Part shown: positions 1-64,000 of the stretch, one piece after another
Layout: each line of letters opens with the position of its first letter
How positions within the stretch are numbered: position 1 is the stretch's first letter
IMG/VR virus record: IMGVR_UViG_3300045974_000167
Coordinates: 1-64,000 of that record
Length of the DNA: 64,000 nucleotides
Source: a virus
Strand: one strand, 5' to 3'
The notes under the pieces: generated by a model
The model's database searches: none
Told to the model about the DNA's origin: nothing
What the model saw: only the letters and a program-made list of their open reading frames with translations
Translations under genes and position numbers: made by a program

Positions 1-37
1 CGCCGCATCTCTAGCCGCCTCTCATTCCCTCAACTTA

Positions 38-3000
38 GTGTTCGACAGTCTCAAGAAGGTTACCGGTGCCCTTAACGAGCAGTTTGTATTCACTAAGGGC
101 GCGGCTGATGCGGCGAATACAAAGGCTATAGCCGAGGCCGAAACTGCGGCTGCGGCTGAAGCCCAGGCTATCGCCCGTAAAGAGCGGTCCCTCGAAGCCG
201 TTGCATTAAAGAAGAAGGAGATCGAGGCCGAAGTAGAGTTACGTAATGCTGCTCGGGTTTCAGCAGCAAACGCCAACAAGGCAGTCGCCGCCCAAACGGC
301 CACGCCCACCATCGTAGCCTCCCCTATACAGGGCACGCAGGCACCCAACGCTACCGTTGCTGCGGCAGTCCAGGCCAAGGCCGCGCTGACTCTCGCGGAA
401 AAAGAATACGCCGCAGCCGTTGCCGTAGTGACCGAGCAACAGGCATTCGCTGCCGCGATGACTCAGGAACGCATCGCCGCCGAAAAGGCGATGAACGGTG
501 AGCATAAGAATTGGAAGACCAACGAGCTTATCGAAGCTGAGAGAATGGAAGGGATTGCTACCCGCAATCTGACCCGCGACCTACAGGAGCAGGCGCTTGC
601 AAGGGAAGCCCTAGATATTGCCAAGGCTAAGGCCGCTTCGACAACTTCTATGTTGTCGGTAGCTGCTACACCTCCCCCGGCGGTGATTGCGTCCGTAGAA
701 ACTCGCGCCGCGCTCGTACTTGCAGAAAAAGAGTACGCGGAGGCTACCAACCTTAGTAAGATTGCCGTTAATGAACTCAGCGCCGCAGAGGTTGCTAGGG
801 CGTCGGCTCTTGCTGGAACGTTACCCGCCCAGCAGGTAGGGTTAGCCGCCAACGCAACCGCCACTGAGGTTCTTGCCGCTGCGGAAGAAGACCTAGTTCT
901 AGCTAAGGAACAGTCAGTCCTAGCCACTATTGACGAGGCATTAGCGGAGGATAGGCTCCGCGCCTCTCGGCTCTTGGCCGCGACAACTGTGCCTGTTACT
1001 GAGGCGGCTACCGCCGCTAAGGTTGCGGCGGCTGCGGCTGAAGGGGAATACAGCGCAGCCGTACTTCGCACAAATGTAGTCCTGTCGGAACAGGCAGTCG
1101 CTCAGACTGAGGTAGCGGTTGCAACCGGTGCCGCGAAGGCTGCCGCCGATGCTAAGGCGTTAGCTGATGCCAGGGCTGCTGCGGCTGCCGCCGCTGCCGC
1201 TGTAGCTACTACCGCGCAGGGTAAAGCCGCCCTCTTTGCCGCCAACGCCATGAAGGGTCTGTGGGCGTTGATCGGCGGTTGGACCGGCGTAACTATCGCT
1301 GCCGCTGCTGGCCTTTGGTACCTCGCTACTAGGACTACCGAACTAGAGGAAGCTACCAAGAACTTAATCAAGGCCCGTAAGGAACTGAACGACCTTACCG
1401 GTGACCCCCTCGTCCTGGGAGTCAAGACCTTCGATGACGAGGTTAAGAAGCAGCGAGATGTTCTCAAGGGTCTTGAATTCGAGATTGCTGCTAAGAAGGC
1501 TGGTCCCCAGAAAATCGTCACTTCTGAACTCGGTTCGGAAGAGGGCGGAGCTACAGTAACCGCGAACGTAACCGAAAACGAGATTGTCGTCCTTGAGCAG
1601 AAGCGGGATGCTCTTAAGAAGATTGTAGAATTACAGGAGAAAGAAGCACTAGTTCGGCGGGGAATCTCCGAGTCTTACGCCAAAGAAAGTAAGAAGCTGA
1701 CGGATTTAGGGGATGAGTTTTCCCGAAGCCTGAAAGTTTTAACGGACGCTCAGTCCGCGATGGAGCACATCTCCGGGTCTAAGGACAAGCCGTCCGTTAT
1801 GACCCCCAAGGACACCCTACAGAACACGTACGCGGCGTGGGATATAGCTACCCGGCTATACACGGAGCAGCTAAAGAAGGCGAACGGGAATCAGGCAGAG
1901 CTTAAGGCGGCGGTGCAGGAATACACCCGCAATATGGCCTCTGCCACTTCCTCTTATTGGAAGGGCATCGAATCCTACGCAAACATCAGGGATGCCGATA
2001 GACTAACCCTTGGAAAAGTCGCTATCGAATGGAACAAGAAGGAGCTTGATCAGAACCGTAAGGTGTTCGACTCCCTTGAGTTAATTAACAAGAAGACTCG
2101 GGAGTTAGGTAACAGCAAGCTCACGATGTCTGCGGCGGATGTAAAGTATTCCAAGACAATCGAGGACATCGAGACTGAGCGGGTACGGAGGATTGAGGAA
2201 ATCAATCTTCAGCAGCTTAAGAAGGTTCCCTCGGCCACCGACCCCTCCCGCTTTACTGAGGAACTCCGGTATGTCATTGCGGATCCGAAGAAGCGAGCCC
2301 AGGAAACTGACGATCTAACCGCCGCGCTAAACAGGTATGCAGCCGCAGCCGCTCATGCCCGGGACGAGGAGAAGAAGAAGGCGTCCGATGACGCCAAGGA
2401 GAAGCTGGCAGAACTCCGCGCCAAGTATTCACCGGAGGGGTTAGCTACCAAAACCACCGGGGTTACCCAGGTTGAGATTCTCAAGGTTCATGCTGAGATT
2501 GATAAACTTACCAAGATTATCAACGAAAACCTGATCTCTGCCGGGATCAAGGGCACGACCGTCCCGTGGACGATCAAGCTCCTACCCAATACTGAACTCC
2601 CCAAGATCCCTACCCCGATCATCCCCCCGCCGGAAGGCACGTTTGTTCAGCCCGCAGGTGGCGAAATCACGCAGGAAATGCTTGATACCAAGCATGGTCA
2701 GATCCTTGCGGGGCTAAAGACCGAGTTCGATACCAAGGCCGCTGCGAACCTTACTGACAAGGAGCGCAATCGGTTGCAGGACGAGTACCTTGACAAACTT
2801 AGTCAAGAGAACGAGGCGTATCAGCAGGCCACGGCTTCTAGGGAGGCTGTTGACAAGATCAAGCGTTCTACTATCTCGCCTGCCGCCAATGGGACCACGT
2901 ATTCTCTGAATGATCTATCCCGATTCGGGAAGAATGATCCGAATCCGCCCTGGCTAGGGCAGGGAATCACCTCTGAGGCTGAAACCACCCAATCTGCCCG

Positions 3001-6000
3001 GGAGGCCAGGACTGAATTTGATATCAATGTCGCCAAGAAGGCCGAGGAACTAGACGCCGCATCGCGTAAAACCATCGAGGATTTCCTACGCCAGTTCGGA
3101 AAGGCAGAAACCTCCCAGGCCACTACTAAGACCACCCGGCTTCAGGTAGACGCGAAGATTGCTGAGTTCGAGAAGTTACTCTCCGAACGTGCCGCGAAGA
3201 TCAAGGCGGGCGACTTAGGCGCGGGCGCGGTAGATACCACCACGGCTGAATACGAGCAGTGGTTTGCGATAATGATTCAGGGCTTCAAGGACACCGATGC
3301 TGCGGCCGAAAAGCACGCTAGCGCGATGTCCCAGTTTATGATCCAGGCGCAGAGGAACATGGAAACGTTCCTCGCCTCCGAAATCTATAACGTTGTTAGC
3401 AATGAAGCTAGAGATGCGTTGAAGGAGAGGAAAGAAGCGGAGTTTGTCGCCAAGTTGAAGAAGTCCGGGGTTAAAGAGGGGACTGAGCAGTACAACCGCG
3501 CCCTCCTAGAGTGGCAGAAGAACACCAGCTCTGTTTCCCTCGCGTTTGAGAGCATGGCTGAAGCCTTCTCTAAGGCCCTTCAGAAAATGATTGCAGAGTT
3601 GGCCTCCTCTCAGATCCTTGAGGCTTTGACCAAACTCGCCAAGTTAGTAACCACCTCCATAATGAGTGGTTCTGACTCCACACCGGATACCACCGCACCA
3701 GTACCCTCCTCTATCGTCAATTCCGGTAGGGCGGCTACCGGCGGGTTAATCCGTGGGCCGGGGACTTCTACTTCCGATAGTATCCCGATGCTCCTGTCGA
3801 ATGGGGAGTTCGTAATCCAGGCTTCTGCTGTGCAGAAGTACGGCAAGGAATTTTTCGACAAGGTAAACTCTCAGGATCTATCCACGCAGGAGGATCCCGC
3901 CAAGGGCTTCTCCCGCGCCCCACGGGTTCAGCGGCGGGCAGAGGGCGGATTCATCGCGGCCCCCGGTGCAACGATTGCCGCCCCGGTAGTGGTAGAGCAG
4001 CGCCCGTCGTACACGCCGCCCTCCAAGGTAATCGCCAGCGCGGTCACCTCCTCGCTAGAGGCCATCGAACGGTACAACACCCTGTCGTTCGATAAGGTCG
4101 ATAGCTCCACCCATGATGAGTCTCTAAAGACCTTCAGGGAGAAGTACCTGACCTCGGTGAAGAAGGATTCCTCGACCGTATCGTCGGAGGATTCTTCCAA
4201 GACCGCCAAGAGCACCTACGCCCAGGATATTCTCAAGAACTACACCGAGAATGTTCTGAAGAAGTCCAAGGAGGAAGTCTCCTGGGTAGGCAGTAATACC
4301 AATACAGACAGGCGCACGGCTTCCTCCTCTACTACCTCCGATGAGAAGTCTCGTAAGGACGCCCGGGACGTTAAGGTAAGTTCTCTAGAGGAGAGTGCCC
4401 GCCGTTCGACCCGCGTTGATCTCAACGAGAACACCGCTCGCACCGAGAACACGAACTTAACGGAGGTTACCAACAAGGAAGCGCGGGAACTCCGCGAAGA
4501 GATTACCCGCAAGGACGCCCGCGAGGAGGCCCTACGTAACGTCCGCGAGAGTGCCCTACGGACCTCCCGTGACGACTCTGCTAAGACCTCGCGGGAAACC
4601 TCGTCTAAGACCTCGCACGACGATTCTCTTAAGACCTCCCGGGACGATTCGTCCAAGAAACTGCACGAGGAGATCCTGCGGGATTCCGTAGAATCGGCTG
4701 TAAAGACCTCTAAGGAAAGCGCGGAGCGGCTGTCCAAGGATGCTTCTTCTTCGGTGTCCAGCACGGAAACTCGGCGGCGCGACTCCGCTGAACAGGAGAA
4801 GAATTACCTAGAGTCCGTTCGTAGGACCGCCCAGGATACGTCCACCAAGGCTGTCAGCGAAATCTCTACCAAGAAGATCAGCGAGGATACCCTTCGTACC
4901 TCCCAGGAGAAGGCCCTGCGTGCCGCCAAGGATACGGCGGAAAAGGCTTCCTCCGAGACTATCCTGCGGCGCGTCAACGAGGAGAACCTAGTCTCGTACA
5001 CGGAACACGTTCTCCGTAAGTCCTGGGATACGTACTCCAAGCTGTCCAAGTCGGGGGCCGAAAACACCACCCTCGATAGCCTCTCTTCTACGTCTGCGGA
5101 GCAGGTGTTAAAGCAGTTCAGCAATGACCACTCCGAAAACTACGTAGAGAACGTCCTCCGGTCCTACCGTGAGGACTCTGTAAAGAACTACGGGGTTGAC
5201 TCCCTCAAGAACTACAAGGAATCCACCCTGCGGGATTACACTTTCCACGTAGTCCAGAAGTCCTGGGAGGATTACTACCGCCTTGCCAAGAATGATTCGG
5301 TGAAGAACTCCAAGGATACCTCCGTTAACTCCTTCACCGAATATGTTCTCAGCAAGGCCAGCCGGGAAGTTCTACCCGGTGCCGCCGCAGAGAATATCTC
5401 TGTCCGCGTGCCGAACGAGGGCTACGTTATCAAGCCCGAAATCGTGCGTAAGTACGGAGAGGTCTTCCTCAATAAAATCAACTCATGGTCTGCCCCGGTT
5501 CTGCAATCGATTGCAGGAACTCCGGTCAGCACCTTCCTCCGCAGGGCCGAAGGGGGGATGATTCGCGGCCCAGGAACTTCCACCTCTGATAGCATCCCCA
5601 CGCGCCTCCCTGCTGGATCTTACGTCATTAAAGCATCTACTGTTCAGAAGTACGGCGGGGAATTCCTTGAGAGGTTTAACTCCCTAGCCGCCCCTGTCGG
5701 CGTTCAGCGCCGCGCAGACGGCGGGGCGATCTTCGGGCCGGGGACGGGAACCTCTGACAGCATCCCTGCTCTGGTGTCCAACGGGGAATTCATCGTACAG
5801 GCTGCGGCGGTGCAGAAGTACGGTGTCTCGTTCTTCGACAAGTTAAATTCTCAGCAACTAGCACCCACCATTCCTGCGGTACGCAGGTTCTCCGAAGGTG
5901 GTCTCGTTAGTGGTGGCACCCGGGCTCTTTCCGGGTCTGAGGGCGGCGGCGGGGAAACCACCGTCAATGTCATCAATAACACAGGCCAGGAAACGTCCAC

Positions 6001-6145
6001 GGAGAAGATTAAGCAGCCTGACGGATCTGAAATCATCAACATCGTAATCGGTAAGGTCGCCCAGGACATCCGCAACAACGGCATGGTAGGTCAGTCCATT
6101 CAGTCCACCTTCGGGGCCTCTAGGAAGGGCGTTAATCGTGGCTAG
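38..6145 (+). CDS. Tail tape measure protein (probably begins upstream of window)
   Basis: >2000 aa, Ala-rich helical; hydrophobic segment GLWALIGGWTGVTIAAAAGLWYL; C-terminal GGxIxGPGTxTSDSIP motifs typical of TMP C-termini; followed by tail-tip genes. Confidence 0.9.
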   Translation: MFDSLKKVTGALNEQFVFTKGAADAANTKAIAEAETAAAAEAQAIARKERSLEAVALKKKEIEAEVELRNAARVSAANANKAVAAQTATPTIVASPIQGTQAPNATVAAAVQAKAALTLAEKEYAAAVAVVTEQQAFAAAMTQERIAAEKAMNGEHKNWKTNELIEAERMEGIATRNLTRDLQEQALAREALDIAKAKAASTTSMLSVAATPPPAVIASVETRAALVLAEKEYAEATNLSKIAVNELSAAEVARASALAGTLPAQQVGLAANATATEVLAAAEEDLVLAKEQSVLATIDEALAEDRLRASRLLAATTVPVTEAATAAKVAAAAAEGEYSAAVLRTNVVLSEQAVAQTEVAVATGAAKAAADAKALADARAAAAAAAAAVATTAQGKAALFAANAMKGLWALIGGWTGVTIAAAAGLWYLATRTTELEEATKNLIKARKELNDLTGDPLVLGVKTFDDEVKKQRDVLKGLEFEIAAKKAGPQKIVTSELGSEEGGATVTANVTENEIVVLEQKRDALKKIVELQEKEALVRRGISESYAKESKKLTDLGDEFSRSLKVLTDAQSAMEHISGSKDKPSVMTPKDTLQNTYAAWDIATRLYTEQLKKANGNQAELKAAVQEYTRNMASATSSYWKGIESYANIRDADRLTLGKVAIEWNKKELDQNRKVFDSLELINKKTRELGNSKLTMSAADVKYSKTIEDIETERVRRIEEINLQQLKKVPSATDPSRFTEELRYVIADPKKRAQETDDLTAALNRYAAAAAHARDEEKKKASDDAKEKLAELRAKYSPEGLATKTTGVTQVEILKVHAEIDKLTKIINENLISAGIKGTTVPWTIKLLPNTELPKIPTPIIPPPEGTFVQPAGGEITQEMLDTKHGQILAGLKTEFDTKAAANLTDKERNRLQDEYLDKLSQENEAYQQATASREAVDKIKRSTISPAANGTTYSLNDLSRFGKNDPNPPWLGQGITSEAETTQSAREARTEFDINVAKKAEELDAASRKTIEDFLRQFGKAETSQATTKTTRLQVDAKIAEFEKLLSERAAKIKAGDLGAGAVDTTTAEYEQWFAIMIQGFKDTDAAAEKHASAMSQFMIQAQRNMETFLASEIYNVVSNEARDALKERKEAEFVAKLKKSGVKEGTEQYNRALLEWQKNTSSVSLAFESMAEAFSKALQKMIAELASSQILEALTKLAKLVTTSIMSGSDSTPDTTAPVPSSIVNSGRAATGGLIRGPGTSTSDSIPMLLSNGEFVIQASAVQKYGKEFFDKVNSQDLSTQEDPAKGFSRAPRVQRRAEGGFIAAPGATIAAPVVVEQRPSYTPPSKVIASAVTSSLEAIERYNTLSFDKVDSSTHDESLKTFREKYLTSVKKDSSTVSSEDSSKTAKSTYAQDILKNYTENVLKKSKEEVSWVGSNTNTDRRTASSSTTSDEKSRKDARDVKVSSLEESARRSTRVDLNENTARTENTNLTEVTNKEARELREEITRKDAREEALRNVRESALRTSRDDSAKTSRETSSKTSHDDSLKTSRDDSSKKLHEEILRDSVESAVKTSKESAERLSKDASSSVSSTETRRRDSAEQEKNYLESVRRTAQDTSTKAVSEISTKKISEDTLRTSQEKALRAAKDTAEKASSETILRRVNEENLVSYTEHVLRKSWDTYSKLSKSGAENTTLDSLSSTSAEQVLKQFSNDHSENYVENVLRSYREDSVKNYGVDSLKNYKESTLRDYTFHVVQKSWEDYYRLAKNDSVKNSKDTSVNSFTEYVLSKASREVLPGAAAENISVRVPNEGYVIKPEIVRKYGEVFLNKINSWSAPVLQSIAGTPVSTFLRRAEGGMIRGPGTSTSDSIPTRLPAGSYVIKASTVQKYGGEFLERFNSLAAPVGVQRRADGGAIFGPGTGTSDSIPALVSNGEFIVQAAAVQKYGVSFFDKLNSQQLAPTIPAVRRFSEGGLVSGGTRALSGSEGGGGETTVNVINNTGQETSTEKIKQPDGSEIINIVIGKVAQDIRNNGMVGQSIQSTFGASRKGVNRG

Positions 6146-6515
6146 TTGGCCCTCCGGGTTACCTTCCCCCTTTGCGGAGGGGGAGCCCAGCTACACCCTG
6201 CATGATAACGCTATCCGGCCCGACTCTAAGACCGGGTTCGGCAAGTCTAGGAGAAGGTTCTTCGGCAAGTACGAAACCGTAACGTTCCCCCTGGTTCTAA
6301 CTAAAACCCAGAGAGATATTTTTCAAAACTTCTATTGGACTACGCTTCAAGAAGTGCTACCATTTGATTGGGTGGATTTACGAGAGTACAACGTACCGGC
6401 AGGTTACCGGTTCTCTAAACCCCCCAAGGAAACGTATGTAGCTGGGGATGCCACAGCTTCCGCTAACTCCGAAGCCTACTGGCAGGTAGATGTTGAACTA
6501 GAGCGTATCTCGTAG
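6138..6515 (+). CDS. Distal tail protein (Dit / lambda gpM-like)
   Basis: 125 aa directly after TMP; N-terminal WP, 'G..K.RRR', 'F.W.D' pattern. Confidence 0.75.
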   Translation: MASWPSGLPSPFAEGEPSYTLHDNAIRPDSKTGFGKSRRRFFGKYETVTFPLVLTKTQRDIFQNFYWTTLQEVLPFDWVDLREYNVPAGYRFSKPPKETYVAGDATASANSEAYWQVDVELERIS

Positions 6516-6600
6516 TGGCAATGGAGTGGTTTCTATAGTAGGATCAACCAGTTAATAACAACCAAGAGTCACTCTTGGTGTCCACCCTGGAGGTACTAAA

Positions 6601-7356
6601 ATGAAGCATCTTCGTAAGTTCCTAGTTTTCTCGCTGTTTGCTGCGGCGGCGCTGTCCGCGTCTGCCCAGACCGTCGTTAAGAAGCCTGTTGATAACACCT
6701 CCAAGCCCGGTGCGGTTGTAGAGGATAAGGTCATCAAGGCCAAGGACGTTAAGAAGCCTGATACCAAGGCGTCGGACTCGGTTGATTCCAGCGTTAAGAC
6801 TGCCCCCAAGAGCGCCATCGCCACCGAGCACGGCGAGTTCTTCGTGCAGCTTGTCCGTAACGGGGTTGTCATCGCGGAGGAGATCGCCCCCAACTTCCTC
6901 GCGGACGAGGGTGAGGCCGACTTCCTAGCCTGTTTCTATCAGGCTACCTCTTGCCCCACCTCGTTCACTGTGGGCCTGCTCTCCACCACCTCGACCCCCG
7001 TAGAAAGCTCTAGCTGGGCTTCTCTATCGGCTACTGAGCTAGTTACCGGTACGTCCCCCGGGTACGCTTCGTGGACCGCCGCTCGCACCACCGCAGGTTG
7101 GTACGGCACCACCTCTGGTTCCGCGCCTACCTCTGTCGCCAACGGGACTGGTGGTTGCACGGAGACCGCCTGCGCCCAGGTCAGCACCGCCCAGAACACC
7201 ATTACCGCCTCTGGCAACTGGACGATTGGTGGCCGGTATATCTACATCCGCGCCGCCACCACTAACCGCCTCATCGCGGTAGCCCAGCTCTCGGCCGACC
7301 GCACCCTTCAGTCGGGCGACCAGTTGAACGTGACGTACCGGCAGGCGATGCAGTAA
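6601..7356 (+). CDS. Tail-appendage-like protein with N-terminal signal-peptide-like sequence
   Basis: GGAGG RBS; MKHLRKFLVFSLFAAAALSASA|Q; C-terminal domain resembles 24845..25261. Confidence 0.6.
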   Translation: MKHLRKFLVFSLFAAAALSASAQTVVKKPVDNTSKPGAVVEDKVIKAKDVKKPDTKASDSVDSSVKTAPKSAIATEHGEFFVQLVRNGVVIAEEIAPNFLADEGEADFLACFYQATSCPTSFTVGLLSTTSTPVESSSWASLSATELVTGTSPGYASWTAARTTAGWYGTTSGSAPTSVANGTGGCTETACAQVSTAQNTITASGNWTIGGRYIYIRAATTNRLIAVAQLSADRTLQSGDQLNVTYRQAMQ

Positions 7357-7381
7357 TTATCCGGCGCTCCAGGGGGCCGGG

Positions 7382-7570
7382 ATGCGGGACGCGAGGTATT
7401 TTGTCGTCGAGGGCAGACTCTACCTGTTATCGGGGGAGACAGTCCGTGAATGGACCCGCCGCGAGGCGGGTTTCGGGTGGGTCCATTCTAAGATGCCGCA
7501 CCCGGCCTTCACTGAGATAGATGCCAGGGAAATCAGCGCACAGGGGGCGATGCGCTTGCAGCGCACGTAG
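7382..7570 (+). CDS. Hypothetical protein
   Basis: Fills gap in co-oriented gene string. Confidence 0.5.
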   Translation: MRDARYFVVEGRLYLLSGETVREWTRREAGFGWVHSKMPHPAFTEIDAREISAQGAMRLQRT

Positions 7571-7573
7571 ACC

Positions 7574-8644
7574 GTGGCAACGACCTACCGGATCAAGTAT
7601 CTACAGGCTGTCTTTGAGGAGCGGGGGGATCTAGATACAACCCGGCGTGTATGGTCCGGAGAAGGAAACCCCGCCCTTGAGGCGCTTCCCCGTGAGCAAC
7701 GTCTAAATAAAAATGAGCATGGACTACAATCCCATGCGACTATGCCGGGGCGCGCCCGTTTCGACCCGGACTCCGGGTTTATTCAATCCGGGATTCGCTC
7801 AGTAAAGAAAGACTCGCAGGGTGATTCGGAAATCCCGGTCTGCATGACCTTCACCATGTTTGAGGGACAGCACGAACGCTCCGCTGGTCTAGTGTTTAAT
7901 TTGTCGTGGACTGCTATGGGATTAACCAAGCAGCAATTCCTCGACAATTTAACTGGATCCGTTATTAATTTTTCAATAGCAAGACTCCTCTATAACATTA
8001 TGGCTGGGCCGTACGTCCCGATCACAAAGGGCGGGGTAGAGAAGTGGGCGTTCAAGATTTACGGTGTCGCGGAGGATCAATTTCAGTTCGGCCGTCAACT
8101 AGAAACGGCCGCAGGGTATGAATGGACGTACATGAACCGCTGGTACCCGCGCATCCACCACAAGACGTTCAATAATTATCCTAGCAATAGGGGGTTTGCC
8201 GGGTTGAATGCCCGTAGGTACCAAGCCGATTCCTATTTTTATCATCGTGAGCATACTGTAGCGGCGACTTTCTGGGAGTGGCCTTCTACTGGGACTGCCT
8301 CTCCGCACGCTTCGCAAGGCACCGCCCCGGTCCCCCCGCCGCAGAGTAACGAGCAAGGAGCCCCGCAGCCCTGGAGCACCCCGGATATAACCGCTGTGAT
8401 TCGGGAGATTGTCTCGCGGCCAGGGTTTCTAGATGGAAACCGCCTAGGACTTGTCCTTGGTTTCGATGGATGTTGGGATGATTTAACGACGGCGCGGCTG
8501 TCTGCCGCGAACCCAGGGGGTGGCCCAGGCGGTGGCCCTATGACGTTCGCTTTCGCTGGTGACGCAGATTTCTTCAACGCCGGAACTTGTCAGCCGACGC
8601 TCCAGACATACAACCCGGAACTCAGATTAACGGTGGGTCCGTAA
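7574..8644 (+). CDS. Putative beta-sandwich virion/fibre accessory protein
   Basis: C-terminal 'PDITAVIREIVSRPG...LGLV...PELRLTV' resembles carbohydrate-binding-module-like folds; TAATG coupling to next gene. Confidence 0.55.
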   Translation: MATTYRIKYLQAVFEERGDLDTTRRVWSGEGNPALEALPREQRLNKNEHGLQSHATMPGRARFDPDSGFIQSGIRSVKKDSQGDSEIPVCMTFTMFEGQHERSAGLVFNLSWTAMGLTKQQFLDNLTGSVINFSIARLLYNIMAGPYVPITKGGVEKWAFKIYGVAEDQFQFGRQLETAAGYEWTYMNRWYPRIHHKTFNNYPSNRGFAGLNARRYQADSYFYHREHTVAATFWEWPSTGTASPHASQGTAPVPPPQSNEQGAPQPWSTPDITAVIREIVSRPGFLDGNRLGLVLGFDGCWDDLTTARLSAANPGGGPGGGPMTFAFAGDADFFNAGTCQPTLQTYNPELRLTVGP

Positions 8645-11600
8645 TGGCACCTCGCACAGACTCATTCACCGGGACAACTGGCGCTGCTATCAGCGCCACG
8701 AACTGGTCTGCTGTCTACGGTAGCCTGACGATCCTGACTAACCGGGTACGCGCCTCGGTGGGGAGTTCGGCGGCGCGCTGGAACCCGTCCGACCTAACTT
8801 TTTCACCCGACCAGAAGGCGTCGGCCGCCATGTACGGGGTACCCGTAAATTCAACTGGGTGCGGCCCCGCTGTTCGGATGGGCGCGGACCGCCAGTGTTA
8901 CGCGCTCCTCTCTTACCACTACGACGACGGCGACACGATCACCTACCAGGGGCTCCGACTCTACCGCTTCAATACCAGCGGCGCCGCGGTGGCGCAGCTA
9001 TGGGACTCCGGCGATGTGGGTATCGTGTTCAACGGGGCCGTCGTTTCGGAGCTTGAGATCGTAGGTTCGACGCTGGTCGTCAGGCACGACGGTACCCAAC
9101 TATGGACGGGCACCGACACTACGCTGACTACCGGGCAACCCGGCATCTTCTTTTGGTCTAGCGGCACTGGCTGTATCCTCGACACCTTCTCAGCAGATGA
9201 AGTTGGAGTCGGTGCCGCCGTATACACTGAAACTATTGCAGAGAAGGTTTCTGCCCCGGGGGAAGTTACAGACCGGGCAAATAGGGAATATGAATCACCG
9301 ACCGGGGTAGCTACCTCCGTGGATGTCGTTGCCGATGCGATGGTAGGCAACTTAGCCTTCATCGGGTGTAGCCCCGTCTACAGCGTCACCGGCAACGGGA
9401 CCACTTGGAACCTGCCTGCTGGCACTCAGCCTGGTGACTTGATTCTCCTACTGGGCAAGGGAACTCCGTGGCCCTCTACGGGATGGTCTGCGTTTGGGAG
9501 TTCCTCGGATGACTACTGGAAAATCGCTGGCTCTGAAACTTCGGTGACGGTGATTGCATCCGGCCAAACGTACGGGGTGATCCTGACGTTTAGGTTTACT
9601 GGGCCGATACCCCTTATCGCGTCTGACACAGCGGCGGGCGTGGCGAATGGCGTCAGTCCACGCACTGGGTCCAAGATTCTGGTGGTGTATAAGGCCAACG
9701 GCCTCGCTAACTTGCCAGCCCCCACGCTGGCGGCGGGGGCGTACACGACTCTGCTGGGCGGCGGCGGCACATCCACTGGCTCGGTGTATGTCTTCACCGG
9801 AGCCAACACCACCGTTGCTGGCACTACTGCCAATCAGGGGGTGGCTGTTAGTCCCGGCGCTTGGGGCGGGTTCCAGATCGGAATACAGCCGCTTCCTGTC
9901 ACGGTAGAGGAGGGCGTACAAGAAGGAGCCCAGGCCAAGGATACCGTTGCCGATGTTTTCCACGACATAAACATAGACGAGACCGTATCAGGGGTTGCCC
10001 AGGCCAAAGAAGCACCGCCCTCCGATCCAGAACGGGACCATATCCCCGGCCCGCTGTGGGAAGACATTACCGATGTCGCTACTGCTAAAATAGCAGTTAT
10101 CATGGGTAAGCCGAATACCCAGATTGAGGTGCAGTTTGCCGCATTCGGCGGATCCGACGCCTATTCGGGGCTTGTTAAATCTCGCACGCCAGGTAGTGAC
10201 GGGGTAATTTCTCTCGATAGAGATAAGTACCTGGGCCGCAGGCTCCAGTTAGGTAAAGCTGATCCCGCTGGGACTAACCCTGTAGGGGATCGCGTGATAC
10301 TCCGCGCCGTTAACTCTGCCATCCCCAAGGGCGGGAACGGCCAAGTTGGCAGGGCCACCCTCATCCTCACCCCTGCAACTGTCTGGACGTTTGATGACTC
10401 GCAGGCTGTGGCTGGCCCCATCTGCAAAGTCCACGGATCTCAGTTAAATCCCCAGTCTGTATCCCCTGCGACCGCACTAGCGGAGACTCTTACTGGGGAT
10501 TACGGCACGATTGCCATGCAGTCGGCCTGGGCGGTTAACGACCCGTACATCACGAAGGTCGCGCCAGGGCAGACCACGAATGTCGGACCTACTTGGTTGA
10601 TGGGTGGTCGCGGGCAGCAGACGCACACCAAGGCCCGCCCGCAGAATCCTTGGGAAATTGATGTAACTTCGCTGGTTAATGCCCGTATAACGGCGGCGCA
10701 GGACACCAGTATTTGTCTAGACTTCTCCCCGTCTGGGAGGACTGACCTAAAGACCGTCTGCGAGTTTTACGGCTCCCTGTACCCGGAACTTGCACCCCGG
10801 CTAGAAATTGACCCGTTCGGTGCCAGTAACATCGACATTGTAGGGATAGATTCCGGCACCCCCCGTATGACCGTGACCGTCCCTGTTGGCGGCACGTTGG
10901 CTTCAATCGAATGGGGTTACGATACTACCTACAGCGGGGGGTACGTCACCGGGCCTTCCAAGGTCGATGTGTGGCCCACGGATAACCCATACGATTTCTC
11001 CATGTTGGAGACTTCTGCCAGGGTCTATGTCCGCGTAACTCTGGCCTACGGGGAGGGCGACGACCGCAAGGTGGAATTGCTTAGGCAGTTCGCCACTCCC
11101 AAGGTGTTCCGGCCCGCGCTTACGAAGCTCGCTAGCTACCCAGCAGCTATGCGGCCCCGAGCCCCCATAACTTTGCAATCAAGTGCAGCGGGGGAATCCT
11201 GCTTCTGGGTACAGGACTTCTCCACCACCTGGATTGCATTCAAAGGGTTTACTACCGCCCCTATCTGTATTGATGAGAACGCTGGGACATGGAGTAACGC
11301 ATTCGACCCAGAGGCACTCGCCACTACTGCTACGGGTCCAGCCGGGGCGACTATCTCCGATGTTGGAGCCGCGTACTATGATCACACCTCCGGGGCGTAC
11401 TACCTACCAATAGTCACCCTTAGGGGAGGGCTGTTCGATGTTTCTTACGTACTAGCTCCTACGCATTTCTCTACATCGTGGAATATCTGGGACATGCAGT
11501 TTGTGCGCCCCGATATTAACGGTGGCGGGTACGTCCAGTCCATCAACGGAATCAACTCGGCGGGGGCGATCAACGGTAACAGCCTCGCCATGGGCCGCGT

Positions 11601-14600
11601 AGAGGATTGGCGCACTAACGGAGACCATGACTATTTGTACCCGTTGTTCCTCACACTCAACGTCCAGGGGCGGCTGCGGGTGCTGTCCACTATGGCGTAT
11701 GCCGCTGGGGGGTTCAGCCATTACGTGGTTGCCCCAACCGGATGGACGTTGGAGATCGGGCCGGTCGGAAGCGGCGCTAGACTGGAAGTGGATTTCGATG
11801 CCGACGCAGGAGTAACCCTTCTCAACACGCTGACGCGGGACAGGGTTCCCAGGCTAGTTGTTGCTGCGAGGGCATCTAGCGGCAACTGTTTTATCGCAAC
11901 CCGCACCGGGGATGTCATCACTACCCCCGTCAATGGGTCCGACCATGTTAGGACTCCCGGGACTTGGACTTCGCGTAGCGTGCCCAACTTCCAGAACGCC
12001 TACGTGACCAACCCGATGCCAGCACTCAACGGCATCGTAGACGTTCCCGATGGGGAGAGCACCAACATTGTTCTGCTCCGGTCCTCTGCCCCCACGGTAG
12101 AGTTCCTGCGGGCAGACACCCTTGCGGCTTGTAGGGCTGACGCCCGTGTCTCGCAGAATAGTTTCACAAGTCACGCCGGGACTGCTGAGATGGTTTCGGC
12201 CAACCCGACTCCATGGGGGACATACGGTGGAGCGGCTAACACCCTAACCGGAGGGCTCCAGTGGTATGACGGTCGGATCGTGGATGACCTGCCGACCGCG
12301 TTTTCGGCCCTGATGCAGCATCCTCACGGCGGCGCGACTGGGTTCCGGGTTTCCGGTGGAAATCTATACGCCCAGCGGTACTATGATCGGCTAAGGCTCT
12401 CCCCTGAGACCGCTGCTGCTGTTTCATCTGGGTCTAATATCCTGCCCTGTAACAAGGCGTGGGAGGGTCTCCCGATGGCTGTACTGGTCGGGAATGACAC
12501 TACTGGGTACGATATTTTCACGGCAACGTCTGCCATGGATATCTCCCGTTTGGACGCGCCCACCCGCGACCTCGCGGGGCGCTACACCACGGGGGCGTTG
12601 GAGATCGGAACGAACGTCGTTGCCCAGGACGATTCTGGTCTGCGCGGGCTTCGCAAGGGGCACGGGTACAACACCTTCTATGCGACTTGGCAGTGGGACG
12701 AGGACTCGATCAACGGCGACCACAACGGTCTGATGAACCACGCCGGAACCGGGAAGCTGAAGATCCTCGGCGGCAAGGGGCAGACCGCACGCATCCACAT
12801 CCTCAACACTTCGCTCGGCGGCGGGGCTTGGATCAATGAAGAGTTCTATCCCTATGGTTATTTCCCGCAAGGTGGGTACAACGGCTCGCCCGAATTAATT
12901 GGCGGGCTTGAGTACCCGATGATTCGGGTTCACGTATGGTTCATCTCGCAGGACGGCGGATTTACCTTTGAGCCGGTTCTAGGAACCCAATGGATCCCCT
13001 GCGGGGAAAGTTTCGGGGGCGAGGTAATACTCAATCTTCCCGTATTACAATCTGATAATGTATGGATTACGCATGAAATCCCCAATGATCTAGAGACTTG
13101 GCAACTGAAGGTTACGGAGTGGCGGGCGCGGTCTGCTAATTCTGGGGACACGGCTTACGGGCTTGTGCATAACGTAGCCTCCAACGGGGATTTGATGTAT
13201 CTGGGGGCTAATTCCGCCAAGTTAAGTTTAACCGCATCAGATAGCGAGCTTCTTCCAAGCAACCGCCCGATGCGGGTTTGGGATCCTACGGAGCCGGGTA
13301 ACTTAACTGGTGTTGGGTGCGACTCATGGAAGGGTCTATTACTAGAGGATACGACCACATTAGAGGGTCGAGTATCCAAGTGCCTAATAATCAACTACGG
13401 TGACGAGGACTCCTCCGAGCAGACAGCGGGCCGGAACATGCTGCACGCAATCGATTTCCTACTGGGCGGATCCGCACGAGCAAAAGCTCTATTAAGGAAG
13501 TTCTCGTTCCTATATATCCCCGTCGCGGCGCAGGCCGAGGTTAAATACGGTCGCGCCCGTTATCATTGGGACGCCACCGACAACGGGGACGGGACGTTCC
13601 AGCCCGCGATGCCTGGATCCCTCACGCCGAACGGCACCGCCAAGTACCCGTGGGGTAACTGGGGGAAGGTATTTAGCAGGTTATTGCTAGCTCTATATGA
13701 TCAGTGGGCAGAACATTACCCGGCTACTGCAACGCTCACCAAAGATCAGACGAACTGTGTCTTTTCACTCTGCACTTATCATTGCGATACTCATAACAGA
13801 TACACGCCGCAGCCAGCCCCACTTGTTCCTCCGTTCGTGAACCTGGCTTTCCCAGGAAAAACACCGCAGGAATCGCTCGACCTCTATAAGCAGAGGTTCC
13901 TCGTCACAGCATGGAGGGAGCATGTCGCCAATCAGGAGGCGACCGGTTATGTAGCTCCACTTCAATCGGGCGCTGCCAGCATTCCTCATGGCGGAACGTC
14001 GTTCCTCTATGAGACCTTCTGGAACGCTCCTCTGGCCAAAGTAACTGTGTGGCCAGGGGATGACATCATGCAGAACTTTGCCAAGGCCCATCTAGATGGT
14101 ATCTCCATGGCGGGTGCGGCATTCGATGTATACGACGAAACAATGGAGGACGCTGGTTGGGGGAAGGATACCGTCTATGATACCCGCGTCCAGAATGCAA
14201 TTGCAGCAGAGGCCGTAGAGGCAAAGGGTGTTGTTACCGATAAGGTAACGGGGACTGAGATTCCCGCTGAACGTGTAATTGCTCCCGACGCCAGCGTTAC
14301 GCAGATGCAGGCCGCAGAAGTAGCTGCACAAGCGGCTAAGGCGGGGGATCAGGCACTTGGCGGATTCCTACAGTCCGATGTTGTTACGGGCGCTGCTAAG
14401 GCCGGGGATGTAAGCGACGACCACAAGGCATTCACGGAGGCGGGTACTGGTGGTGCCCAGGCCGGGGATACTTCTACTTCCGGTAGGGTTGCCACCGAAG
14501 CCCAGGCAGGCGCGGCGCAGGCCCCCGGGGCGGTTGCTGATGGAGTTGTTCCCGGGGCCGGTCCCACGATTATTACTGAAACCGTTACCGGGGTGGCTGC

Positions 14601-15117
14601 GGCCGGGGAAACCGTACAGGACTCCGCTCCCCATACTCCGCAAACGATTGCAGAGGTTGTAACCGGTTCAGGTAGGGCTGCGTCCGAGGTAGAGCATATC
14701 CTTGGCGGGGCTAGTTTTGAGGGCAAACCTGTATGGCCGATTTCTCTACAATCCCCGTTCGCAGAGAGCGAACCCTCCTACGCCCCGGTAGATAACTTCA
14801 TTTCGTCTACTGTAGATGTCGGCCCGCCGAAGCAGCGCCGCCGGTTCACTGGGAAGATCGAGATTTTCACCTTCTCGATGATTCTAACCAAGGCCCAGCG
14901 TAACGCCTTCCAGGCGTGGTACTGGGGAAGCCCCCTAATCGGGGGTATTGCGGAAATTACCCCGTTCGTATGGAAAGACTTTAGGAAGTACGGAACCCCC
15001 GCGATATACAAGTTCACCAAGCCGTACAAAGAGAGTTATGTTGCCGGGGATTCTAGAACCTCGTCAACATCAGAGGCGTATTGGCGTATTGATATCGAAC
15101 TGGAGAAATTACTGTAA
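8644..15117 (+). CDS. Giant multidomain tail protein: lectin/Ig-like domains, stalk repeats, M14-carboxypeptidase-like domain, C-terminal Dit paralogue
   Basis: ATG 8644 overlaps upstream TAA; last ~130 aa align with 6138..6515; M14-like motifs at ~12590-14150. Confidence 0.8.
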   Translation: MAPRTDSFTGTTGAAISATNWSAVYGSLTILTNRVRASVGSSAARWNPSDLTFSPDQKASAAMYGVPVNSTGCGPAVRMGADRQCYALLSYHYDDGDTITYQGLRLYRFNTSGAAVAQLWDSGDVGIVFNGAVVSELEIVGSTLVVRHDGTQLWTGTDTTLTTGQPGIFFWSSGTGCILDTFSADEVGVGAAVYTETIAEKVSAPGEVTDRANREYESPTGVATSVDVVADAMVGNLAFIGCSPVYSVTGNGTTWNLPAGTQPGDLILLLGKGTPWPSTGWSAFGSSSDDYWKIAGSETSVTVIASGQTYGVILTFRFTGPIPLIASDTAAGVANGVSPRTGSKILVVYKANGLANLPAPTLAAGAYTTLLGGGGTSTGSVYVFTGANTTVAGTTANQGVAVSPGAWGGFQIGIQPLPVTVEEGVQEGAQAKDTVADVFHDINIDETVSGVAQAKEAPPSDPERDHIPGPLWEDITDVATAKIAVIMGKPNTQIEVQFAAFGGSDAYSGLVKSRTPGSDGVISLDRDKYLGRRLQLGKADPAGTNPVGDRVILRAVNSAIPKGGNGQVGRATLILTPATVWTFDDSQAVAGPICKVHGSQLNPQSVSPATALAETLTGDYGTIAMQSAWAVNDPYITKVAPGQTTNVGPTWLMGGRGQQTHTKARPQNPWEIDVTSLVNARITAAQDTSICLDFSPSGRTDLKTVCEFYGSLYPELAPRLEIDPFGASNIDIVGIDSGTPRMTVTVPVGGTLASIEWGYDTTYSGGYVTGPSKVDVWPTDNPYDFSMLETSARVYVRVTLAYGEGDDRKVELLRQFATPKVFRPALTKLASYPAAMRPRAPITLQSSAAGESCFWVQDFSTTWIAFKGFTTAPICIDENAGTWSNAFDPEALATTATGPAGATISDVGAAYYDHTSGAYYLPIVTLRGGLFDVSYVLAPTHFSTSWNIWDMQFVRPDINGGGYVQSINGINSAGAINGNSLAMGRVEDWRTNGDHDYLYPLFLTLNVQGRLRVLSTMAYAAGGFSHYVVAPTGWTLEIGPVGSGARLEVDFDADAGVTLLNTLTRDRVPRLVVAARASSGNCFIATRTGDVITTPVNGSDHVRTPGTWTSRSVPNFQNAYVTNPMPALNGIVDVPDGESTNIVLLRSSAPTVEFLRADTLAACRADARVSQNSFTSHAGTAEMVSANPTPWGTYGGAANTLTGGLQWYDGRIVDDLPTAFSALMQHPHGGATGFRVSGGNLYAQRYYDRLRLSPETAAAVSSGSNILPCNKAWEGLPMAVLVGNDTTGYDIFTATSAMDISRLDAPTRDLAGRYTTGALEIGTNVVAQDDSGLRGLRKGHGYNTFYATWQWDEDSINGDHNGLMNHAGTGKLKILGGKGQTARIHILNTSLGGGAWINEEFYPYGYFPQGGYNGSPELIGGLEYPMIRVHVWFISQDGGFTFEPVLGTQWIPCGESFGGEVILNLPVLQSDNVWITHEIPNDLETWQLKVTEWRARSANSGDTAYGLVHNVASNGDLMYLGANSAKLSLTASDSELLPSNRPMRVWDPTEPGNLTGVGCDSWKGLLLEDTTTLEGRVSKCLIINYGDEDSSEQTAGRNMLHAIDFLLGGSARAKALLRKFSFLYIPVAAQAEVKYGRARYHWDATDNGDGTFQPAMPGSLTPNGTAKYPWGNWGKVFSRLLLALYDQWAEHYPATATLTKDQTNCVFSLCTYHCDTHNRYTPQPAPLVPPFVNLAFPGKTPQESLDLYKQRFLVTAWREHVANQEATGYVAPLQSGAASIPHGGTSFLYETFWNAPLAKVTVWPGDDIMQNFAKAHLDGISMAGAAFDVYDETMEDAGWGKDTVYDTRVQNAIAAEAVEAKGVVTDKVTGTEIPAERVIAPDASVTQMQAAEVAAQAAKAGDQALGGFLQSDVVTGAAKAGDVSDDHKAFTEAGTGGAQAGDTSTSGRVATEAQAGAAQAPGAVADGVVPGAGPTIITETVTGVAAAGETVQDSAPHTPQTIAEVVTGSGRAASEVEHILGGASFEGKPVWPISLQSPFAESEPSYAPVDNFISSTVDVGPPKQRRRFTGKIEIFTFSMILTKAQRNAFQAWYWGSPLIGGIAEITPFVWKDFRKYGTPAIYKFTKPYKESYVAGDSRTSSTSEAYWRIDIELEKLL

Positions 15118-15596
15118 TGGCTAGGCAACTTTCACTGCCCGCCCTGCGGGCGTTGTTTGCCCAGGAGACCGGGGAAGTATTCCTGATGTGTCTGACGCTT
15201 ACCCATAGCTCATTCCCGGCACCTATCCGGGTAGTTTTTAACAATGAACCTATTACCCGTTACGCCGGGGTATTCGAGCCCGCAGCATTTGAGGTTACTC
15301 TACCTGAGGACGAACAGGATAAGTTACCTCAGATTCAACTGAGCATTGAGAACGTAGATAGATCCATCTCCGAGGCGGTTAGAACCATCGTCGGAAGGGT
15401 TAACGTGACCATGGAGCTGGTATTAGCCAGCTCCCCCAACGTGTTAGAGGTTGGGCCATTCACGTTCCAGTTAATGTCCTGCACCTACGATGCTATGAAA
15501 CTAACTGGGGTACTGGGATTAGAGGACGATTTACTGAATACCTCGTTCCCTAGCTTGACGTACACCCCTAACAACTCCCCCGGGCTATTCCGCTAA
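15117..15596 (+). CDS. Tail tip protein (DUF1833 / gpL-like)
   Basis: 'LFAQETGEVFL..LTLTH', 'F.VTLPED', 'L.IENVD', 'YTP...PGLF'; synteny. Confidence 0.85.
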   Translation: MARQLSLPALRALFAQETGEVFLMCLTLTHSSFPAPIRVVFNNEPITRYAGVFEPAAFEVTLPEDEQDKLPQIQLSIENVDRSISEAVRTIVGRVNVTMELVLASSPNVLEVGPFTFQLMSCTYDAMKLTGVLGLEDDLLNTSFPSLTYTPNNSPGLFR

Positions 15597-15597
15597 T

Positions 15598-15999
15598 ATG
15601 CAACCTTGGGTAGAGTCATACGTAGGACTAGAGTTCGGGGACCACGGGCGCGGGCCGACTTACGACTGTTGGGGACTAGTTAAAACAGTCTTAAGGGAAC
15701 AGTACGGGGTTACTGCCCCCGACTTCGGAACAGACTACACACACACGGAAGATCGTGATACTGTGGTCGGTGCATTCGGTGCCCGTGCTACGGACGAATG
15801 GGTTAAGGTAGAGGACTGCCAGGAGGGAGATGTAATCATCCTCACCATAGCGGGTAAGCCGATGCATTGCGGCATCGTAATAGGCCCCCGCCAAATGCTG
15901 CACATCAGACCTTCTGTTGGGAGTTGCATAGAATCCTATGACCGACCTATCTGGCAGCGCAGAATCGAAGGCTTCTACCGCCATCGTTCTCGCGTCTGA
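15598..15999 (+). CDS. NlpC/P60 tail assembly protein (gpK-like)
   Basis: DCWGLV and HCGI catalytic motifs. Confidence 0.9.
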   Translation: MQPWVESYVGLEFGDHGRGPTYDCWGLVKTVLREQYGVTAPDFGTDYTHTEDRDTVVGAFGARATDEWVKVEDCQEGDVIILTIAGKPMHCGIVIGPRQMLHIRPSVGSCIESYDRPIWQRRIEGFYRHRSRV

Positions 16000-18766
16000 C
16001 GTAGCCCCGATTTTTCCTGCAACTGATTGCAGAGAAATTACCTTAGTCGGGAAACCCCACCCGTTAAAGACTGAGGTATTTCACTCAACCATCCGGGAGG
16101 GGATGAATATCTCCCAGATTCTTGAGGGATTAGACTCCAACCGACTGGATATTCGTCTGAATGGGTGGCGCGTCCCGCAGGATTTGTGGCACCTAGTAAA
16201 GCCTAAGGCCGGAACAACCCTCGAAATCGTCGCATACCCGCAGGGCGGCTCTAAGGGTGGGAAACTCGCGCTCCAAATCCTTGGGGCCTTAGCCATCGTC
16301 GTCCTGTCTGTTGTATCTTACGGCGTCCTATCCGGCCCGTTAGGCACTACCTTCGCAGGTATAATTGCGGCCAGCATCAGCGTGTTGGGCAATCTAGCTC
16401 TAAACGCGCTCATCAAACTCCCTAAGGACGATTCGTTCTCGGATTCAAGTTCAGGTACCGCCAACCCACGACTCACCGGGGTTGGGAACCGGGCGAACCC
16501 CTACGGTACTATCCCCCTAGTTATTGGAGAGTACGTAATCTTCCCCCCGCTAGCTGCGGGAGTCTTCTCCGTTACTGAAGGCGACCAGCAATTCGTAAAT
16601 CTCCTGTTCGATTTCGGGCAAGGGGATTTATTGATCGACCAGCTTAAGTTCGGCTCTACGAATATCGAAACCTTCGGCGGGGATGTGGTTTACGAGGTCG
16701 GCGGGCCTTCTGCCCCCCCGATGCTGTACCGTAACGACGTAGATGAGGCCGAGATTTCGTACCCGTTTGAACAGGTGAATCTGCCCGTTACACGGGTTAC
16801 CGCGACGAATGTTAATGAAATTGGGGTAGATTTCTCGTTCCCCCAAGGGTTGTTCGGGGTTAACTCTGAGGGGAACATTTACCCAGGCACGACTCAACTA
16901 AAGGTAGAGGTTCGTGCCATCGGGGAAGCCTGGGTAAACACCGCCTCCCTTGGAGAGTTCACCTCTGTTGGGTGGAAAACTGCGAAGGCAACTGCGACCA
17001 ACACTAACACCACGGCCAAGGGGTCAGGAGCCACCGCGTATTGGGAAGTCTCCTCCTTTACCAAGATCCCATTCACTACCGGCCTAGTAATCGTCCCTCC
17101 CAAAGACTTCACAGGTCGGCAGTTTGAAATCCAAGTCACGCTGCTCGCTACTGAATTCGGGTTAACCGAGAAGTCGTACAACCATATCTTTAACGAAGAT
17201 CACGCCAGCCCGATCCCTATCCCCCTTAACTTTGAGGAAGATCCGACTGTAATGGTCGTGCTCCCCCTCTCTTTTGTGGGCGTAGGGGTGATTAAGCCAG
17301 AGCCCCTGCTGCCCGCCGATTACACGGTTAGCGGCGCAGGCAATAGGTACATCACGCTAAACACGGCCAACCTAAACGTGCAGCGTGTGAACTCCCCCAC
17401 CGGGATTGGTGGGTTCGTATCCATCGGATACAAGGTAAACGACACCCGCGCCTTGAGTAAGGCCCAGGCCGTTACTTGGTCTACCCTAAGGTCAACCACC
17501 TACCGGTGCCCAAGCACTACGCCCACCACCAAAATCGCCATGAAACTTCGGGCGAGTGAGGAATTAAAGGGTAACGTAAACCAGTTAAGCGGTAGAGTCC
17601 GTCAGCGCATCCATGTCTATTCCGGTTTACCTGGGGAAGACATCAACAACCATGAAACGTGGGCGTTGCAGCCTAGTCGAAACCCGGCCTGGATTTATTA
17701 CTGGTTGCTTACTGAATGCCCCGCTAACCCACGACTAGTAGACTCTTCTAGGGTCGATGTACTAGCCTTGTATTCCTGGGCGCAGTATTGTGATTCATAC
17801 GGGTTCGTGTATAGCTCGCTGTTAGATTCGTCTTCTACGCTGGGGCAGATATTAATCGATGTCTGCGCCGCTGGGCGTGCTACTTTCTGTAACCGCGATG
17901 GGAAGTACAGCATCGTTCGTGACGTTCAGCAGTCAGCCCCCGTACAATACTTCACCCCGAACAATAGCTCTGGGTTTACCGGAACAAGAATGTTCCCGGA
18001 TAAAATTCATTGCTTGATCTGTAAGTTCCCTAACCCCGCCGCAGGATATCAGGAGGATGAGTGCCGGGTGTACGACCAAAACTACTCGGACGCCACCCCT
18101 GATTTGAAGACAGAGGCTATTACATTCTCTGGCATCCCGTCCCCGGATGCTATTTGGCGGCTGGCGAGGTACCACCTTGCTGTGTCCCGGCTGCGGCAGA
18201 ATGAATACACCTGGAAAACTGATATCGAGCATATCGTCTGTCAGCGCGGCGACCTCGTGAAGTTCAACCACGATGTCGTGAACTGGGGTTCCGGGTTCTC
18301 ACGCATCAAGTCAATTGTGGGATCTGTTATCACGCTTGATGAACCCATCACCCTGTCGGACGGTACGTACACCCTCAGAGTTCGTAAACAGGACGGTACG
18401 AGCGTTGCGGCCTCCTGTACCTATTCCACCCCCGGCGTCTTTATCGGATCGCTCCCGGGGGCGTACGCTGGCGACCTCGCAATGATCGGAACGGTCGGCC
18501 AAGAATCCGTAAATCTGATCATCACCAAGATCACACCCGGCCAGGATCTAGTTGCTACCATCTCTGCCGTGGATGAGGCCCCCGAAGTTTACTCAGTGGA
18601 TACCCCGGTTCCTGCCGGATGGTTCAACTCTACAATCGCCCAGCCGTACCATGACCCTCCTAATCCGCCATCCATAAAGATTACGAACGGGGAAAGTATT
18701 GGGACCGATTATGAGCTTGATATTGTTGTTTTCCCCGGGGTACAGTATTCCAACACAGGAATTTAG
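15938..18766 (+). CDS. Tail tip / host-specificity protein (gpI+gpJ/TipJ-like)
   Basis: N-terminal ubiquitin-like gpI part plus hydrophobic segment; 'N.ANPYG.IP', 'SRNPAW', 'RDGKYSIV.D', 'RGDLV' motifs. Confidence 0.88.
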   Translation: MTDLSGSAESKASTAIVLASDVAPIFPATDCREITLVGKPHPLKTEVFHSTIREGMNISQILEGLDSNRLDIRLNGWRVPQDLWHLVKPKAGTTLEIVAYPQGGSKGGKLALQILGALAIVVLSVVSYGVLSGPLGTTFAGIIAASISVLGNLALNALIKLPKDDSFSDSSSGTANPRLTGVGNRANPYGTIPLVIGEYVIFPPLAAGVFSVTEGDQQFVNLLFDFGQGDLLIDQLKFGSTNIETFGGDVVYEVGGPSAPPMLYRNDVDEAEISYPFEQVNLPVTRVTATNVNEIGVDFSFPQGLFGVNSEGNIYPGTTQLKVEVRAIGEAWVNTASLGEFTSVGWKTAKATATNTNTTAKGSGATAYWEVSSFTKIPFTTGLVIVPPKDFTGRQFEIQVTLLATEFGLTEKSYNHIFNEDHASPIPIPLNFEEDPTVMVVLPLSFVGVGVIKPEPLLPADYTVSGAGNRYITLNTANLNVQRVNSPTGIGGFVSIGYKVNDTRALSKAQAVTWSTLRSTTYRCPSTTPTTKIAMKLRASEELKGNVNQLSGRVRQRIHVYSGLPGEDINNHETWALQPSRNPAWIYYWLLTECPANPRLVDSSRVDVLALYSWAQYCDSYGFVYSSLLDSSSTLGQILIDVCAAGRATFCNRDGKYSIVRDVQQSAPVQYFTPNNSSGFTGTRMFPDKIHCLICKFPNPAAGYQEDECRVYDQNYSDATPDLKTEAITFSGIPSPDAIWRLARYHLAVSRLRQNEYTWKTDIEHIVCQRGDLVKFNHDVVNWGSGFSRIKSIVGSVITLDEPITLSDGTYTLRVRKQDGTSVAASCTYSTPGVFIGSLPGAYAGDLAMIGTVGQESVNLIITKITPGQDLVATISAVDEAPEVYSVDTPVPAGWFNSTIAQPYHDPPNPPSIKITNGESIGTDYELDIVVFPGVQYSNTGI

Positions 18767-18777
18767 GTGAGATACCC

Positions 18778-21690
18778 GTGGGAAAAATCGTAGCTATCGA
18801 ACTTAGATACAAGCGCGCTGATGACATGAGCGGGTGGATTTATGTCATCAGCCATGACCTTCCTGCTACGTATTCTAAGTTGAAGCTCCGTCAGGGGGCG
18901 TCGTATACATTCCAGGCAAGGAATGTTGATGATAACGGGGCTGTCTCGGATTGGGTGTCGGCTGTTGTCGATGCTACTGGGACTCGTAAACTATTAGACG
19001 CCCCGACGGTTGTAACCACCCAGGCTATTGCCGATGGGATTGTAGTTAGTTGGTCTGTAGAGGGGACTGTACTAGTCGGTGTTACATTCGAGGTTGAACA
19101 CGCCCCGAACCTTGCTGGTGCCCCCGGAACGTATTCCCCCGTAGCTATCGTTCCTACGTTCCAAGTTACGGACCCAATCACAGATGGCGGCGCGTACTGG
19201 TATCGTGTCCGACTCATCGACGGCGGCGGAAATGTTTCACCCTGGACGGTTACGACGGCGTACACCACAGCCAAGACTGTAGGTGACCCCGCCAAACAAA
19301 CTCCCGGGGCCGTAATCAACCCGTTCTTTGAGAATGGGAATACTGACTGGGTTAAGGGAACTGATTGGGCGATTATCGAGGCTCCCGGGTCTTTCACCGG
19401 GTCTTGGTACGCTACCAAAGCCACTACTGTTGCGTCCTCTTCTGATCTAGTAAACTCCGGTAAGACCCCCGTCGCCGCAGGACAGCCGGTTACTGCGCGT
19501 GCGTACTGCCGCTCGGTAGGGGCTACCGGAAACGTGCAGGTTGGTATCAAGTGGTACGACAATGCCGGGATTGAACTAACCGGGGGAAATAGCCCTACGC
19601 TGGGTAGCGCCTATGCCGCCGCCAGTCTCTCTAACTGGGGCGAAGTCATTCTCCGCACAACCGCACCAGCAGGAGCAGCACTTGCTCAATTCATGCTCCG
19701 TGTATCCAGCCATAGTTCTGGTACATGGCAGGTAGATAACGCTTATCTATACCTAGCGGATCAATCCTCGCTTTCTACCGCCGATAGAAACGCGCTGGAT
19801 AGTATGGCGGCGGCGCTAGATGACAGCAAGCTTTCTTCCTTAGAGAAAGCCTCCATTGTCCCCGCGTATAAGTCGATGCTGCGGGCGTATTTCGGTACAT
19901 CTGGGTCTAACGGACTAGCGTATACGGCAGGTCAGTACGCGGCCCCGCATACAATCGCCACCACCAGCTACACCTCCGCTATCACCACTCTTAAGGCAAC
20001 TCTAGAGGGGTACGGTCTTAAGTTCGGAACAGTTAATACTGTTGTATGGGACTCCGGACCCTCCACCGAAGTAGCTTGGACGGCGGATCCCACCCCCACC
20101 ACCGTCGATGGGCCTGCGCTGCGGGCGCAGTACACCTCTGCCCTTCTGGAAGAGTCGGCACTTCGGCAATCGATTGCAGACGCGGAGCGCCTAACCCGCC
20201 TAGACCTTGCTGGGACTATTACGCAGGTCGGCGGGGACGGGTACCTAACTCCTAGCGAGCGCCGCACAATGCGGTTGATTTACCAGAACACGGTATCTCA
20301 GGGTACGGTAATCCTAACTAGGATTGTAACTGAGCTTGACCCCAAGAGTATCCCCTGCGATCACTCCGCGTATGATTCCGCTTTAACAGCACTAACCACG
20401 TATTTGAATGGGTTATCCCCGGATCTACGTGTAGATCCCGCCACTCTTACCGCGCCGCAGCAGGTTGCTAATACTCCTATCACTGATAGGGCCGCGTGGT
20501 ATAACGCATGGAAGGCATTCCTAGACGGGTTCACGCTGTTACAGACCAACTTCACCAAGGCGGCGCAGGATACTGCAAATTCTGCCATGGATATTTTATC
20601 CGCGATTGGATCGGATAATATCCTGTCTAAAGGTGCAGAAAAACAAGCACTAATTCAGATATACCGTGCGGCGCAGAAAGACTATTCTGCGGCGTATTCC
20701 ATACACCAGAAGTTATCCCCTAATCAATCTTGGGGTGTAAATCTTACAACGGATACCGGGCCAATGTGCTGGCACACCCCCGCCGGGGATGCTACGCACT
20801 GGTTCTATGCCCTAACCCGTATGACCTCCGCTAACCCACAAACCCCGGTGGTTGGTGGTAGCGCGTATTGGTATGATCTAGGGGTAGCTATTGATAACTC
20901 CGTATCCGGTACTCCAGCAGGGGCGTATAATTTATTCAACGTAGCGGGGGCAGACCTCGTTTCTTACATCGGCAGCACTTTAGGGCTATCAGATCCTCTA
21001 GTAGTATGGCCCGCAGGTACGTACGTGCCTGGAAACGAAGCCACCTGGATTACGTATGACACCCCGATAGATGGGGCCTTATTACGGCAGAAGTTTGCCA
21101 CGTTCTATTCTGCACAGGCTAATTTTGAGGCTAGTGTAGATACTATAAAGACTAGCATTCGTGCGGCGCAGGCTAAGTCCGGTGGTTTAGTCCTCGCTAG
21201 TGCATCTAGGTTAGGGTCTGTTAGGGTTGGCAGCGGACTAACAATCGATTCTAACGGGATTCTAAGTGCGTTAGGTGGCGGCGGTGGGGGCGGTGACGCT
21301 ACTACCTTAGGTTCCAAGTACCCGGATGTTTCCGCTACCGCCGATACGATTGCACAGCGCGATCTAAACGGGTGGTTGTTTGCGGTAGATGTTTCTACTT
21401 CGTCTGACGCCCGCCTAAAGTACGATGTAGCATCCATCAAGGGCGCGCTTGATAAGGTGCTTGCGATGCGCGGCGTGACCTTCACCCGTGTAGGTGACAC
21501 CCGTAAACAGATGGGGGTTATTGCCCAGGAGATGGAAGAGGTTGCTCCCGAGGTTGTTCATACTGACGATGAGGGCATGAAATCTGTTACGTATGGTAAC
21601 CTTGTAGGGGTGTTGATTGAGGCTGTGAAGGAACAGCAGGCAACCATCGTGCAACTGATTGCACAGGTTGATGCCCTGACCAAGAACTAG
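18778..21690 (+). CDS. Tail fibre with FN3, CBM-like, helical repeats and C-terminal S74 intramolecular chaperone
   Basis: AGGTGA RBS + GTG; 'SSDARLK', 'GVIAQE', 'Y..LV.VLIEAVKE' chaperone signature. Confidence 0.88.
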   Translation: MGKIVAIELRYKRADDMSGWIYVISHDLPATYSKLKLRQGASYTFQARNVDDNGAVSDWVSAVVDATGTRKLLDAPTVVTTQAIADGIVVSWSVEGTVLVGVTFEVEHAPNLAGAPGTYSPVAIVPTFQVTDPITDGGAYWYRVRLIDGGGNVSPWTVTTAYTTAKTVGDPAKQTPGAVINPFFENGNTDWVKGTDWAIIEAPGSFTGSWYATKATTVASSSDLVNSGKTPVAAGQPVTARAYCRSVGATGNVQVGIKWYDNAGIELTGGNSPTLGSAYAAASLSNWGEVILRTTAPAGAALAQFMLRVSSHSSGTWQVDNAYLYLADQSSLSTADRNALDSMAAALDDSKLSSLEKASIVPAYKSMLRAYFGTSGSNGLAYTAGQYAAPHTIATTSYTSAITTLKATLEGYGLKFGTVNTVVWDSGPSTEVAWTADPTPTTVDGPALRAQYTSALLEESALRQSIADAERLTRLDLAGTITQVGGDGYLTPSERRTMRLIYQNTVSQGTVILTRIVTELDPKSIPCDHSAYDSALTALTTYLNGLSPDLRVDPATLTAPQQVANTPITDRAAWYNAWKAFLDGFTLLQTNFTKAAQDTANSAMDILSAIGSDNILSKGAEKQALIQIYRAAQKDYSAAYSIHQKLSPNQSWGVNLTTDTGPMCWHTPAGDATHWFYALTRMTSANPQTPVVGGSAYWYDLGVAIDNSVSGTPAGAYNLFNVAGADLVSYIGSTLGLSDPLVVWPAGTYVPGNEATWITYDTPIDGALLRQKFATFYSAQANFEASVDTIKTSIRAAQAKSGGLVLASASRLGSVRVGSGLTIDSNGILSALGGGGGGGDATTLGSKYPDVSATADTIAQRDLNGWLFAVDVSTSSDARLKYDVASIKGALDKVLAMRGVTFTRVGDTRKQMGVIAQEMEEVAPEVVHTDDEGMKSVTYGNLVGVLIEAVKEQQATIVQLIAQVDALTKN

Positions 21691-21692
21691 CC

Positions 21693-22172
21693 ATGGCACT
21701 TCCCGCATCAGGAATACTGAAACTCTCAGATATTATTGCTGAATTCGGTGGGCCGGGGAATCTGCGGGCGTATCTGTACGGTGGGACATATGTAACCGTC
21801 GCGGACTACGCCCCTAACGTACCGTCCAGCGGGAACATTACCCTTCGTAATTTCTTGGACGCGGCAAAGGCAGGAAACCGACTATCCGTAGTCGCTAATC
21901 CCAACTACATTGATGGCTTTGGCGTCGGTATATCTGCCCAGAACGTGAACACCGGAGGAACTACAATAAGCTCTGACGGCACCGGCCCATTCACGTACGC
22001 ATGGTCTGTACTCTCCGGTGGAGGGACTATTATCGGGACCGGGGCCGGGGTGTACGTACGGGAAAGATTACCATTGTGGGGCATGGATTCAGGACAGATC
22101 CAATGCGTAGTTACGGACTCTACCGGGCGTACTGGATCTGCCATAATAGACTACTACCTAGATAACTCCTAA
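21693..22172 (+). CDS. Fibre-associated small virion protein
   Basis: N-terminal 'MALPASG.L.LSDI.AEFGG', a start common after phage fibres; Ig-like C-terminus. Confidence 0.65.
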   Translation: MALPASGILKLSDIIAEFGGPGNLRAYLYGGTYVTVADYAPNVPSSGNITLRNFLDAAKAGNRLSVVANPNYIDGFGVGISAQNVNTGGTTISSDGTGPFTYAWSVLSGGGTIIGTGAGVYVRERLPLWGMDSGQIQCVVTDSTGRTGSAIIDYYLDNS

Positions 22173-22186
22173 CCTTTTGAATTCTC

Positions 22187-22234
22187 GGCGGGGCGGGGAC
22201 CGGGTAACACCGGCCTTGACCCCGCTATTTTTTT
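22187..22234 (+). terminator. Intrinsic terminator ending tail operon
   Basis: GCGGGG...CCCCGC stem followed by T7 tract. Confidence 0.75.
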
Positions 22235-22286
22235 GCCCATAAGTAACTGACTGCGATCAATTGCAGGAAAATACCCCCCCGGGGGG

Positions 22287-22314
22287 TTGCTAGAACCCAC
22301 AGTTAATGTAGTAT
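22287..22314 (+). promoter_or_regulatory. Possible sigma70-type promoter for lysis genes (leaderless transcript)
   Basis: TTGCTA-16bp-TAGTAT; ATG 6 nt after -10. Confidence 0.45.
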
Positions 22315-22320
22315 GAGGGG

Positions 22321-22683
22321 ATGCTATTATTCAAGCCTGGGGTAGACCTCAATAATTTGAAGCCTCAGGCGGCGGCTGCTATGACTGTAGCTGCTGGTGT
22401 ATTTGATTTTTACCGGTCCCACTGCATGGTCACCTCCGTAGGGGACAGCAAGCACGGAATTGACTCACTGCATTATAAAGGTCTTGCATTTGATTGCAGA
22501 CTTGCCTCCCGGTACAACTCGACACTTCAGGGAGTAGACGCCGCCGTCGTAGCTAAACTTAAGGAGTCTCTGACGGCCCAGTACGATGTTGTTCTTGAGG
22601 GTGAGGATACCCCGGGGGCCTCAGGTGCTCACATCCATATTGAGTATGATCCGCTCCACGACGGTAAGCCCGTTATTGTCTGA
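22321..22683 (+). CDS. Endolysin, peptidase M15-type
   Basis: 'SLHYKGLAFD' and 'HIHIEYD' Zn-binding motifs. Confidence 0.8.
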   Translation: MLLFKPGVDLNNLKPQAAAAMTVAAGVFDFYRSHCMVTSVGDSKHGIDSLHYKGLAFDCRLASRYNSTLQGVDAAVVAKLKESLTAQYDVVLEGEDTPGASGAHIHIEYDPLHDGKPVIV

Positions 22684-22690
22684 GGTTCCT

Positions 22691-22936
22691 ATGGCCTGGT
22701 TTTTCAATAATGCTAAAGGCAAGCCTGACGCGATGCTAACGTTCGCCATCTTCGGGTTCTCCGGGGTGATGATCAAGGCCATTCTGAACGGCGTAACCAT
22801 TGGGACGGTGAACTGCGGAACAATGGACGCCGCCCTTGCCGCCGCCATCCTTGGATCCACTCTAGGGGCTTACGTTATCCGCAGGGGGCAGGACAACAAG
22901 AAGGAAGTTTCGTTAGCTTCGTTCAAGGCGGAATAA
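22691..22936 (+). CDS. Holin-like membrane protein
   Basis: Two hydrophobic segments, charged C-tail, follows endolysin; GAGG RBS. Confidence 0.6.
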   Translation: MAWFFNNAKGKPDAMLTFAIFGFSGVMIKAILNGVTIGTVNCGTMDAALAAAILGSTLGAYVIRRGQDNKKEVSLASFKAE

Positions 22937-23667
22937 TGCTAGAGAAGATCAAGCCCTGGATTCTTCCCGCCGCCTTACTGGTGGCGGTGGTTTTCTTGGC
23001 TGTCAAATTCTCCTCTGCTAACAAGGCCGTGACAGAGGCACAGGCCGCTCTTGAACGCATCCAGCTAAAGTTAAATGAGGTTCCTGTCGGTGATCCTGTC
23101 GCCCAGGCGAAACTCGATGCCGCGCTCCTACAGATTGAGGCATTGAACAAGCTTGTAACCGACTTGAAGAAGGATTTGCCCAAGGGGTCCAAGACTATCT
23201 ACGTACAGTCTGGGGGCACGGGCGCGGGAACGGTCGGCGGCACCCCTCGACCCCCCGAACCTCCTGCGAAGCCTGATGAGCCCGCAAAACCTGCGGTCGA
23301 ATGCCTACTTGCGGTAGGGGACAAGATGGAGATCACGGTTGCCAATGCGGGCATCGAAACCCCCAAGGGCAATCTCGTCTTTACTGGAATTGCCTCGGCT
23401 ACCCGGCTGTCACCGGAACCTAAGACCGAACTCTTCAAGTCTGAACTGAAATACTCCACTGAATTTAGGGAGAGGGAAGCTGAAGTAATGGGTTGGGGCG
23501 CAGGGGTCTCACTGGCGGCGGGGAAGTTCGGATGGGCGCTAGGGCCTGCGCTGGCGTTCCCTCCGGTGAATATCTGGGTAGGTAATCTAGAAACCCTCTT
23601 CACTATCAACTTCGGTGGGGACGGCCAATGGGTTACGACGGTCAACGGATTCGTCAGGTTCAAATGA
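22936..23667 (+). CDS. Spanin-like membrane protein
   Basis: N-terminal TM, coiled coil, Pro-rich linker, C-terminal amphipathic beta strands; lysis cassette. Confidence 0.5.
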   Translation: MLEKIKPWILPAALLVAVVFLAVKFSSANKAVTEAQAALERIQLKLNEVPVGDPVAQAKLDAALLQIEALNKLVTDLKKDLPKGSKTIYVQSGGTGAGTVGGTPRPPEPPAKPDEPAKPAVECLLAVGDKMEITVANAGIETPKGNLVFTGIASATRLSPEPKTELFKSELKYSTEFREREAEVMGWGAGVSLAAGKFGWALGPALAFPPVNIWVGNLETLFTINFGGDGQWVTTVNGFVRFK

Positions 23668-23843
23668 GAGATACGTGGTCGTTGTCTAAGAAGCGATTTC
23701 ACTTAGATAATTACTGTCCCGGGTGTGGGCACCATTGGGATGTGCATATCCCAGAGGTGGGGTGTAGGGCGTGGTGTTTGGAGGGGGTCTGTAAATGTCT
23801 AAGGACGCAACATCAGGAGACACAACCCCCTACCCGCCCGTAG
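23664..23843 (+). CDS. Small Cys/His-rich protein
   Basis: ATGA overlap; CPGCGHH..H...C...C.C. Confidence 0.5.
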   Translation: MRDTWSLSKKRFHLDNYCPGCGHHWDVHIPEVGCRAWCLEGVCKCLRTQHQETQPPTRP

Positions 23844-24253
23844 TCGGGTATAGTCGTCCCATTGGACAGCCACAGGGGCCTACTACCGGGCGCTGGGAGT
23901 TGTTAGAGCACGTACGCGGTAAGGATGTATCTCGCGGACGCCGCTGGAACGAAGTGCCCATGTGGTACCGGGTACTTGACCGTTTCGGCCTCCCCACACT
24001 TTTACTCCTTGGGTTATCCTGGGGGGTGTGGACTGTCGGAAATAATGTTATCGAGCGGTGGGACAAACAGCAGAAGGAAGTTGCTGCGGCTATGACGCGG
24101 CAGGCAGAGGCTACCGGGAGGATAGTAGATAAAATCGATAAGATGGCCGATGACACCCACCTTGTAACTGGGATTATCCTTGATAGAATCGGTCGTCCGA
24201 TGCCCTTCGCTACTATAGGCCCCGCTCCTGAGAAGAAAGAGGACAAGAAGTGA
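23795..24253 (+). CDS. Membrane protein (holin/lysis accessory-like)
   Basis: One TM plus coiled coil. Confidence 0.6.
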   Translation: MSKDATSGDTTPYPPVVGYSRPIGQPQGPTTGRWELLEHVRGKDVSRGRRWNEVPMWYRVLDRFGLPTLLLLGLSWGVWTVGNNVIERWDKQQKEVAAAMTRQAEATGRIVDKIDKMADDTHLVTGIILDRIGRPMPFATIGPAPEKKEDKK

Positions 24254-24750
24254 GTTACAATCGGACAATCCTACTCATTCTTGGGGGTATACTCTTGTTC
24301 TTGGGGGTGGCTGCCGCCGCAGACCCGGATCATTTAGACCTGATTGCTCGGGCGGGGTTTTGGTACGACCACGGCGCGGCGCTTATGCTGATGTCGGCTG
24401 ACCTGATTACTTTAGTTATCCTCCTAATCGTTACAATGCTACACCGAGCCAAGTTTACCCGACTTAGGATTTCTATCGAGAGCAACCGTCTAGAGGTTAA
24501 ACGTCTTGGCGGCGTAGCCGAGGAGCGGAAGTCCATGCTTGACCGGGTGGAACGGCACATTCAGACGTTGAAGGAACGTACCATGCAACTGCGGGCGTGT
24601 GATGAAGACCACGAACGCCGGGTTATGTACCTTGAGAACAAGCTCAATCTCGCCCACGATAGGGCGGTGGCGCGGCTAGCACTTAGGGGCGATGCATGGA
24701 AGGATGATCTTGCGGCAAACCCTGATAATTTCATGCCCAAGACCCCCTGA
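24250..24750 (+). CDS. Membrane protein with coiled coil
   Basis: Two TM segments, heptad C-terminus; GTGA overlap. Confidence 0.6.
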   Translation: MSYNRTILLILGGILLFLGVAAAADPDHLDLIARAGFWYDHGAALMLMSADLITLVILLIVTMLHRAKFTRLRISIESNRLEVKRLGGVAEERKSMLDRVERHIQTLKERTMQLRACDEDHERRVMYLENKLNLAHDRAVARLALRGDAWKDDLAANPDNFMPKTP

Positions 24751-24844
24751 CCGATTGCAATCGATTGCAAAGAATGAGAAGATGACCTCGTGGACTAGGT
24801 TTGGGCCTGCGGCCCGCATTGATTTTTAATAACAGGAGATACAC

Positions 24845-25261
24845 ATGGCCGGTAAGACCAACTATCTTGAGGGACAGTTCCTTAACCTTCTTCTGCGGAC
24901 CCAGGTTGCCTGGAAGCCCGCCGGAATCTGGGTTGGGCTCTTTACCGCTGCCCCTACTGATGCCGGTGGAGGTACTGAGGTAACCATTGGGTCCAATGCC
25001 TACGGTCGCGCCGCTGTTACCCAGGCGGATGCTAGCTGGAACGCGCCTGCTGGTACGCCCCGAGCCACCACGAACGCGATTGCCATCAACTTCGCCACCC
25101 CCACTCCTGCTGGCTGGGGCCTCGTCACCCACTTCGGCCTGTTTGATGCTGTCTCTGCTGGCAACCTACTGTACTGGGCGGCGCTGGGTACCTCCAAGAC
25201 CATCAACGCCAACGACACGGTTAGCTTCGGGATCGGCACTCTCAGCATCACCGAAGACTAA
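24845..25261 (+). CDS. Virion appendage / fibre-base protein
   Basis: AGGAG RBS; 'VGLFTA.P...GG.EV...Y.R', 'THFGLFDA..AGNLL' family motifs. Confidence 0.75.
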   Translation: MAGKTNYLEGQFLNLLLRTQVAWKPAGIWVGLFTAAPTDAGGGTEVTIGSNAYGRAAVTQADASWNAPAGTPRATTNAIAINFATPTPAGWGLVTHFGLFDAVSAGNLLYWAALGTSKTINANDTVSFGIGTLSITED

Positions 25262-25268
25262 GCTCTAA

Positions 25269-26255
25269 ATGCCGATCAAACACGCATTCACCAGCGCGAA
25301 AGCGGATGGCGGTGATACTACCGTCGTACGTCCTTCGGACTGGAATGCTGATCACGAAGTAGATGTCGGCGGTGCGTCCTTGGCTTCTCGCACGGACGGT
25401 ACAGACCCGGCTGCGCCCGCCGCCGATCATCTACTTATCTACGCTAAGACCGTTGCCGGAAGGGTGATGCCTAAGTGGATCGGCCCTTCCGGCGTGGACA
25501 TGATCATCCAGCCCCATCTGGGGACCAACAACGTCAGGATGATCCTCCCCGGTGTCGGTACGGCGGTGGGCGCCTCTCCTGGCACCGCCTATTCTCTAGT
25601 GTCGGTAGGAATGGCGATCACCTCCGCGCTAATTTCTACTGGTGGCGGCAACTCGATTCCCGCAATCGCCGCGACGAACCTGCTTACACAGACGAAGCGG
25701 GCGGCCCTCTCGACAGGCACCACCATCAACGCCGGGATCTCGGTCTACAGCACGGCGCATGAGGTGTGGCGTGGTAACGCGGCTGGGCTGGGCGGGTTCT
25801 TCTTCGTCTGCCGCTTCGGCAATAGCGTAAACACCACCAACGGACGCTTGTTCGTTGGCCTGCGCGATGTAACCACAGCGGCAACCATCGTAGACTACAC
25901 CGCTGCCGCCACTACTACCCCCGGGCGTATCGGGGTAGCCCGTACCGGTACTGGCAACCTGTACCTAGTCAACTGCGTATCTGGCACAGCTCCTACAGCT
26001 CTAGATTTGGGCGCTAACTTCGCCGTCAACACCGCGCACCTGTACGAGCTGATTCTATTCGCCAAGCCCAACGATTCAACGGTCTACTACCGAGTAACGA
26101 ATCTCTCGACAGGTAACTCCGCGACAGGATCCCTGACCACGAACATCCCAGCAGCAACTTCGTTCCTGTCGCCCATCTGCACCATTGGCTCCATTGCGGC
26201 GACCTCCGCGAATACGCTTGATTTAATCAAGCTATATCTTGAGACTGACTTCTAG
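25269..26255 (+). CDS. Putative virion fibre protein
   Basis: 'IKH.F.S..ADG.D...VRPSDWN..H' N-terminus; Thr/Gly/Ala-rich beta C-domain. Confidence 0.65.
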   Translation: MPIKHAFTSAKADGGDTTVVRPSDWNADHEVDVGGASLASRTDGTDPAAPAADHLLIYAKTVAGRVMPKWIGPSGVDMIIQPHLGTNNVRMILPGVGTAVGASPGTAYSLVSVGMAITSALISTGGGNSIPAIAATNLLTQTKRAALSTGTTINAGISVYSTAHEVWRGNAAGLGGFFFVCRFGNSVNTTNGRLFVGLRDVTTAATIVDYTAAATTTPGRIGVARTGTGNLYLVNCVSGTAPTALDLGANFAVNTAHLYELILFAKPNDSTVYYRVTNLSTGNSATGSLTTNIPAATSFLSPICTIGSIAATSANTLDLIKLYLETDF

Positions 26256-26263
26256 GGAGTAAA

Positions 26264-27844
26264 ATGGCTCAGGCGTTCCAGACCGACTTCGTACAGTCGG
26301 ACGCCTTTGAGGCCGCTGCTCCTTCGGGTGCGCTTGATGGAAGCATCGTTGCGCCTACTAGTACCGTAACCGGATCTCTTTCCGTAGTAAAAGCACTAAC
26401 CGGTACGGTTGCGGCGCAGGTTTCTACTGTTTCCGGGTCATTATCTGTAGTAAAGACCCTCACCGGTACTGTAGCTGCTCAAGTCTCTACTGTAACTGGT
26501 GATCTAACTGCTTTTGGTAGTCTAACAGGGGCCGTCGCCGCCGTAACAAGCACGGTTACCGGCGATTTATCTGTAGTAAAGACCCTTCAGGGCGCGGTTG
26601 TCGCCCCCGCGTCTACTGTCTCCGGAGAGCTAGCTAAAACCGCAGCCCTTGCTGGTGCAATCAATTGCACAAGTACGGTGGTCGGCGGTATCTCCCTAGC
26701 GGTCAATCTCACCGGTACTGTAACTGGGATCCCTTCAACCGTTTCCGGTACTGTCTCCCAGGTTGTAAACCTAGCGGGCGCTGTACCCGGGATTACTTCT
26801 ACCGTAACTGGGTCCGTCAATAAGACGGATACTCTAACCGGTGTAATCGCCGCCCAGGTAAGTACGGTCGCAGGTGACTTGACCGTCATTTCTTTGACGG
26901 CACTAACCGGCAGTATCGCCGCCCCCGCATCAACCGTTACCGGTGAGTTAGCAGTAACTAAGACTCTCTCCGGGGCGGTTGTCTCTGCTGCCTCAACTGT
27001 AGCGGGGTCCATAACTAAGGTCGCCACTCTTACAGGGGCGGTGCCCGCAGTTACGTCCGTTGTATCCGGGTCACTTGCCTTAGTTAAGGCGTTATCCGGC
27101 GCTATTAGTGCCATCACCAGTACCGTTACCGGTTCCCTAACCTCGGTAGGGGACACTCAACTAAGCGGAACAATCGCCGCTATTCCCAGTATTGTTACTG
27201 GTGATCTAGGCGTAAGTAAGAACCTGACCGGTAGTGTCCCGGCCCAGGTATCTATCGTTACCGGTAAACTGACCATCGACCTGCACGGGGCTATAGGCAT
27301 TGCCCCTTCGGTTGTTACCGGTGAACTGACGGTAGGAAAGAGTCTGTCGGGATCGATCATTTCCCCGGCATCTATCGTTAGTGGCGATCTCTATAAGGTA
27401 GTCACGTTAGTCGGCAGCATCCCGGGGCAAGTATCTGTTGTCTCCGGTGAACTACTGTCCTCGTCCACCCTTACTGGGTCAGTATACGGAACTGCCACCG
27501 TCGCCGCTGAATTATCGAAGCGGGTTAACCTAGATGGCTTCGTTCTTTGCCCCAGTAGCGATGTTGCTGGGGAGCTAACTTACGTCGTCAATCTATCCGG
27601 CAACGTCGTAGCCCTAGCCACCCTGCTGGGTGAATTGTACGTATCCCAACCGGGCGTTAGTGTCTCAATCGATATTGGGAAACGTGTCTTAACTATTTAC
27701 GGGCTGGGGCCGATAGCGGTAGTTAAGACGATATTCCCTACCGCTGACATCAATACTATGCGGCCCGCCCACAAGATTTATGCCGCCGAACCCGTGGCAA
27801 CATGGGTAGTTACTGGCGCTAAGAACAAAACTTTCGTATCATAG
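26264..27844 (+). CDS. Repeat-rich stalk/fibre protein (~21-aa repeats LTGxVxAxxSTVTGxL)
   Basis: ~20 imperfect tandem protein repeats. Confidence 0.7.
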   Translation: MAQAFQTDFVQSDAFEAAAPSGALDGSIVAPTSTVTGSLSVVKALTGTVAAQVSTVSGSLSVVKTLTGTVAAQVSTVTGDLTAFGSLTGAVAAVTSTVTGDLSVVKTLQGAVVAPASTVSGELAKTAALAGAINCTSTVVGGISLAVNLTGTVTGIPSTVSGTVSQVVNLAGAVPGITSTVTGSVNKTDTLTGVIAAQVSTVAGDLTVISLTALTGSIAAPASTVTGELAVTKTLSGAVVSAASTVAGSITKVATLTGAVPAVTSVVSGSLALVKALSGAISAITSTVTGSLTSVGDTQLSGTIAAIPSIVTGDLGVSKNLTGSVPAQVSIVTGKLTIDLHGAIGIAPSVVTGELTVGKSLSGSIISPASIVSGDLYKVVTLVGSIPGQVSVVSGELLSSSTLTGSVYGTATVAAELSKRVNLDGFVLCPSSDVAGELTYVVNLSGNVVALATLLGELYVSQPGVSVSIDIGKRVLTIYGLGPIAVVKTIFPTADINTMRPAHKIYAAEPVATWVVTGAKNKTFVS

Positions 27845-27853
27845 AGGGCATAT

Positions 27854-28180
27854 ATGATTACCGTGACGATGGATCAGGGCGAGTACAAAAGGATTGAGGT
27901 TGATTACCTCGGATCCGGTACCCCGTGGGATGATTTAACAGGTTGCACTATTGAAATGTCTGGGAAACTCGATATTAAATCTGCAACCGCTGATTTCACG
28001 GCGGCGGGCGCTCTAGGAGCGGCTAATTCGGATGGCAAGATTACAAAGTGGGGAGCAGCGGTACCATCGAACGTAGTGGCAGGTATTTACGAGGTAGCAC
28101 TCACTCTATCTAAGTCGGGGGCGACGTTCGGCTTTCCACAGATCGAAACGTGTAAGCTGATCGTCTTGAAACACGCATGA
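27854..28180 (+). CDS. Small Ig-like (BppU-like) structural protein
   Basis: 'DLTGC.I.M', 'AG.Y..' pattern. Confidence 0.5.
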   Translation: MITVTMDQGEYKRIEVDYLGSGTPWDDLTGCTIEMSGKLDIKSATADFTAAGALGAANSDGKITKWGAAVPSNVVAGIYEVALTLSKSGATFGFPQIETCKLIVLKHA

Positions 28181-28608
28181 TTCCAGAAGAGTTACGAACC
28201 GGGCACGAGATCATAGACACACAGCATAACTCAATTCTCACCGAGTTGAATTTGCTCAAGAAGGTGCTAGACGAAGGGGGTCTTTCAACCCCGGTCGTCT
28301 TAGAATTCGTAACATTCTTACGCAACCACTTCACGGACCACTTCACAGATGAAGAGGTCTTGATGCATAGGTTGAATTATCCAGCGGCTAACTTGCATGT
28401 AGACGAACACCTCAAGTTCTTCGATGTGTTCATCCATACGCGAGCTAAGATTCTTGCTAACGGTGCCACCACTGAGAACATCGATAACCTAGTAAGTTCA
28501 TTGAGTGGTTGGCTGACAGATCACATCCTAAGCACTGATGTTTTACTTGCCAGATTCGTCCGTGGGGAAAAACTGCCCGAAATCCCCATGTATGAGCGCG
28601 GATATTAA
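28177..28608 (+). CDS. Bacteriohemerythrin
   Basis: TG..IIDTQH, HFTDEE, H...H, WL..HI...D: complete di-iron ligand set. Confidence 0.92.
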   Translation: MIPEELRTGHEIIDTQHNSILTELNLLKKVLDEGGLSTPVVLEFVTFLRNHFTDHFTDEEVLMHRLNYPAANLHVDEHLKFFDVFIHTRAKILANGATTENIDNLVSSLSGWLTDHILSTDVLLARFVRGEKLPEIPMYERGY

Positions 28609-28635
28609 AAATCTGGGCCGCAACGATAAATTTCC

Positions 28636-28664
28636 TTGCGCCCTTTAGTTAATTTCTGTACCTT
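28636..28664 (+). promoter_or_regulatory. Sigma70-type promoter
   Basis: TTGCGC-17bp-TACCTT. Confidence 0.45.
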
Positions 28665-28701
28665 CTAAATCGTCGGCAACACCTACCCGCCGCCCAATGG
28701 A

Positions 28702-29910
28702 GTGCGCTTGTTTGACCTAGCTTTCAAGGCTCGTCTGCCCATTATCGGTGTGCAGACGGATGATACCGCTAACTTCGATAAGGTACTCGCGTTTTACGCG
28801 GCCCCTAAGAAGGTGGCTTCTCTTGCGGAGAAGCACAAGACGCTAGGTCCGTACCTCTACTGGACTGATGATGAGGATCTGGTTACCACGGATACCTACG
28901 AGGAATTCCGCGCCGCAGGATTGTCGCTAATAGTCCTTAATTTCGATACTTCCCGCAAGAATCCACTGATTTTCGACGGAGGCATCCTCCCGACCCCGGA
29001 TCCTTTAGTCAGGTATCTTCTATCTGATATGCTAGGGGAAGAATGGGTAGAGCCAATCATCCCAGGTCTTCGCGGCCTGTCTCTGAAATCCATTAGGGAA
29101 GTCCTACTACTTACCCAAGCACGAGTTAATGGAATTACCCTCGCTGAGATCCGGCGCACTAGGTCGTCCCTCGTGGGTGGGGCTACCGGACTCTATCTTG
29201 AGGATTCTAGCTATGACTTTTACCAGTGGCCGGAACATCTTAGGGCGTGGTTGGAGCTTAATAAGTCGTATTTTCACAAGGAAACGCACCACAAGCTTGT
29301 ACCAAGGGGACTTATGTTTAACGGACCTCCCGGTGTGGGGAAGTCCATGGCGGCTAAGGCCATCGCAAATACGTTTGGTGTACCGCTATACCGATTCGAT
29401 ATCTCAAGCACTCTCGACAAATACATCGGAGTCTCCGAGGGTCGAGTTCAGAACGTTCTTGATCTCGTCAACCGAGAAGCCCCCTGTGTTCTTCTCCTAG
29501 ACGAAGTAGAGAAAATCTTCCAGGGTAAGGAGGATTCGGGGGTAATCAATCGACTGTTATCTAAGTTACTGTGGTGGCTTGCAGAACATCAGAGCCGGGT
29601 GTTCACGGTTATGACCACTAATGATAAGAGTTCGATCCCTCCCGAGTTGTACCGGACAGGCCGCATCGATAAGGTGATGCCTATCTCCAAGTTGACGTTC
29701 AATGAATCCCGTAAGTTTGCGGCGCAGGTGTTCGAGAGTATCCTAGAGATGAAGCCCGCTCTAGGACAAGTCCCGACGATTACGAAGGCTCTGCAATCGA
29801 TTGCGCCCGCAGACTATCATCCTGACTTTCCCCTACTAGCCCACGCCGATGTAACGGAGGTAGTCGTTAACGAAATTAAAAAGCACGGTTGGGACGTTCC
29901 CAAAAAATAA
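28702..29910 (+). CDS. AAA+ ATPase (Ycf46-like)
   Basis: GPPGVGKS, LLLDEVEK, TTN, PPEL.R.GRID. Confidence 0.88.
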   Translation: MRLFDLAFKARLPIIGVQTDDTANFDKVLAFYAAPKKVASLAEKHKTLGPYLYWTDDEDLVTTDTYEEFRAAGLSLIVLNFDTSRKNPLIFDGGILPTPDPLVRYLLSDMLGEEWVEPIIPGLRGLSLKSIREVLLLTQARVNGITLAEIRRTRSSLVGGATGLYLEDSSYDFYQWPEHLRAWLELNKSYFHKETHHKLVPRGLMFNGPPGVGKSMAAKAIANTFGVPLYRFDISSTLDKYIGVSEGRVQNVLDLVNREAPCVLLLDEVEKIFQGKEDSGVINRLLSKLLWWLAEHQSRVFTVMTTNDKSSIPPELYRTGRIDKVMPISKLTFNESRKFAAQVFESILEMKPALGQVPTITKALQSIAPADYHPDFPLLAHADVTEVVVNEIKKHGWDVPKK

Positions 29911-29914
29911 TCGG

Positions 29915-29943
29915 TTGACAAATCTAGGTTGATTTGTTACGGT
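29915..29943 (+). promoter_or_regulatory. Sigma70-type promoter
   Basis: TTGACA-17bp-TACGGT with extended TG. Confidence 0.65.
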
Positions 29944-29985
29944 GCAAATCGCTGTTGCGGTACAACCCAAACAATGGAGTGATAC

Positions 29986-30591
29986 TTGAATCCTGCACTT
30001 AAGACGGTCGAAGACGTTGAGAAGCACTTTGCTCCCCTCGTTGGGGAGAAGCCGGTGTTCCGTACGGGGACCGGTCGTCCGTACATCCGCATCGCAAACA
30101 AGGGTGATGCCAGCCTTTTCCTCAATGTTGTCCTTGAATCCTTCGAGTACAAGGAGAAGCCGGTGCGCGGAGTCGTTGCCCGGTTCTTCCAGACAGGGGG
30201 GGTGCCTACGTCCTTCGCCCCGCCGCTCAAGGTCCGCGCCGAAGGGAACTTTGAGGGAACTAAGCTGTTCCGGCTGTCGAAGCTGAATTTCGCGCTGTGT
30301 GATTACGCGCATCCCGCGCCGATCACGGCATGGCACAACCAGAAGGTCACGCTCCAGCTTGTTGAGTGGCTTCAGGGCGTGGTTCAGTTTGCCTCTGCGA
30401 CCCCGGTGGGTCCGGAGGTGCTCGCTCAGATCGTAGAGCTGACGATCCCTTCCGCCGATAAGGTGTCGGATGCGAAGGAACTGTTCTCTCTCGACCCGTT
30501 CGATGGGGACGACAAGAACGCGAAGGCTGTTCCCTCTGAGGGCGATGCCGAAGAGGCTGATGAGCCCGACGAGGATGTCGAGGGAGAGTAG
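29986..30591 (+). CDS. Hypothetical protein with acidic C-tail
   Basis: GGAG RBS + TTG; codon bias. Confidence 0.7.
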   Translation: MNPALKTVEDVEKHFAPLVGEKPVFRTGTGRPYIRIANKGDASLFLNVVLESFEYKEKPVRGVVARFFQTGGVPTSFAPPLKVRAEGNFEGTKLFRLSKLNFALCDYAHPAPITAWHNQKVTLQLVEWLQGVVQFASATPVGPEVLAQIVELTIPSADKVSDAKELFSLDPFDGDDKNAKAVPSEGDAEEADEPDEDVEGE

Positions 30592-30702
30592 GCCGTACTG
30601 AGGGGCTGCCCACGCTGCACCGCCACGCCGCCCCCCTCAGTTGCAGCCCCCCGCGCCGGGTCGGGGCTCCCAAAACCCGGCACTTTCTATTTGAGGGGAT
30701 AG

Positions 30703-31713
30703 ATGCCCGAAAACGTGATAGTCGTTAAGCCTGTGTATAAACAGATCACGGGCAGCATGAATTCTGCGGCGCTCCTAGCTCAAATAATTTATTGGCATAC
30801 CCCCGGCGCTACCGGCGCGACTAAGCTGCGCGTAAAACGCGATGGGGAATTGTGGCTCGTTAAATCGTGGAAGGATTGGGAAACCGAAATCGGCCTTTCC
30901 CGAATGCAGAGCCGTGTAGCTCTTGACAAACTGCGGGCATTGGGGCTTATATTCACCCAAGTCCACAAGTTTAACAGCACGCCAACGACGTACATCAAGC
31001 TCCGGGTAGACATGCTTGATGCGGCCATCGAAAAGGTCAATGATTCCGCCGAAAAGTTACCGGTAACCAATCACGGAATGGTTACCAAGGGCCAATCCGA
31101 TTGGTTACCGGTAACCAATCTTATAACAGAGACTACTAAACAAGAGACTACACATGACACTTTGTCCGCAAAATCAGAGAATGTCAAAGAAGCAGTAGAG
31201 AAGGAAAATATGGCAACATTAGAAGAGACATTAAAATTTAAGAAAGAACAGGCTGAAAAAGTTTTAGCGGGAACGAATCCGGCGAAACTCGCTCTACGCT
31301 GGAAGAAGCGACTAGCCAAGACATATGGCGGTTATGTGAAAGATTTGACCGGTGCCGAAATGGGACAGCTCGGTCTACTCGCTAAGATGATGGGGCCTAC
31401 GGACACGGCTAAGTACATCGAAAAGACCGTGGATCTCGCGGCTACGAACTGGGAGGAGTATGTATTTGAGGTCAGGGCCAAGTACGGGTTAACCACGACA
31501 CCCGAAAGACCCGTTGTAGGTTTCCTACTGAAGTACCATGATGTTGCTATTCAGATGTTGCAATCGAGTGCAAAACAGGTTAAGCCTCAGAATGTAACTC
31601 CGTTGAAGGCGGAATCTGTTGCCGCGCCTCAAGAAGTGACTAAGACTAAGGTTGACGTAGCTTCTAAACAAATGGTCGCGGAGGCCCTCGCAAAACTGAA
31701 GCAACAGAAATGA
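30703..31713 (+). CDS. Replication initiator (winged-HTH, lambda O-like)
   Basis: 'AALLAQIIYW', 'KSW.DW..EIGLS', 'L..LGLI'; internal repeats; upstream of loader and helicase. Confidence 0.75.
   Translation: MPENVIVVKPVYKQITGSMNSAALLAQIIYWHTPGATGATKLRVKRDGELWLVKSWKDWETEIGLSRMQSRVALDKLRALGLIFTQVHKFNSTPTTYIKLRVDMLDAAIEKVNDSAEKLPVTNHGMVTKGQSDWLPVTNLITETTKQETTHDTLSAKSENVKEAVEKENMATLEETLKFKKEQAEKVLAGTNPAKLALRWKKRLAKTYGGYVKDLTGAEMGQLGLLAKMMGPTDTAKYIEKTVDLAATNWEEYVFEVRAKYGLTTTPERPVVGFLLKYHDVAIQMLQSSAKQVKPQNVTPLKAESVAAPQEVTKTKVDVASKQMVAEALAKLKQQK
31056..31120. repeat. Iteron cluster, putative replication origin
   Basis: GTTACCGGTAACCAATC at 31056 and 31104; 22-bp perfect palindrome 31099-31120; degenerate copy 31081; A-rich tract follows. 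Confidence 0.7.
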
Positions 31714-31722
31714 GGAGAAGTC

Positions 31723-32253
31723 ATGCTAAACGCAGAACATCACGACCGACTCATTAAGAACTTGGACGCGATTTGCCATACCGCAAACGTGCCCAAGACC
31801 TTTATGCAGAAGTCGGCCAAGGAGTTCTGCTCCGGGGTAGAGCTGGATTGGCTCACTCGCTTCCCTGTTTTCCAGCGAGAGGGCAAAGGTCTTGTGCTTG
31901 TTGGTAAGCACGAAACCGCTCCCGATATAAAGATGATGGCAATGGCCGCAACACTCCTGCGTAACTATATCGACGCCCGTGTCATTACCGTGCAGACGTT
32001 GCTTGAGGCTTCCGAGCATCACCATGAGATCCCTGATCCCACGGTGCTGCTCATTCCGAACCTGTATGTACGACAGGGCGGAAAGGGAATCCCCTCTTGG
32101 AAGATGAGCCTCATCTACGACCTACTCCTGTCCCGCTTCACGGCGGGGAAGGTTACGGTCGCCTACGTTGAGGATATGAAGGTACTAGCCGCTGATTACG
32201 GGGCATTAATGGCGCAGCACTTGAAGTCGGGCTACCTAATCTCCGAAGGGTAG
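31723..32253 (+). CDS. DnaC/IstB-like helicase loader with degenerate Walker motifs
   Basis: 'KGLVLVG', 'VLLIPNL', 'LL.SR' align to the DnaC fold; position between initiator and DnaB. Confidence 0.6.
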   Translation: MLNAEHHDRLIKNLDAICHTANVPKTFMQKSAKEFCSGVELDWLTRFPVFQREGKGLVLVGKHETAPDIKMMAMAATLLRNYIDARVITVQTLLEASEHHHEIPDPTVLLIPNLYVRQGGKGIPSWKMSLIYDLLLSRFTAGKVTVAYVEDMKVLAADYGALMAQHLKSGYLISEG

Positions 32254-32257
32254 AACT

Positions 32258-32759
32258 GTGTCTAAAACTATTGAGCTAACCGGTCTTCGCTTCGGAAGAC
32301 TGGTGGTGGGAGATTTTGCCGGAATTTCTAAATTTGGGAGTAAACTTTGGGAATGCCTCTGTGATTGCGGAACAACCAAGATAATCTCGTCCGCAAGCTT
32401 GCGGCAAGGTGGTACTGTCTCCTGCGGTTGCAAGATGCGTGAGGGTCGTCCCCCTAAACACGGTAAAACTGGTTCTAAAGTATGGAAAGCATGGGAAGCC
32501 ATGCTTGACCGTTGCCATAATCCTAAGAACAAGCGGTTCCACGATTACGGAGGGCGTGGAATCGTCGTATGTTACCGATGGCTAAAGTTTGAAAACTTTT
32601 ACGAGGATATGTGGGATCCCGCAAAGGGTATGTCCCTAGATAGACTTAATAACGACGGCAATTACGAACCAAGTAACTGCCGATGGGCTACGGCAAAAAC
32701 AACAGGCATCGAATAGACGTAAACCCAAACCCTACGCGCCGCGAAAGAAGGTTGCGTAA
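32258..32759 (+). pseudogene. HNH homing endonuclease, frameshifted at A5 run 32695-32699
   Basis: CDCG, SCGC, YGGRGI, LDR.NN.GNY.P.NCRWAT; canonical QQASNRR continues in +1 frame to a TAATG overlap with dnaB. Confidence 0.75.
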
Positions 32760-34039
32760 TGTCTACGTTCATGCTCGGGGCAAAAGCTATAAAGAAATTG
32801 GCCCTCGAACAGAATGCTCTTGCGTTCTTCCAGGCGAAATTTTCTCCTCCGATGTTCAAGGGCGAGAAAGAGCTTGCGCTGCTGGAATTCACAAGAAAGC
32901 ACTATGACGAGTGCCACACACTCCCAACGATTCAAACTCTGGAAACGAAGTTCCCGGAGATCAAGGAGATAGACGTACCCGAACCGTCGATTTACTACGT
33001 CAAGCAGATGGAGAAGAGGTTTGGATATGACCTCTTGAGCAAGGCGACGGCGGAAAGCAGGGATATCTTAAAGAAGGACGACGAAGCTGTTGAAAATGCA
33101 TGGAAGATTCTGCGGGATGCCCAAAATACTTGGACCCAGCAGAAGTACAGACATAAGATCCTAGATGTAAATGTAGACCTGCCCGAATTGCTGCTCACGC
33201 AGTACCACGGGAACCTACTGGGATCGGATATGGCCCCCGCATTCTTCGGGTGGCCGTATCTAGACGACCTTGGTGGGATTGCCCCTGCCGAGGTTGTTTC
33301 TTTTGTGGGCCGTCCTGCTACTGGGAAGTCCTACAAGATGCTGTATTGCGCCCTCCATAACTGGAGCAAGCGCCACGAAAACGTGCTGTTTGTGTCGATG
33401 GAGATGGGGCACCTGCTCATCGGTCAGCGCGTTGGTGCCATGTATACCAACACGCCCGTCAAGCAACTGATGGCGGGGGGGTTCTCAAGTCAGACGTTCT
33501 TGATGTTCGCTGAGAAGATTACGGATATCAAGAAAGAGCCCGCAAAGTTCTACGTTATCGACGGTAATCTCGCGGCCAGCGTAGACGATATTTACAACCT
33601 CGCACTTCTCCTGAAGTGTAGAATCGTCTTCATCGACGGTGCCTATATGTTGAGGCACCCGAACCCTAGACTCGATAGGTATACGAAGGTTGCCGAAAAC
33701 ATCGAATGGATCAAGCGTGTCTCGTCGGATAACAAGTTCATTACGTTCTGTTCGTGGCAGTTTGCCAAGACGGCCGTGACGAAGAAGAAGCAGAAAGGGG
33801 CGAAAGAGGGGCTAGAGGATATCGGCTACTCCGATGCGATTGGTCAAATCAGCGCCCTCGTCATAGGTATCATGCAGGAAGAGGGCGTAGAAACGATAAT
33901 GAAGCGAAAGCTTGAGTTACTGAAGGGTCGTAACGGTGAAATCGGTTCGTGGGAAATCAATTGGAATTTCATGGAGATGGACTTCCAACAGGTAGATGTT
34001 AATACCCAAAAAACCTCCGACGAATTGCAGTATGTATGA
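32759..34039 (+). CDS. dnaB: Replicative DnaB-like helicase
   Basis: GRPATGKS, FVSMEM, FIDG, Q motif, KGRNG. Confidence 0.9.
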   Translation: MSTFMLGAKAIKKLALEQNALAFFQAKFSPPMFKGEKELALLEFTRKHYDECHTLPTIQTLETKFPEIKEIDVPEPSIYYVKQMEKRFGYDLLSKATAESRDILKKDDEAVENAWKILRDAQNTWTQQKYRHKILDVNVDLPELLLTQYHGNLLGSDMAPAFFGWPYLDDLGGIAPAEVVSFVGRPATGKSYKMLYCALHNWSKRHENVLFVSMEMGHLLIGQRVGAMYTNTPVKQLMAGGFSSQTFLMFAEKITDIKKEPAKFYVIDGNLAASVDDIYNLALLLKCRIVFIDGAYMLRHPNPRLDRYTKVAENIEWIKRVSSDNKFITFCSWQFAKTAVTKKKQKGAKEGLEDIGYSDAIGQISALVIGIMQEEGVETIMKRKLELLKGRNGEIGSWEINWNFMEMDFQQVDVNTQKTSDELQYV

Positions 34040-34260
34040 GCGGAAATCCCTGGACAAAACTAGATTCCGCCCCTATAATAAACATACTAACGGTTGAACC
34101 CTGTAAGTGTCTAAAATATAAGTACCCGCACGTTCATAAGCCGATTCAGGATAAAGACGGCGATATCTTCGCGTGGGATGATCAACCGGTAGCGTTACCC
34201 CCGGGAATGACCAGCTTCAAATTTAATTTACTCAAACCTTTTAAGGGAATATACAAATGA
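34036..34260 (+). CDS. Hypothetical protein
   Basis: ATGA-coupled on both sides. Confidence 0.6.
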   Translation: MSGNPWTKLDSAPIINILTVEPCKCLKYKYPHVHKPIQDKDGDIFAWDDQPVALPPGMTSFKFNLLKPFKGIYK

Positions 34261-34550
34261 GCGAGCTTGCTGCTGTTCCTGACGTTGAGACTCCTGCCCC
34301 GGTTGCAAAGAACCGCGCCCGACTGATGATTGACTTCCTGAGCCCCGAGGATGTGCTTGAGTTCGTGAGCAAGCTTCGCCTCGCGGGCCACCTCCCCGAC
34401 GCCGCCAAGGTCTACCAGTCGGATGCGCTGGACTTTCAGGCCCGTAAGATTCAGGGTGTTGGCCGCAAGCACACCTTCATCCTGCGTAACCCGGATGAGT
34501 CCCGCAAGGAGCTGAAGTTCGTGACGAAGAAGGTTCTGGCGGTAGAGTAA
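34257..34550 (+). CDS. Hypothetical protein
   Basis: Strong codon bias, RBS. Confidence 0.7.
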   Translation: MSELAAVPDVETPAPVAKNRARLMIDFLSPEDVLEFVSKLRLAGHLPDAAKVYQSDALDFQARKIQGVGRKHTFILRNPDESRKELKFVTKKVLAVE

Positions 34551-34568
34551 TGCGGGCCGGTTGTGCCG

Positions 34569-34610
34569 GGGGAGTCTGCACTTGATTGCAGGCTCCCCTA
34601 ATCTTTTCGT
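34569..34610 (+). terminator. Intrinsic terminator whose hairpin contains a 14-bp motif copy
   Basis: GGGGAGTCTGCA/TGCAGGCTCCCC stem, T-rich tail. Confidence 0.6.
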
Positions 34611-34639
34611 TTGACAAATGTAGACTGTTTGACTATCCT
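34611..34639 (+). promoter_or_regulatory. Sigma70-type promoter
   Basis: TTGACA-17bp-TATCCT. Confidence 0.7.
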
Positions 34640-34684
34640 GTATTTTGTAACGGCGCGGTTCGGCCACTAACCCATGGAGGGATT

Positions 34685-35149
34685 ATGACTGTCAAGGTCA
34701 CTCAGCTTCAGAAGCCCGTTGCTAAGGTGAAGGATTCTCTCAAGTCTGCGGCGCTGTCCAAGGACACCCGTGCGGCCATCGACCGCCTTTGGGAAATCGA
34801 GCAGAAGCTTGCTCCCATGCGGGCACTTCTCAAGGAAGAGAAGAAGATTCGGGAGCATCTGTCGGAGGTTGCTTCCAACACCGAACGGTTTGACCCCAAG
34901 ATGCCCGCCATCCTAGAGGGTGATGCTGCCGTCCTTGAATACGGCGCGGCTAGCTCTACCCGGGAAATCTCCAACAAGGACGGAGCAATCCAGCTCCTCA
35001 AGGAGAAGATGGGCGGCTACGAGAAGCTTCTCGCAATCATCAAGATCAACCTCGGTGATCTCGACCAGTACACGACCGAGGAGGAGCGGGCACCCTTCGT
35101 CAAGAGTGTTGTCGGCTCTAGAAAGTTTACGACCATCAAGGGGAAGTGA
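34685..35149 (+). CDS. Hypothetical coiled-coil protein
   Basis: GGAGG RBS before ATG 34685. Confidence 0.75.
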   Translation: MTVKVTQLQKPVAKVKDSLKSAALSKDTRAAIDRLWEIEQKLAPMRALLKEEKKIREHLSEVASNTERFDPKMPAILEGDAAVLEYGAASSTREISNKDGAIQLLKEKMGGYEKLLAIIKINLGDLDQYTTEEERAPFVKSVVGSRKFTTIKGK

Positions 35150-35382
35150 TGGCCCTAATTTGCATTGAAATCGATGATAAGTTTCTAGAGTTCAAGGCCG
35201 CATGTACCCCCCTGCTTAAATCTGGGATGTTGCCACTTGGCACGTATGTGCGTCCCATAGTCTCCACTATGGTCATTGCAATGGCCGAAAGCATCTACTA
35301 CATCCGGCAGGGATCCATCTACAAAGTGAAAGACAGGAGCGGAAATGCGCTACAAGAGCCAAAAGCTGACGATCAAGAATGA
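35146..35382 (+). CDS. Hypothetical protein
   Basis: Coupled ORF. Confidence 0.55.
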   Translation: MMALICIEIDDKFLEFKAACTPLLKSGMLPLGTYVRPIVSTMVIAMAESIYYIRQGSIYKVKDRSGNALQEPKADDQE

Positions 35383-35527
35383 GAACAAGATCCACGTTAC
35401 CGATGCGGGAGAGATCACCCTCAAGTGTCCCGCCTGCGGTAAGCGTAAGCCCCTGACCGCTTTCGGGCTGCGGCAGATGAAGGACGGCTCCGTTCGTAAT
35501 CAGCCTTGGTGCCGCGAGTGTAGGTGA
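35345..35527 (+). CDS. Small zinc-finger protein
   Basis: CPAC...CREC; AGGAG RBS. Confidence 0.65.
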   Translation: MRYKSQKLTIKNENKIHVTDAGEITLKCPACGKRKPLTAFGLRQMKDGSVRNQPWCRECR

Positions 35528-35721
35528 TGGAAGTCTCGGGGATAGAGGTTTGTAAACAGAGAACCCCGACCGCCGATAGGCCCATAGCGTTCCATTGCTA
35601 CCATCTCCAGCCCTGGTCAGCATCCTCTAACTGCCAAACAGAGATATGTTGCCATTGCGGGAATACTAGGACCGTAAACCACGGGTCGTTCAAGCCAGCA
35701 TCGATATTAGGTATCATCTAG
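35524..35721 (+). CDS. Small Cys/His-rich protein
   Basis: HCYH...CCHCG. Confidence 0.5.
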   Translation: MMEVSGIEVCKQRTPTADRPIAFHCYHLQPWSASSNCQTEICCHCGNTRTVNHGSFKPASILGII

Positions 35722-35736
35722 TCTGCAATCAATTGC

Positions 35737-36720
35737 ATGAAAAAAGAACTAGTCCTTAACCTGATGAAGTCGTTAGGTATGCACGATCCCCTCCCCGTGA
35801 ACGGGTGGTGGATGGCGCAATGCCCGCTGGCACCTTTTACCCACTCCAAGGGAAAGGACACGCGGCCATCGTTCGGAATGAACATGGAATCCGCTAACTA
35901 TAACTGCTTTACCTGCGGCAGCGGGAGTGCCACGAAACTTGTGATGTCCCTGGATCTATACTCCAAGGACGACCCAATCCTTTCGGCGCGGTACCACTTC
36001 AAGCAAGCTTACGAAGTTCTACAGGGTATAGAGGACTACCTAGAGCCTTTACCCGAGTTCGGTGCTATAACCCCGAACATGCTAGAGTTTACTCCGTGGC
36101 CCGAATGGTGGCTTGAACAGTATCAACCGTGGCATCAGAGCACGACCGCCAAGTGGTATCTACATGAGGGGCGTCCTGCGGCGGGCAGTCAGGGAATCCC
36201 GGCTGAGATAGCCATCCAGTTCGAGCTACGATACGATTACAAGTACAATCGAATCGTATGCCCTTACCGTACCTATACAGGTAAGTTGGCGGGGGCCAGA
36301 GGTAGAGCGTGCGATCCAAACGCCACGCTCAAGCACTTCGATTACACCCACGACAAGATCAATAATGCTCATGGGGTCTGGTACAACGAACAAGCATTGG
36401 AACTTGCGGCCCGCCACCATAAACCCGTAATCGTCGTAGAGGGCCAGTTCGACTGCATGAGTGTCGCCCGGATTTATCCCTACGTAGTGGCGGGCTTAAC
36501 TGCCAAGTCTAGCGCCGAAAAGATCACTAAACTGCAAGGTTGTGATGGTGTTGTGACGATGCTGGATAATGATGAGACAGGGGAATCGGCCCACATCCGG
36601 TACGAAACCCTGCTCCGGAAGCATGTTCCAATTGGGCGTGTTTCGTATCCAAAAGAGTACAAAGACCCCGGTTCCCTGCCTCTCGAAGTGCTAGAAAAAG
36701 TGCTATCCGATCTTATTTAA
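35737..36720 (+). CDS. DNA primase (Zn finger + Toprim)
   Basis: CP...H..PSF..CFTC; VEGQFD; LDND; KDP. Confidence 0.9.
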   Translation: MKKELVLNLMKSLGMHDPLPVNGWWMAQCPLAPFTHSKGKDTRPSFGMNMESANYNCFTCGSGSATKLVMSLDLYSKDDPILSARYHFKQAYEVLQGIEDYLEPLPEFGAITPNMLEFTPWPEWWLEQYQPWHQSTTAKWYLHEGRPAAGSQGIPAEIAIQFELRYDYKYNRIVCPYRTYTGKLAGARGRACDPNATLKHFDYTHDKINNAHGVWYNEQALELAARHHKPVIVVEGQFDCMSVARIYPYVVAGLTAKSSAEKITKLQGCDGVVTMLDNDETGESAHIRYETLLRKHVPIGRVSYPKEYKDPGSLPLEVLEKVLSDLI

Positions 36721-36723
36721 CCT

Positions 36724-36752
36724 TTGACAATCATAGGTCGTTGTCGTACCGT
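36724..36752 (+). promoter_or_regulatory. Sigma70-type promoter
   Basis: TTGACA-17bp-TACCGT. Confidence 0.65.
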
Positions 36753-36810
36753 GTCACCTGTCGCACCAACCCGGATCACCGTAATGGTATCCATATAAAG
36801 GGGTAAAACA

Positions 36811-37593
36811 ATGGCTGTGTCTTGGTTAAAGCAGGGCGAAGATTCCGCGAAGCTGCACGAGCAGGAGAAGGCCGCGCAGATCAAGCGGCAGTCGGAGCAG
36901 GGTAAGTCCTTCCGGTTCTGGCTGAAGAAGGGCGACGAGGCCAGCATTTGGTTCGTCGATGGCGCCCTCCACACGAAGGGCTACCTGGCCCCGCCCAGGT
37001 ACTACGAGCATACGGTGTTCTTCAACAACACCTGGGACAACATCGTTTGCCCTCAGCAGACGATGCCCAGCGCGAAGGAAGTTTGCCCGATTTGCGAGGG
37101 CAAGGACCGTGCGGCGCTGGTCAGCCTGTTCACGGTGATCGATACTAGGCCGTACACCACGAAGAACGGAATCACCATCCCGTTCACCCGCAAGCTGTTC
37201 GTCGCCAAGCCCACCACGTTCGATATGCTGAACAAGATGGCTATCAAGCGCGGCGGTCTGACGGGGTGCCGGTTCGATGTTTCCCGTACCGGTGACAAGA
37301 GCCCGAACGTCGGAGATGTGTTCGACTTTCAGGAGAAGTCCACGGACGTTGAGGCGCTGACCCAGATGTTCACCTCCACCTTCAAGGTGAAGGATAAGCA
37401 GTCGGGGTCGGATATTCAGAAGACCGTGAACCTCTGGGAGCCCCTCCCCTACGAGAAGGAGATCATCTTCCGTACCGGCGATGAGCTTCGTAAGATGGGC
37501 TTCGGCGCTCCCACCGGAGGGTCGGGCTTCTCGCAGGACACCTCCCCCGCCGCCGATGCTGGTAAGGGCGAGGATTACGAGACTCACCTCTAA
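36811..37593 (+). CDS. Single-stranded DNA-binding protein (T4 gp32-like)
   Basis: H...C...CPIC Zn motif, OB-like strands, acidic tail, high-expression codons. Confidence 0.7.
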   Translation: MAVSWLKQGEDSAKLHEQEKAAQIKRQSEQGKSFRFWLKKGDEASIWFVDGALHTKGYLAPPRYYEHTVFFNNTWDNIVCPQQTMPSAKEVCPICEGKDRAALVSLFTVIDTRPYTTKNGITIPFTRKLFVAKPTTFDMLNKMAIKRGGLTGCRFDVSRTGDKSPNVGDVFDFQEKSTDVEALTQMFTSTFKVKDKQSGSDIQKTVNLWEPLPYEKEIIFRTGDELRKMGFGAPTGGSGFSQDTSPAADAGKGEDYETHL

Positions 37594-37671
37594 AACGTAA
37601 AGGGCCGCGCCGCCCGACCTGTGAGGGTTTCCCCCTAAGCTAACCCAGGCGGCACTTTTAATGGAGTAACT

Positions 37672-37842
37672 ATGCCCTTGTACGTTTACGAATGCGAGAA
37701 ATGCAATCTTGAGGTTGAAGTGCTTGAGAAGGTGAAGCACTATGCACCTGATTGCAAACGCTGCGGTAGAGAGATGAAGAAGAAGATTGTTGCTTCTGCG
37801 GCCAAGGCGTTTCCAGGCGCTGCATCTTGGAGAAACGATTGA
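37672..37842 (+). CDS. FmdB-family zinc-ribbon protein (56 aa, below ORF-track cutoff)
   Basis: MPLYVYECEKC...CKRCG; GGAG RBS. Confidence 0.8.
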   Translation: MPLYVYECEKCNLEVEVLEKVKHYAPDCKRCGREMKKKIVASAAKAFPGAASWRND

Positions 37843-39134
37843 TCAATCTGACTGAAATCCCGTTATGGACGGACGCTATGGCTGTCTATCCATACTCGGA
37901 AGGTATGGAGGCGGCGTTCACGTTTGTCTCTACCTACGGTGATGAAGTCAAGATGGCTGTGCGTAGCGGCAACCATATCCTTGTGCCCCGCCGTGTCGCC
38001 CCATTGGGTGGGCATGACAAACGGGTGAGTCGGCCGCTTCCTGCAATCGATTGCAAGATGCCGCCTCTGGATGTGGAACAGGCTGGGTGTATTTCTTCCT
38101 CGCTGAAACTTCTACAGAACGGGGTTGACCACGTTCTAGAGGCCCCTACCGGGTTCGGCAAGACCTATATCGGTTCGGCAATCGCGGCGCGACTAGGACA
38201 AGCGACCCTGATTGTGGTCCCTAAACAGGACTTGATGGATTCTTGGTACAAGACCCTGATCAATCTTGTGGGAGTAACCCCGGATGATATCGGAATCGCC
38301 CAAGGCGCTAAACTCGACTACAAAGGCAAACGATTCGTACTCGGCATGGTACAAAGTATCATCCGACCCGGCAAGTATGAAGAAGATTTCTACCGATCTT
38401 TTGGATTGGTTATCTTCGACGAAACGCATCGTATGGCTGCGGAATGTTTCTCCCGAGCCTGCATGTTGTTTCCTGGTATGCATAGACTCGGACTTTCCGC
38501 CACTCCTAAAAGAAATGATGGAAAAACACCTGTCATTAGTGCCCATATCGGGCCTGTCCTCGTTAGAGGTGTCACCGTCCCCATGAGCCCGAAAATCCTC
38601 GTAGAGAGCACCGGTTGCGGGCTCCCTTCGTGGATGGACAACATCGACCCCGGTAGGATGATGGCTGCCTACGGGGCGTTGTCCAAGAATACCCAACGTA
38701 ACGAAAAGATCGTAGGTTTCACCAAGAATGCCTACGGCAAGGGTCGGACTATAGTGCTCATGTCAGACCTCATTTCACACCTAAATCTCCTTAGCAACAT
38801 GCTGATCCAGGCGGGCATCCCTCCCACGGATATCGGGATGTATACCGGCGAGGTTCAGCGTGTCCTGCTCAAGCCCAACGCCAACAAGCGGGTAATCCTC
38901 GCCACCTATGGAATGTGCTCCGAGGGCACAGACTATCCGCATTGGGATACCCTGATCATGGTAACCCCCCGCGCTAACATCAAACAGCCGTTAGGGCGTA
39001 TTCTACGTAAGAAGGCTGGCAAACCCACCCCCGTTGCCCTCGACCTAGTTGATAGCGGGCGCATCTTCAAGGGCTTCTACTACAAACGCTTGAAGCAATA
39101 CCATGAGGTAGGAAGCGAGGTCGTTCAGCTATGA
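37827..39134 (+). CDS. SF2 DExH helicase
   Basis: APTGFGKT, DETH, SAT, QPLGRILR. Confidence 0.92.
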   Translation: MEKRLINLTEIPLWTDAMAVYPYSEGMEAAFTFVSTYGDEVKMAVRSGNHILVPRRVAPLGGHDKRVSRPLPAIDCKMPPLDVEQAGCISSSLKLLQNGVDHVLEAPTGFGKTYIGSAIAARLGQATLIVVPKQDLMDSWYKTLINLVGVTPDDIGIAQGAKLDYKGKRFVLGMVQSIIRPGKYEEDFYRSFGLVIFDETHRMAAECFSRACMLFPGMHRLGLSATPKRNDGKTPVISAHIGPVLVRGVTVPMSPKILVESTGCGLPSWMDNIDPGRMMAAYGALSKNTQRNEKIVGFTKNAYGKGRTIVLMSDLISHLNLLSNMLIQAGIPPTDIGMYTGEVQRVLLKPNANKRVILATYGMCSEGTDYPHWDTLIMVTPRANIKQPLGRILRKKAGKPTPVALDLVDSGRIFKGFYYKRLKQYHEVGSEVVQL

Positions 39135-39577
39135 GCAACGATACTCTGACCACCACCAAGGTTTCTTCGTTTAAGAAGTGGTACGACGCTAACAAGGAAG
39201 AATTCGCAAAGAGGCGGCGCGAGAGATACCATGCTGATGAAACTTTCCGGAAGAATGCCCTCGAAAGGTCAGCCTCTTACCGTAGAGGTAAGAGGGTTGA
39301 GGAACGCGGCCTCCCTCCCGGCTATTCTGTTACTCACTCGGATGCTTGCGAGAAACTGGGCATTGAGGCACCCGTTCTGCGAGCCTGGGCACGAAAGAAC
39401 TACTACCCCGAACCCTTCCAGGCCAACAAGCGTATCTATTTCACAGAAGGGCAGATAACCCTGCTAACGCACTTAGTTGCATTCTTCCAGATGCAGCCAC
39501 CGCATCGTCGTCTTGGGCCTATTGCTCTAAAGAAACTAGACGAACTTACCTCCTACATCCACGCGAACTGGAACTAG
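39131..39577 (+). CDS. MerR/excisionase-like HTH protein
   Basis: 'DACEKLGI...LRAW..K.YYPEP...R.YFT..QI'. Confidence 0.65.
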   Translation: MSNDTLTTTKVSSFKKWYDANKEEFAKRRRERYHADETFRKNALERSASYRRGKRVEERGLPPGYSVTHSDACEKLGIEAPVLRAWARKNYYPEPFQANKRIYFTEGQITLLTHLVAFFQMQPPHRRLGPIALKKLDELTSYIHANWN

Positions 39578-39578
39578 A

Positions 39579-40049
39579 ATGGCTATCAATATGAAGCCCC
39601 CTGCGGGGATTCCGCAGGTGAAATCGGTTGCAAAGTACGACGAACATTTAGCCAAGGCTGCCACAGAAGAAGAGGCACTAACGGCTAAGGCAATGGCGGC
39701 AATCAACCTTCCCAACGAATTCATCCAGCATCTAAAGTCCCCGTCCTCCACCGGTACGGTGAAGGTTGATCACCTCAAGACTGACTACGGGAAGAAGACC
39801 GTAACCCCTGTGGAGGAAACCACTGAGTCGATGGTTGCCCCGCCCATTCCGCTCGATAAGCTGCACAATCTGGCGGTTGCGGGAAAGATGACTATCAATC
39901 TTGGTAACTACGAATCTGCCCAGATCATGGTGTCTCTCACGGTTCCATGCACCAAGGAAACCCTAGAGGACGCCTATGCCTACGCCTCTGATTGGGTGTC
40001 CGACAAGATCGAGTCTGCTGTTGCCAAGGCGAAGAAGGGTAACTCCTAA
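39579..40049 (+). CDS. Hypothetical protein
   Basis: 'TINLGNYES' motif seen in phage replication regions. Confidence 0.65.
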   Translation: MAINMKPPAGIPQVKSVAKYDEHLAKAATEEEALTAKAMAAINLPNEFIQHLKSPSSTGTVKVDHLKTDYGKKTVTPVEETTESMVAPPIPLDKLHNLAVAGKMTINLGNYESAQIMVSLTVPCTKETLEDAYAYASDWVSDKIESAVAKAKKGNS

Positions 40050-41263
40050 TGGGTGTTTCCATCAAGAAGATCGCCGCCGACCCCGCGACATTACCCGTTG
40101 AACCCGTAGACCTCTCCCCAATTTCAACCCCCATCCAGGCAAAGCCCGAGAAGAAGAACGGCAAAACTCCCGCCCCCGACTCCGCAAATCTAGACCATAT
40201 TCTTGCGGCGGTACGTAAAGAAAAGGGCGATAAGATTGCCGTCAAAGGTAGCCAGATCCCCGATGTTGAGAGAATCCATACCGGCGTCTGCGAATTCGAC
40301 GTAGGAACTGGCGGCGGATTCCCCAAGGGGCGCATCACCATCGTCTACGGTGTCGAATCCTCGGGCAAGACAAATCTCGCTCTAAAGGCAATCGCTTACA
40401 TCCAGAAGTATTACCCGCCCGGAAAGAATCGGTGCGCCTTCATCAATCTCGAAGGCACGTTTGATCCTGCTTGGGCTACTAAAATGGGGGTGGACGTTGA
40501 CCAGCTTGATGTCATTAATCCGGCATACGGAGAGGAAGCTGTTGACATTACGGATGCGGTCCTCCGAGCATCCGATCTTGCTATCTGCGTCGTGGACTCA
40601 ATTGCTGTCATGGTATCAAGCAAGGAAATCGCCAAGTCTGTCGAAACCGCAGACATGGGAACTTCCGCCATCCTCATCAAGAGACTATGCAACAAGGCTG
40701 TCATTGCTCTCGCAGAAGAAGCCAGAAAAGACCACTACCCCGCCCTCGTCCTTATCAACCAGCGACGTTTTAAGGTGGGTGTGATGTTCGGGGATCCCGA
40801 AACGATGCCCGGGGGCGAGACAATGAAGTTCCTGTCCAGCCTTACCGTGCGACTCTACGGGAAGAACATTGTAGACAAGAACTACCACCCCGACATTCCC
40901 TGCTGGAAGGACACCAGCGTAATCGTCAAGAAGGCCAAGATTCCTGTTACTTCGGCCAACTTTGAGTACAAGATGGCGATGATGCCTGTTGGCGATATCG
41001 ATATCGGGGATACGGACTCTTGGAACTTTGTATCCGGGTACCTCAAGTCCAACGGGACGCTTGTGAAGGAGAAGGAGGGGTGGCGTATGAAGATGCCCAA
41101 CCTCAAGCCTGCCATCATGCCCACCCTCGCTGGGTGGGAGGAACAGTACGTCTGTGATCTTGGCTTCCGTGTGAATTGTCAGCAGGAAGTCGTGAAAATG
41201 CTACAGGATAAGAAGTTCACCGTTGCGGAGAAGGAAGAGTCCGCGCCTGCCGTTGATAAGTGA
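40049..41263 (+). CDS. recA: RecA-like recombinase
   Basis: GGGFPKGRI, GVESSGKT, VVDS, INQ, MFGDPETMPGG. Confidence 0.95.
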   Translation: MGVSIKKIAADPATLPVEPVDLSPISTPIQAKPEKKNGKTPAPDSANLDHILAAVRKEKGDKIAVKGSQIPDVERIHTGVCEFDVGTGGGFPKGRITIVYGVESSGKTNLALKAIAYIQKYYPPGKNRCAFINLEGTFDPAWATKMGVDVDQLDVINPAYGEEAVDITDAVLRASDLAICVVDSIAVMVSSKEIAKSVETADMGTSAILIKRLCNKAVIALAEEARKDHYPALVLINQRRFKVGVMFGDPETMPGGETMKFLSSLTVRLYGKNIVDKNYHPDIPCWKDTSVIVKKAKIPVTSANFEYKMAMMPVGDIDIGDTDSWNFVSGYLKSNGTLVKEKEGWRMKMPNLKPAIMPTLAGWEEQYVCDLGFRVNCQQEVVKMLQDKKFTVAEKEESAPAVDK

Positions 41264-41270
41264 GGCTGTC

Positions 41271-41435
41271 ATGGTGGAGGGGGAAGTTGCTAGGGAGTAT
41301 GCGCGGGTTATTTGCGACAAATGCCGGGGGCAGGGATGTGAACCCAACTGGGCCACGCGCTGTGAGAGGTGTAACGGCGCTGGCTCTATGCTTGTACCGG
41401 TGACCAAAGATGAACCCGTATCTAAAACGGCTTGA
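41271..41435 (+). CDS. DnaJ-type zinc-finger miniprotein
   Basis: CDKCRGQG...CERCNGAG. Confidence 0.55.
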   Translation: MVEGEVAREYARVICDKCRGQGCEPNWATRCERCNGAGSMLVPVTKDEPVSKTA

Positions 41436-41766
41436 AAAGAGTGGTTCTTCGGGGCATGGAAAAAAGTCTGAAAAGAGGGTGGCTAAATCCCTAGCCGCCC
41501 GACTCACGCCCGCCAGCGGGGCTCTGCGGGGCGCTAAGGGGGACTTTAAGACAGAAGTATATCTGTGCGAAGCCAAGAGCACGGTGAAAACTTCTCTCCC
41601 GATAGAACTAGCCTGGATGGTTAAAATCTCTGTAGAAGCACTCAATACCGGCAGGGTTCCTGCGGTCGCCCTTAGTTTCGTGACCCCTGACGGTTCTGCT
41701 AAGGCTTACGGTGATTGGGTGGCTATCCCCAAGCATGAATTTCAGCGGTTGACGGAAGATAGATGA
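41410..41766 (+). CDS. PD-(D/E)XK nuclease, Hjc-like resolvase
   Basis: E..VA, SGA...KGD, EAKST. Confidence 0.75.
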   Translation: MNPYLKRLEKSGSSGHGKKSEKRVAKSLAARLTPASGALRGAKGDFKTEVYLCEAKSTVKTSLPIELAWMVKISVEALNTGRVPAVALSFVTPDGSAKAYGDWVAIPKHEFQRLTEDR

Positions 41767-42668
41767 AATTCCTAGAGAACGCTGTGAAGAAGGCCCACGG
41801 CCCTACACACAGCATCATCCAAGCGTTGAAGGAACACCTAGGAAAGCCCCTCAAGGCTCGTTCCCACAAAGAGATCCATGCCTCCGACCTGACCAAAGAG
41901 CACTTCTGCCCGCGAGAGGTAGCTCTACTTGATACTCTGATCCTTACCCGTAAGGATCAGCACGTAGGTACGGCTATGCGGGTGACGTTCGACGTTGGGG
42001 AACTAACGGCTAAGGCGTTCACGGACAAGTGGCTGCGCGATAAGGTAGTCGGTGATTGGTATTGTCTGCGCTGTGCGGCTATGCGTAGGTTTGTGAAGTA
42101 CCCCGACCCTACCGACTCCACCGGGGGCTGTAGCACTTTGGGCCATTTATGGGAACACATGGAGATCCGGTTTAAGGACGAGTATTTCCAGTATTCAGGT
42201 GCAATCGATTGCATTCTTGACCTAGGAGCGCCGAAGCTCACGATTGTCGAGCTTAAAATCATGGCACCCGAAATGTTCGCCAAGCTTGAGGCCCCGCTTG
42301 CCGAGCACCGGATCCGCACCAACCTCTACATGAACCTAGTTGAGAACTCGAAACACCCGAACAAGGACAAAATCAATACAAAGTGGGCCAAAATCCTGTA
42401 TATCTCGCGGGGCTACGGGAAGAAGGGGGAATCCGGAGAAGTCCTACCCTTCAAAGAGTTCGATGTAGAACGCAACGATGATGATTTAGAGACTCCGCTA
42501 GGTAAGGCCCTCGCGGTTAAACACTTTAGAGTAACAGGCCAAATTCCTGGGGGCATCTGCCCTTTTTCCTATTCCCCGGAAGCAAAATCGTGTACGGTGA
42601 ATAATCAATGCTTTTCCGGAAAGTACCCCCCCGTTAAAGGACTTGACTCCAACGGCGGGAAGTATTAA
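41763..42668 (+). CDS. Cas4-like PD-(D/E)XK exonuclease
   Basis: HAS..CPR, GAID, ELK, C-terminal C..C..C. Confidence 0.8.
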   Translation: MKFLENAVKKAHGPTHSIIQALKEHLGKPLKARSHKEIHASDLTKEHFCPREVALLDTLILTRKDQHVGTAMRVTFDVGELTAKAFTDKWLRDKVVGDWYCLRCAAMRRFVKYPDPTDSTGGCSTLGHLWEHMEIRFKDEYFQYSGAIDCILDLGAPKLTIVELKIMAPEMFAKLEAPLAEHRIRTNLYMNLVENSKHPNKDKINTKWAKILYISRGYGKKGESGEVLPFKEFDVERNDDDLETPLGKALAVKHFRVTGQIPGGICPFSYSPEAKSCTVNNQCFSGKYPPVKGLDSNGGKY

Positions 42669-42700
42669 TACATGGGTACAACGATTGAGGCAGGAACCGA

Positions 42701-43240
42701 GTGCCCGTAACGATAACGAAAAAGCTTGTATCGGTGCCATCCGCTACAAGCATCCTGGGACGGGTGATGGGTGTTGACCCGTCAACGTACACCGGCATAA
42801 TTGTACTAGACGGTGATACGGTAGTGTGTCGAAAAGTAATCAATTTCCCCGAAGTAGAGGGGTATAAGCGGTTGCAACTGATTGCACGGGAGTTTATGAG
42901 GTTGGTACGGATGAACACGCCGCGCCATATCTTCATCGAGCAACAGATTTTCGGCGGCAAGTTCAACCACGCCGTACAGGGTCAAATCAGCGCACTACTC
43001 AGAATGTCGTTGTTTGAGTACGGCGAGCCGTGGTACGACGTAACTCCTACCACGCTGAAGAAGTGGGCGACGGGAAGCGGTAAGGCTGACAAAAAACAGA
43101 TGAAGTCAGCGGTACTTGCTAAGTGGGGATTTGATTCAAAGAGTGACGACGAAGTAGATGCGTATGCAATCGCCCGTCTTGGGCAATTCGTAGTCGGCTC
43201 ACCGTCGCCTACGATAAAGGGTGTAAATAAAGGAGTGTAG
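42701..43240 (+). CDS. ruvC: RuvC-like Holliday junction resolvase
   Basis: GVDPS, IE, LKK.ATGSG.ADK, DEVDA. Confidence 0.85.
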   Translation: MPVTITKKLVSVPSATSILGRVMGVDPSTYTGIIVLDGDTVVCRKVINFPEVEGYKRLQLIAREFMRLVRMNTPRHIFIEQQIFGGKFNHAVQGQISALLRMSLFEYGEPWYDVTPTTLKKWATGSGKADKKQMKSAVLAKWGFDSKSDDEVDAYAIARLGQFVVGSPSPTIKGVNKGV

Positions 43241-43244
43241 AACA

Positions 43245-44003
43245 ATGGATACCAAGGACTTCAAGCGCAACTCGTACAAGCTGCTTTCCCCGAAGACCGC
43301 GAAGGAGGGCTTCCGCGCCGTAGCCCGCAAGCGCCGTGATGTCAACGTCGCTAGCTCGATCCTCAACATCGCGGCTGCGACCAACACCTTCCAGGGTGCC
43401 GTTGCAGAGCACATCCACCCCGGCGTTCAGCTTAACGACAAGCTGCGCGGCGCGGCCAAGCACGCCCTCGGCCCGTGCCTACAGCACGCCGTTGCTCTCG
43501 CCAAGGTGCTGAAGGTGAAGGTGCCCTCGTCCCACCGCAAGATCAAGTCGAAGAACACGGTGACCGGCGGCATCATGGACATCACCCGCCTGGGCGGCGA
43601 CCTGCTCTACACCTACGTTGCAGCCGTTAACTCTGCTCGCGTAGTCCCCCTCACCGCCGAGGAGATCGCTGCCCTCCCTGCCCCCAAGCCGGTTGCCGAG
43701 GGCAAGAAGGCCAAGGTTGCCAAGACCGACAAGATCGTTGTTGATCCTGTCAACGTCGAGGTACTCAAGGTTCAGCTTTCCGCCTACCTCGCCGCTGTCT
43801 ACGAGTTCTCCTGGCTGATGCTGCACGGTCCCGTTGCCGATGTCATGGGCGCGCACATCGCGCAGATCACGCCGAATCACCCCAAGGGCTTCTTCGACGC
43901 TCCCCCGAAGAAGGAGATGCCGAAGGGGTTAGTTCCCCGGAAGAAGAAGGATGCCGCCGCCGTGGTCGCCAAGGCAGAGGCAAAGAAGGCTGTCAAGGCG
44001 TAA
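43245..44003 (+). CDS. Basic helical protein, possibly degenerate MazG-like fold
   Basis: AAGGAG RBS; high-expression codons; MazG-like residue spacing without acidic residues. Confidence 0.55.
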   Translation: MDTKDFKRNSYKLLSPKTAKEGFRAVARKRRDVNVASSILNIAAATNTFQGAVAEHIHPGVQLNDKLRGAAKHALGPCLQHAVALAKVLKVKVPSSHRKIKSKNTVTGGIMDITRLGGDLLYTYVAAVNSARVVPLTAEEIAALPAPKPVAEGKKAKVAKTDKIVVDPVNVEVLKVQLSAYLAAVYEFSWLMLHGPVADVMGAHIAQITPNHPKGFFDAPPKKEMPKGLVPRKKKDAAAVVAKAEAKKAVKA

Positions 44004-44031
44004 AACAAACCGTCCATCGAGGCTTTTTCGA

Positions 44032-44060
44032 TTGACTTACATGGCGCGGTAATCTACGAT
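44032..44060 (+). promoter_or_regulatory. Sigma70-type promoter
   Basis: TTGACT-17bp-TACGAT. Confidence 0.7.
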
Positions 44061-44103
44061 TCATCCACTTGCGGATTTCCCCGCGCCAACGGAGTGTAAA
44101 AAA

Positions 44104-44889
44104 ATGAGCGAAACCCCTGTTTCTGATGTGCAGGCTACGACCGAGGCTCCCCCCGTAGAGAAGGTTGCCAAGGCCAAGGTGAAGGCGGCTGGCAACTTCA
44201 TCATGGACACCGCCACCGAGATCGAAACCCTCACCAAGACCAAGGCGCTGAATTACGCCGACAAGCTTGCCGAGGACATCGACAACAACAGCTTCAAGCT
44301 CGGCGGCTGCCTCAAGGTGATCCTCGATAACGGTTGGTTCGAGGGTGCCGAATCGTTCGGTGAGTTCGTCGCCAACCGGTTCGGGTTTCAGGAGCGTAAG
44401 GCCCGCTACCTGATGGAGATTTACGAGAACCTCGTTTCCAAGCAGATTCCTTGGGAGAAGGTTCAGATCCTAGGGTGGTCGAAGCTGAAGGATCTCGCCA
44501 AGCACCTGACGCCAGAGAACGTCGATGAGTGGGTCGCCAAGGCCCAGAACGTGACGGTCACCGAGCTTCAGGCGATGCTCAAGGCCACCGCGTCGGACTC
44601 CCCCGACAAGACGACTTCGGACACCACCACGCTGAAGTTCAAGTTCAAGAACGACCAGCTTGAGACTGTTCAGTCGGCGCTGTCGAAGGCGAAGGCCGAG
44701 ACCAACACCGAGTTCGACAACGTTGCCATCGAGAACATCTGCGCTGGCTACCTCGGCGGCACGGTCGCCGCTGCGAAGGGCGCTGACCTCAAGACCCAGA
44801 TGCAGGGCGCTGGGTGGGAGGCTGTCCTGGGAATCTTCGGAGAGCTGTTCCCGAAGGTTGACCTCACGGTTTCGGTGCAGGACGGGTAG
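44104..44889 (+). CDS. Putative HTH DNA-binding protein, monocistronic, likely abundant
   Basis: 'FKLG..L', 'SFGEFV..RFGF.ERKARYLM', 'LGWSKL'; own promoter and terminator. Confidence 0.6.
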   Translation: MSETPVSDVQATTEAPPVEKVAKAKVKAAGNFIMDTATEIETLTKTKALNYADKLAEDIDNNSFKLGGCLKVILDNGWFEGAESFGEFVANRFGFQERKARYLMEIYENLVSKQIPWEKVQILGWSKLKDLAKHLTPENVDEWVAKAQNVTVTELQAMLKATASDSPDKTTSDTTTLKFKFKNDQLETVQSALSKAKAETNTEFDNVAIENICAGYLGGTVAAAKGADLKTQMQGAGWEAVLGIFGELFPKVDLTVSVQDG

Positions 44890-44918
44890 ATAGGAACGGG
44901 TTACCCGTTGGCAACCAT

Positions 44919-44959
44919 GACCCCACCTGGGAATCCTCCCACGGTGGGGTCTTGTATTT
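44919..44959 (+). terminator. Intrinsic terminator
   Basis: GACCCCACC/GGTGGGGTC stem + TTGTATTT. Confidence 0.75.
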
Positions 44960-44977
44960 CACAATGGAGTGTTCCCC

Positions 44978-45262
44978 ATGTTTTTTAATCCCAAGATTAT
45001 TGTTTTAGAAACGTGGGCCGGTAAGAACGGCTCAGGTGCCGAGATTTGCAACTACCGGTGTGCGTGTAGAACCTGCGGCGCGTCGTGGACAATGACGGGG
45101 CACCCTGATTGGAACATCCGGTGCTTTCAATGCCAAGAGTCTACTTCCCCCGCTAGTTTCTTCCGTAGACTGAGGGAAGACTTTGCTGCTGGCGAATTCA
45201 AGTACGTCCCTAACGTTGATGGCACCAATCATCGCGTGCGTGATGGCTATAATAATCAGTAA
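44978..45262 (+). CDS. Zinc-ribbon protein
   Basis: CRTCG...CFQC. Confidence 0.6.
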   Translation: MFFNPKIIVLETWAGKNGSGAEICNYRCACRTCGASWTMTGHPDWNIRCFQCQESTSPASFFRRLREDFAAGEFKYVPNVDGTNHRVRDGYNNQ

Positions 45263-45575
45263 GCAAGCCAAGAAGATTCTGAATCGCTCCGAAGTCCACG
45301 TTGAAAAGGTCAAACCGGTCCACAAAACCGGCACCCTCGTCCCCTCTACGAATGACCCTAATAGTTCCGTATTGGCTGCCCTGTGGGCTCTGCCCGGTCG
45401 CCCCGGTCAAACCCTTATGATCGTTAAACGCGCCACCGGTAGAACTTACCGAGTCATCTGCTACAACCCTGTTACTAGAGTAATGGGCCTAGCCAGTGAA
45501 GAACTGGCGGGCCATACCTTCGATGCACCTTACACTGAAGATGCGGAGGCCAGATACACGCCACTATGGCGTTGA
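45243..45575 (+). CDS. Hypothetical protein
   Basis: Fills gene string. Confidence 0.6.
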   Translation: MAIIISKQAKKILNRSEVHVEKVKPVHKTGTLVPSTNDPNSSVLAALWALPGRPGQTLMIVKRATGRTYRVICYNPVTRVMGLASEELAGHTFDAPYTEDAEARYTPLWR

Positions 45576-45594
45576 GTGCAACTGATTGCAGGAT

Positions 45595-45623
45595 TTGACA
45601 ATCCTAGAGTGTTGATGTAATCT
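45595..45623 (+). promoter_or_regulatory. Sigma70-type promoter with 14-bp motif 4 bp upstream of -35
   Basis: TTGACA-17bp-TAATCT; motif at 45577-45590. Confidence 0.7.
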
Positions 45624-45642
45624 CCCGAAATCCCATGGAGGG

Positions 45643-46584
45643 ATGATGGAACAAAAAGAGATGTTCCCTGCGGTAACAGGGAACAGCCCAGCGCACCACT
45701 CCCAGGTGATGAGTGCGTTCATCAAGTGCATCCGGCTACGTCGAACCGACGACGCGGTGTACTGGTTCACGCACTTCAACCACTTCTGGCCGAAGGAACA
45801 GTTCCGGCTGACCCGCCGCATCCTGATCTGTTCAGCGGAAGATTGCATCGATGTCCCGGTGCAGAAGGAGGTCGCGGCGTGGTTTATCGGGGCCATCAAT
45901 CAGAAGGATAGGACGGCGTGGTATCGTGGCGCTGTCGCCAAGATCCATCTGATTTGCGCCACACGTAACTGGTGGTGGCAACCGACCGGACGACGCTACG
46001 TCGTTCGATGGACGGAGACTGAACGAACACTGGGGCTCCTGCCGGAACTAACTAAGTCCGAGCTAGTAAAACTCCCTGTCGATTTCGATAAAGAGGGTGT
46101 AGCCCTAATTCAGCATATGCTACTCAATGCTGGATTTGAAGATTACAAGGCTAGAGGTGCATACGCTGCGATGCTTGAAGAGAGAGCGCGCACCACAGAA
46201 AATATGTCGGCGCGACTTTCTGCTGGAATCCATCGAAAGTACGCAAAGCTTCTCGGGAAGGATGAGAATTTCACGGGCCAAGCTCTGTATAAACTTGCCG
46301 GGGGAAGTCTTGGGATTAATGCTTACCCTGCAATAAAGGCAGAGGATGTCAGAGATTCCGTTCATAAGGCCCTAACGCGGTTGAAGAATCCAGAGAAGAC
46401 GCCTTCATGGACCCACGACGGAATCCATTGCTATGGTAAAGATAGGCGATTTGCAGGCGTCCTTCGCAGTATGGTTGGATGCTGTAACGCATTTAGCCAT
46501 TACGGACGCCTTGACCCCGCCGACGAATTCACTGAGGAAATGTATGAGCTCTCCAATGTCAGCTTCTCCCACAAGCTTCTTTAG
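45643..46584 (+). CDS. Stand-alone MgsA/RarA C-terminal-like domain protein
   Basis: 'SAFIKCIR....DAVYW', 'RRILICSAED'; no Walker motifs. Confidence 0.65.
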   Translation: MMEQKEMFPAVTGNSPAHHSQVMSAFIKCIRLRRTDDAVYWFTHFNHFWPKEQFRLTRRILICSAEDCIDVPVQKEVAAWFIGAINQKDRTAWYRGAVAKIHLICATRNWWWQPTGRRYVVRWTETERTLGLLPELTKSELVKLPVDFDKEGVALIQHMLLNAGFEDYKARGAYAAMLEERARTTENMSARLSAGIHRKYAKLLGKDENFTGQALYKLAGGSLGINAYPAIKAEDVRDSVHKALTRLKNPEKTPSWTHDGIHCYGKDRRFAGVLRSMVGCCNAFSHYGRLDPADEFTEEMYELSNVSFSHKLL

Positions 46585-47158
46585 GGATGATACAGAAACC
46601 CTGTACGTTGTCTCTGCCCATGAGCACGGGGCAACGTCCAAGGCCCTGTTCAGCCCAGAGGAATTGCACGATTCCCGTGTAGAACGCGCAGGGGAATTGC
46701 TCAAGATGGCGGCGGTGCAGGGGGATACTGTCCTAGATGTTGGATGCGGCTATGGCTCGCTAATTCCACACGTTCCGGCAGGTGTTAAGTATGTGGGGAT
46801 GGACCCCAATCCAGCTTTTCTCAAAAAGGCAAGCGAGGATTACCCATCTACCTTGTTTATCCACTCTGGGATTCCCCTGGCCGATAACATACCACCACCA
46901 CTCTGCGATTACGTCGTTAGTCTCGGAGTTGCGTGTCACCTCATGTCCGGTGTCGCGTCCCTTGTTTGGTACGCTCATAAGCTCCAGTTAATGGCCCGTA
47001 AGGGCATCATTATCGAGATTCAAACACCAGCGTACAACGGCTCCTTCACCAAGTTTAGCACGGAAGAGATCGTGCAGGCATTCTGCCAACGCATAAAAGC
47101 AGAGAATACACTATCCCACCCGAAGGATAGCGCCTCGACTTACCTGTTCTTCCTATGA
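46544..47158 (+). CDS. Class I SAM-dependent methyltransferase
   Basis: VLDVGCGYG, YVGMD, DYVVSLG. Confidence 0.85.
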   Translation: MSSPMSASPTSFFRDDTETLYVVSAHEHGATSKALFSPEELHDSRVERAGELLKMAAVQGDTVLDVGCGYGSLIPHVPAGVKYVGMDPNPAFLKKASEDYPSTLFIHSGIPLADNIPPPLCDYVVSLGVACHLMSGVASLVWYAHKLQLMARKGIIIEIQTPAYNGSFTKFSTEEIVQAFCQRIKAENTLSHPKDSASTYLFFL

Positions 47159-47757
47159 GCGTCCTAATCGTTAAAGCCTCACCCATCGAAAAGAAGTACA
47201 AGACAATTGCTGCCGATCCCCCGTGGGCTGAACACGGCGGCGGCAAGGTGCAGCGGGGGGCTGACCGGCACTATGACCTGATGAAAACTGCTGAGATTGC
47301 GGCGTTTGGTATGCGCGTGCAACTGATTGCAGATAAGGACGCCCACCTCTACCTTTGGGCCACGAACAACCACCTAGAGGATGCTCTATCCATCCTCCCC
47401 GCGTGGGGATTCAAGTTCGTGACAATGATTACGTGGGTCAAGGAAGGTAAACCCGGCCTGGGTCAATACTTCCGTGGACTTACTGAGCATTGCATCTTCG
47501 CCAAGCGCGGACAACCCACCTACCGCGTCGGAATCAACGGCAAGAGGGCACAAGGGCTTACTGCACTTCTAGATGAAGGTCGCGGCCTCTGGTTCAAGGC
47601 CAAACGTGGCAAGCACTCTGAGAAACCTGCCCAGTTATACACTTGGGCACGTTCCGTTAGCCACGGACCCTACCTTGAAATGTTCGCCCGTGTCGCCCGC
47701 CCAGGTTGGGATAGCTGGGGAATCGAGGCCCCCACTTCTACCAAGGTCAATCTATGA
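47155..47757 (+). CDS. MT-A70-family adenine methyltransferase
   Basis: ADPPW, LYLW, TWVK, TEH, HSEKP, LEMFAR. Confidence 0.92.
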   Translation: MSVLIVKASPIEKKYKTIAADPPWAEHGGGKVQRGADRHYDLMKTAEIAAFGMRVQLIADKDAHLYLWATNNHLEDALSILPAWGFKFVTMITWVKEGKPGLGQYFRGLTEHCIFAKRGQPTYRVGINGKRAQGLTALLDEGRGLWFKAKRGKHSEKPAQLYTWARSVSHGPYLEMFARVARPGWDSWGIEAPTSTKVNL

Positions 47758-48500
47758 ACAAGAACGAGATTTACACGGCTAATCAACCACTCTGTCTGGG
47801 TGGGCAGATTTATATGTGGAACCGGTATGCCAACGTTGGGCATATGGTTCACATGCCGGATGCCCAATTCACCAAGGGCGGGCACATGAGCCGTATCGAT
47901 TTCCTGGCCCCGGACGGGAAAGTGCAGCCAATGATCTTTCCCCTCAAGGACCGGTTCCTGACCCCCGTGAACGAGTGCCTACTGCACGAACAGGATAAGA
48001 CTTTCAGGAAATTCTTTGGGACTATCCGTGCTCTGTACGCCAAGTTCTACTATTTCAAGACCTACGAAGAAAAGCTGTATAGCCTTATCGAAGTATTAGA
48101 CGGAACCTTGTTTTCCAAGCCAGTCAACCTAGCCACGTTGAATTCCTATCTCTGGAATTGGGTAGCGGAAGAAGTCGGTATCCGCAACGGCATCGAGCAG
48201 CATTACACCACCAAGCTAGGATTCGTGCGGCCCGATGACCCCTCCGAATGGGTGGCGATGATGGGCGCTGCAATCGGTTGCAAGCTCTACCTCGGCGGCG
48301 GCACGGCAGCCAACGCCTACTTGAAGAAGGAACATTTCTCCAATAGGGGTATGGACTTCATCTCCCAGGACTATAAGATGAAGCCATACCGTAGGACTAA
48401 GAGTCACATCAACGATAACGCTATGGTGTCAATCTTAGATCCTCTATTCATTGGGGGACCGAACCTTGTCCAAGAACTTGTTGGAGTACCGGCTTGGTAG
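47754..48500 (+). CDS. WbqC-like protein
   Basis: N-terminal QP, 'DAQFTK', 'YLGG..A..YL', 'SILD.LF..GP'. Confidence 0.75.
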   Translation: MNKNEIYTANQPLCLGGQIYMWNRYANVGHMVHMPDAQFTKGGHMSRIDFLAPDGKVQPMIFPLKDRFLTPVNECLLHEQDKTFRKFFGTIRALYAKFYYFKTYEEKLYSLIEVLDGTLFSKPVNLATLNSYLWNWVAEEVGIRNGIEQHYTTKLGFVRPDDPSEWVAMMGAAIGCKLYLGGGTAANAYLKKEHFSNRGMDFISQDYKMKPYRRTKSHINDNAMVSILDPLFIGGPNLVQELVGVPAW

Positions 48501-48729
48501 TTTCTTTGAACGATTCTGGTGCATTGTTTTCGGCCAACATCGCTACACAGAGAAAGCGCAGACATTCCCGGGCCGTAGGAAGACTTGGATTGGTCAAGAT
48601 AACTACGTAGTTGACCCGGGGTTTATCGCTTCTTGGGAACAGTGTATTTACTGCGGAAAGCAGATTAACAAATCCTTCAGAGAGATAGAGTCGATTAACG
48701 ACCCCTCTTACGAGCCCCCTAGACTATGA
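48451..48729 (+). CDS. Hypothetical Zn-binding protein
   Basis: C...GQH...CIYCG. Confidence 0.5.
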   Translation: MGDRTLSKNLLEYRLGSFFERFWCIVFGQHRYTEKAQTFPGRRKTWIGQDNYVVDPGFIASWEQCIYCGKQINKSFREIESINDPSYEPPRL

Positions 48730-48971
48730 CCAAGAGACATTTTCTAGAAGCCGCGATGCGTAGGGGGTACGCTCGCGTATACGTCTACGGTGAAACTTTG
48801 CCTAGACTGCTTTCATGGGACTTGGGTATGCCCGTGGAATTGAATAGTATGGGTATCAAGATGACCGTGATTCAAAACGACCTTCCAACTGAGATCGAGA
48901 TCCCGTGGGACTCTATCTCTTCCATGGTAGCTCAGGATAGCGAGAGGTACCCGGAGGATCTCAATGAGTAG
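48726..48971 (+). CDS. Hypothetical protein
   Basis: ATGA-coupled. Confidence 0.6.
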   Translation: MTKRHFLEAAMRRGYARVYVYGETLPRLLSWDLGMPVELNSMGIKMTVIQNDLPTEIEIPWDSISSMVAQDSERYPEDLNE

Positions 48972-49161
48972 CCTGATGGACTACCTCGACGCCCACGCTA
49001 ATTTAGTGTATCTGCTACTCGGGCTGTGGTTATTAGCTTTCTTTGCCATGTGGTCGTTGGGGACATACCGGAAGCGCCGTAGGAGCCATCGGCATATCCT
49101 GCCGGGTCACACAAACGCTGTAGAGAAGACCGACGAAATCTGGTTGGATAAACTCAAATAG
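48964..49161 (+). CDS. Small membrane protein
   Basis: Single TM plus basic stretch; GGAGG RBS. Confidence 0.65.
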   Translation: MSSLMDYLDAHANLVYLLLGLWLLAFFAMWSLGTYRKRRRSHRHILPGHTNAVEKTDEIWLDKLK

Positions 49162-49169
49162 GGGGCGTA

Positions 49170-49415
49170 ATGTTTGTGAAGCGGAAGTTTGAACTAGCTT
49201 GGATTGAGGGAAACCCTGAAACGGGTCTGACGGTGGCGCGGAGGGAGTTTATCCTTGCTGGCGAAACCTTACAGATTAAGACGGAGGGCGGGATAGTTAC
49301 CCTTGTGGTAACTTCTATCGGCGGGGATAAGCCCGTTGATGATAAAAAGGTGATGCAAATCGTCACAGATCACATCATTGCCACCGACCCAAGCCCCTCC
49401 CCAAGCAAGCATTAG
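49170..49415 (+). CDS. Hypothetical protein
   Basis: RBS, gene string. Confidence 0.6.
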   Translation: MFVKRKFELAWIEGNPETGLTVARREFILAGETLQIKTEGGIVTLVVTSIGGDKPVDDKKVMQIVTDHIIATDPSPSPSKH

Positions 49416-49441
49416 AATCTAACCACAAGATAACATTAGAG

Positions 49442-49478
49442 AAACCCACAGGGACTTCGACCCTTGTGGGTTTTTTTA
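49442..49478 (+). terminator. Intrinsic terminator
   Basis: AAACCCACAGGG/CCCTTGTGGG stem + T7. Confidence 0.85.
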
Positions 49479-49544
49479 TGTTTGGACTTGAAGCCAACGG
49501 TAAATACCATGTATATTCGAGGGCCTGGAGGAATCATTCTACCT

Positions 49545-49823
49545 ATGGACAATTTTAGCGCACCACCTCCGAAGCCTGGCGACGGACTGAGCACCGTCTA
49601 CCGAATCGGCGGCAAGCACCCCGGATTCAAGAAGTGTCGCCATTGCGGCGTAGCCGGATACGTTACAGAGCCGACTATTACGAAGGCACTCCGTAAGGGT
49701 CTAGAAGACGCCAAGTTTCAGATCGTTAGTGTTGCAAAGAAAGGTGAGCGTGAGGGTACTTTCAACGTCATGCTCCGTCCGCTGATGAACATGCTTAGGT
49801 CGAAAGGAATGGTTGTTCGCTAA
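49545..49823 (+). CDS. Hypothetical protein
   Basis: GGAGGA RBS; CRHCG. Confidence 0.6.
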   Translation: MDNFSAPPPKPGDGLSTVYRIGGKHPGFKKCRHCGVAGYVTEPTITKALRKGLEDAKFQIVSVAKKGEREGTFNVMLRPLMNMLRSKGMVVR

Positions 49824-50035
49824 TGGGATTCGCTACGTGCGGTAAAAGACTGCGGGCCGAATTAATCAAGCGCGGAGTCTCGGAGGCTACGTTCTCTTGG
49901 ACTTCTGGAATTCCCCAAGGGGTTAAATCTGTCGAGAACACCCCTGAAGTTAGGAAATATCTCCAGAATTTTAACATCAAGATCGATGATGTCGGCTGCG
50001 TCTGCCACGACAGCGGGGTCTGCGATTACAAATGA
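49823..50035 (+). CDS. Hypothetical protein
   Basis: TAATG-coupled. Confidence 0.55.
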   Translation: MGFATCGKRLRAELIKRGVSEATFSWTSGIPQGVKSVENTPEVRKYLQNFNIKIDDVGCVCHDSGVCDYK

Positions 50036-50075
50036 ACGCTGGTCAATGGTTCACTCCTAGTTTTATAATCTGACC

Positions 50076-50612
50076 ATGCCTTACGCCGACCCGGTAAAAC
50101 GTAGAGAAGCGAATCGTCTTTGGGCGCGTAAATACCGCGAAAACAATAGAGAACTTGTTAATGCTGCGGCCAAAGAATACTACCACTCCAACCCCGCTTA
50201 TCGTGCCAGGGCCATACAACTAGCAACCGCTAGGCAAGAATCTAACCCAGAAGCTAAACGCGCCAGCGGCCAACGCTATTATCAGAATCATAAAGTAACA
50301 CTTCGTAGTTACTACAAATCATGGACAAATACTCCTGATGGAAGACGTATTCGTAGGGAACTAGAACAACGTAGACACGCATTAAAAACCGGTGCTCCCG
50401 GTGAGTTTACCAAGGAACAGTGGTTACAAAGAAAAAGCCTTTGGGGTGGAAAATGTTGGCTAAACTTGAATGGGTGCGCGTCCGTGGCAGGCTCTATTGA
50501 CCATGTAATACCGCTTTCTAAGGGTGGAACCAATTGGCCCGCTAACTTGCGACCGGCTTGCCGAAGTTGCAATAGCAAGAAGAATGCACAGGATTGGCGG
50601 AAATATGTCTAA
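50076..50612 (+). CDS. HNH endonuclease (freestanding)
   Basis: DHVIPLSKGG.N...NL..AC.SCN..K; TATAAT 6 nt before ATG. Confidence 0.88.
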   Translation: MPYADPVKRREANRLWARKYRENNRELVNAAAKEYYHSNPAYRARAIQLATARQESNPEAKRASGQRYYQNHKVTLRSYYKSWTNTPDGRRIRRELEQRRHALKTGAPGEFTKEQWLQRKSLWGGKCWLNLNGCASVAGSIDHVIPLSKGGTNWPANLRPACRSCNSKKNAQDWRKYV

Positions 50613-52092
50613 CAGATTCCTAGTGGTTCCAACCATCGGACTCTGGAAATCACTCGCCACCGATAGCTCGTTCGTCTTTATGATGAACACAGTTCGGAGG
50701 CTCATAGCACGAGGTAACTATGCCTACGTCGTCCTCCCCCGTGACATCGACATGGAGAACGTGCCCAAGATTCCAGGGGTCATGTACTTTGTATGCGACG
50801 TACCTGCGAGGGCGCTCGACACGCAGATGGGAATCGTGGATCAAGCATTCATTTCAAACACCTTCGGGTTCCAGTACGGAAAGTACGTGGTTGACGCTGG
50901 GATTGTTCTGCACGGCTCTCAGGTACTACCACTCAAGGCCGCCGTCCATCCTAGAGGGCCTTTTGACTGTTTTCCTGTCTTTTGTCTTGAGCAGGGTGTT
51001 AGTTGGATTGATACTGCTCCTGGGTACGAGCCTGGAAGATATGATGAAGAACTGATGATCCTGGGGGCCTCGTATTCCTACCTCTGCTGCGTATCCAAAA
51101 AAGACCTAGGGAGTTCTCTAGAAAAGGCCCGCCACTTCAACCTTAGCCATCAACAGTTCAACATTCTTAGGGAAAATGCCTTCGCGGGTGCGGCCCCTGT
51201 AGACGTACCCCTTATGCAATCGATTGCAGCGGAGACCAAGAAGAACGACACCACCACCCTGCTCTACGCCGCCAGAACAAACAAGACCAAACACCCTGAA
51301 GATATCGTCGAAATCTTCGATGCCCTATACAAACAGAATGAGCCCATCAACATTACTTACGTCACTCAGACTTCACCTCTCAAGTTTGATGTCATCACTA
51401 AGAGGCGTCATCTCTTTGATGAGCGTGGATATATTGAGCCCCGTACGAGTTGCGGCCCGATGGATTTCTACAAAGAAGCCGCCAAATCCCACGTTTACCT
51501 CTGCTGGTCGGATAGCGAGAGCTTCAATGCCTCTGCTGTTGAGGCTTCTCTTCTGGGTTGCGTGTATATGTGTCACGACACTAAGCCTCATCGTGATCTA
51601 TATGATGGTGATCTGGGTGGGGACGTATTTTGGCTCCGCGACAAGGTGGACGCCATAGAGAAAGTGCGCTGGGTCATCCACCACTACGAAGAAGCTTACA
51701 AGATGCAGGCTCCCCTGCGGCAGAAATTCCTCGACCGCCAGATCGAAGGCGACCTCTCCAAGCACATCCATGAGAAAACCATCGAGTTTCATCGAGCTAA
51801 CGTCAAAGGGACGCCCGGTAAGCTTTATTACTATAAGCTTGCGGAAAGTGCAGAACTTACGAAAATTATCGATGGTTGTCTGTCGAATTGGGCAGATGAA
51901 ACTATCGGCCTTGAGGATGTTCTTGTTTCCTTAGAATCCCACGGCGACGCCTTCTCGACAGACAACCTATATCGAGCCATTTCACGAGTGATGCCGGTGA
52001 ACTGGAACTTGCATCAAATGATGAAGCTGCACTATAACCTCCTCGACACCTGCGACAGCCGGTACCCCCGGTATAGGATCAAGAATGACTGA
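50605..52092 (+). CDS. GT-B glycosyltransferase (GT4-like)
   Basis: C-terminal 'S.SESFNASAVEA..LG' (E-x7-E); 'YAAR.NKTK' donor-binding motif. Confidence 0.75.
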   Translation: MSNRFLVVPTIGLWKSLATDSSFVFMMNTVRRLIARGNYAYVVLPRDIDMENVPKIPGVMYFVCDVPARALDTQMGIVDQAFISNTFGFQYGKYVVDAGIVLHGSQVLPLKAAVHPRGPFDCFPVFCLEQGVSWIDTAPGYEPGRYDEELMILGASYSYLCCVSKKDLGSSLEKARHFNLSHQQFNILRENAFAGAAPVDVPLMQSIAAETKKNDTTTLLYAARTNKTKHPEDIVEIFDALYKQNEPINITYVTQTSPLKFDVITKRRHLFDERGYIEPRTSCGPMDFYKEAAKSHVYLCWSDSESFNASAVEASLLGCVYMCHDTKPHRDLYDGDLGGDVFWLRDKVDAIEKVRWVIHHYEEAYKMQAPLRQKFLDRQIEGDLSKHIHEKTIEFHRANVKGTPGKLYYYKLAESAELTKIIDGCLSNWADETIGLEDVLVSLESHGDAFSTDNLYRAISRVMPVNWNLHQMMKLHYNLLDTCDSRYPRYRIKND

Positions 52093-52816
52093 GCCTCTGA
52101 ACAAAGAGAATGTGATGCGGGTGCCCATCGATTCCATCGAGCCGAACGATTGGAATCCTAACCAGATGCCCTCCCACCTGTTCAACGAGCTATCCCACGA
52201 CATCGAAGAGGAGGGGATGGATCAGCCGGTAGTCGTGATTGAACGCGACGGCAAACGCATCATCGTTGACGGCGAGCACCGTTACAGGGCCTCCAAAGCT
52301 GCCGGAAGAACGGACATCCTGATCTCTGTCCGCGACTACTCGGACGACGAGGCGAAAATCCGGACAGTACGTAGAAACATGATTCACGGCACGACTGACC
52401 CCGCCAAGTTCACGAAACTCGTCATGGACTTGAACAATCGCGGCCTGCCTATCGATGAGATTAAGCGGCGCATGGCTACCCCTGACAAGGAATTTATGAA
52501 GATGTACCAGGGGAACACCGCCGACAAATCCAAGAAAGCAGCCGAAGTCATTGCTGATGCTGAGAAGGGGGTTGCCCAGACCTTCCTCGTCGTCAACTTG
52601 TCCCAGATGATCAGGGATATCGTTGCCAAGTTCGGGGAAACCATCCAGCAGGGGTTCATCGCCTTCTCCTACAAGGGACAGACTCACATGCTGATTTCGA
52701 TGGACCCCAAACTCCACAAGGCTATGGTTGCCTTCAAATCGGCGGCGGAAGAGGATAAACTGACTCAGGAACAAATCTCTGAGCGTCTAGCTAATGCTCT
52801 GATGAAGGCGTCGTAA
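52085..52816 (+). CDS. ParB/Srx-domain protein
   Basis: 'PNDWNPN', 'QPVVV', 'IVDGEHRY'. Confidence 0.88.
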   Translation: MTEPLNKENVMRVPIDSIEPNDWNPNQMPSHLFNELSHDIEEEGMDQPVVVIERDGKRIIVDGEHRYRASKAAGRTDILISVRDYSDDEAKIRTVRRNMIHGTTDPAKFTKLVMDLNNRGLPIDEIKRRMATPDKEFMKMYQGNTADKSKKAAEVIADAEKGVAQTFLVVNLSQMIRDIVAKFGETIQQGFIAFSYKGQTHMLISMDPKLHKAMVAFKSAAEEDKLTQEQISERLANALMKAS

Positions 52817-53562
52817 TGACCGTCAAGTTCAACTCCCCATTCACCCCCAAGGTGATGCCAAAGATTGAGGATCTTCCCGGTGCCAAACCGGTTGACCTCA
52901 AGAAGCATAAGCGTACTGCCTCAGGGGAACTGCGGCGCGAACCCGCTGCGACCTCGGAACGTCAGAAGGCTAAGGTAGAGGTCGAGGTAGCTGTTGAACG
53001 TGCGATTAAGACTGGCGAAATCGTCGTGCGGGAGAAGGGTGCAATCGTTGACACGACTGACCCTGAGCTTAGAGAACACTTTGGTCGTATGTTGTTCATG
53101 GGGGCTACCCAAGACCTCATCTGCGAAGTCCTAAAGATCCAGCGGGACACCTACCGCCGACTCAAGCGGCTGCACCTTGAATCCGTCGTAGAATCCCTTG
53201 CCGAAACCGGCGTGATGGGGATGGTTGCCCTCTCCTTCGACAAGATGGAGATGGCGTCTACCAAAACCCTGCAACTCATCAACTCCCTTGGGGTATCGGA
53301 GAAGGACCGCGCCGACCTCATTGGTGCTGTCCGACTCTTAAAGGATATCGAAAACGATAAGGTGTCGATGCTCGTCAAGACGGGGGCAATCAAGGTGAAG
53401 AAGCGGGCCGAAATCTCCGCGCACCTTGAAGTTCTCTCCGGTAGCTCTCAGCCGCTCCTAACCGGTGAAAAGGCGCAGCAGGTTATGGTCAGGGTAATGG
53501 CCGACCTCGTTGATGCTATCGAGGACGACGATGAATCTGACGGCGGCGAAGAGAGCGATTAG
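52816..53562 (+). CDS. Probable terminase small subunit
   Basis: HTH-like 'GATQDLICEVLKI' plus helical body, directly upstream of TerL. Confidence 0.6.
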   Translation: MTVKFNSPFTPKVMPKIEDLPGAKPVDLKKHKRTASGELRREPAATSERQKAKVEVEVAVERAIKTGEIVVREKGAIVDTTDPELREHFGRMLFMGATQDLICEVLKIQRDTYRRLKRLHLESVVESLAETGVMGMVALSFDKMEMASTKTLQLINSLGVSEKDRADLIGAVRLLKDIENDKVSMLVKTGAIKVKKRAEISAHLEVLSGSSQPLLTGEKAQQVMVRVMADLVDAIEDDDESDGGEESD

Positions 53563-55351
53563 AGATGTAGCGCCGGAATACCGGCGTCACATGATGCTGT
53601 GCATCGAGGATGCGCTGCGGGGAGACAACCGCGCCCTCTCGAAGTACAAGCACATGCCCGTGGACGTTCGTACGTTCATCGAGGCTGATTATTACATGCA
53701 GTCTGTGACCGCTACCGGGCAGAAAATCATCTACCCGGAAGTGATGAAGCATCTCGTAGAAATCAATGAAGGTGACTACGACGAGGTTGTGCTAACAGGG
53801 GGCATCGGTGCTGCAAAATCCACTATTGGCGTCTATACTCAGGCGTATCAGCTCTACTTACTTAGTTGTATGGCTGATCCTCAAGGTTACTTCGGCCTCG
53901 ATCCCTCTTCCGAGATTGTCATCGTCTTCCAATCTCTTTCCAAGACGTTAGCGGAAGAGGTTGACTATGACCGGTTCCGGTCGATGGTGGAACGTACTCA
54001 ATACTTCCAAGAGAAGTTCCCCCACAACAAATTCGTTGAGAACCAACTAGAGTTCCCGAACCGCATCATCGTAAAACCAATCTCTGGTTTAGAGACAGGC
54101 GCAATCAGCCAAAACGTCATCGGGGGGATGATCGATGAAGTTAACTTCATGGCCGTTGTGGAAAAGTCTAAGATGGCGGATGGCGGTACTTACGACCAAG
54201 CGACTGCTCTTTACAATTCGATTGCACGCCGCCGTAAGTCGCGCTTCCTCAAAGCTGGGCGAATGCCTGGGCGACTTTGCTTGGTATCTTCTCGTCGTAC
54301 TCCCGGTCAGTTTACGGATAAGAAAGAGGAAGAGGCTAAGTCCAACCCCAAGATTTACGTATATGACAAGCGTGTCTGGGAGATTAAGCCCCCCGGAACC
54401 TTCTCCAACGAAAGATTCCATATTTTTATCGGGGACGGAGCCCGACAGCCCCGGGTAATTGCGGACGGGGAGATTATCTCAGAAGATGATCGGCACCTTA
54501 TCGATGCCATCCCCATCGAGTTCAGGGCAGACTTCACCGATGACATCACCAAAGCCCTGCGTGATATTGCCGGTAAGAGCACGCTTGCCATACATCCGTT
54601 CATGCCTCGGCGGGAGGATGTGGCTGCTAACTTCGGGCGTCGTCCTAGCGTCTTCACGGTAGAGGTTTTCAACCAGCAGGGATTGAAACTTAGGATTCGG
54701 GATAACCTAGTTATTCGTAATCCTGATTGCCCCCGCTGGGTTCACATCGACTTAGGTATTAGCAGCGACTCGGCGGGCCTCGTTATTGCTCACGTTCCTA
54801 AGTTCATGGAGATGAAAAGAGGGGAGGGTACAGAATACCTCCCCGTGATAGAGGTAGATGGTGCCTTAGAGATTCCCCCTCCTCCGGGTAAGCGTGGGGA
54901 GATCGATTTCGCGGGCATCCGCCGAATCCTCTACAAGCTCCGGGACATGGGAATGCAGATCAAGTGGGTCAGTCTTGACTCGTTCCAATCCACCGACACG
55001 ATGCAGATCCTTAGAAGGAACGGGTTTATCGTAGGCTATCAATCGATAGATACGACTAACGTGCCGTATGATTTAACGAAACAAGCCCTGTACGACCATC
55101 GGGTCATTGCCCCAGCCCATGAGAAACTGGTAAAAGAATTAGTGTCTCTAGAACGAGACTTTAGGCGTGGGAAGGTAGACCACCCAGCCAAGGGGTCCAA
55201 GGATATCGCGGACTCGCTAGCTGGGGTTATTTTTGGCCTGAGTATGAGGCGTGATGTCTGGGCTCAACACCGTATTCCGCTATCCCAGGCAGTTTCAATC
55301 GCGTCCCATATCAATGACCATGAAGACTCAAGGAGTATCCCCCGTGAATAG
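53531..55351 (+). CDS. terL: Terminase large subunit
   Basis: GGIGAAKS Walker A, GMIDE Walker B, SS motif III, HIDLG / D / KD.AD RNase H residues. Confidence 0.9.
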   Translation: MNLTAAKRAIRDVAPEYRRHMMLCIEDALRGDNRALSKYKHMPVDVRTFIEADYYMQSVTATGQKIIYPEVMKHLVEINEGDYDEVVLTGGIGAAKSTIGVYTQAYQLYLLSCMADPQGYFGLDPSSEIVIVFQSLSKTLAEEVDYDRFRSMVERTQYFQEKFPHNKFVENQLEFPNRIIVKPISGLETGAISQNVIGGMIDEVNFMAVVEKSKMADGGTYDQATALYNSIARRRKSRFLKAGRMPGRLCLVSSRRTPGQFTDKKEEEAKSNPKIYVYDKRVWEIKPPGTFSNERFHIFIGDGARQPRVIADGEIISEDDRHLIDAIPIEFRADFTDDITKALRDIAGKSTLAIHPFMPRREDVAANFGRRPSVFTVEVFNQQGLKLRIRDNLVIRNPDCPRWVHIDLGISSDSAGLVIAHVPKFMEMKRGEGTEYLPVIEVDGALEIPPPPGKRGEIDFAGIRRILYKLRDMGMQIKWVSLDSFQSTDTMQILRRNGFIVGYQSIDTTNVPYDLTKQALYDHRVIAPAHEKLVKELVSLERDFRRGKVDHPAKGSKDIADSLAGVIFGLSMRRDVWAQHRIPLSQAVSIASHINDHEDSRSIPRE

Positions 55352-55994
55352 TGGGAATAATTGTTTAGGGCGAACTGTTCTAGTCATTGGGGCACATCCC
55401 GACGATTTGGAAATGAATGCCGGTGGGACAATCCATAAACTAATCCAATCTGGAGCAGTGGTATCCACTACAGTTTTAGCTAGCCATACCACCTTCAATG
55501 GTGATAGATTACTCGAATCAAACCGCGCCCAAATCAAATTGGGTATCGTCGGGATGGAGTTTGCTGGAGGGATTGACACTAAATTAGCTGATTCTAAGGC
55601 CATGTTAATTGATCTTCTTGATAGTAAGATAAAGATCATCAAACCGGATACAGTCATCACCCATTTTCACGCTGATACGCATCAAGATCATGCCGCCTGC
55701 TACGATATCGTAATGGCGGCAGCGCGTTGTGTACCAAACATCCTGCTGTTCAAGCCGACGTTTCCATCAGGCAGACCCGACATCCCGTTTCACCCTAACT
55801 TCATCAGCAAGCTCTCCGACGAGAATATGATCGCTAAGATTTCTGCCATGAGCGAGTTCGTATCTCAGCGTAATAAATACGGAGAGGATAAGTGGCTTGA
55901 ATCCCTTAAGTCTACTGCGGCGGGCGATGCTTGGACGTATGGTGGCTTCCACGGGTATGCGGAAATCTTTCAAGTCTCACGTTTAATGGGGTAG
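55344..55994 (+). CDS. PIG-L/LmbE-family N-acetylglucosaminyl deacetylase
   Basis: AHPDD and HQDH motifs; AGGAG RBS; overlaps terL stop. Confidence 0.9.
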   Translation: MNSGNNCLGRTVLVIGAHPDDLEMNAGGTIHKLIQSGAVVSTTVLASHTTFNGDRLLESNRAQIKLGIVGMEFAGGIDTKLADSKAMLIDLLDSKIKIIKPDTVITHFHADTHQDHAACYDIVMAAARCVPNILLFKPTFPSGRPDIPFHPNFISKLSDENMIAKISAMSEFVSQRNKYGEDKWLESLKSTAAGDAWTYGGFHGYAEIFQVSRLMG

Positions 55995-56003
55995 TGCAAT
56001 CAA

Positions 56004-56468
56004 TTGCACGGAGGGCGTGTGGGAGTAACCTTAAGAACACAAAAATCTGAACGTCCGGTTGAGAGCCTGACGTTAGATGAAGCGATTGCTGAAAGGCAAC
56101 GCTTAGTTAAAACTACGATGGACGCGCAGGATGAACTCAGCGACCGAAATCGTATCGGAACCGATGGAAAAAGGATCTCTGCCCACGACTACTGGGCGTG
56201 GCACCGTACTGTATCGAAGGTAGTCCGCGACAATCAACACCGCATGGGTTTACTGCGTGAACACATCAGAAAGATGCGGCAGCGTTCGTCTGTCGCAGAG
56301 GCCAAGGTTGAGGACGTAACTGATCGGGGCCTACTCAAATCAGCATACGAACTGCTCTGCACGCTTGCTAGAGAAGATGTTGATTTTGATGCTCACGAAC
56401 AGGCTCTCATGGACGTTATCCGAGAACGCATCCAGGGAACCTCACCAGTTAATGGAGGTCGTAAATGA
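56004..56468 (+). CDS. Hypothetical coiled-coil protein (start may be GTG 56019)
   Basis: Gene string. Confidence 0.65.
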   Translation: MHGGRVGVTLRTQKSERPVESLTLDEAIAERQRLVKTTMDAQDELSDRNRIGTDGKRISAHDYWAWHRTVSKVVRDNQHRMGLLREHIRKMRQRSSVAEAKVEDVTDRGLLKSAYELLCTLAREDVDFDAHEQALMDVIRERIQGTSPVNGGRK

Positions 56469-57169
56469 TTTTCGTGCTTGAGGGGTTGGATGGGTGTGGC
56501 AAGGGGACACAAGCCGAAATTCTAATCAAGAGTCTGCTGAAAACAGATCCGACAACCGGACTAGTAAAGTTTCCCGACTACACGACGCCCATCGGGAGAC
56601 TGTTGCAGGATTGGATGCACGGAATGATCGGGGTCTGTGCAACCGACGAAGCACCCATCGTTCCCCTTCCCGGCCAGAGCGCACTCGCCCTACAGGCTAT
56701 TCTCCTAGCAAACAAGACGGAGCAGGCCGACCTCTTGTGGGGTTATAAAACCATCGGAAACCTCGTAGTAGACCGGTACTGGCAGTCGGGCGTTGCCTAC
56801 GGTGCGGGCGTTGATGGTTTGGACTACGATTACATGGTCCGAATCAATAGAGGACTACCCGCCGCCGATATCAACTTCCTTATCAATATCCCTGTCTCAG
56901 TAGCTTTAGAACGTCAGGCTTTACGCGGCCGTAAGGATATCTACGAAGGCCGTCGTGATGCGCGTGATGCGATGGAGCGGTGCAACACCGCGTACGTCCA
57001 GTTGTGGGCTAGAATGGCAAATCGTGATCCCACTGCTTGGGTAGTAGTTGATGGAACTCGTCCCCGTGATGAAGTGGCAGCCATGATTCTCGCGGAAGTA
57101 ATGGCGTTCAAACAAGCACGAGATCCTAGCTGGCTGGCCGACGACTCTCATCCAGTTAGTGCGATTTGA
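56465..57169 (+). CDS. tmk: Thymidylate (dNMP) kinase
   Basis: EGLDGCGKGTQ, FP.Y, DRY..S..AY. Confidence 0.92.
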   Translation: MIFVLEGLDGCGKGTQAEILIKSLLKTDPTTGLVKFPDYTTPIGRLLQDWMHGMIGVCATDEAPIVPLPGQSALALQAILLANKTEQADLLWGYKTIGNLVVDRYWQSGVAYGAGVDGLDYDYMVRINRGLPAADINFLINIPVSVALERQALRGRKDIYEGRRDARDAMERCNTAYVQLWARMANRDPTAWVVVDGTRPRDEVAAMILAEVMAFKQARDPSWLADDSHPVSAI

Positions 57170-57187
57170 CCAAGCACGAGATCCTAG
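57113..57187. repeat. 17-bp direct repeat CAAGCACGAGATCCTAG
   Basis: Exact copies at 57113-57129 and 57171-57187. Confidence 0.9.
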
Positions 57188-57213
57188 ACATCTAGCTAGC
57201 AAGGACACGAGAC

Positions 57214-57690
57214 ATGGCTATCCACGGACTAGCAGCGAGACCCTCCCCCACCCCCATCCGGGATCCCGTAGTAGTAGAGAGACTGCCTAGTACGGAGAAG
57301 GACATCAAGTCTCCCTTCCGCGCAACTCCTGGCTCCGCTGGCCTAGATTGGTCCCTTCCTAGGGACGTTTCCATCTGGCCCGGACAGACCTTGGTTATTC
57401 CCTCAGGATTCAAGATCGAGATCCCGCATGGACTCGTCGGCCTGATGCGTACGAGGTCATCCTCACGTAAGCGAGGGCTGTCCGTGGATGGCACCATCGA
57501 TAGCGATTACCGTGGCGAGGTAGGAATCAGCCTAAGAAATCTTACGACTGAGCCTATCTGTGTTAAGCGAGGAGAAAGAATCGCCCAGATGGTAATCGTA
57601 GATGCCCACCTATATATCAATGTAATCGAGGGGCATGTTAATATGAACACCGTCCGAGGCGAGGGCGGCTTCGGCTCGACGGGGGTATAA
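57214..57690 (+). CDS. dut: Trimeric dUTPase
   Basis: SAGLD, RSS, GTIDSDYRGE, RIAQ, RGEGGFGSTG. Confidence 0.95.
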   Translation: MAIHGLAARPSPTPIRDPVVVERLPSTEKDIKSPFRATPGSAGLDWSLPRDVSIWPGQTLVIPSGFKIEIPHGLVGLMRTRSSSRKRGLSVDGTIDSDYRGEVGISLRNLTTEPICVKRGERIAQMVIVDAHLYINVIEGHVNMNTVRGEGGFGSTGV

Positions 57691-57731
57691 CCTATTGATT
57701 TTAGGGGAGTACCTGTGCTATACCAACCCGT

Positions 57732-58223
57732 ATGAGGGAACTACAAATCTCAAAGGGTTGTACCGCTTTAGTAGATGACGAAGATTTTGAGTTAGTTTCA
57801 AAATGGAGATGGTCGTATTGTAAGGGGTACGCCGTTAGGCGAGAGCGTTACGGGCCTCGTAAAGAGAACCGAGCCAAGTGGATATACCTACATAGATTCG
57901 TGTTGGGGCTCACGGATAACTCTGGATTATCCACCGATCATATAAATCGTAACCGTTTAGACTGTAGAAAAGAGAATCTACGATTAGTTTCTCACAGAGA
58001 AAATTGTCTCAACACCCCCAAGAAAACATACAAGCACGGAGCGTCCTCTAAATACAAAGGAGTTTCTTTCAACAAGAAACTTAAGAAATGGCGCGCTAGA
58101 GTGTACGAGCATGGAAAAGAAATGCTGGTTGGGAATTTCCTAACTGAAGACGAGGCCGCATTAGCGTATAATGCTATGGTTACGAAGCTGCGTGGTAATC
58201 TAGCCACGCTAAACGCGGTTTAA
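57732..58223 (+). CDS. HNH-AP2 homing endonuclease
   Basis: LVDDED, LHR, DHINRNRLD.RKENLR, SKYKGV, AA.AYN. Confidence 0.9.
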   Translation: MRELQISKGCTALVDDEDFELVSKWRWSYCKGYAVRRERYGPRKENRAKWIYLHRFVLGLTDNSGLSTDHINRNRLDCRKENLRLVSHRENCLNTPKKTYKHGASSKYKGVSFNKKLKKWRARVYEHGKEMLVGNFLTEDEAALAYNAMVTKLRGNLATLNAV

Positions 58224-58232
58224 GGAGAGACA

Positions 58233-58520
58233 ATGGGATTCGTTCTTGGTGGGACAAACGTAGTCCAGGCTATTACTGCCAGCAGCGCCGTCGTTACCGG
58301 CGTCAAGTCTGGGCAGCCGTACCTTGTTACCTCTACTACAGATTGCTACCTTGCAATCGGTGGGGCGGCGGCGCTTAATGCCGGTATCTTCATCCCTGCT
58401 AAGTACCCGCAGGTGCTACGCTTCGGCTCAGACCTTGGTGCAGCTAACGTCGATCTCCGTGTAATCGGAACTACTGGGTACATTCATCTGAACCCTGGTA
58501 AAGAGATCGGCAACGACTAG
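58233..58520 (+). CDS. Small beta-rich hypothetical protein
   Basis: AAGGAG RBS. Confidence 0.7.
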   Translation: MGFVLGGTNVVQAITASSAVVTGVKSGQPYLVTSTTDCYLAIGGAAALNAGIFIPAKYPQVLRFGSDLGAANVDLRVIGTTGYIHLNPGKEIGND

Positions 58521-58535
58521 CTGCAACTGATTGCA

Positions 58536-58577
58536 GGACGGACGCCCCAAAATGTAGGGGTGTCCGTCTTTCGTTTT
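58536..58577 (+). terminator. Intrinsic terminator directly after a 14-bp motif copy
   Basis: GGACGGACGCCCC/GGGGTGTCCGTCT stem + T-rich tail. Confidence 0.75.
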
Positions 58578-58638
58578 GCAGAACGTTGTGCGATGCTCAC
58601 CATCTCACGACGCCCGCACACCCATGGAGGGATTATTA

Positions 58639-58899
58639 GTGATTGACCTTATTCGCGGTACCATGCTGGCGGCGATTGCCAACCGCCGTACAGGTACTTT
58701 CTCCTGGCCCGACGACTATTGCTGCTCAGAGAAGTGGTACTACTGGGTCCATGTTACCTGGGTAGACGACTGGAATCGTGAAGGTCGTGTAACTGAATGC
58801 ATCGAGTTCCTGCTCAAGTGGCTTGATAGCGATGCCAACATCCAGCGGGCGCTCGATAAGGCCATCGAGTGGAAGGCCAAGTGGGGTACTGATACATGA
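58639..58899 (+). CDS. Hypothetical protein
   Basis: GGAGG RBS + GTG. Confidence 0.65.
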   Translation: MIDLIRGTMLAAIANRRTGTFSWPDDYCCSEKWYYWVHVTWVDDWNREGRVTECIEFLLKWLDSDANIQRALDKAIEWKAKWGTDT

Positions 58900-59090
58900 C
58901 CGAACCCAAGACTGACGAACTCGTTGGACCCTTCAAGATCAAGAAGACTGAACACGAACGGGGGGAACCGGCCTGGGAGCGTATGGCTAACAACGTCGCC
59001 CGAAACTTCGTCGGGGGCATGGATGAATGCAAGACCTGCGGGCGTCCTCGCGTGCAGCGGTACTGCTGCACTTTCTGCGGGGGCGAGTGA
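58896..59090 (+). CDS. Small zinc-ribbon protein
   Basis: CKTCG...CTFCG. Confidence 0.6.
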   Translation: MTEPKTDELVGPFKIKKTEHERGEPAWERMANNVARNFVGGMDECKTCGRPRVQRYCCTFCGGE

Positions 59091-59440
59091 TGAGCATCAA
59101 GGACATGGAAGTCCCCTTCGGGTTCAACCAGGGGCATCGCACCGATACATTCGTTGCCATTAGAGAACTGGGATTCAATTCCATGGGGGCGTTCGTAGTC
59201 AACGGCTACAGTACCCCGCCGCCTGAGCCCAGAGGAACGTTCTTCACCTCTATCCCGATTAGCAAGAAGGAATACCGCGAGAAGCATCCTACCCAGGCGG
59301 GATTTCACCTTACTAGGCTAAGAATCATCTTCTACGATGATTGGGGTGAGAGGTACAGCATCTACGCCGCCCCGGCAATCTTGAAGCAGCTTGCATACGA
59401 GTGCGTTATTAACGGTATTCCGGAGACAGCGGGGGGCTAA
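59090..59440 (+). CDS. Hypothetical protein
   Basis: TGATG-coupled. Confidence 0.6.
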   Translation: MSIKDMEVPFGFNQGHRTDTFVAIRELGFNSMGAFVVNGYSTPPPEPRGTFFTSIPISKKEYREKHPTQAGFHLTRLRIIFYDDWGERYSIYAAPAILKQLAYECVINGIPETAGG

Positions 59441-59838
59441 TGAACCTAGGATTCACCGGTACCCGTGAAGGGATGAGCCAACGGCAGAAACTTGCCCTTG
59501 GGGAACTCCTTGACGGTAGATACAGTATGAACATCGGTGACTTCCATCACGGGGACTGTCAAGGCGCGGATACCCAGGCGCACTTGATTGCAAAATCCCG
59601 GGGATGGAACATCATCATCCACCCGCCCGACCAGACCTACGCCAGAGCATACAACACAGGGTTCTCCTCCATTCGTATGCCCATGCCGTTCCTGGCTAGA
59701 AACCACAACATTGTCGATGAATGTAGTGCATTAATCGCGGCCCCGCGAACCGAGAAGGAAGAGTTAAGAAGTGGTACATGGGCCACCATCCGCTATGCTT
59801 GGAAACAGGGCAAGACCGTCGTAATCCTCAACCCGTAG
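59440..59838 (+). CDS. SLOG-superfamily (DprA/YspA-like) protein
   Basis: GFTGTR, HGDC.GAD, RN..IV, SGTW.T..YA. Confidence 0.75.
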   Translation: MNLGFTGTREGMSQRQKLALGELLDGRYSMNIGDFHHGDCQGADTQAHLIAKSRGWNIIIHPPDQTYARAYNTGFSSIRMPMPFLARNHNIVDECSALIAAPRTEKEELRSGTWATIRYAWKQGKTVVILNP

Positions 59839-59854
59839 TCAATGGAGTGACCAG

Positions 59855-60082
59855 ATGGGCAATGACTTCCCGAACGACCTCGTTGGTTCTTGGGCTACCT
59901 ACCTTACCGCTTCCAAGGGCGAAGTCCCGTGCAAGATTCGCGGCGCACACGCTACGAAGGGTGATACCTACTTGGTGGTCGAGATTGCTTCCGGCCCCAA
60001 CAAGGGCGAGCTTGTGACCGTCCCCGCCTTCCGCATCAAGATCGGATTGTCTGACGAGGCGCGAGCCATCCTCACCAAATAA
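59855..60082 (+). CDS. Small SH3-like hypothetical protein
   Basis: GGAG RBS. Confidence 0.6.
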   Translation: MGNDFPNDLVGSWATYLTASKGEVPCKIRGAHATKGDTYLVVEIASGPNKGELVTVPAFRIKIGLSDEARAILTK

Positions 60083-60084
60083 AC

Positions 60085-60113
60085 TTGTCAAACGTAGCGT
60101 GACCTGCTACAAC
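60085..60113 (+). promoter_or_regulatory. Sigma70-type promoter
   Basis: TTGTCA-17bp-TACAAC with extended TG. Confidence 0.55.
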
Positions 60114-60148
60114 ACAATCTGACGTTGCACACAATCCATGGAGGGACG

Positions 60149-60541
60149 ATGTTCTTTTCGATGCTCGACAGGTACAAGGACCGGATGGGGGACTACAATG
60201 CCCCCCCGCCTAACTTCAAGGAAGTCACTGCTGACGAGTTTGCGAAAATACCCCATCTTAGTGGGGTGCCGGACAAGCTCGAATACCGGCAGATTATCCT
60301 CACAGACAACCGTAGCCCTCTGATTGACGGGGTGTTGCATTGGTACAACGACGGTCACGGGTGGATGATCAATCAAGTGTACTGGAACAAGGAAAAGTCC
60401 CAGTTCGAGTACACGCTGCGCTTCTACACCTTCTCTATTTGCGAGCACGACTTCGGCAAGGACGAAGGTACCGCGATGTTTGAGCACAAGTTCACCTGCA
60501 AGAAGTGCGGCTATACGTACGGATACGACTCAAGCGGATAA
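60149..60541 (+). CDS. Hypothetical protein with C-terminal Zn ribbon
   Basis: CEH...CKKCG. Confidence 0.7.
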   Translation: MFFSMLDRYKDRMGDYNAPPPNFKEVTADEFAKIPHLSGVPDKLEYRQIILTDNRSPLIDGVLHWYNDGHGWMINQVYWNKEKSQFEYTLRFYTFSICEHDFGKDEGTAMFEHKFTCKKCGYTYGYDSSG

Positions 60542-60561
60542 CCAACACAAAGGGGTGCGTC

Positions 60562-60831
60562 TTGAACAAAGAGAGCCGAGCCCTGTGGTTTCTCGTCGGT
60601 GCGATAGCAATCATTCTTCTAGAGGTCGGCGGCGCGGCTGTAGCCATGGGGACGTATGACCCTCCTCCTGCTACCGCAGACTACGGAAGAAACATCGGAC
60701 GAGAGGTAGTGGTCTACATCGATGAGCATGTCCCCGGCAACAAGCCGGTAGTTAAATACTCCGGTTGCCGCCCTGAGGGGCTCGCATTCCGGCGCAAGCC
60801 ACCCGAAACCACAAAGGCTAAGAACAAGTAA
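60562..60831 (+). CDS. Small membrane protein
   Basis: N-terminal TM. Confidence 0.55.
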   Translation: MNKESRALWFLVGAIAIILLEVGGAAVAMGTYDPPPATADYGRNIGREVVVYIDEHVPGNKPVVKYSGCRPEGLAFRRKPPETTKAKNK

Positions 60832-61031
60832 TGTCGGATAACTTACCGTTCGGAAGTGACGGACCCATCCGTAAGATCATCTCCAAGGAACCCTTCATCG
60901 ACAAGATGTTCAAGATTGAACGCTTTCGGGTCAAGTTAGAGTGCGGTCATACCGTGTTTCGGCGGAAGCGGATGTTCCCCAAGGGTACCTTCATCAAGTG
61001 TGAGAAGTGCCCAGGCACGAAGGATCTATGA
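60831..61031 (+). CDS. Small Zn-binding protein
   Basis: LECGH...CEKC. Confidence 0.6.
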   Translation: MSDNLPFGSDGPIRKIISKEPFIDKMFKIERFRVKLECGHTVFRRKRMFPKGTFIKCEKCPGTKDL

Positions 61032-61255
61032 AACCCTGCACCCATTCTGCGATGGAAGCGCGTGAGGCATACGCAGTTGGCGTGTGCCCAAACTGTCTTG
61101 AGGCAGATATTGCCTTTCTGCGGGCTGCACTAGCGGACAAGGAAATGGAGATCGACGTTCTGCGGCGCTACGGAAACAAAGACTGTACTAGACAGGCGGA
61201 TGAGGAGATAGCTAAGACTCGCGTAGAGAACTTGCGTGCCCGCTTCGGGAGGTAG
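61028..61255 (+). CDS. Hypothetical protein
   Basis: ATGA-coupled. Confidence 0.55.
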   Translation: MKPCTHSAMEAREAYAVGVCPNCLEADIAFLRAALADKEMEIDVLRRYGNKDCTRQADEEIAKTRVENLRARFGR

Positions 61256-61261
61256 GGACTT

Positions 61262-61417
61262 ATGACCACCAAAGCTAGGCCCCTCGTTACCAAGGTTCGT
61301 TGTATGTGGTGTCCTGCTGGGCATGGAGGAAAGAATACTGTTCTGTGTAAGCACTGCGGGAACACCGGGTTAACCGACCATGTTCCTTCGTGGAATAAGG
61401 CAAAAGGTAAAAAATGA
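61262..61417 (+). CDS. Small Zn-binding protein (51 aa, not in ORF track)
   Basis: GGAGG/AGGG RBS; CMWC...CKHCG; ATGA overlap with next gene. Confidence 0.55.
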   Translation: MTTKARPLVTKVRCMWCPAGHGGKNTVLCKHCGNTGLTDHVPSWNKAKGKK

Positions 61418-61629
61418 AAACGCATATCGAGCTTCCGGAAGTGAACGAGTATTTCTGCCGTTCTATTCCGTATGGAACCCAAGCCCATATCTCCTACGAG
61501 CAGTTCCTAGCTACCGTAAACAAGGGATCCATCAGCGGGCGACTGTCCAGCCGCCCCAGCAGCAACGTCATAGTACCCTACTGCATCACTTGTCTTAGGC
61601 TGGCGAAGGCTCGATGCTACTCTAGCTGA
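61414..61629 (+). CDS. Hypothetical protein
   Basis: Coupled ORF. Confidence 0.5.
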   Translation: MKTHIELPEVNEYFCRSIPYGTQAHISYEQFLATVNKGSISGRLSSRPSSNVIVPYCITCLRLAKARCYSS

Positions 61630-61714
61630 CACGCCCCAAATGATACTTCGCACTCCCAAGGGAAATGTGCGAATGTCAAATCATTGATGCGGTGAAACCC
61701 CATGGAGGGATTTA

Positions 61715-62071
61715 ATGCTGACATACGCTGGGATGTCGTTCATGCCCCACCCACGGGGCGGGTACATGAAGTACATCTGCGAATCCCCGTCTGGGAATTC
61801 CTATACTCTGTCCCTAGACCCCAACTGGAAGGGGGCACGTTGTTCCTGCCCTGGAGCGATTCATCATCACGACCGGGTGTGTAAGCACGTTAGAGCATTC
61901 AACGAGATGATGGCCTCCAATAACATGAATACCGCTGTAGCTGTGGCGGCAATCATGCAGCACGAGACTATGGATAATGTTAGCGAGGAGGCCAGCGAGA
62001 TTAGTGACATTTCCAATACCAATCGCCCCGCCCCTGTGGTAAGTGACTACCTCAAGAAGTTGGGATTCTAA
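61715..62071 (+). CDS. SWIM zinc-finger protein
   Basis: CSC...CKH. Confidence 0.75.
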   Translation: MLTYAGMSFMPHPRGGYMKYICESPSGNSYTLSLDPNWKGARCSCPGAIHHHDRVCKHVRAFNEMMASNNMNTAVAVAAIMQHETMDNVSEEASEISDISNTNRPAPVVSDYLKKLGF

Positions 62072-62076
62072 CTCAC

Positions 62077-62158
62077 GGTGTCCTGGCGGAAATGGTAGAC
62101 GCGCTAGCCTTAGGAGCTAGTGCCGAAAGGCGTGAGGGTTCGATTCCCTCGGACACTA
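62077..62158 (+). tRNA. tRNA-Leu(UAG)
   Basis: Cloverleaf, CTAGC-CT-TAG-GA-GCTAG, long variable arm, GTTCGA. Confidence 0.92.
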
Positions 62159-62164
62159 CTTCAC

Positions 62165-62246
62165 GGGACTGTGGCGAAACTGGTAGACGCATGGGACTTA
62201 AAATCCCCCGCCGAAAGGCATCCCGGTTCGATTCCGGGCAGTCCTA
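62165..62246 (+). tRNA. tRNA-Leu(UAA)
   Basis: Cloverleaf, anticodon TAA, long variable arm. Confidence 0.9.
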
Positions 62247-62250
62247 TCTT

Positions 62251-62326
62251 GCCTCCATAGCTCAGTTGGTAGAGCAGCGGGCTTTTAACCCGTTGGTCGT
62301 AGGTTCAAATCCTACTGGGGGTACCA
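62251..62326 (+). tRNA. tRNA-Lys(UUU)
   Basis: Cloverleaf, anticodon TTT, encoded CCA. Confidence 0.93.
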
Positions 62327-62332
62327 TTTTTC

Positions 62333-62407
62333 AGTCCCTTAGCTCAGAGGTAGAGCGAGGCCCTTACAAGGCTTAGGTCGTCGGTTCGATCCCGACAGGG
62401 GCTACCA
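62333..62407 (+). tRNA. tRNA-Val(UAC)
   Basis: Cloverleaf, anticodon TAC, encoded CCA. Confidence 0.92.
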
Positions 62408-62459
62408 GTTGCAATCGATTGCAGATGTAGGTTAATAGTAGTCAAACCGGTGAGAACAT

Positions 62460-62783
62460 ATGGGGGTCACCTTGATTCGTGTGATAGATAAACCCGTAGT
62501 TGTCGATGAACCCGCCGTAGTTGCACAGTCCTCCGTACATTACGACGAGCCCTCCGAGGATATCCCAGCACACCCCTGCACGCATAATAACCTCATGCGT
62601 GTCAAGATGTTCGCTGGAGAATCTGTAGAGGAAGTAGAGGAAAAGGTCAATGCGTGGCTTTTTAAGCACTTCATTGTCAGCCCCCTCGCTATCAAGATGT
62701 CGGCGCGTCCTGGGATGATTGCTGTCCTGATTCAATACGAGTACGACCACGTTCCCAAGAAGAAGGGCGAGGATGAGGACTGA
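62460..62783 (+). CDS. Hypothetical protein
   Basis: Gene string. Confidence 0.6.
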   Translation: MGVTLIRVIDKPVVVDEPAVVAQSSVHYDEPSEDIPAHPCTHNNLMRVKMFAGESVEEVEEKVNAWLFKHFIVSPLAIKMSARPGMIAVLIQYEYDHVPKKKGEDED

Positions 62784-62799
62784 CGCCCCAAACGGCGGC

Positions 62800-62828
62800 T
62801 TGCACCCCGGAGATACATCCTCTATTGT
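62800..62828 (+). promoter_or_regulatory. Sigma70-type promoter
   Basis: TTGCAC-17bp-TATTGT. Confidence 0.5.
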
Positions 62829-62865
62829 CGCATCATCGACACGGCGCAAACACCATGGAGGGAAA

Positions 62866-63075
62866 ATGCCAGAACCGATGAAGCTCTCGATTAACATTGA
62901 CGCGCAGGTTCGTCAGTTGGGGGAGCGGGAGTTTGAATGCTCTGTCGTGCTCACAGGTGACACCGGCAAGCCGCATCCCGTGCTAGTTACGCGGCGCGGC
63001 GGTTCTGCTGGACAGGCTCTTTCGATTGCTGTATCTTGGGCGTTCGACTACGTTAAGACCATGGAGGGAACATGA
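62866..63075 (+). CDS. Hypothetical protein
   Basis: GGAGG RBS. Confidence 0.65.
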   Translation: MPEPMKLSINIDAQVRQLGEREFECSVVLTGDTGKPHPVLVTRRGGSAGQALSIAVSWAFDYVKTMEGT

Positions 63076-63287
63076 ACGTTGCTACCTTTGCTGGGTTGTT
63101 CACGAATGCGAAGAGGATTGTCTCGCTGATCGGCGTCACCGAGAACAGGATTGATACCGCCGCCCGACTTCGGAAGATCGCAGGTGACGACCTTCTGATG
63201 CTTGACCTGTGCAGGGCGATTGATTCCCTGGACCTGCACCTTCGTACCGCTGGTAATACCGACCTTGAAATTACCGTGAAGGAATAA
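63072..63287 (+). CDS. Hypothetical protein
   Basis: GGAGG RBS, ATGA overlap. Confidence 0.65.
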   Translation: MNVATFAGLFTNAKRIVSLIGVTENRIDTAARLRKIAGDDLLMLDLCRAIDSLDLHLRTAGNTDLEITVKE

Positions 63288-63293
63288 CCTTAA

Positions 63294-63653
63294 GGGGGCG
63301 AATTAGATTCGACAGATAACGCCAACATGAGATGCGTGCCGTGGTTGGTCAGCAGGCCACGTAAAAAGCCGACCAAACGATCAAAGGCCAACGAGCCGAT
63401 GGTCAGCCTCCGCGCCGTAGCTTAAGCGCGTAGGTTGCGGGGACTACGTGAGCCCCGCCGTTCTACCGGAAGATCACCCTTGTACCGGCTAGGGCGTAAT
63501 TACAGGGTGCGGACCTAGGGATTAGAGGCTCGACTAGGAATGCTGTGCAAGAGAGTCCATTGTCTGTAACCTGCCCAGGTCTACAGGGACACGCACGTAG
63601 TATCTGATGGAAACGTTGTTTGGACCGGGGTGCAATTCCCCGCGCCTCCACCA
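63294..63653 (+). ncRNA. ssrA: tmRNA, tag (A)ANEPMVSLRAVA*
   Basis: GGGGGCG/CGCCTCC-ACCA acceptor with G3-U; GATTCGAC; T-arm; tag ORF 63387-63425. Confidence 0.93.
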
Positions 63654-63895
63654 ATACGTTAGGGGTGGCCCTGCAAAACAGGGCATCGTAAAACCCCCCA
63701 GTAGGGTGCGACGCCCTACCTTTACACGGGTCGATGCCTCCTAAGACCCATTCAAATAACTCTGGAGGCTTTTAATATGTTCATAGGGACAGGCCACGGC
63801 GACTAATCTACAGCCAATCCGCCTCCCAAAATGCAGAGAGTGGGCCGCTCCGCAGCCACTTTAATTACTGGGGAGCTACTTTTCATGGAGGAACG

Positions 63896-64000
63896 ATGGC
63901 CGCGCCTATATATCTGAACAAAGACGGGTACTTAGTTAATATGTACGACTGTACCCCTTGCCCCAAGTGTAAGGACACGCACAGATACCCGTTTCCGCAT
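63896..64000 (+). CDS. Partial ORF with CxxC motif, runs off window
   Basis: GGAGG RBS; MAAPIYLNKDGYLVNMYDCTPCPKCK... Confidence 0.55.
   Translation, partial: MAAPIYLNKDGYLVNMYDCTPCPKCKDTHRYPFPH

Follow-up and report, generated by a model that had tools for sequence, protein, structure and literature searches.

In a phage genome from a pond metagenome, the genes of a glyco-cassette surround the genes for DNA packaging, and we tentatively propose that this is a mobile accessory cassette inserted around ParB-TerS-TerL in a clade of 80-100-kb siphophages, with phage DNA as its acceptor. The cassette consists of an MgsA_C/SWIM-like protein, a class-I methyltransferase, a WbqC-family protein, a GT4 glycosyltransferase (GT) of ~500 amino acids (aa) and a PIG-L deacetylase; the enzymatic logic of its three core enzymes is probably that of bacillithiol and mycothiol synthesis (BshA/B/C). 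The window analyzed here is the whole 64,000-nucleotide stretch at positions 1 to 64,000 of IMG/VR record IMGVR_UViG_3300045974_000167. In it the cassette lies between recombination genes and the terminase, and all of the genes discussed below are on the + strand. Junctions between them are overlaps of 1-8 nt, two of them ~30-50 nt, so the string is tightly coupled, and the overlapping, coupled arrangement of the original prediction, with its coordinates, is borne out.

The packaging genes that the cassette surrounds begin with a ParB/Srx-fold N-terminal-domain protein (52085..52816; Pfam ParB_N, 3.6e-13; DGEHR motif), followed by a putative TerS (52816..53562) and TerL (53510..55351). The putative TerS has no Pfam match and is assigned by position only (it falls in phrog_25054, whose function is not annotated), and in relatives a syntenic ORF lies between ParB and TerL. 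TerL, which also has no Pfam match, is identified by its identity to annotated TerL proteins: it is 50-53% identical over >90% of its length to those of Stenotrophomonas phage DLP5, Vibrio phage V-YDF132 and RcZahn, and 352 phage records match it. That no portal or capsid gene flanks the terminase, as had been noticed earlier, is true and is a trait of the whole clade; in Stenotrophomonas phage DLP3, for example, TerL is gene 106 whereas the portal gene comes first, as gene 1. This contig, which is 87% complete, lacks both the head module and PolA.

Are the cassette genes inherited together, and apart from their neighbors? We surveyed 80 related loci and calculated co-occurrence statistics on 37 non-redundant related lineages. 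Of 11 non-redundant lineages, 10 carry the GT gene together with that for PIG-L (Fisher p 3e-7). None of the six lineages with WbqC lacks either of these two (p 2e-4); five of the six also have the class-I methyltransferase, and five have the MgsA_C-like protein. This association of GT, PIG-L and WbqC is far beyond chance. The same gene order is present in loci L009, L038 and L043 and in V-YDF132, where TerL identity is ~50% and GT identity 13-27%, and PIG-L directly follows TerL in the same three loci. GT homologues occur in 23 loci, and in most carriers the gene is directly upstream of ParB. ParB itself, however, immediately precedes TerS-TerL in 53 loci whether a GT is present or not, so it belongs to the ParB-TerS-TerL packaging backbone of the clade and is not a marker of the cassette.

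Several other neighbors are likewise unlinked to the cassette. The gene for an MT-A70-family DNA N6-adenine methyltransferase (47155..47757; Pfam 1.5e-22, phrog_359 1e-49, DPPW motif) has no homologue in 84 related loci and is an insertion outside the conserved cassette, and the HNH endonuclease gene (50076..50612; Pfam HNH, 4.6e-10) has none in related loci and is confined to this genome among those surveyed. Downstream of PIG-L, a 154-aa ORF, thymidylate kinase (tmk, 56465-57169) and dUTPase (dut, 57214-57690) occupy 56004..57690 (Pfam); tmk and dut are kept without the cassette in L006, the closest TerL relative, and are ordinary nucleotide metabolism. Six small ORFs of 65-119 aa (48451..50035), none with a Pfam match, separate the two halves of the cassette; only two have homologues, both in the cassette-free L006, and they are not conserved with the cassette. 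The original prediction is partly supported: in its chemistry (below) and in the co-occurrence of its genes, but not in tying MT-A70, tmk, dut and ParB to them.

The product of 50605..52092 is confirmed as a GT4 retaining GT-B enzyme by its invariant EX7E motif (E305..E313) and its fold; its Pfam Glycos_transf_1 match is only E 5.7e-4, below threshold. An AF2 model of it (pLDDT 73) matches PglA, MshA, BshA and PimA in Foldseek searches at E of about 1e-10, and the cassette GTs have a conserved C-terminal extension of ~100 aa. They are mostly acidic (pI ~6), and among solved structures their nearest relatives use small molecules or lipid-linked sugars as substrates, observations that were counted against DNA as the target. 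The PIG-L/LmbE-family zinc de-N-acetylase (55344..55994; Pfam PIG-L, 1.7e-17), whose gene shares its first 8 nt with the end of TerL, has intact AHPDD and HxDH motifs (metal and catalytic).

WbqC is found in the O-antigen clusters of E. coli O121 and Shigella dysenteriae 7, which have an N-acetylglycyl-amino sugar; to our knowledge the biochemistry of the family is uncharacterized. The cassette member (47754..48500; Pfam WbqC, PF08889, 8.5e-21) gave no BshC match at the sequence level. New in this analysis is the structural closeness of its AF2 model (pLDDT 93) to BshC and then to class-I aminoacyl-tRNA synthetases (aaRS) and MshC: the best Foldseek match is BshC 4wbd (VIA-align Z 13.9, 226 of 248 residues, 3.3 Å), followed by LysRS-I (Z 11.5) and GluRS, CysRS and MshC (Z 7-8; MshC, 7.1). 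As modeled, WbqC is a minimal BshC-like/class-I aaRS-like Rossmann (HUP) domain, and it may be an ATP-dependent amino-acid ligase that acts on an amino sugar. The amino acid-to-amino sugar role proposed for O-antigen WbqC, of the same Pfam family, fits such a fold, but there the context is cellular and the sugars are nucleotide- or lipid-linked, for surface polysaccharide.

The remaining two cassette proteins are a methyltransferase and a basic protein. The start of the class-I SAM methyltransferase gene is uncertain (46433, 46544 or 46556; we use 46544..47158); its product matches Pfam Methyltransf_12/23/25/11 (E 3.5e-7), has the motif VLDVGCGYG and appears to be of small-molecule type, as its nearest solved relatives are small-molecule or sugar N- or O-methyltransferases and include no DNA methyltransferases. 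The first gene of the cassette (45643..46584) encodes a protein of pI 9.1 that has no Pfam match and is called MgsA_C-like from an MgsA_C-type motif seen in alignment with its homologues and from weak PDB profile matches to the RarA/MgsA C-domain (E 0.24 and 0.95); MgsA_C is recorded on 11% of members of the nearest Atlas cluster. The homologues also have a CxC..CxH motif, and an N-terminal SWIM zinc finger (PF04434) is recorded on several of them. The family is a stand-alone one of ~430 representative clusters.

The closeness of the WbqC model to BshC, with the GT matches to MshA and BshA, argues that the trio copies BshA/B/C logic, and the predicted chemistry of GlcNAc transfer, de-N-acetylation, aminoacylation and methylation is strengthened by these modeled likenesses, by the GT match to PglA and by the small-molecule character of the methyltransferase. 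In the order that we infer, the GT would transfer an N-acetylhexosamine (most likely GlcNAc, with UDP-GlcNAc as donor) to the acceptor, the PIG-L zinc deacetylase would free its 2-amino group, WbqC would ligate some amino acid to the freed amine, and the methyltransferase would methylate the sugar or the aminoacyl group; the basic MgsA_C/SWIM-like protein may bind DNA or serve as a targeting factor. The phage's own DNA, after replication and before packaging, would most likely be the acceptor, and the product a cationic aminoacyl-glucosaminyl base. We know of no earlier description of a DNA-linked sugar being de-N-acetylated or aminoacylated. The folds, the catalytic motifs and the co-occurrence and placement of the genes are observed, whereas donor, step order, amino acid and acceptor are inferred.

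Bacillithiol and mycothiol synthesis use the same folds (a GT4 retaining GlcNAc transferase, a PIG-L/LmbE deacetylase and a class-I-aaRS-like ligase), and the trio could instead make a soluble aminoacyl-glucosaminide of that kind, or an aminoglycoside-like compound, for host takeover, redox control or counter-defense. BshA/MshA, BshB/MshB-type PIG-L and BshC/MshC are indeed the closest characterized relatives of the core enzymes, and the methyltransferase type agrees, but we consider this quite improbable, since the phage WbqC (248 aa) is half the size of BshC (540 aa), the GT has its extra C-terminal region, and an MgsA_C/SWIM-type protein is co-inherited with the trio. A further point against it is that sugar-tailoring sets are swapped among relatives, whose islands encode the nucleotide-sugar enzymes SDR, DegT, UGDH and Polysacc_synt_2 (SDR, DegT and a methyltransferase in one set; UGDH, two SDRs and a second GT in another; Polysacc_synt_2 in a third), a pattern characteristic of macromolecular glycans in an arms race and not of one defined metabolite. 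The phage cassette also differs from the bacterial pathways in its place within packaging genes and in its extra methyltransferase, and nothing in it points to a thiol product.

Whether the acceptor is DNA we regard as close to an even call. In every carrier the cassette is within the DNA replication or packaging module and distant from structural genes, a placement that was counted for DNA. Phage GTs that adjoin ParB and terminase genes have been found by metagenomic mining, as have clusters of a GT with 5mYOX or a ThyA homologue (bioRxiv 10.1101/2023.12.21.572611). Arabinosyl-5-hydroxycytosine is known from RB69 and Acinetobacter phage DLP3, and arabinosylated-DNA phages likewise encode nucleotide-sugar enzymes (PMC13326640). 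These clusters, and the T4 alpha/beta-GTs that act on 5hmC, resemble the cassette in having a phage GT and nucleotide-sugar tailoring genes in DNA-metabolism neighborhoods, with diverse glycans among relatives, but in the cassette phage no ThyA homologue, TET/5mYOX or C5-methyltransferase was found, and its GT is GT4/BshA-like. A phage ParB-like gene also adjoins that of a DNA-modifying enzyme in the ParB-dependent thymine dioxygenases (PMC13229309), but there is no dioxygenase here and the ParB of this clade occurs with or without the GT.

Ralstonia phage RP13 was also counted for DNA. Inside its replication block, among helicase genes, 4.5 kb hold a PIG-L (40% identity to that of the window), a GT1-type GT and a gene of the WbqC family, and the phage belongs to the SP-15/YerA41/Carin-5 group, with oligosaccharide-hypermodified thymidine and hard-to-sequence DNA (PMC12686479). 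These are, however, unrelated 150-220-kb myoviruses with a ThyA homologue and a special PolA, and RP13 has a different GT and no homologue of the MgsA_C-like protein or the methyltransferase; the role of the trio there is putative.

Closer are the Stenotrophomonas phages DLP5 and DLP3 (Delepquintavirus), which share the TerL clade (52-53% identity), the order GT-ParB-TerS-TerL and an upstream PIG-L and methyltransferase, but in which a WcaG-type SDR and a WecE aminotransferase replace WbqC and the MgsA_C-like protein; no PolA, PPDK-like protein or tyrosine phosphatase was seen in this contig, whereas these 96-kb phages have all three. Their DNA reportedly resists restriction enzymes: only 4 of 36 cut DLP5 DNA (PMC5834331) and 15 of 15 failed to cut that of DLP3 (PMC7326821). 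By our count the DLP3 genome has sites for the non-cutting SmaI (68), ClaI (18), EcoRI (7) and NdeI (4); 10 of the 15 enzymes have no site in it, so the published evidence for modification is thinner than stated. The DLP5 and DLP3 authors proposed that such genes are morons that remodel host surface glycans (LPS, capsule or O-antigen) and so bring about lysogenic conversion or exclude superinfecting phages, and those of DLP5 named PIG-L, WecE and the methyltransferase among membrane-modifying morons (PMC5834331; PMC7326821). Such a role would suit the temperate DLP5 and the O-antigen-cluster character of WbqC, DegT, SDR and GT4. We think this very improbable for the cassette, which, unlike an independent moron, overlaps and is translationally coupled to ParB-TerS-TerL, and which is also carried by the lytic phage V-YDF132 (PMC9413028); the ORFs scanned showed no flippase or polymerase and nothing of Gtr type or linked to undecaprenyl. 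With the cultured cassette carriers V-YDF132, vB_VpS_PG28 and VH2_2019, and with DLP3 and DLP5 for the variant island, the proposed DNA target is testable.

The original prediction had remarked that no hydroxymethylase or TET was visible, and extension of the search to complete relatives agrees: none of the enzymes known to equip DNA with a glycosyl acceptor turned up, complete cassette-bearing genomes included. Neither this contig nor G001, G002, G003 or G005, all complete genomes with the cassette, encodes ThyA; C5-methyltransferase and TGT/DpdA were not found in the contig or complete relatives, and neither was Tet_JBP, for which the search control was weak. The idea of anti-restriction armor also fits poorly with an extreme avoidance of 6-bp palindromes (18 of 64 absent, O/E 0.51), which is no weaker in cassette-bearing than in cassette-free loci (p 0.4-0.5) and so runs against the expectation for a broadly protective DNA modification.

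Virion glycosylation is described for mycobacteriophages, and the cassette could act late in infection on capsid, tail or packaged proteins, its amino-sugar tailoring diversifying the virion surface. Such a role would accommodate the missing acceptor-making enzyme, restriction-exposed DNA as implied by palindrome avoidance, acidic GTs without obvious DNA-binding character, co-transcription with late packaging genes, and the presence of three further small GT-A paralogues just upstream of the missing head module. It is nonetheless unlikely in our estimation: the three GT-A genes are not conserved together with the cassette, the position of the latter (among helicase genes in RP13) is far from structural genes in every carrier, and DNA of variant-island relatives resists enzymes that do have sites in it (PMC7326821).

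With regard to thymidylate synthases, a full-length ThyA is present in relative G006, where GT and PIG-L are downstream of TerL, and ThyX occurs in 12 of 26 records with no link to the GT. That the metagenome from which the present genome was assembled is an ordinary pond one was also counted against a DNA target.

The sugar-related genes around the terminase were traced through a survey set of 80 IMG/VR loci that encode relatives of the window's TerL, taken with 10-kb flanks, plus the phages DLP5, V-YDF132 and RcZahn; all survey ORFs were searched with iterated HMMs, each window protein serving as a seed. The survey loci were fetched with a TerL alignment as query (a single TerL protein retrieved one IMG/VR locus, and an alignment of the glycosyltransferase, GT, retrieved no related IMG/VR loci). 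About 23 of these loci encode a homologous GT of ~500 aa immediately upstream of ParB, and 17 encode PIG-L. Collapsing near-identical loci left 37 lineages with at least 8 kb upstream of TerL: 11 have the GT, 11 have PIG-L and 10 have both, and WbqC is found in six, each of which also has GT and PIG-L (Fisher p 3e-7 and p 2e-4, respectively, values that are indicative only, as the lineages are related and not fully independent). Five of the six WbqC lineages also have the methyltransferase, and five of six the MgsA_C-like protein. The genes thus do recur together in related phages, chance juxtaposition was rejected on the co-occurrence statistics, and the gene grouping behind the original prediction is confirmed in a sharper form, a five-gene cassette that consists of an MgsA_C/SWIM-like protein, a class-I methyltransferase, WbqC, the GT and PIG-L.

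The full five-gene set is present in the window, in the IMG/VR loci L009, L038, L043 (a complete 85-kb genome) and L029, and in V-YDF132, while L057 has the set without the MgsA_C-like gene. Gene order is identical in the window, L009, L038 and L043, with PIG-L last, immediately after TerL. The closest GT (53% identity) is held by a 92-kb relative together with WbqC and MgsA_C-like homologues (P0002, P0008, P0026), and cultured carriers are the Vibrio phages V-YDF132, PG28 and VH2_2019, the Stenotrophomonas phages DLP3 and DLP5 and the Ralstonia phage RP13. Other genes considered for membership are neighbours only: no MT-A70 or HNH homologue was found in any surveyed locus, tmk and dut are kept without the cassette in L006, the closest TerL relative (63% identity), and all four were rejected as members since they are not conserved with the cassette. 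The protein encoded at 44104, whose Atlas matches are to uncharacterised phage clusters only, was also discarded as a candidate, being conserved with or without the cassette. ParB is found directly upstream of TerS-TerL in 53 survey loci, with or without the GT, and is therefore part of the packaging backbone of the clade.

The named genes were all found in their predicted places on the + strand, and they do form an overlapping string (junction overlaps are 1-8 nt, and ~30-50 nt at two junctions). The Pfam match of the GT encoded at 50605 falls below threshold; its EX7E motif is invariant (E305..E313), and its AlphaFold model (pLDDT 73) bears out the GT-B fold expected of it by matching the GT4 enzymes PglA, MshA, BshA and PimA with E about 1e-10 (Foldseek). 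Motif and modelled fold together point to a retaining GT4 glycosyltransferase of GT-B type, with UDP-GlcNAc as the putative donor. The PIG-L protein (Pfam PF02585, 1.7e-17) has the intact AHPDD and HxDH motifs of a PIG-L/LmbE zinc de-N-acetylase, and the WbqC product scores 75.2 bits against PF08889, above the gathering cut-off of 21.3, as a family that 13 of 13 of its metagenomic homologues carry. The first cassette gene encodes 313 aa with an MgsA_C-like motif and weak profile matches to RarA/MgsA C-domains, and nothing more. MgsA_C-like proteins are basic (pI 7.6-9.1), and several have an N-terminal SWIM zinc finger; a search over 1.84 billion representatives gave about 430 matches to this stand-alone family, and the best 150 of those included no fused form; the search shed no light on function. 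An N-terminal ParB_N domain (PF02195, 49.8 bits) and a GxxR-type motif (DGEHR/GGHHR in alignment A7) place the ParB-like protein, by sequence, in the ParB/Srx superfamily. TerL had no match in a Pfam search and is 50-53% identical over >90% of its length to the annotated TerL proteins of DLP5, DLP3, Stenotrophomonas phage Summit, Rhodobacter phage RcZahn and a Vibrio phage group; TerS is putative, its position being the sole basis of the assignment. A predicted GT-ParB complex scored 0.00 in a run made without controls and speaks neither for nor against binding.

What chemistry might such a set of enzymes perform? A model of WbqC (alignment of 19 homologues, pLDDT 93) has BshC as its top PDB match (4wbd; E 1.4e-3, probability 1.0; Foldseek). 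An independent all-against-representatives structural search also placed BshC first (Z 13.9, rmsd 3.3 Å, 226/248 residues), followed by class-I LysRS (Z 11.5) and by GluRS, TyrRS, ArgRS, CysRS and MshC (Z 7-8; MshC Z 7.1). The likeness to the BshC/MshC cysteine ligases is one of fold: BshC is twice as long as the phage protein, and no sequence-level match between the two came out of profile searches of the PDB, so that BshC emerged from fold comparison alone. In bacillithiol and mycothiol synthesis BshC and MshC catalyse the third step, once a GT4 GlcNAc transferase (BshA or MshA) and then a PIG-L-family deacetylase (BshB or MshB) have acted. The phage trio therefore parallels the three steps of BshABC/MshABC, the third of them in fold. 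The prediction of sequential chemistry on an amino sugar therefore stands as far as its enzymatic logic goes, supported by the GT4 fold, the PIG-L motifs and the BshC-like fold of WbqC, and we regard this logic as well supported and probably right. Whatever the target of the cassette, low-molecular-weight-thiol biosynthesis seems to have passed its complete module, GT4, PIG-L and putative ligase, to phages. The WbqC family (PF08889), which also occurs in O-antigen clusters, can on the strength of the model be read as a minimal BshC-like or class-I-aaRS-like ligase; the role proposed for WbqC in those clusters agrees with a BshC-like fold. This reading gives an uncharacterised family a testable function, again irrespective of the target. 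Remodelling of host glycans by the cassette we consider improbable.

Counted in favour of DNA as the target is the position of the cassette, which in all carriers is the replication or packaging module; a GT encoded among DNA-metabolism genes is also the setting of phage DNA glycosyl hypermodification. The best cultured-phage match of the window's PIG-L is that of RP13 (40% identity). In RP13 a WbqC-family gene (Pfam 3.4e-29) is two genes away from it, a GT1-type GT is close by, and the surrounding genes code for helicases and exonucleases. This phage is a member of the SP-15/YerA41/Carin-5 group, whose thymidine is oligosaccharide-hypermodified, and modified bases hampered the sequencing of RP13 itself (PMC12686479). 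Our literature search found no publication that names the DNA modification in this TerL clade. Among the candidate targets of the cassette DNA ranks first, at nearly even chances. If it is the target, this would be the first known DNA-linked sugar to be de-N-acetylated and aminoacylated, made without any known acceptor-forming enzyme, and it would widen natural DNA-modification chemistry and be a source of new DNA-labelling enzymes.

The original prediction had remarked that no hydroxymethylase or TET was visible in the window, and searches of the whole contig and of complete carriers agree, with one exception. An enzyme that makes a hydroxylated acceptor base would be a ThyA homologue, or a C5-methyltransferase with TET/5mYOX. 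ThyA (PF00303) was found neither in the contig nor in four complete genomes with the cassette, G001, G002, G003 and G005; the exception is G006, with a full-length ThyA and with its GT and PIG-L on the downstream side of TerL. Neither C5-methyltransferase (PF00145) nor Tet_JBP (PF12851) was found, the control for the latter being weak. The TGT/DpdA enzyme of 7-deazaguanine DNA modification (PF01702) is likewise absent from the contig, G001, G002, G003 and V-YDF132, with a control that matched 14 of 14 genomes. The contig is 87% complete, and the acceptor enzymes are missing as well from G003, a complete relative with the same cassette. ThyX was found in 12 of 26 records, regardless of whether the GT is present. 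In DLP5 a divergent ThyX-like ORF of ~300 aa, DLP05_110 (L002:13812-14705 of the DLP5 locus), is the next gene after TerL, where the window has PIG-L; the match to the Thy1 profile (E 1e-6 to 1e-12) is confined to the C-terminal two thirds, and similar ORFs, distinct from the canonical ThyX of other relatives, are found in G001, G014, G017 and G018. It was rejected as an acceptor maker, as ThyX-like genes are not associated with the GT and this contig has none. For DLP3_141 the annotation is thymidylate synthase, but in DLP5, a close relative, the equivalent position has no Pfam match to ThyA or ThyX.

Also counted against DNA are the mostly acidic character of the GTs and the palindrome and restriction-site counts given below. 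Glycosylation of protein we judge unlikely. The class-I methyltransferase most closely resembles N- or O-methyltransferases of small molecules and sugars, not DNA methyltransferases, and the bacillithiol and mycothiol parallels are themselves small-molecule pathways; a small-molecule product is nevertheless quite unlikely, if marginally less so than host-glycan remodelling. In the most far-reaching reading with DNA as the target, the GT4 enzyme would glycosylate it without a hydroxymethyl- or hydroxy-pyrimidine precursor, the acceptor being a canonical base or the backbone, and the sugar would then be de-N-acetylated, aminoacylated by the minimal aaRS-like ligase and methylated to give a cationic aminoacyl-glucosaminyl nucleotide, with the SWIM/MgsA_C-like protein serving as DNA-targeting subunit. 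This complete BshABC-like pathway on DNA is a tentative proposal, and on balance a doubtful one; if it is true, the acceptor chemistry would be new and the DNA hypermodification class one hitherto undescribed.

Would such a modification protect against restriction, as had been suggested? In the whole contig 18 of the 64 6-bp palindromes are absent, among them CTGCAG, GGGCCC, CGCGCG, GTCGAC, CTCGAG and AGATCT, where 10-26 copies of each are expected, and the overall observed/expected ratio (O/E) is 0.51 (GATC, 0.62). The avoidance is extreme and selective; GAATTC, GGATCC and CCCGGG, for example, have normal frequencies. It is common to the whole TerL clade (mean O/E about 0.6) and does not differ between cassette-bearing and cassette-free loci, which weakens the case for an anti-restriction armour. 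Published digests found that 4 of 36 enzymes cut DLP5 DNA (PMC5834331) and 0 of 15 cut DLP3 DNA (PMC7326821). The DLP3 genome (MT110073.1) lacks 25 of the 64 6-bp palindromes, and 10 of the 15 enzymes reported as non-cutting have no recognition site in it, so most of the published DLP3 resistance is site avoidance. Only the failures of SmaI (68 sites), ClaI (18), EcoRI (7) and NdeI (4) carry information in DLP3, and these sites have just C and G in common. That DNA of a relative withstands these four enzymes despite having their sites is indirect evidence for a non-canonical nucleoside in virion DNA. Whatever the cassette's target, the restriction-resistant DNA published for DLP3 and DLP5 is largely a matter of missing sites (the count was made in DLP3).

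Relatives carry other sugar genes at the cassette slot: PIG-L, an SDR, a DegT aminotransferase, a methyltransferase and a GT in DLP5, L058 and L063; two SDRs, a GT, a second GT and a UDP-glucose dehydrogenase in L025; and a Polysacc_synt_2 dehydratase in L035. The slot is therefore a hypervariable glyco-island. In the Acinetobacter phage vB_AbaM_3098 the neighbourhood of the PIG-L homologue consists of hypothetical proteins throughout. Elsewhere in our contig three tandem small GT-A paralogues (GT2-like, phrog_1574) occupy L001:15561-17480 of its portion beyond the window (contig 79,561-81,480), just before the truncated end. They are found in this genome only among 26 related genomes, were dismissed as cassette members because they are not conserved with it, and may represent a second, separate glycosylation function.

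The contig (83,559 bp in IMG/VR, completeness by CheckV), of which the window is the first 64 kb, comes from a pond metagenome, and its gene content (tape-measure, J-like tail and fibre proteins) is that of a siphophage, with tail genes followed by DnaB, primase, helicase, RecA and RuvC and then the cassette region; a megablast of the region against phages gave no match. The 5'-open tape-measure ORF at the contig's start (window 2-6145) and a 3'-open ORF at its end (L001:18643-19557) would join in frame in a circular contig. Truncation inside or near the tape-measure gene is more likely, because the head module and PolA are missing (the portal, capsid and PolA proteins of DLP3 matched nothing in the contig). 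Downstream of TerL, the cultured relatives V-YDF132, RcZahn and DLP3 (L003, L004 and L089) have in common a PPDK-like protein, together with one or two proteins that resemble tyrosine phosphatases; this contig has no homologues of these or of DLP3_141. A 14-bp palindrome, TGCAATCGATTGCA, occurs at 26 sites between window 2765 and 62423 with at most 2 mismatches, versus 0.21 expected, and again at L001:3523-3536. Many copies are inside genes, for example in the GT at 51215 and in WbqC at 48269, and 84 related loci are almost free of the palindrome, with 2 copies in L057. The ParB-like protein or another phage factor could bind there.
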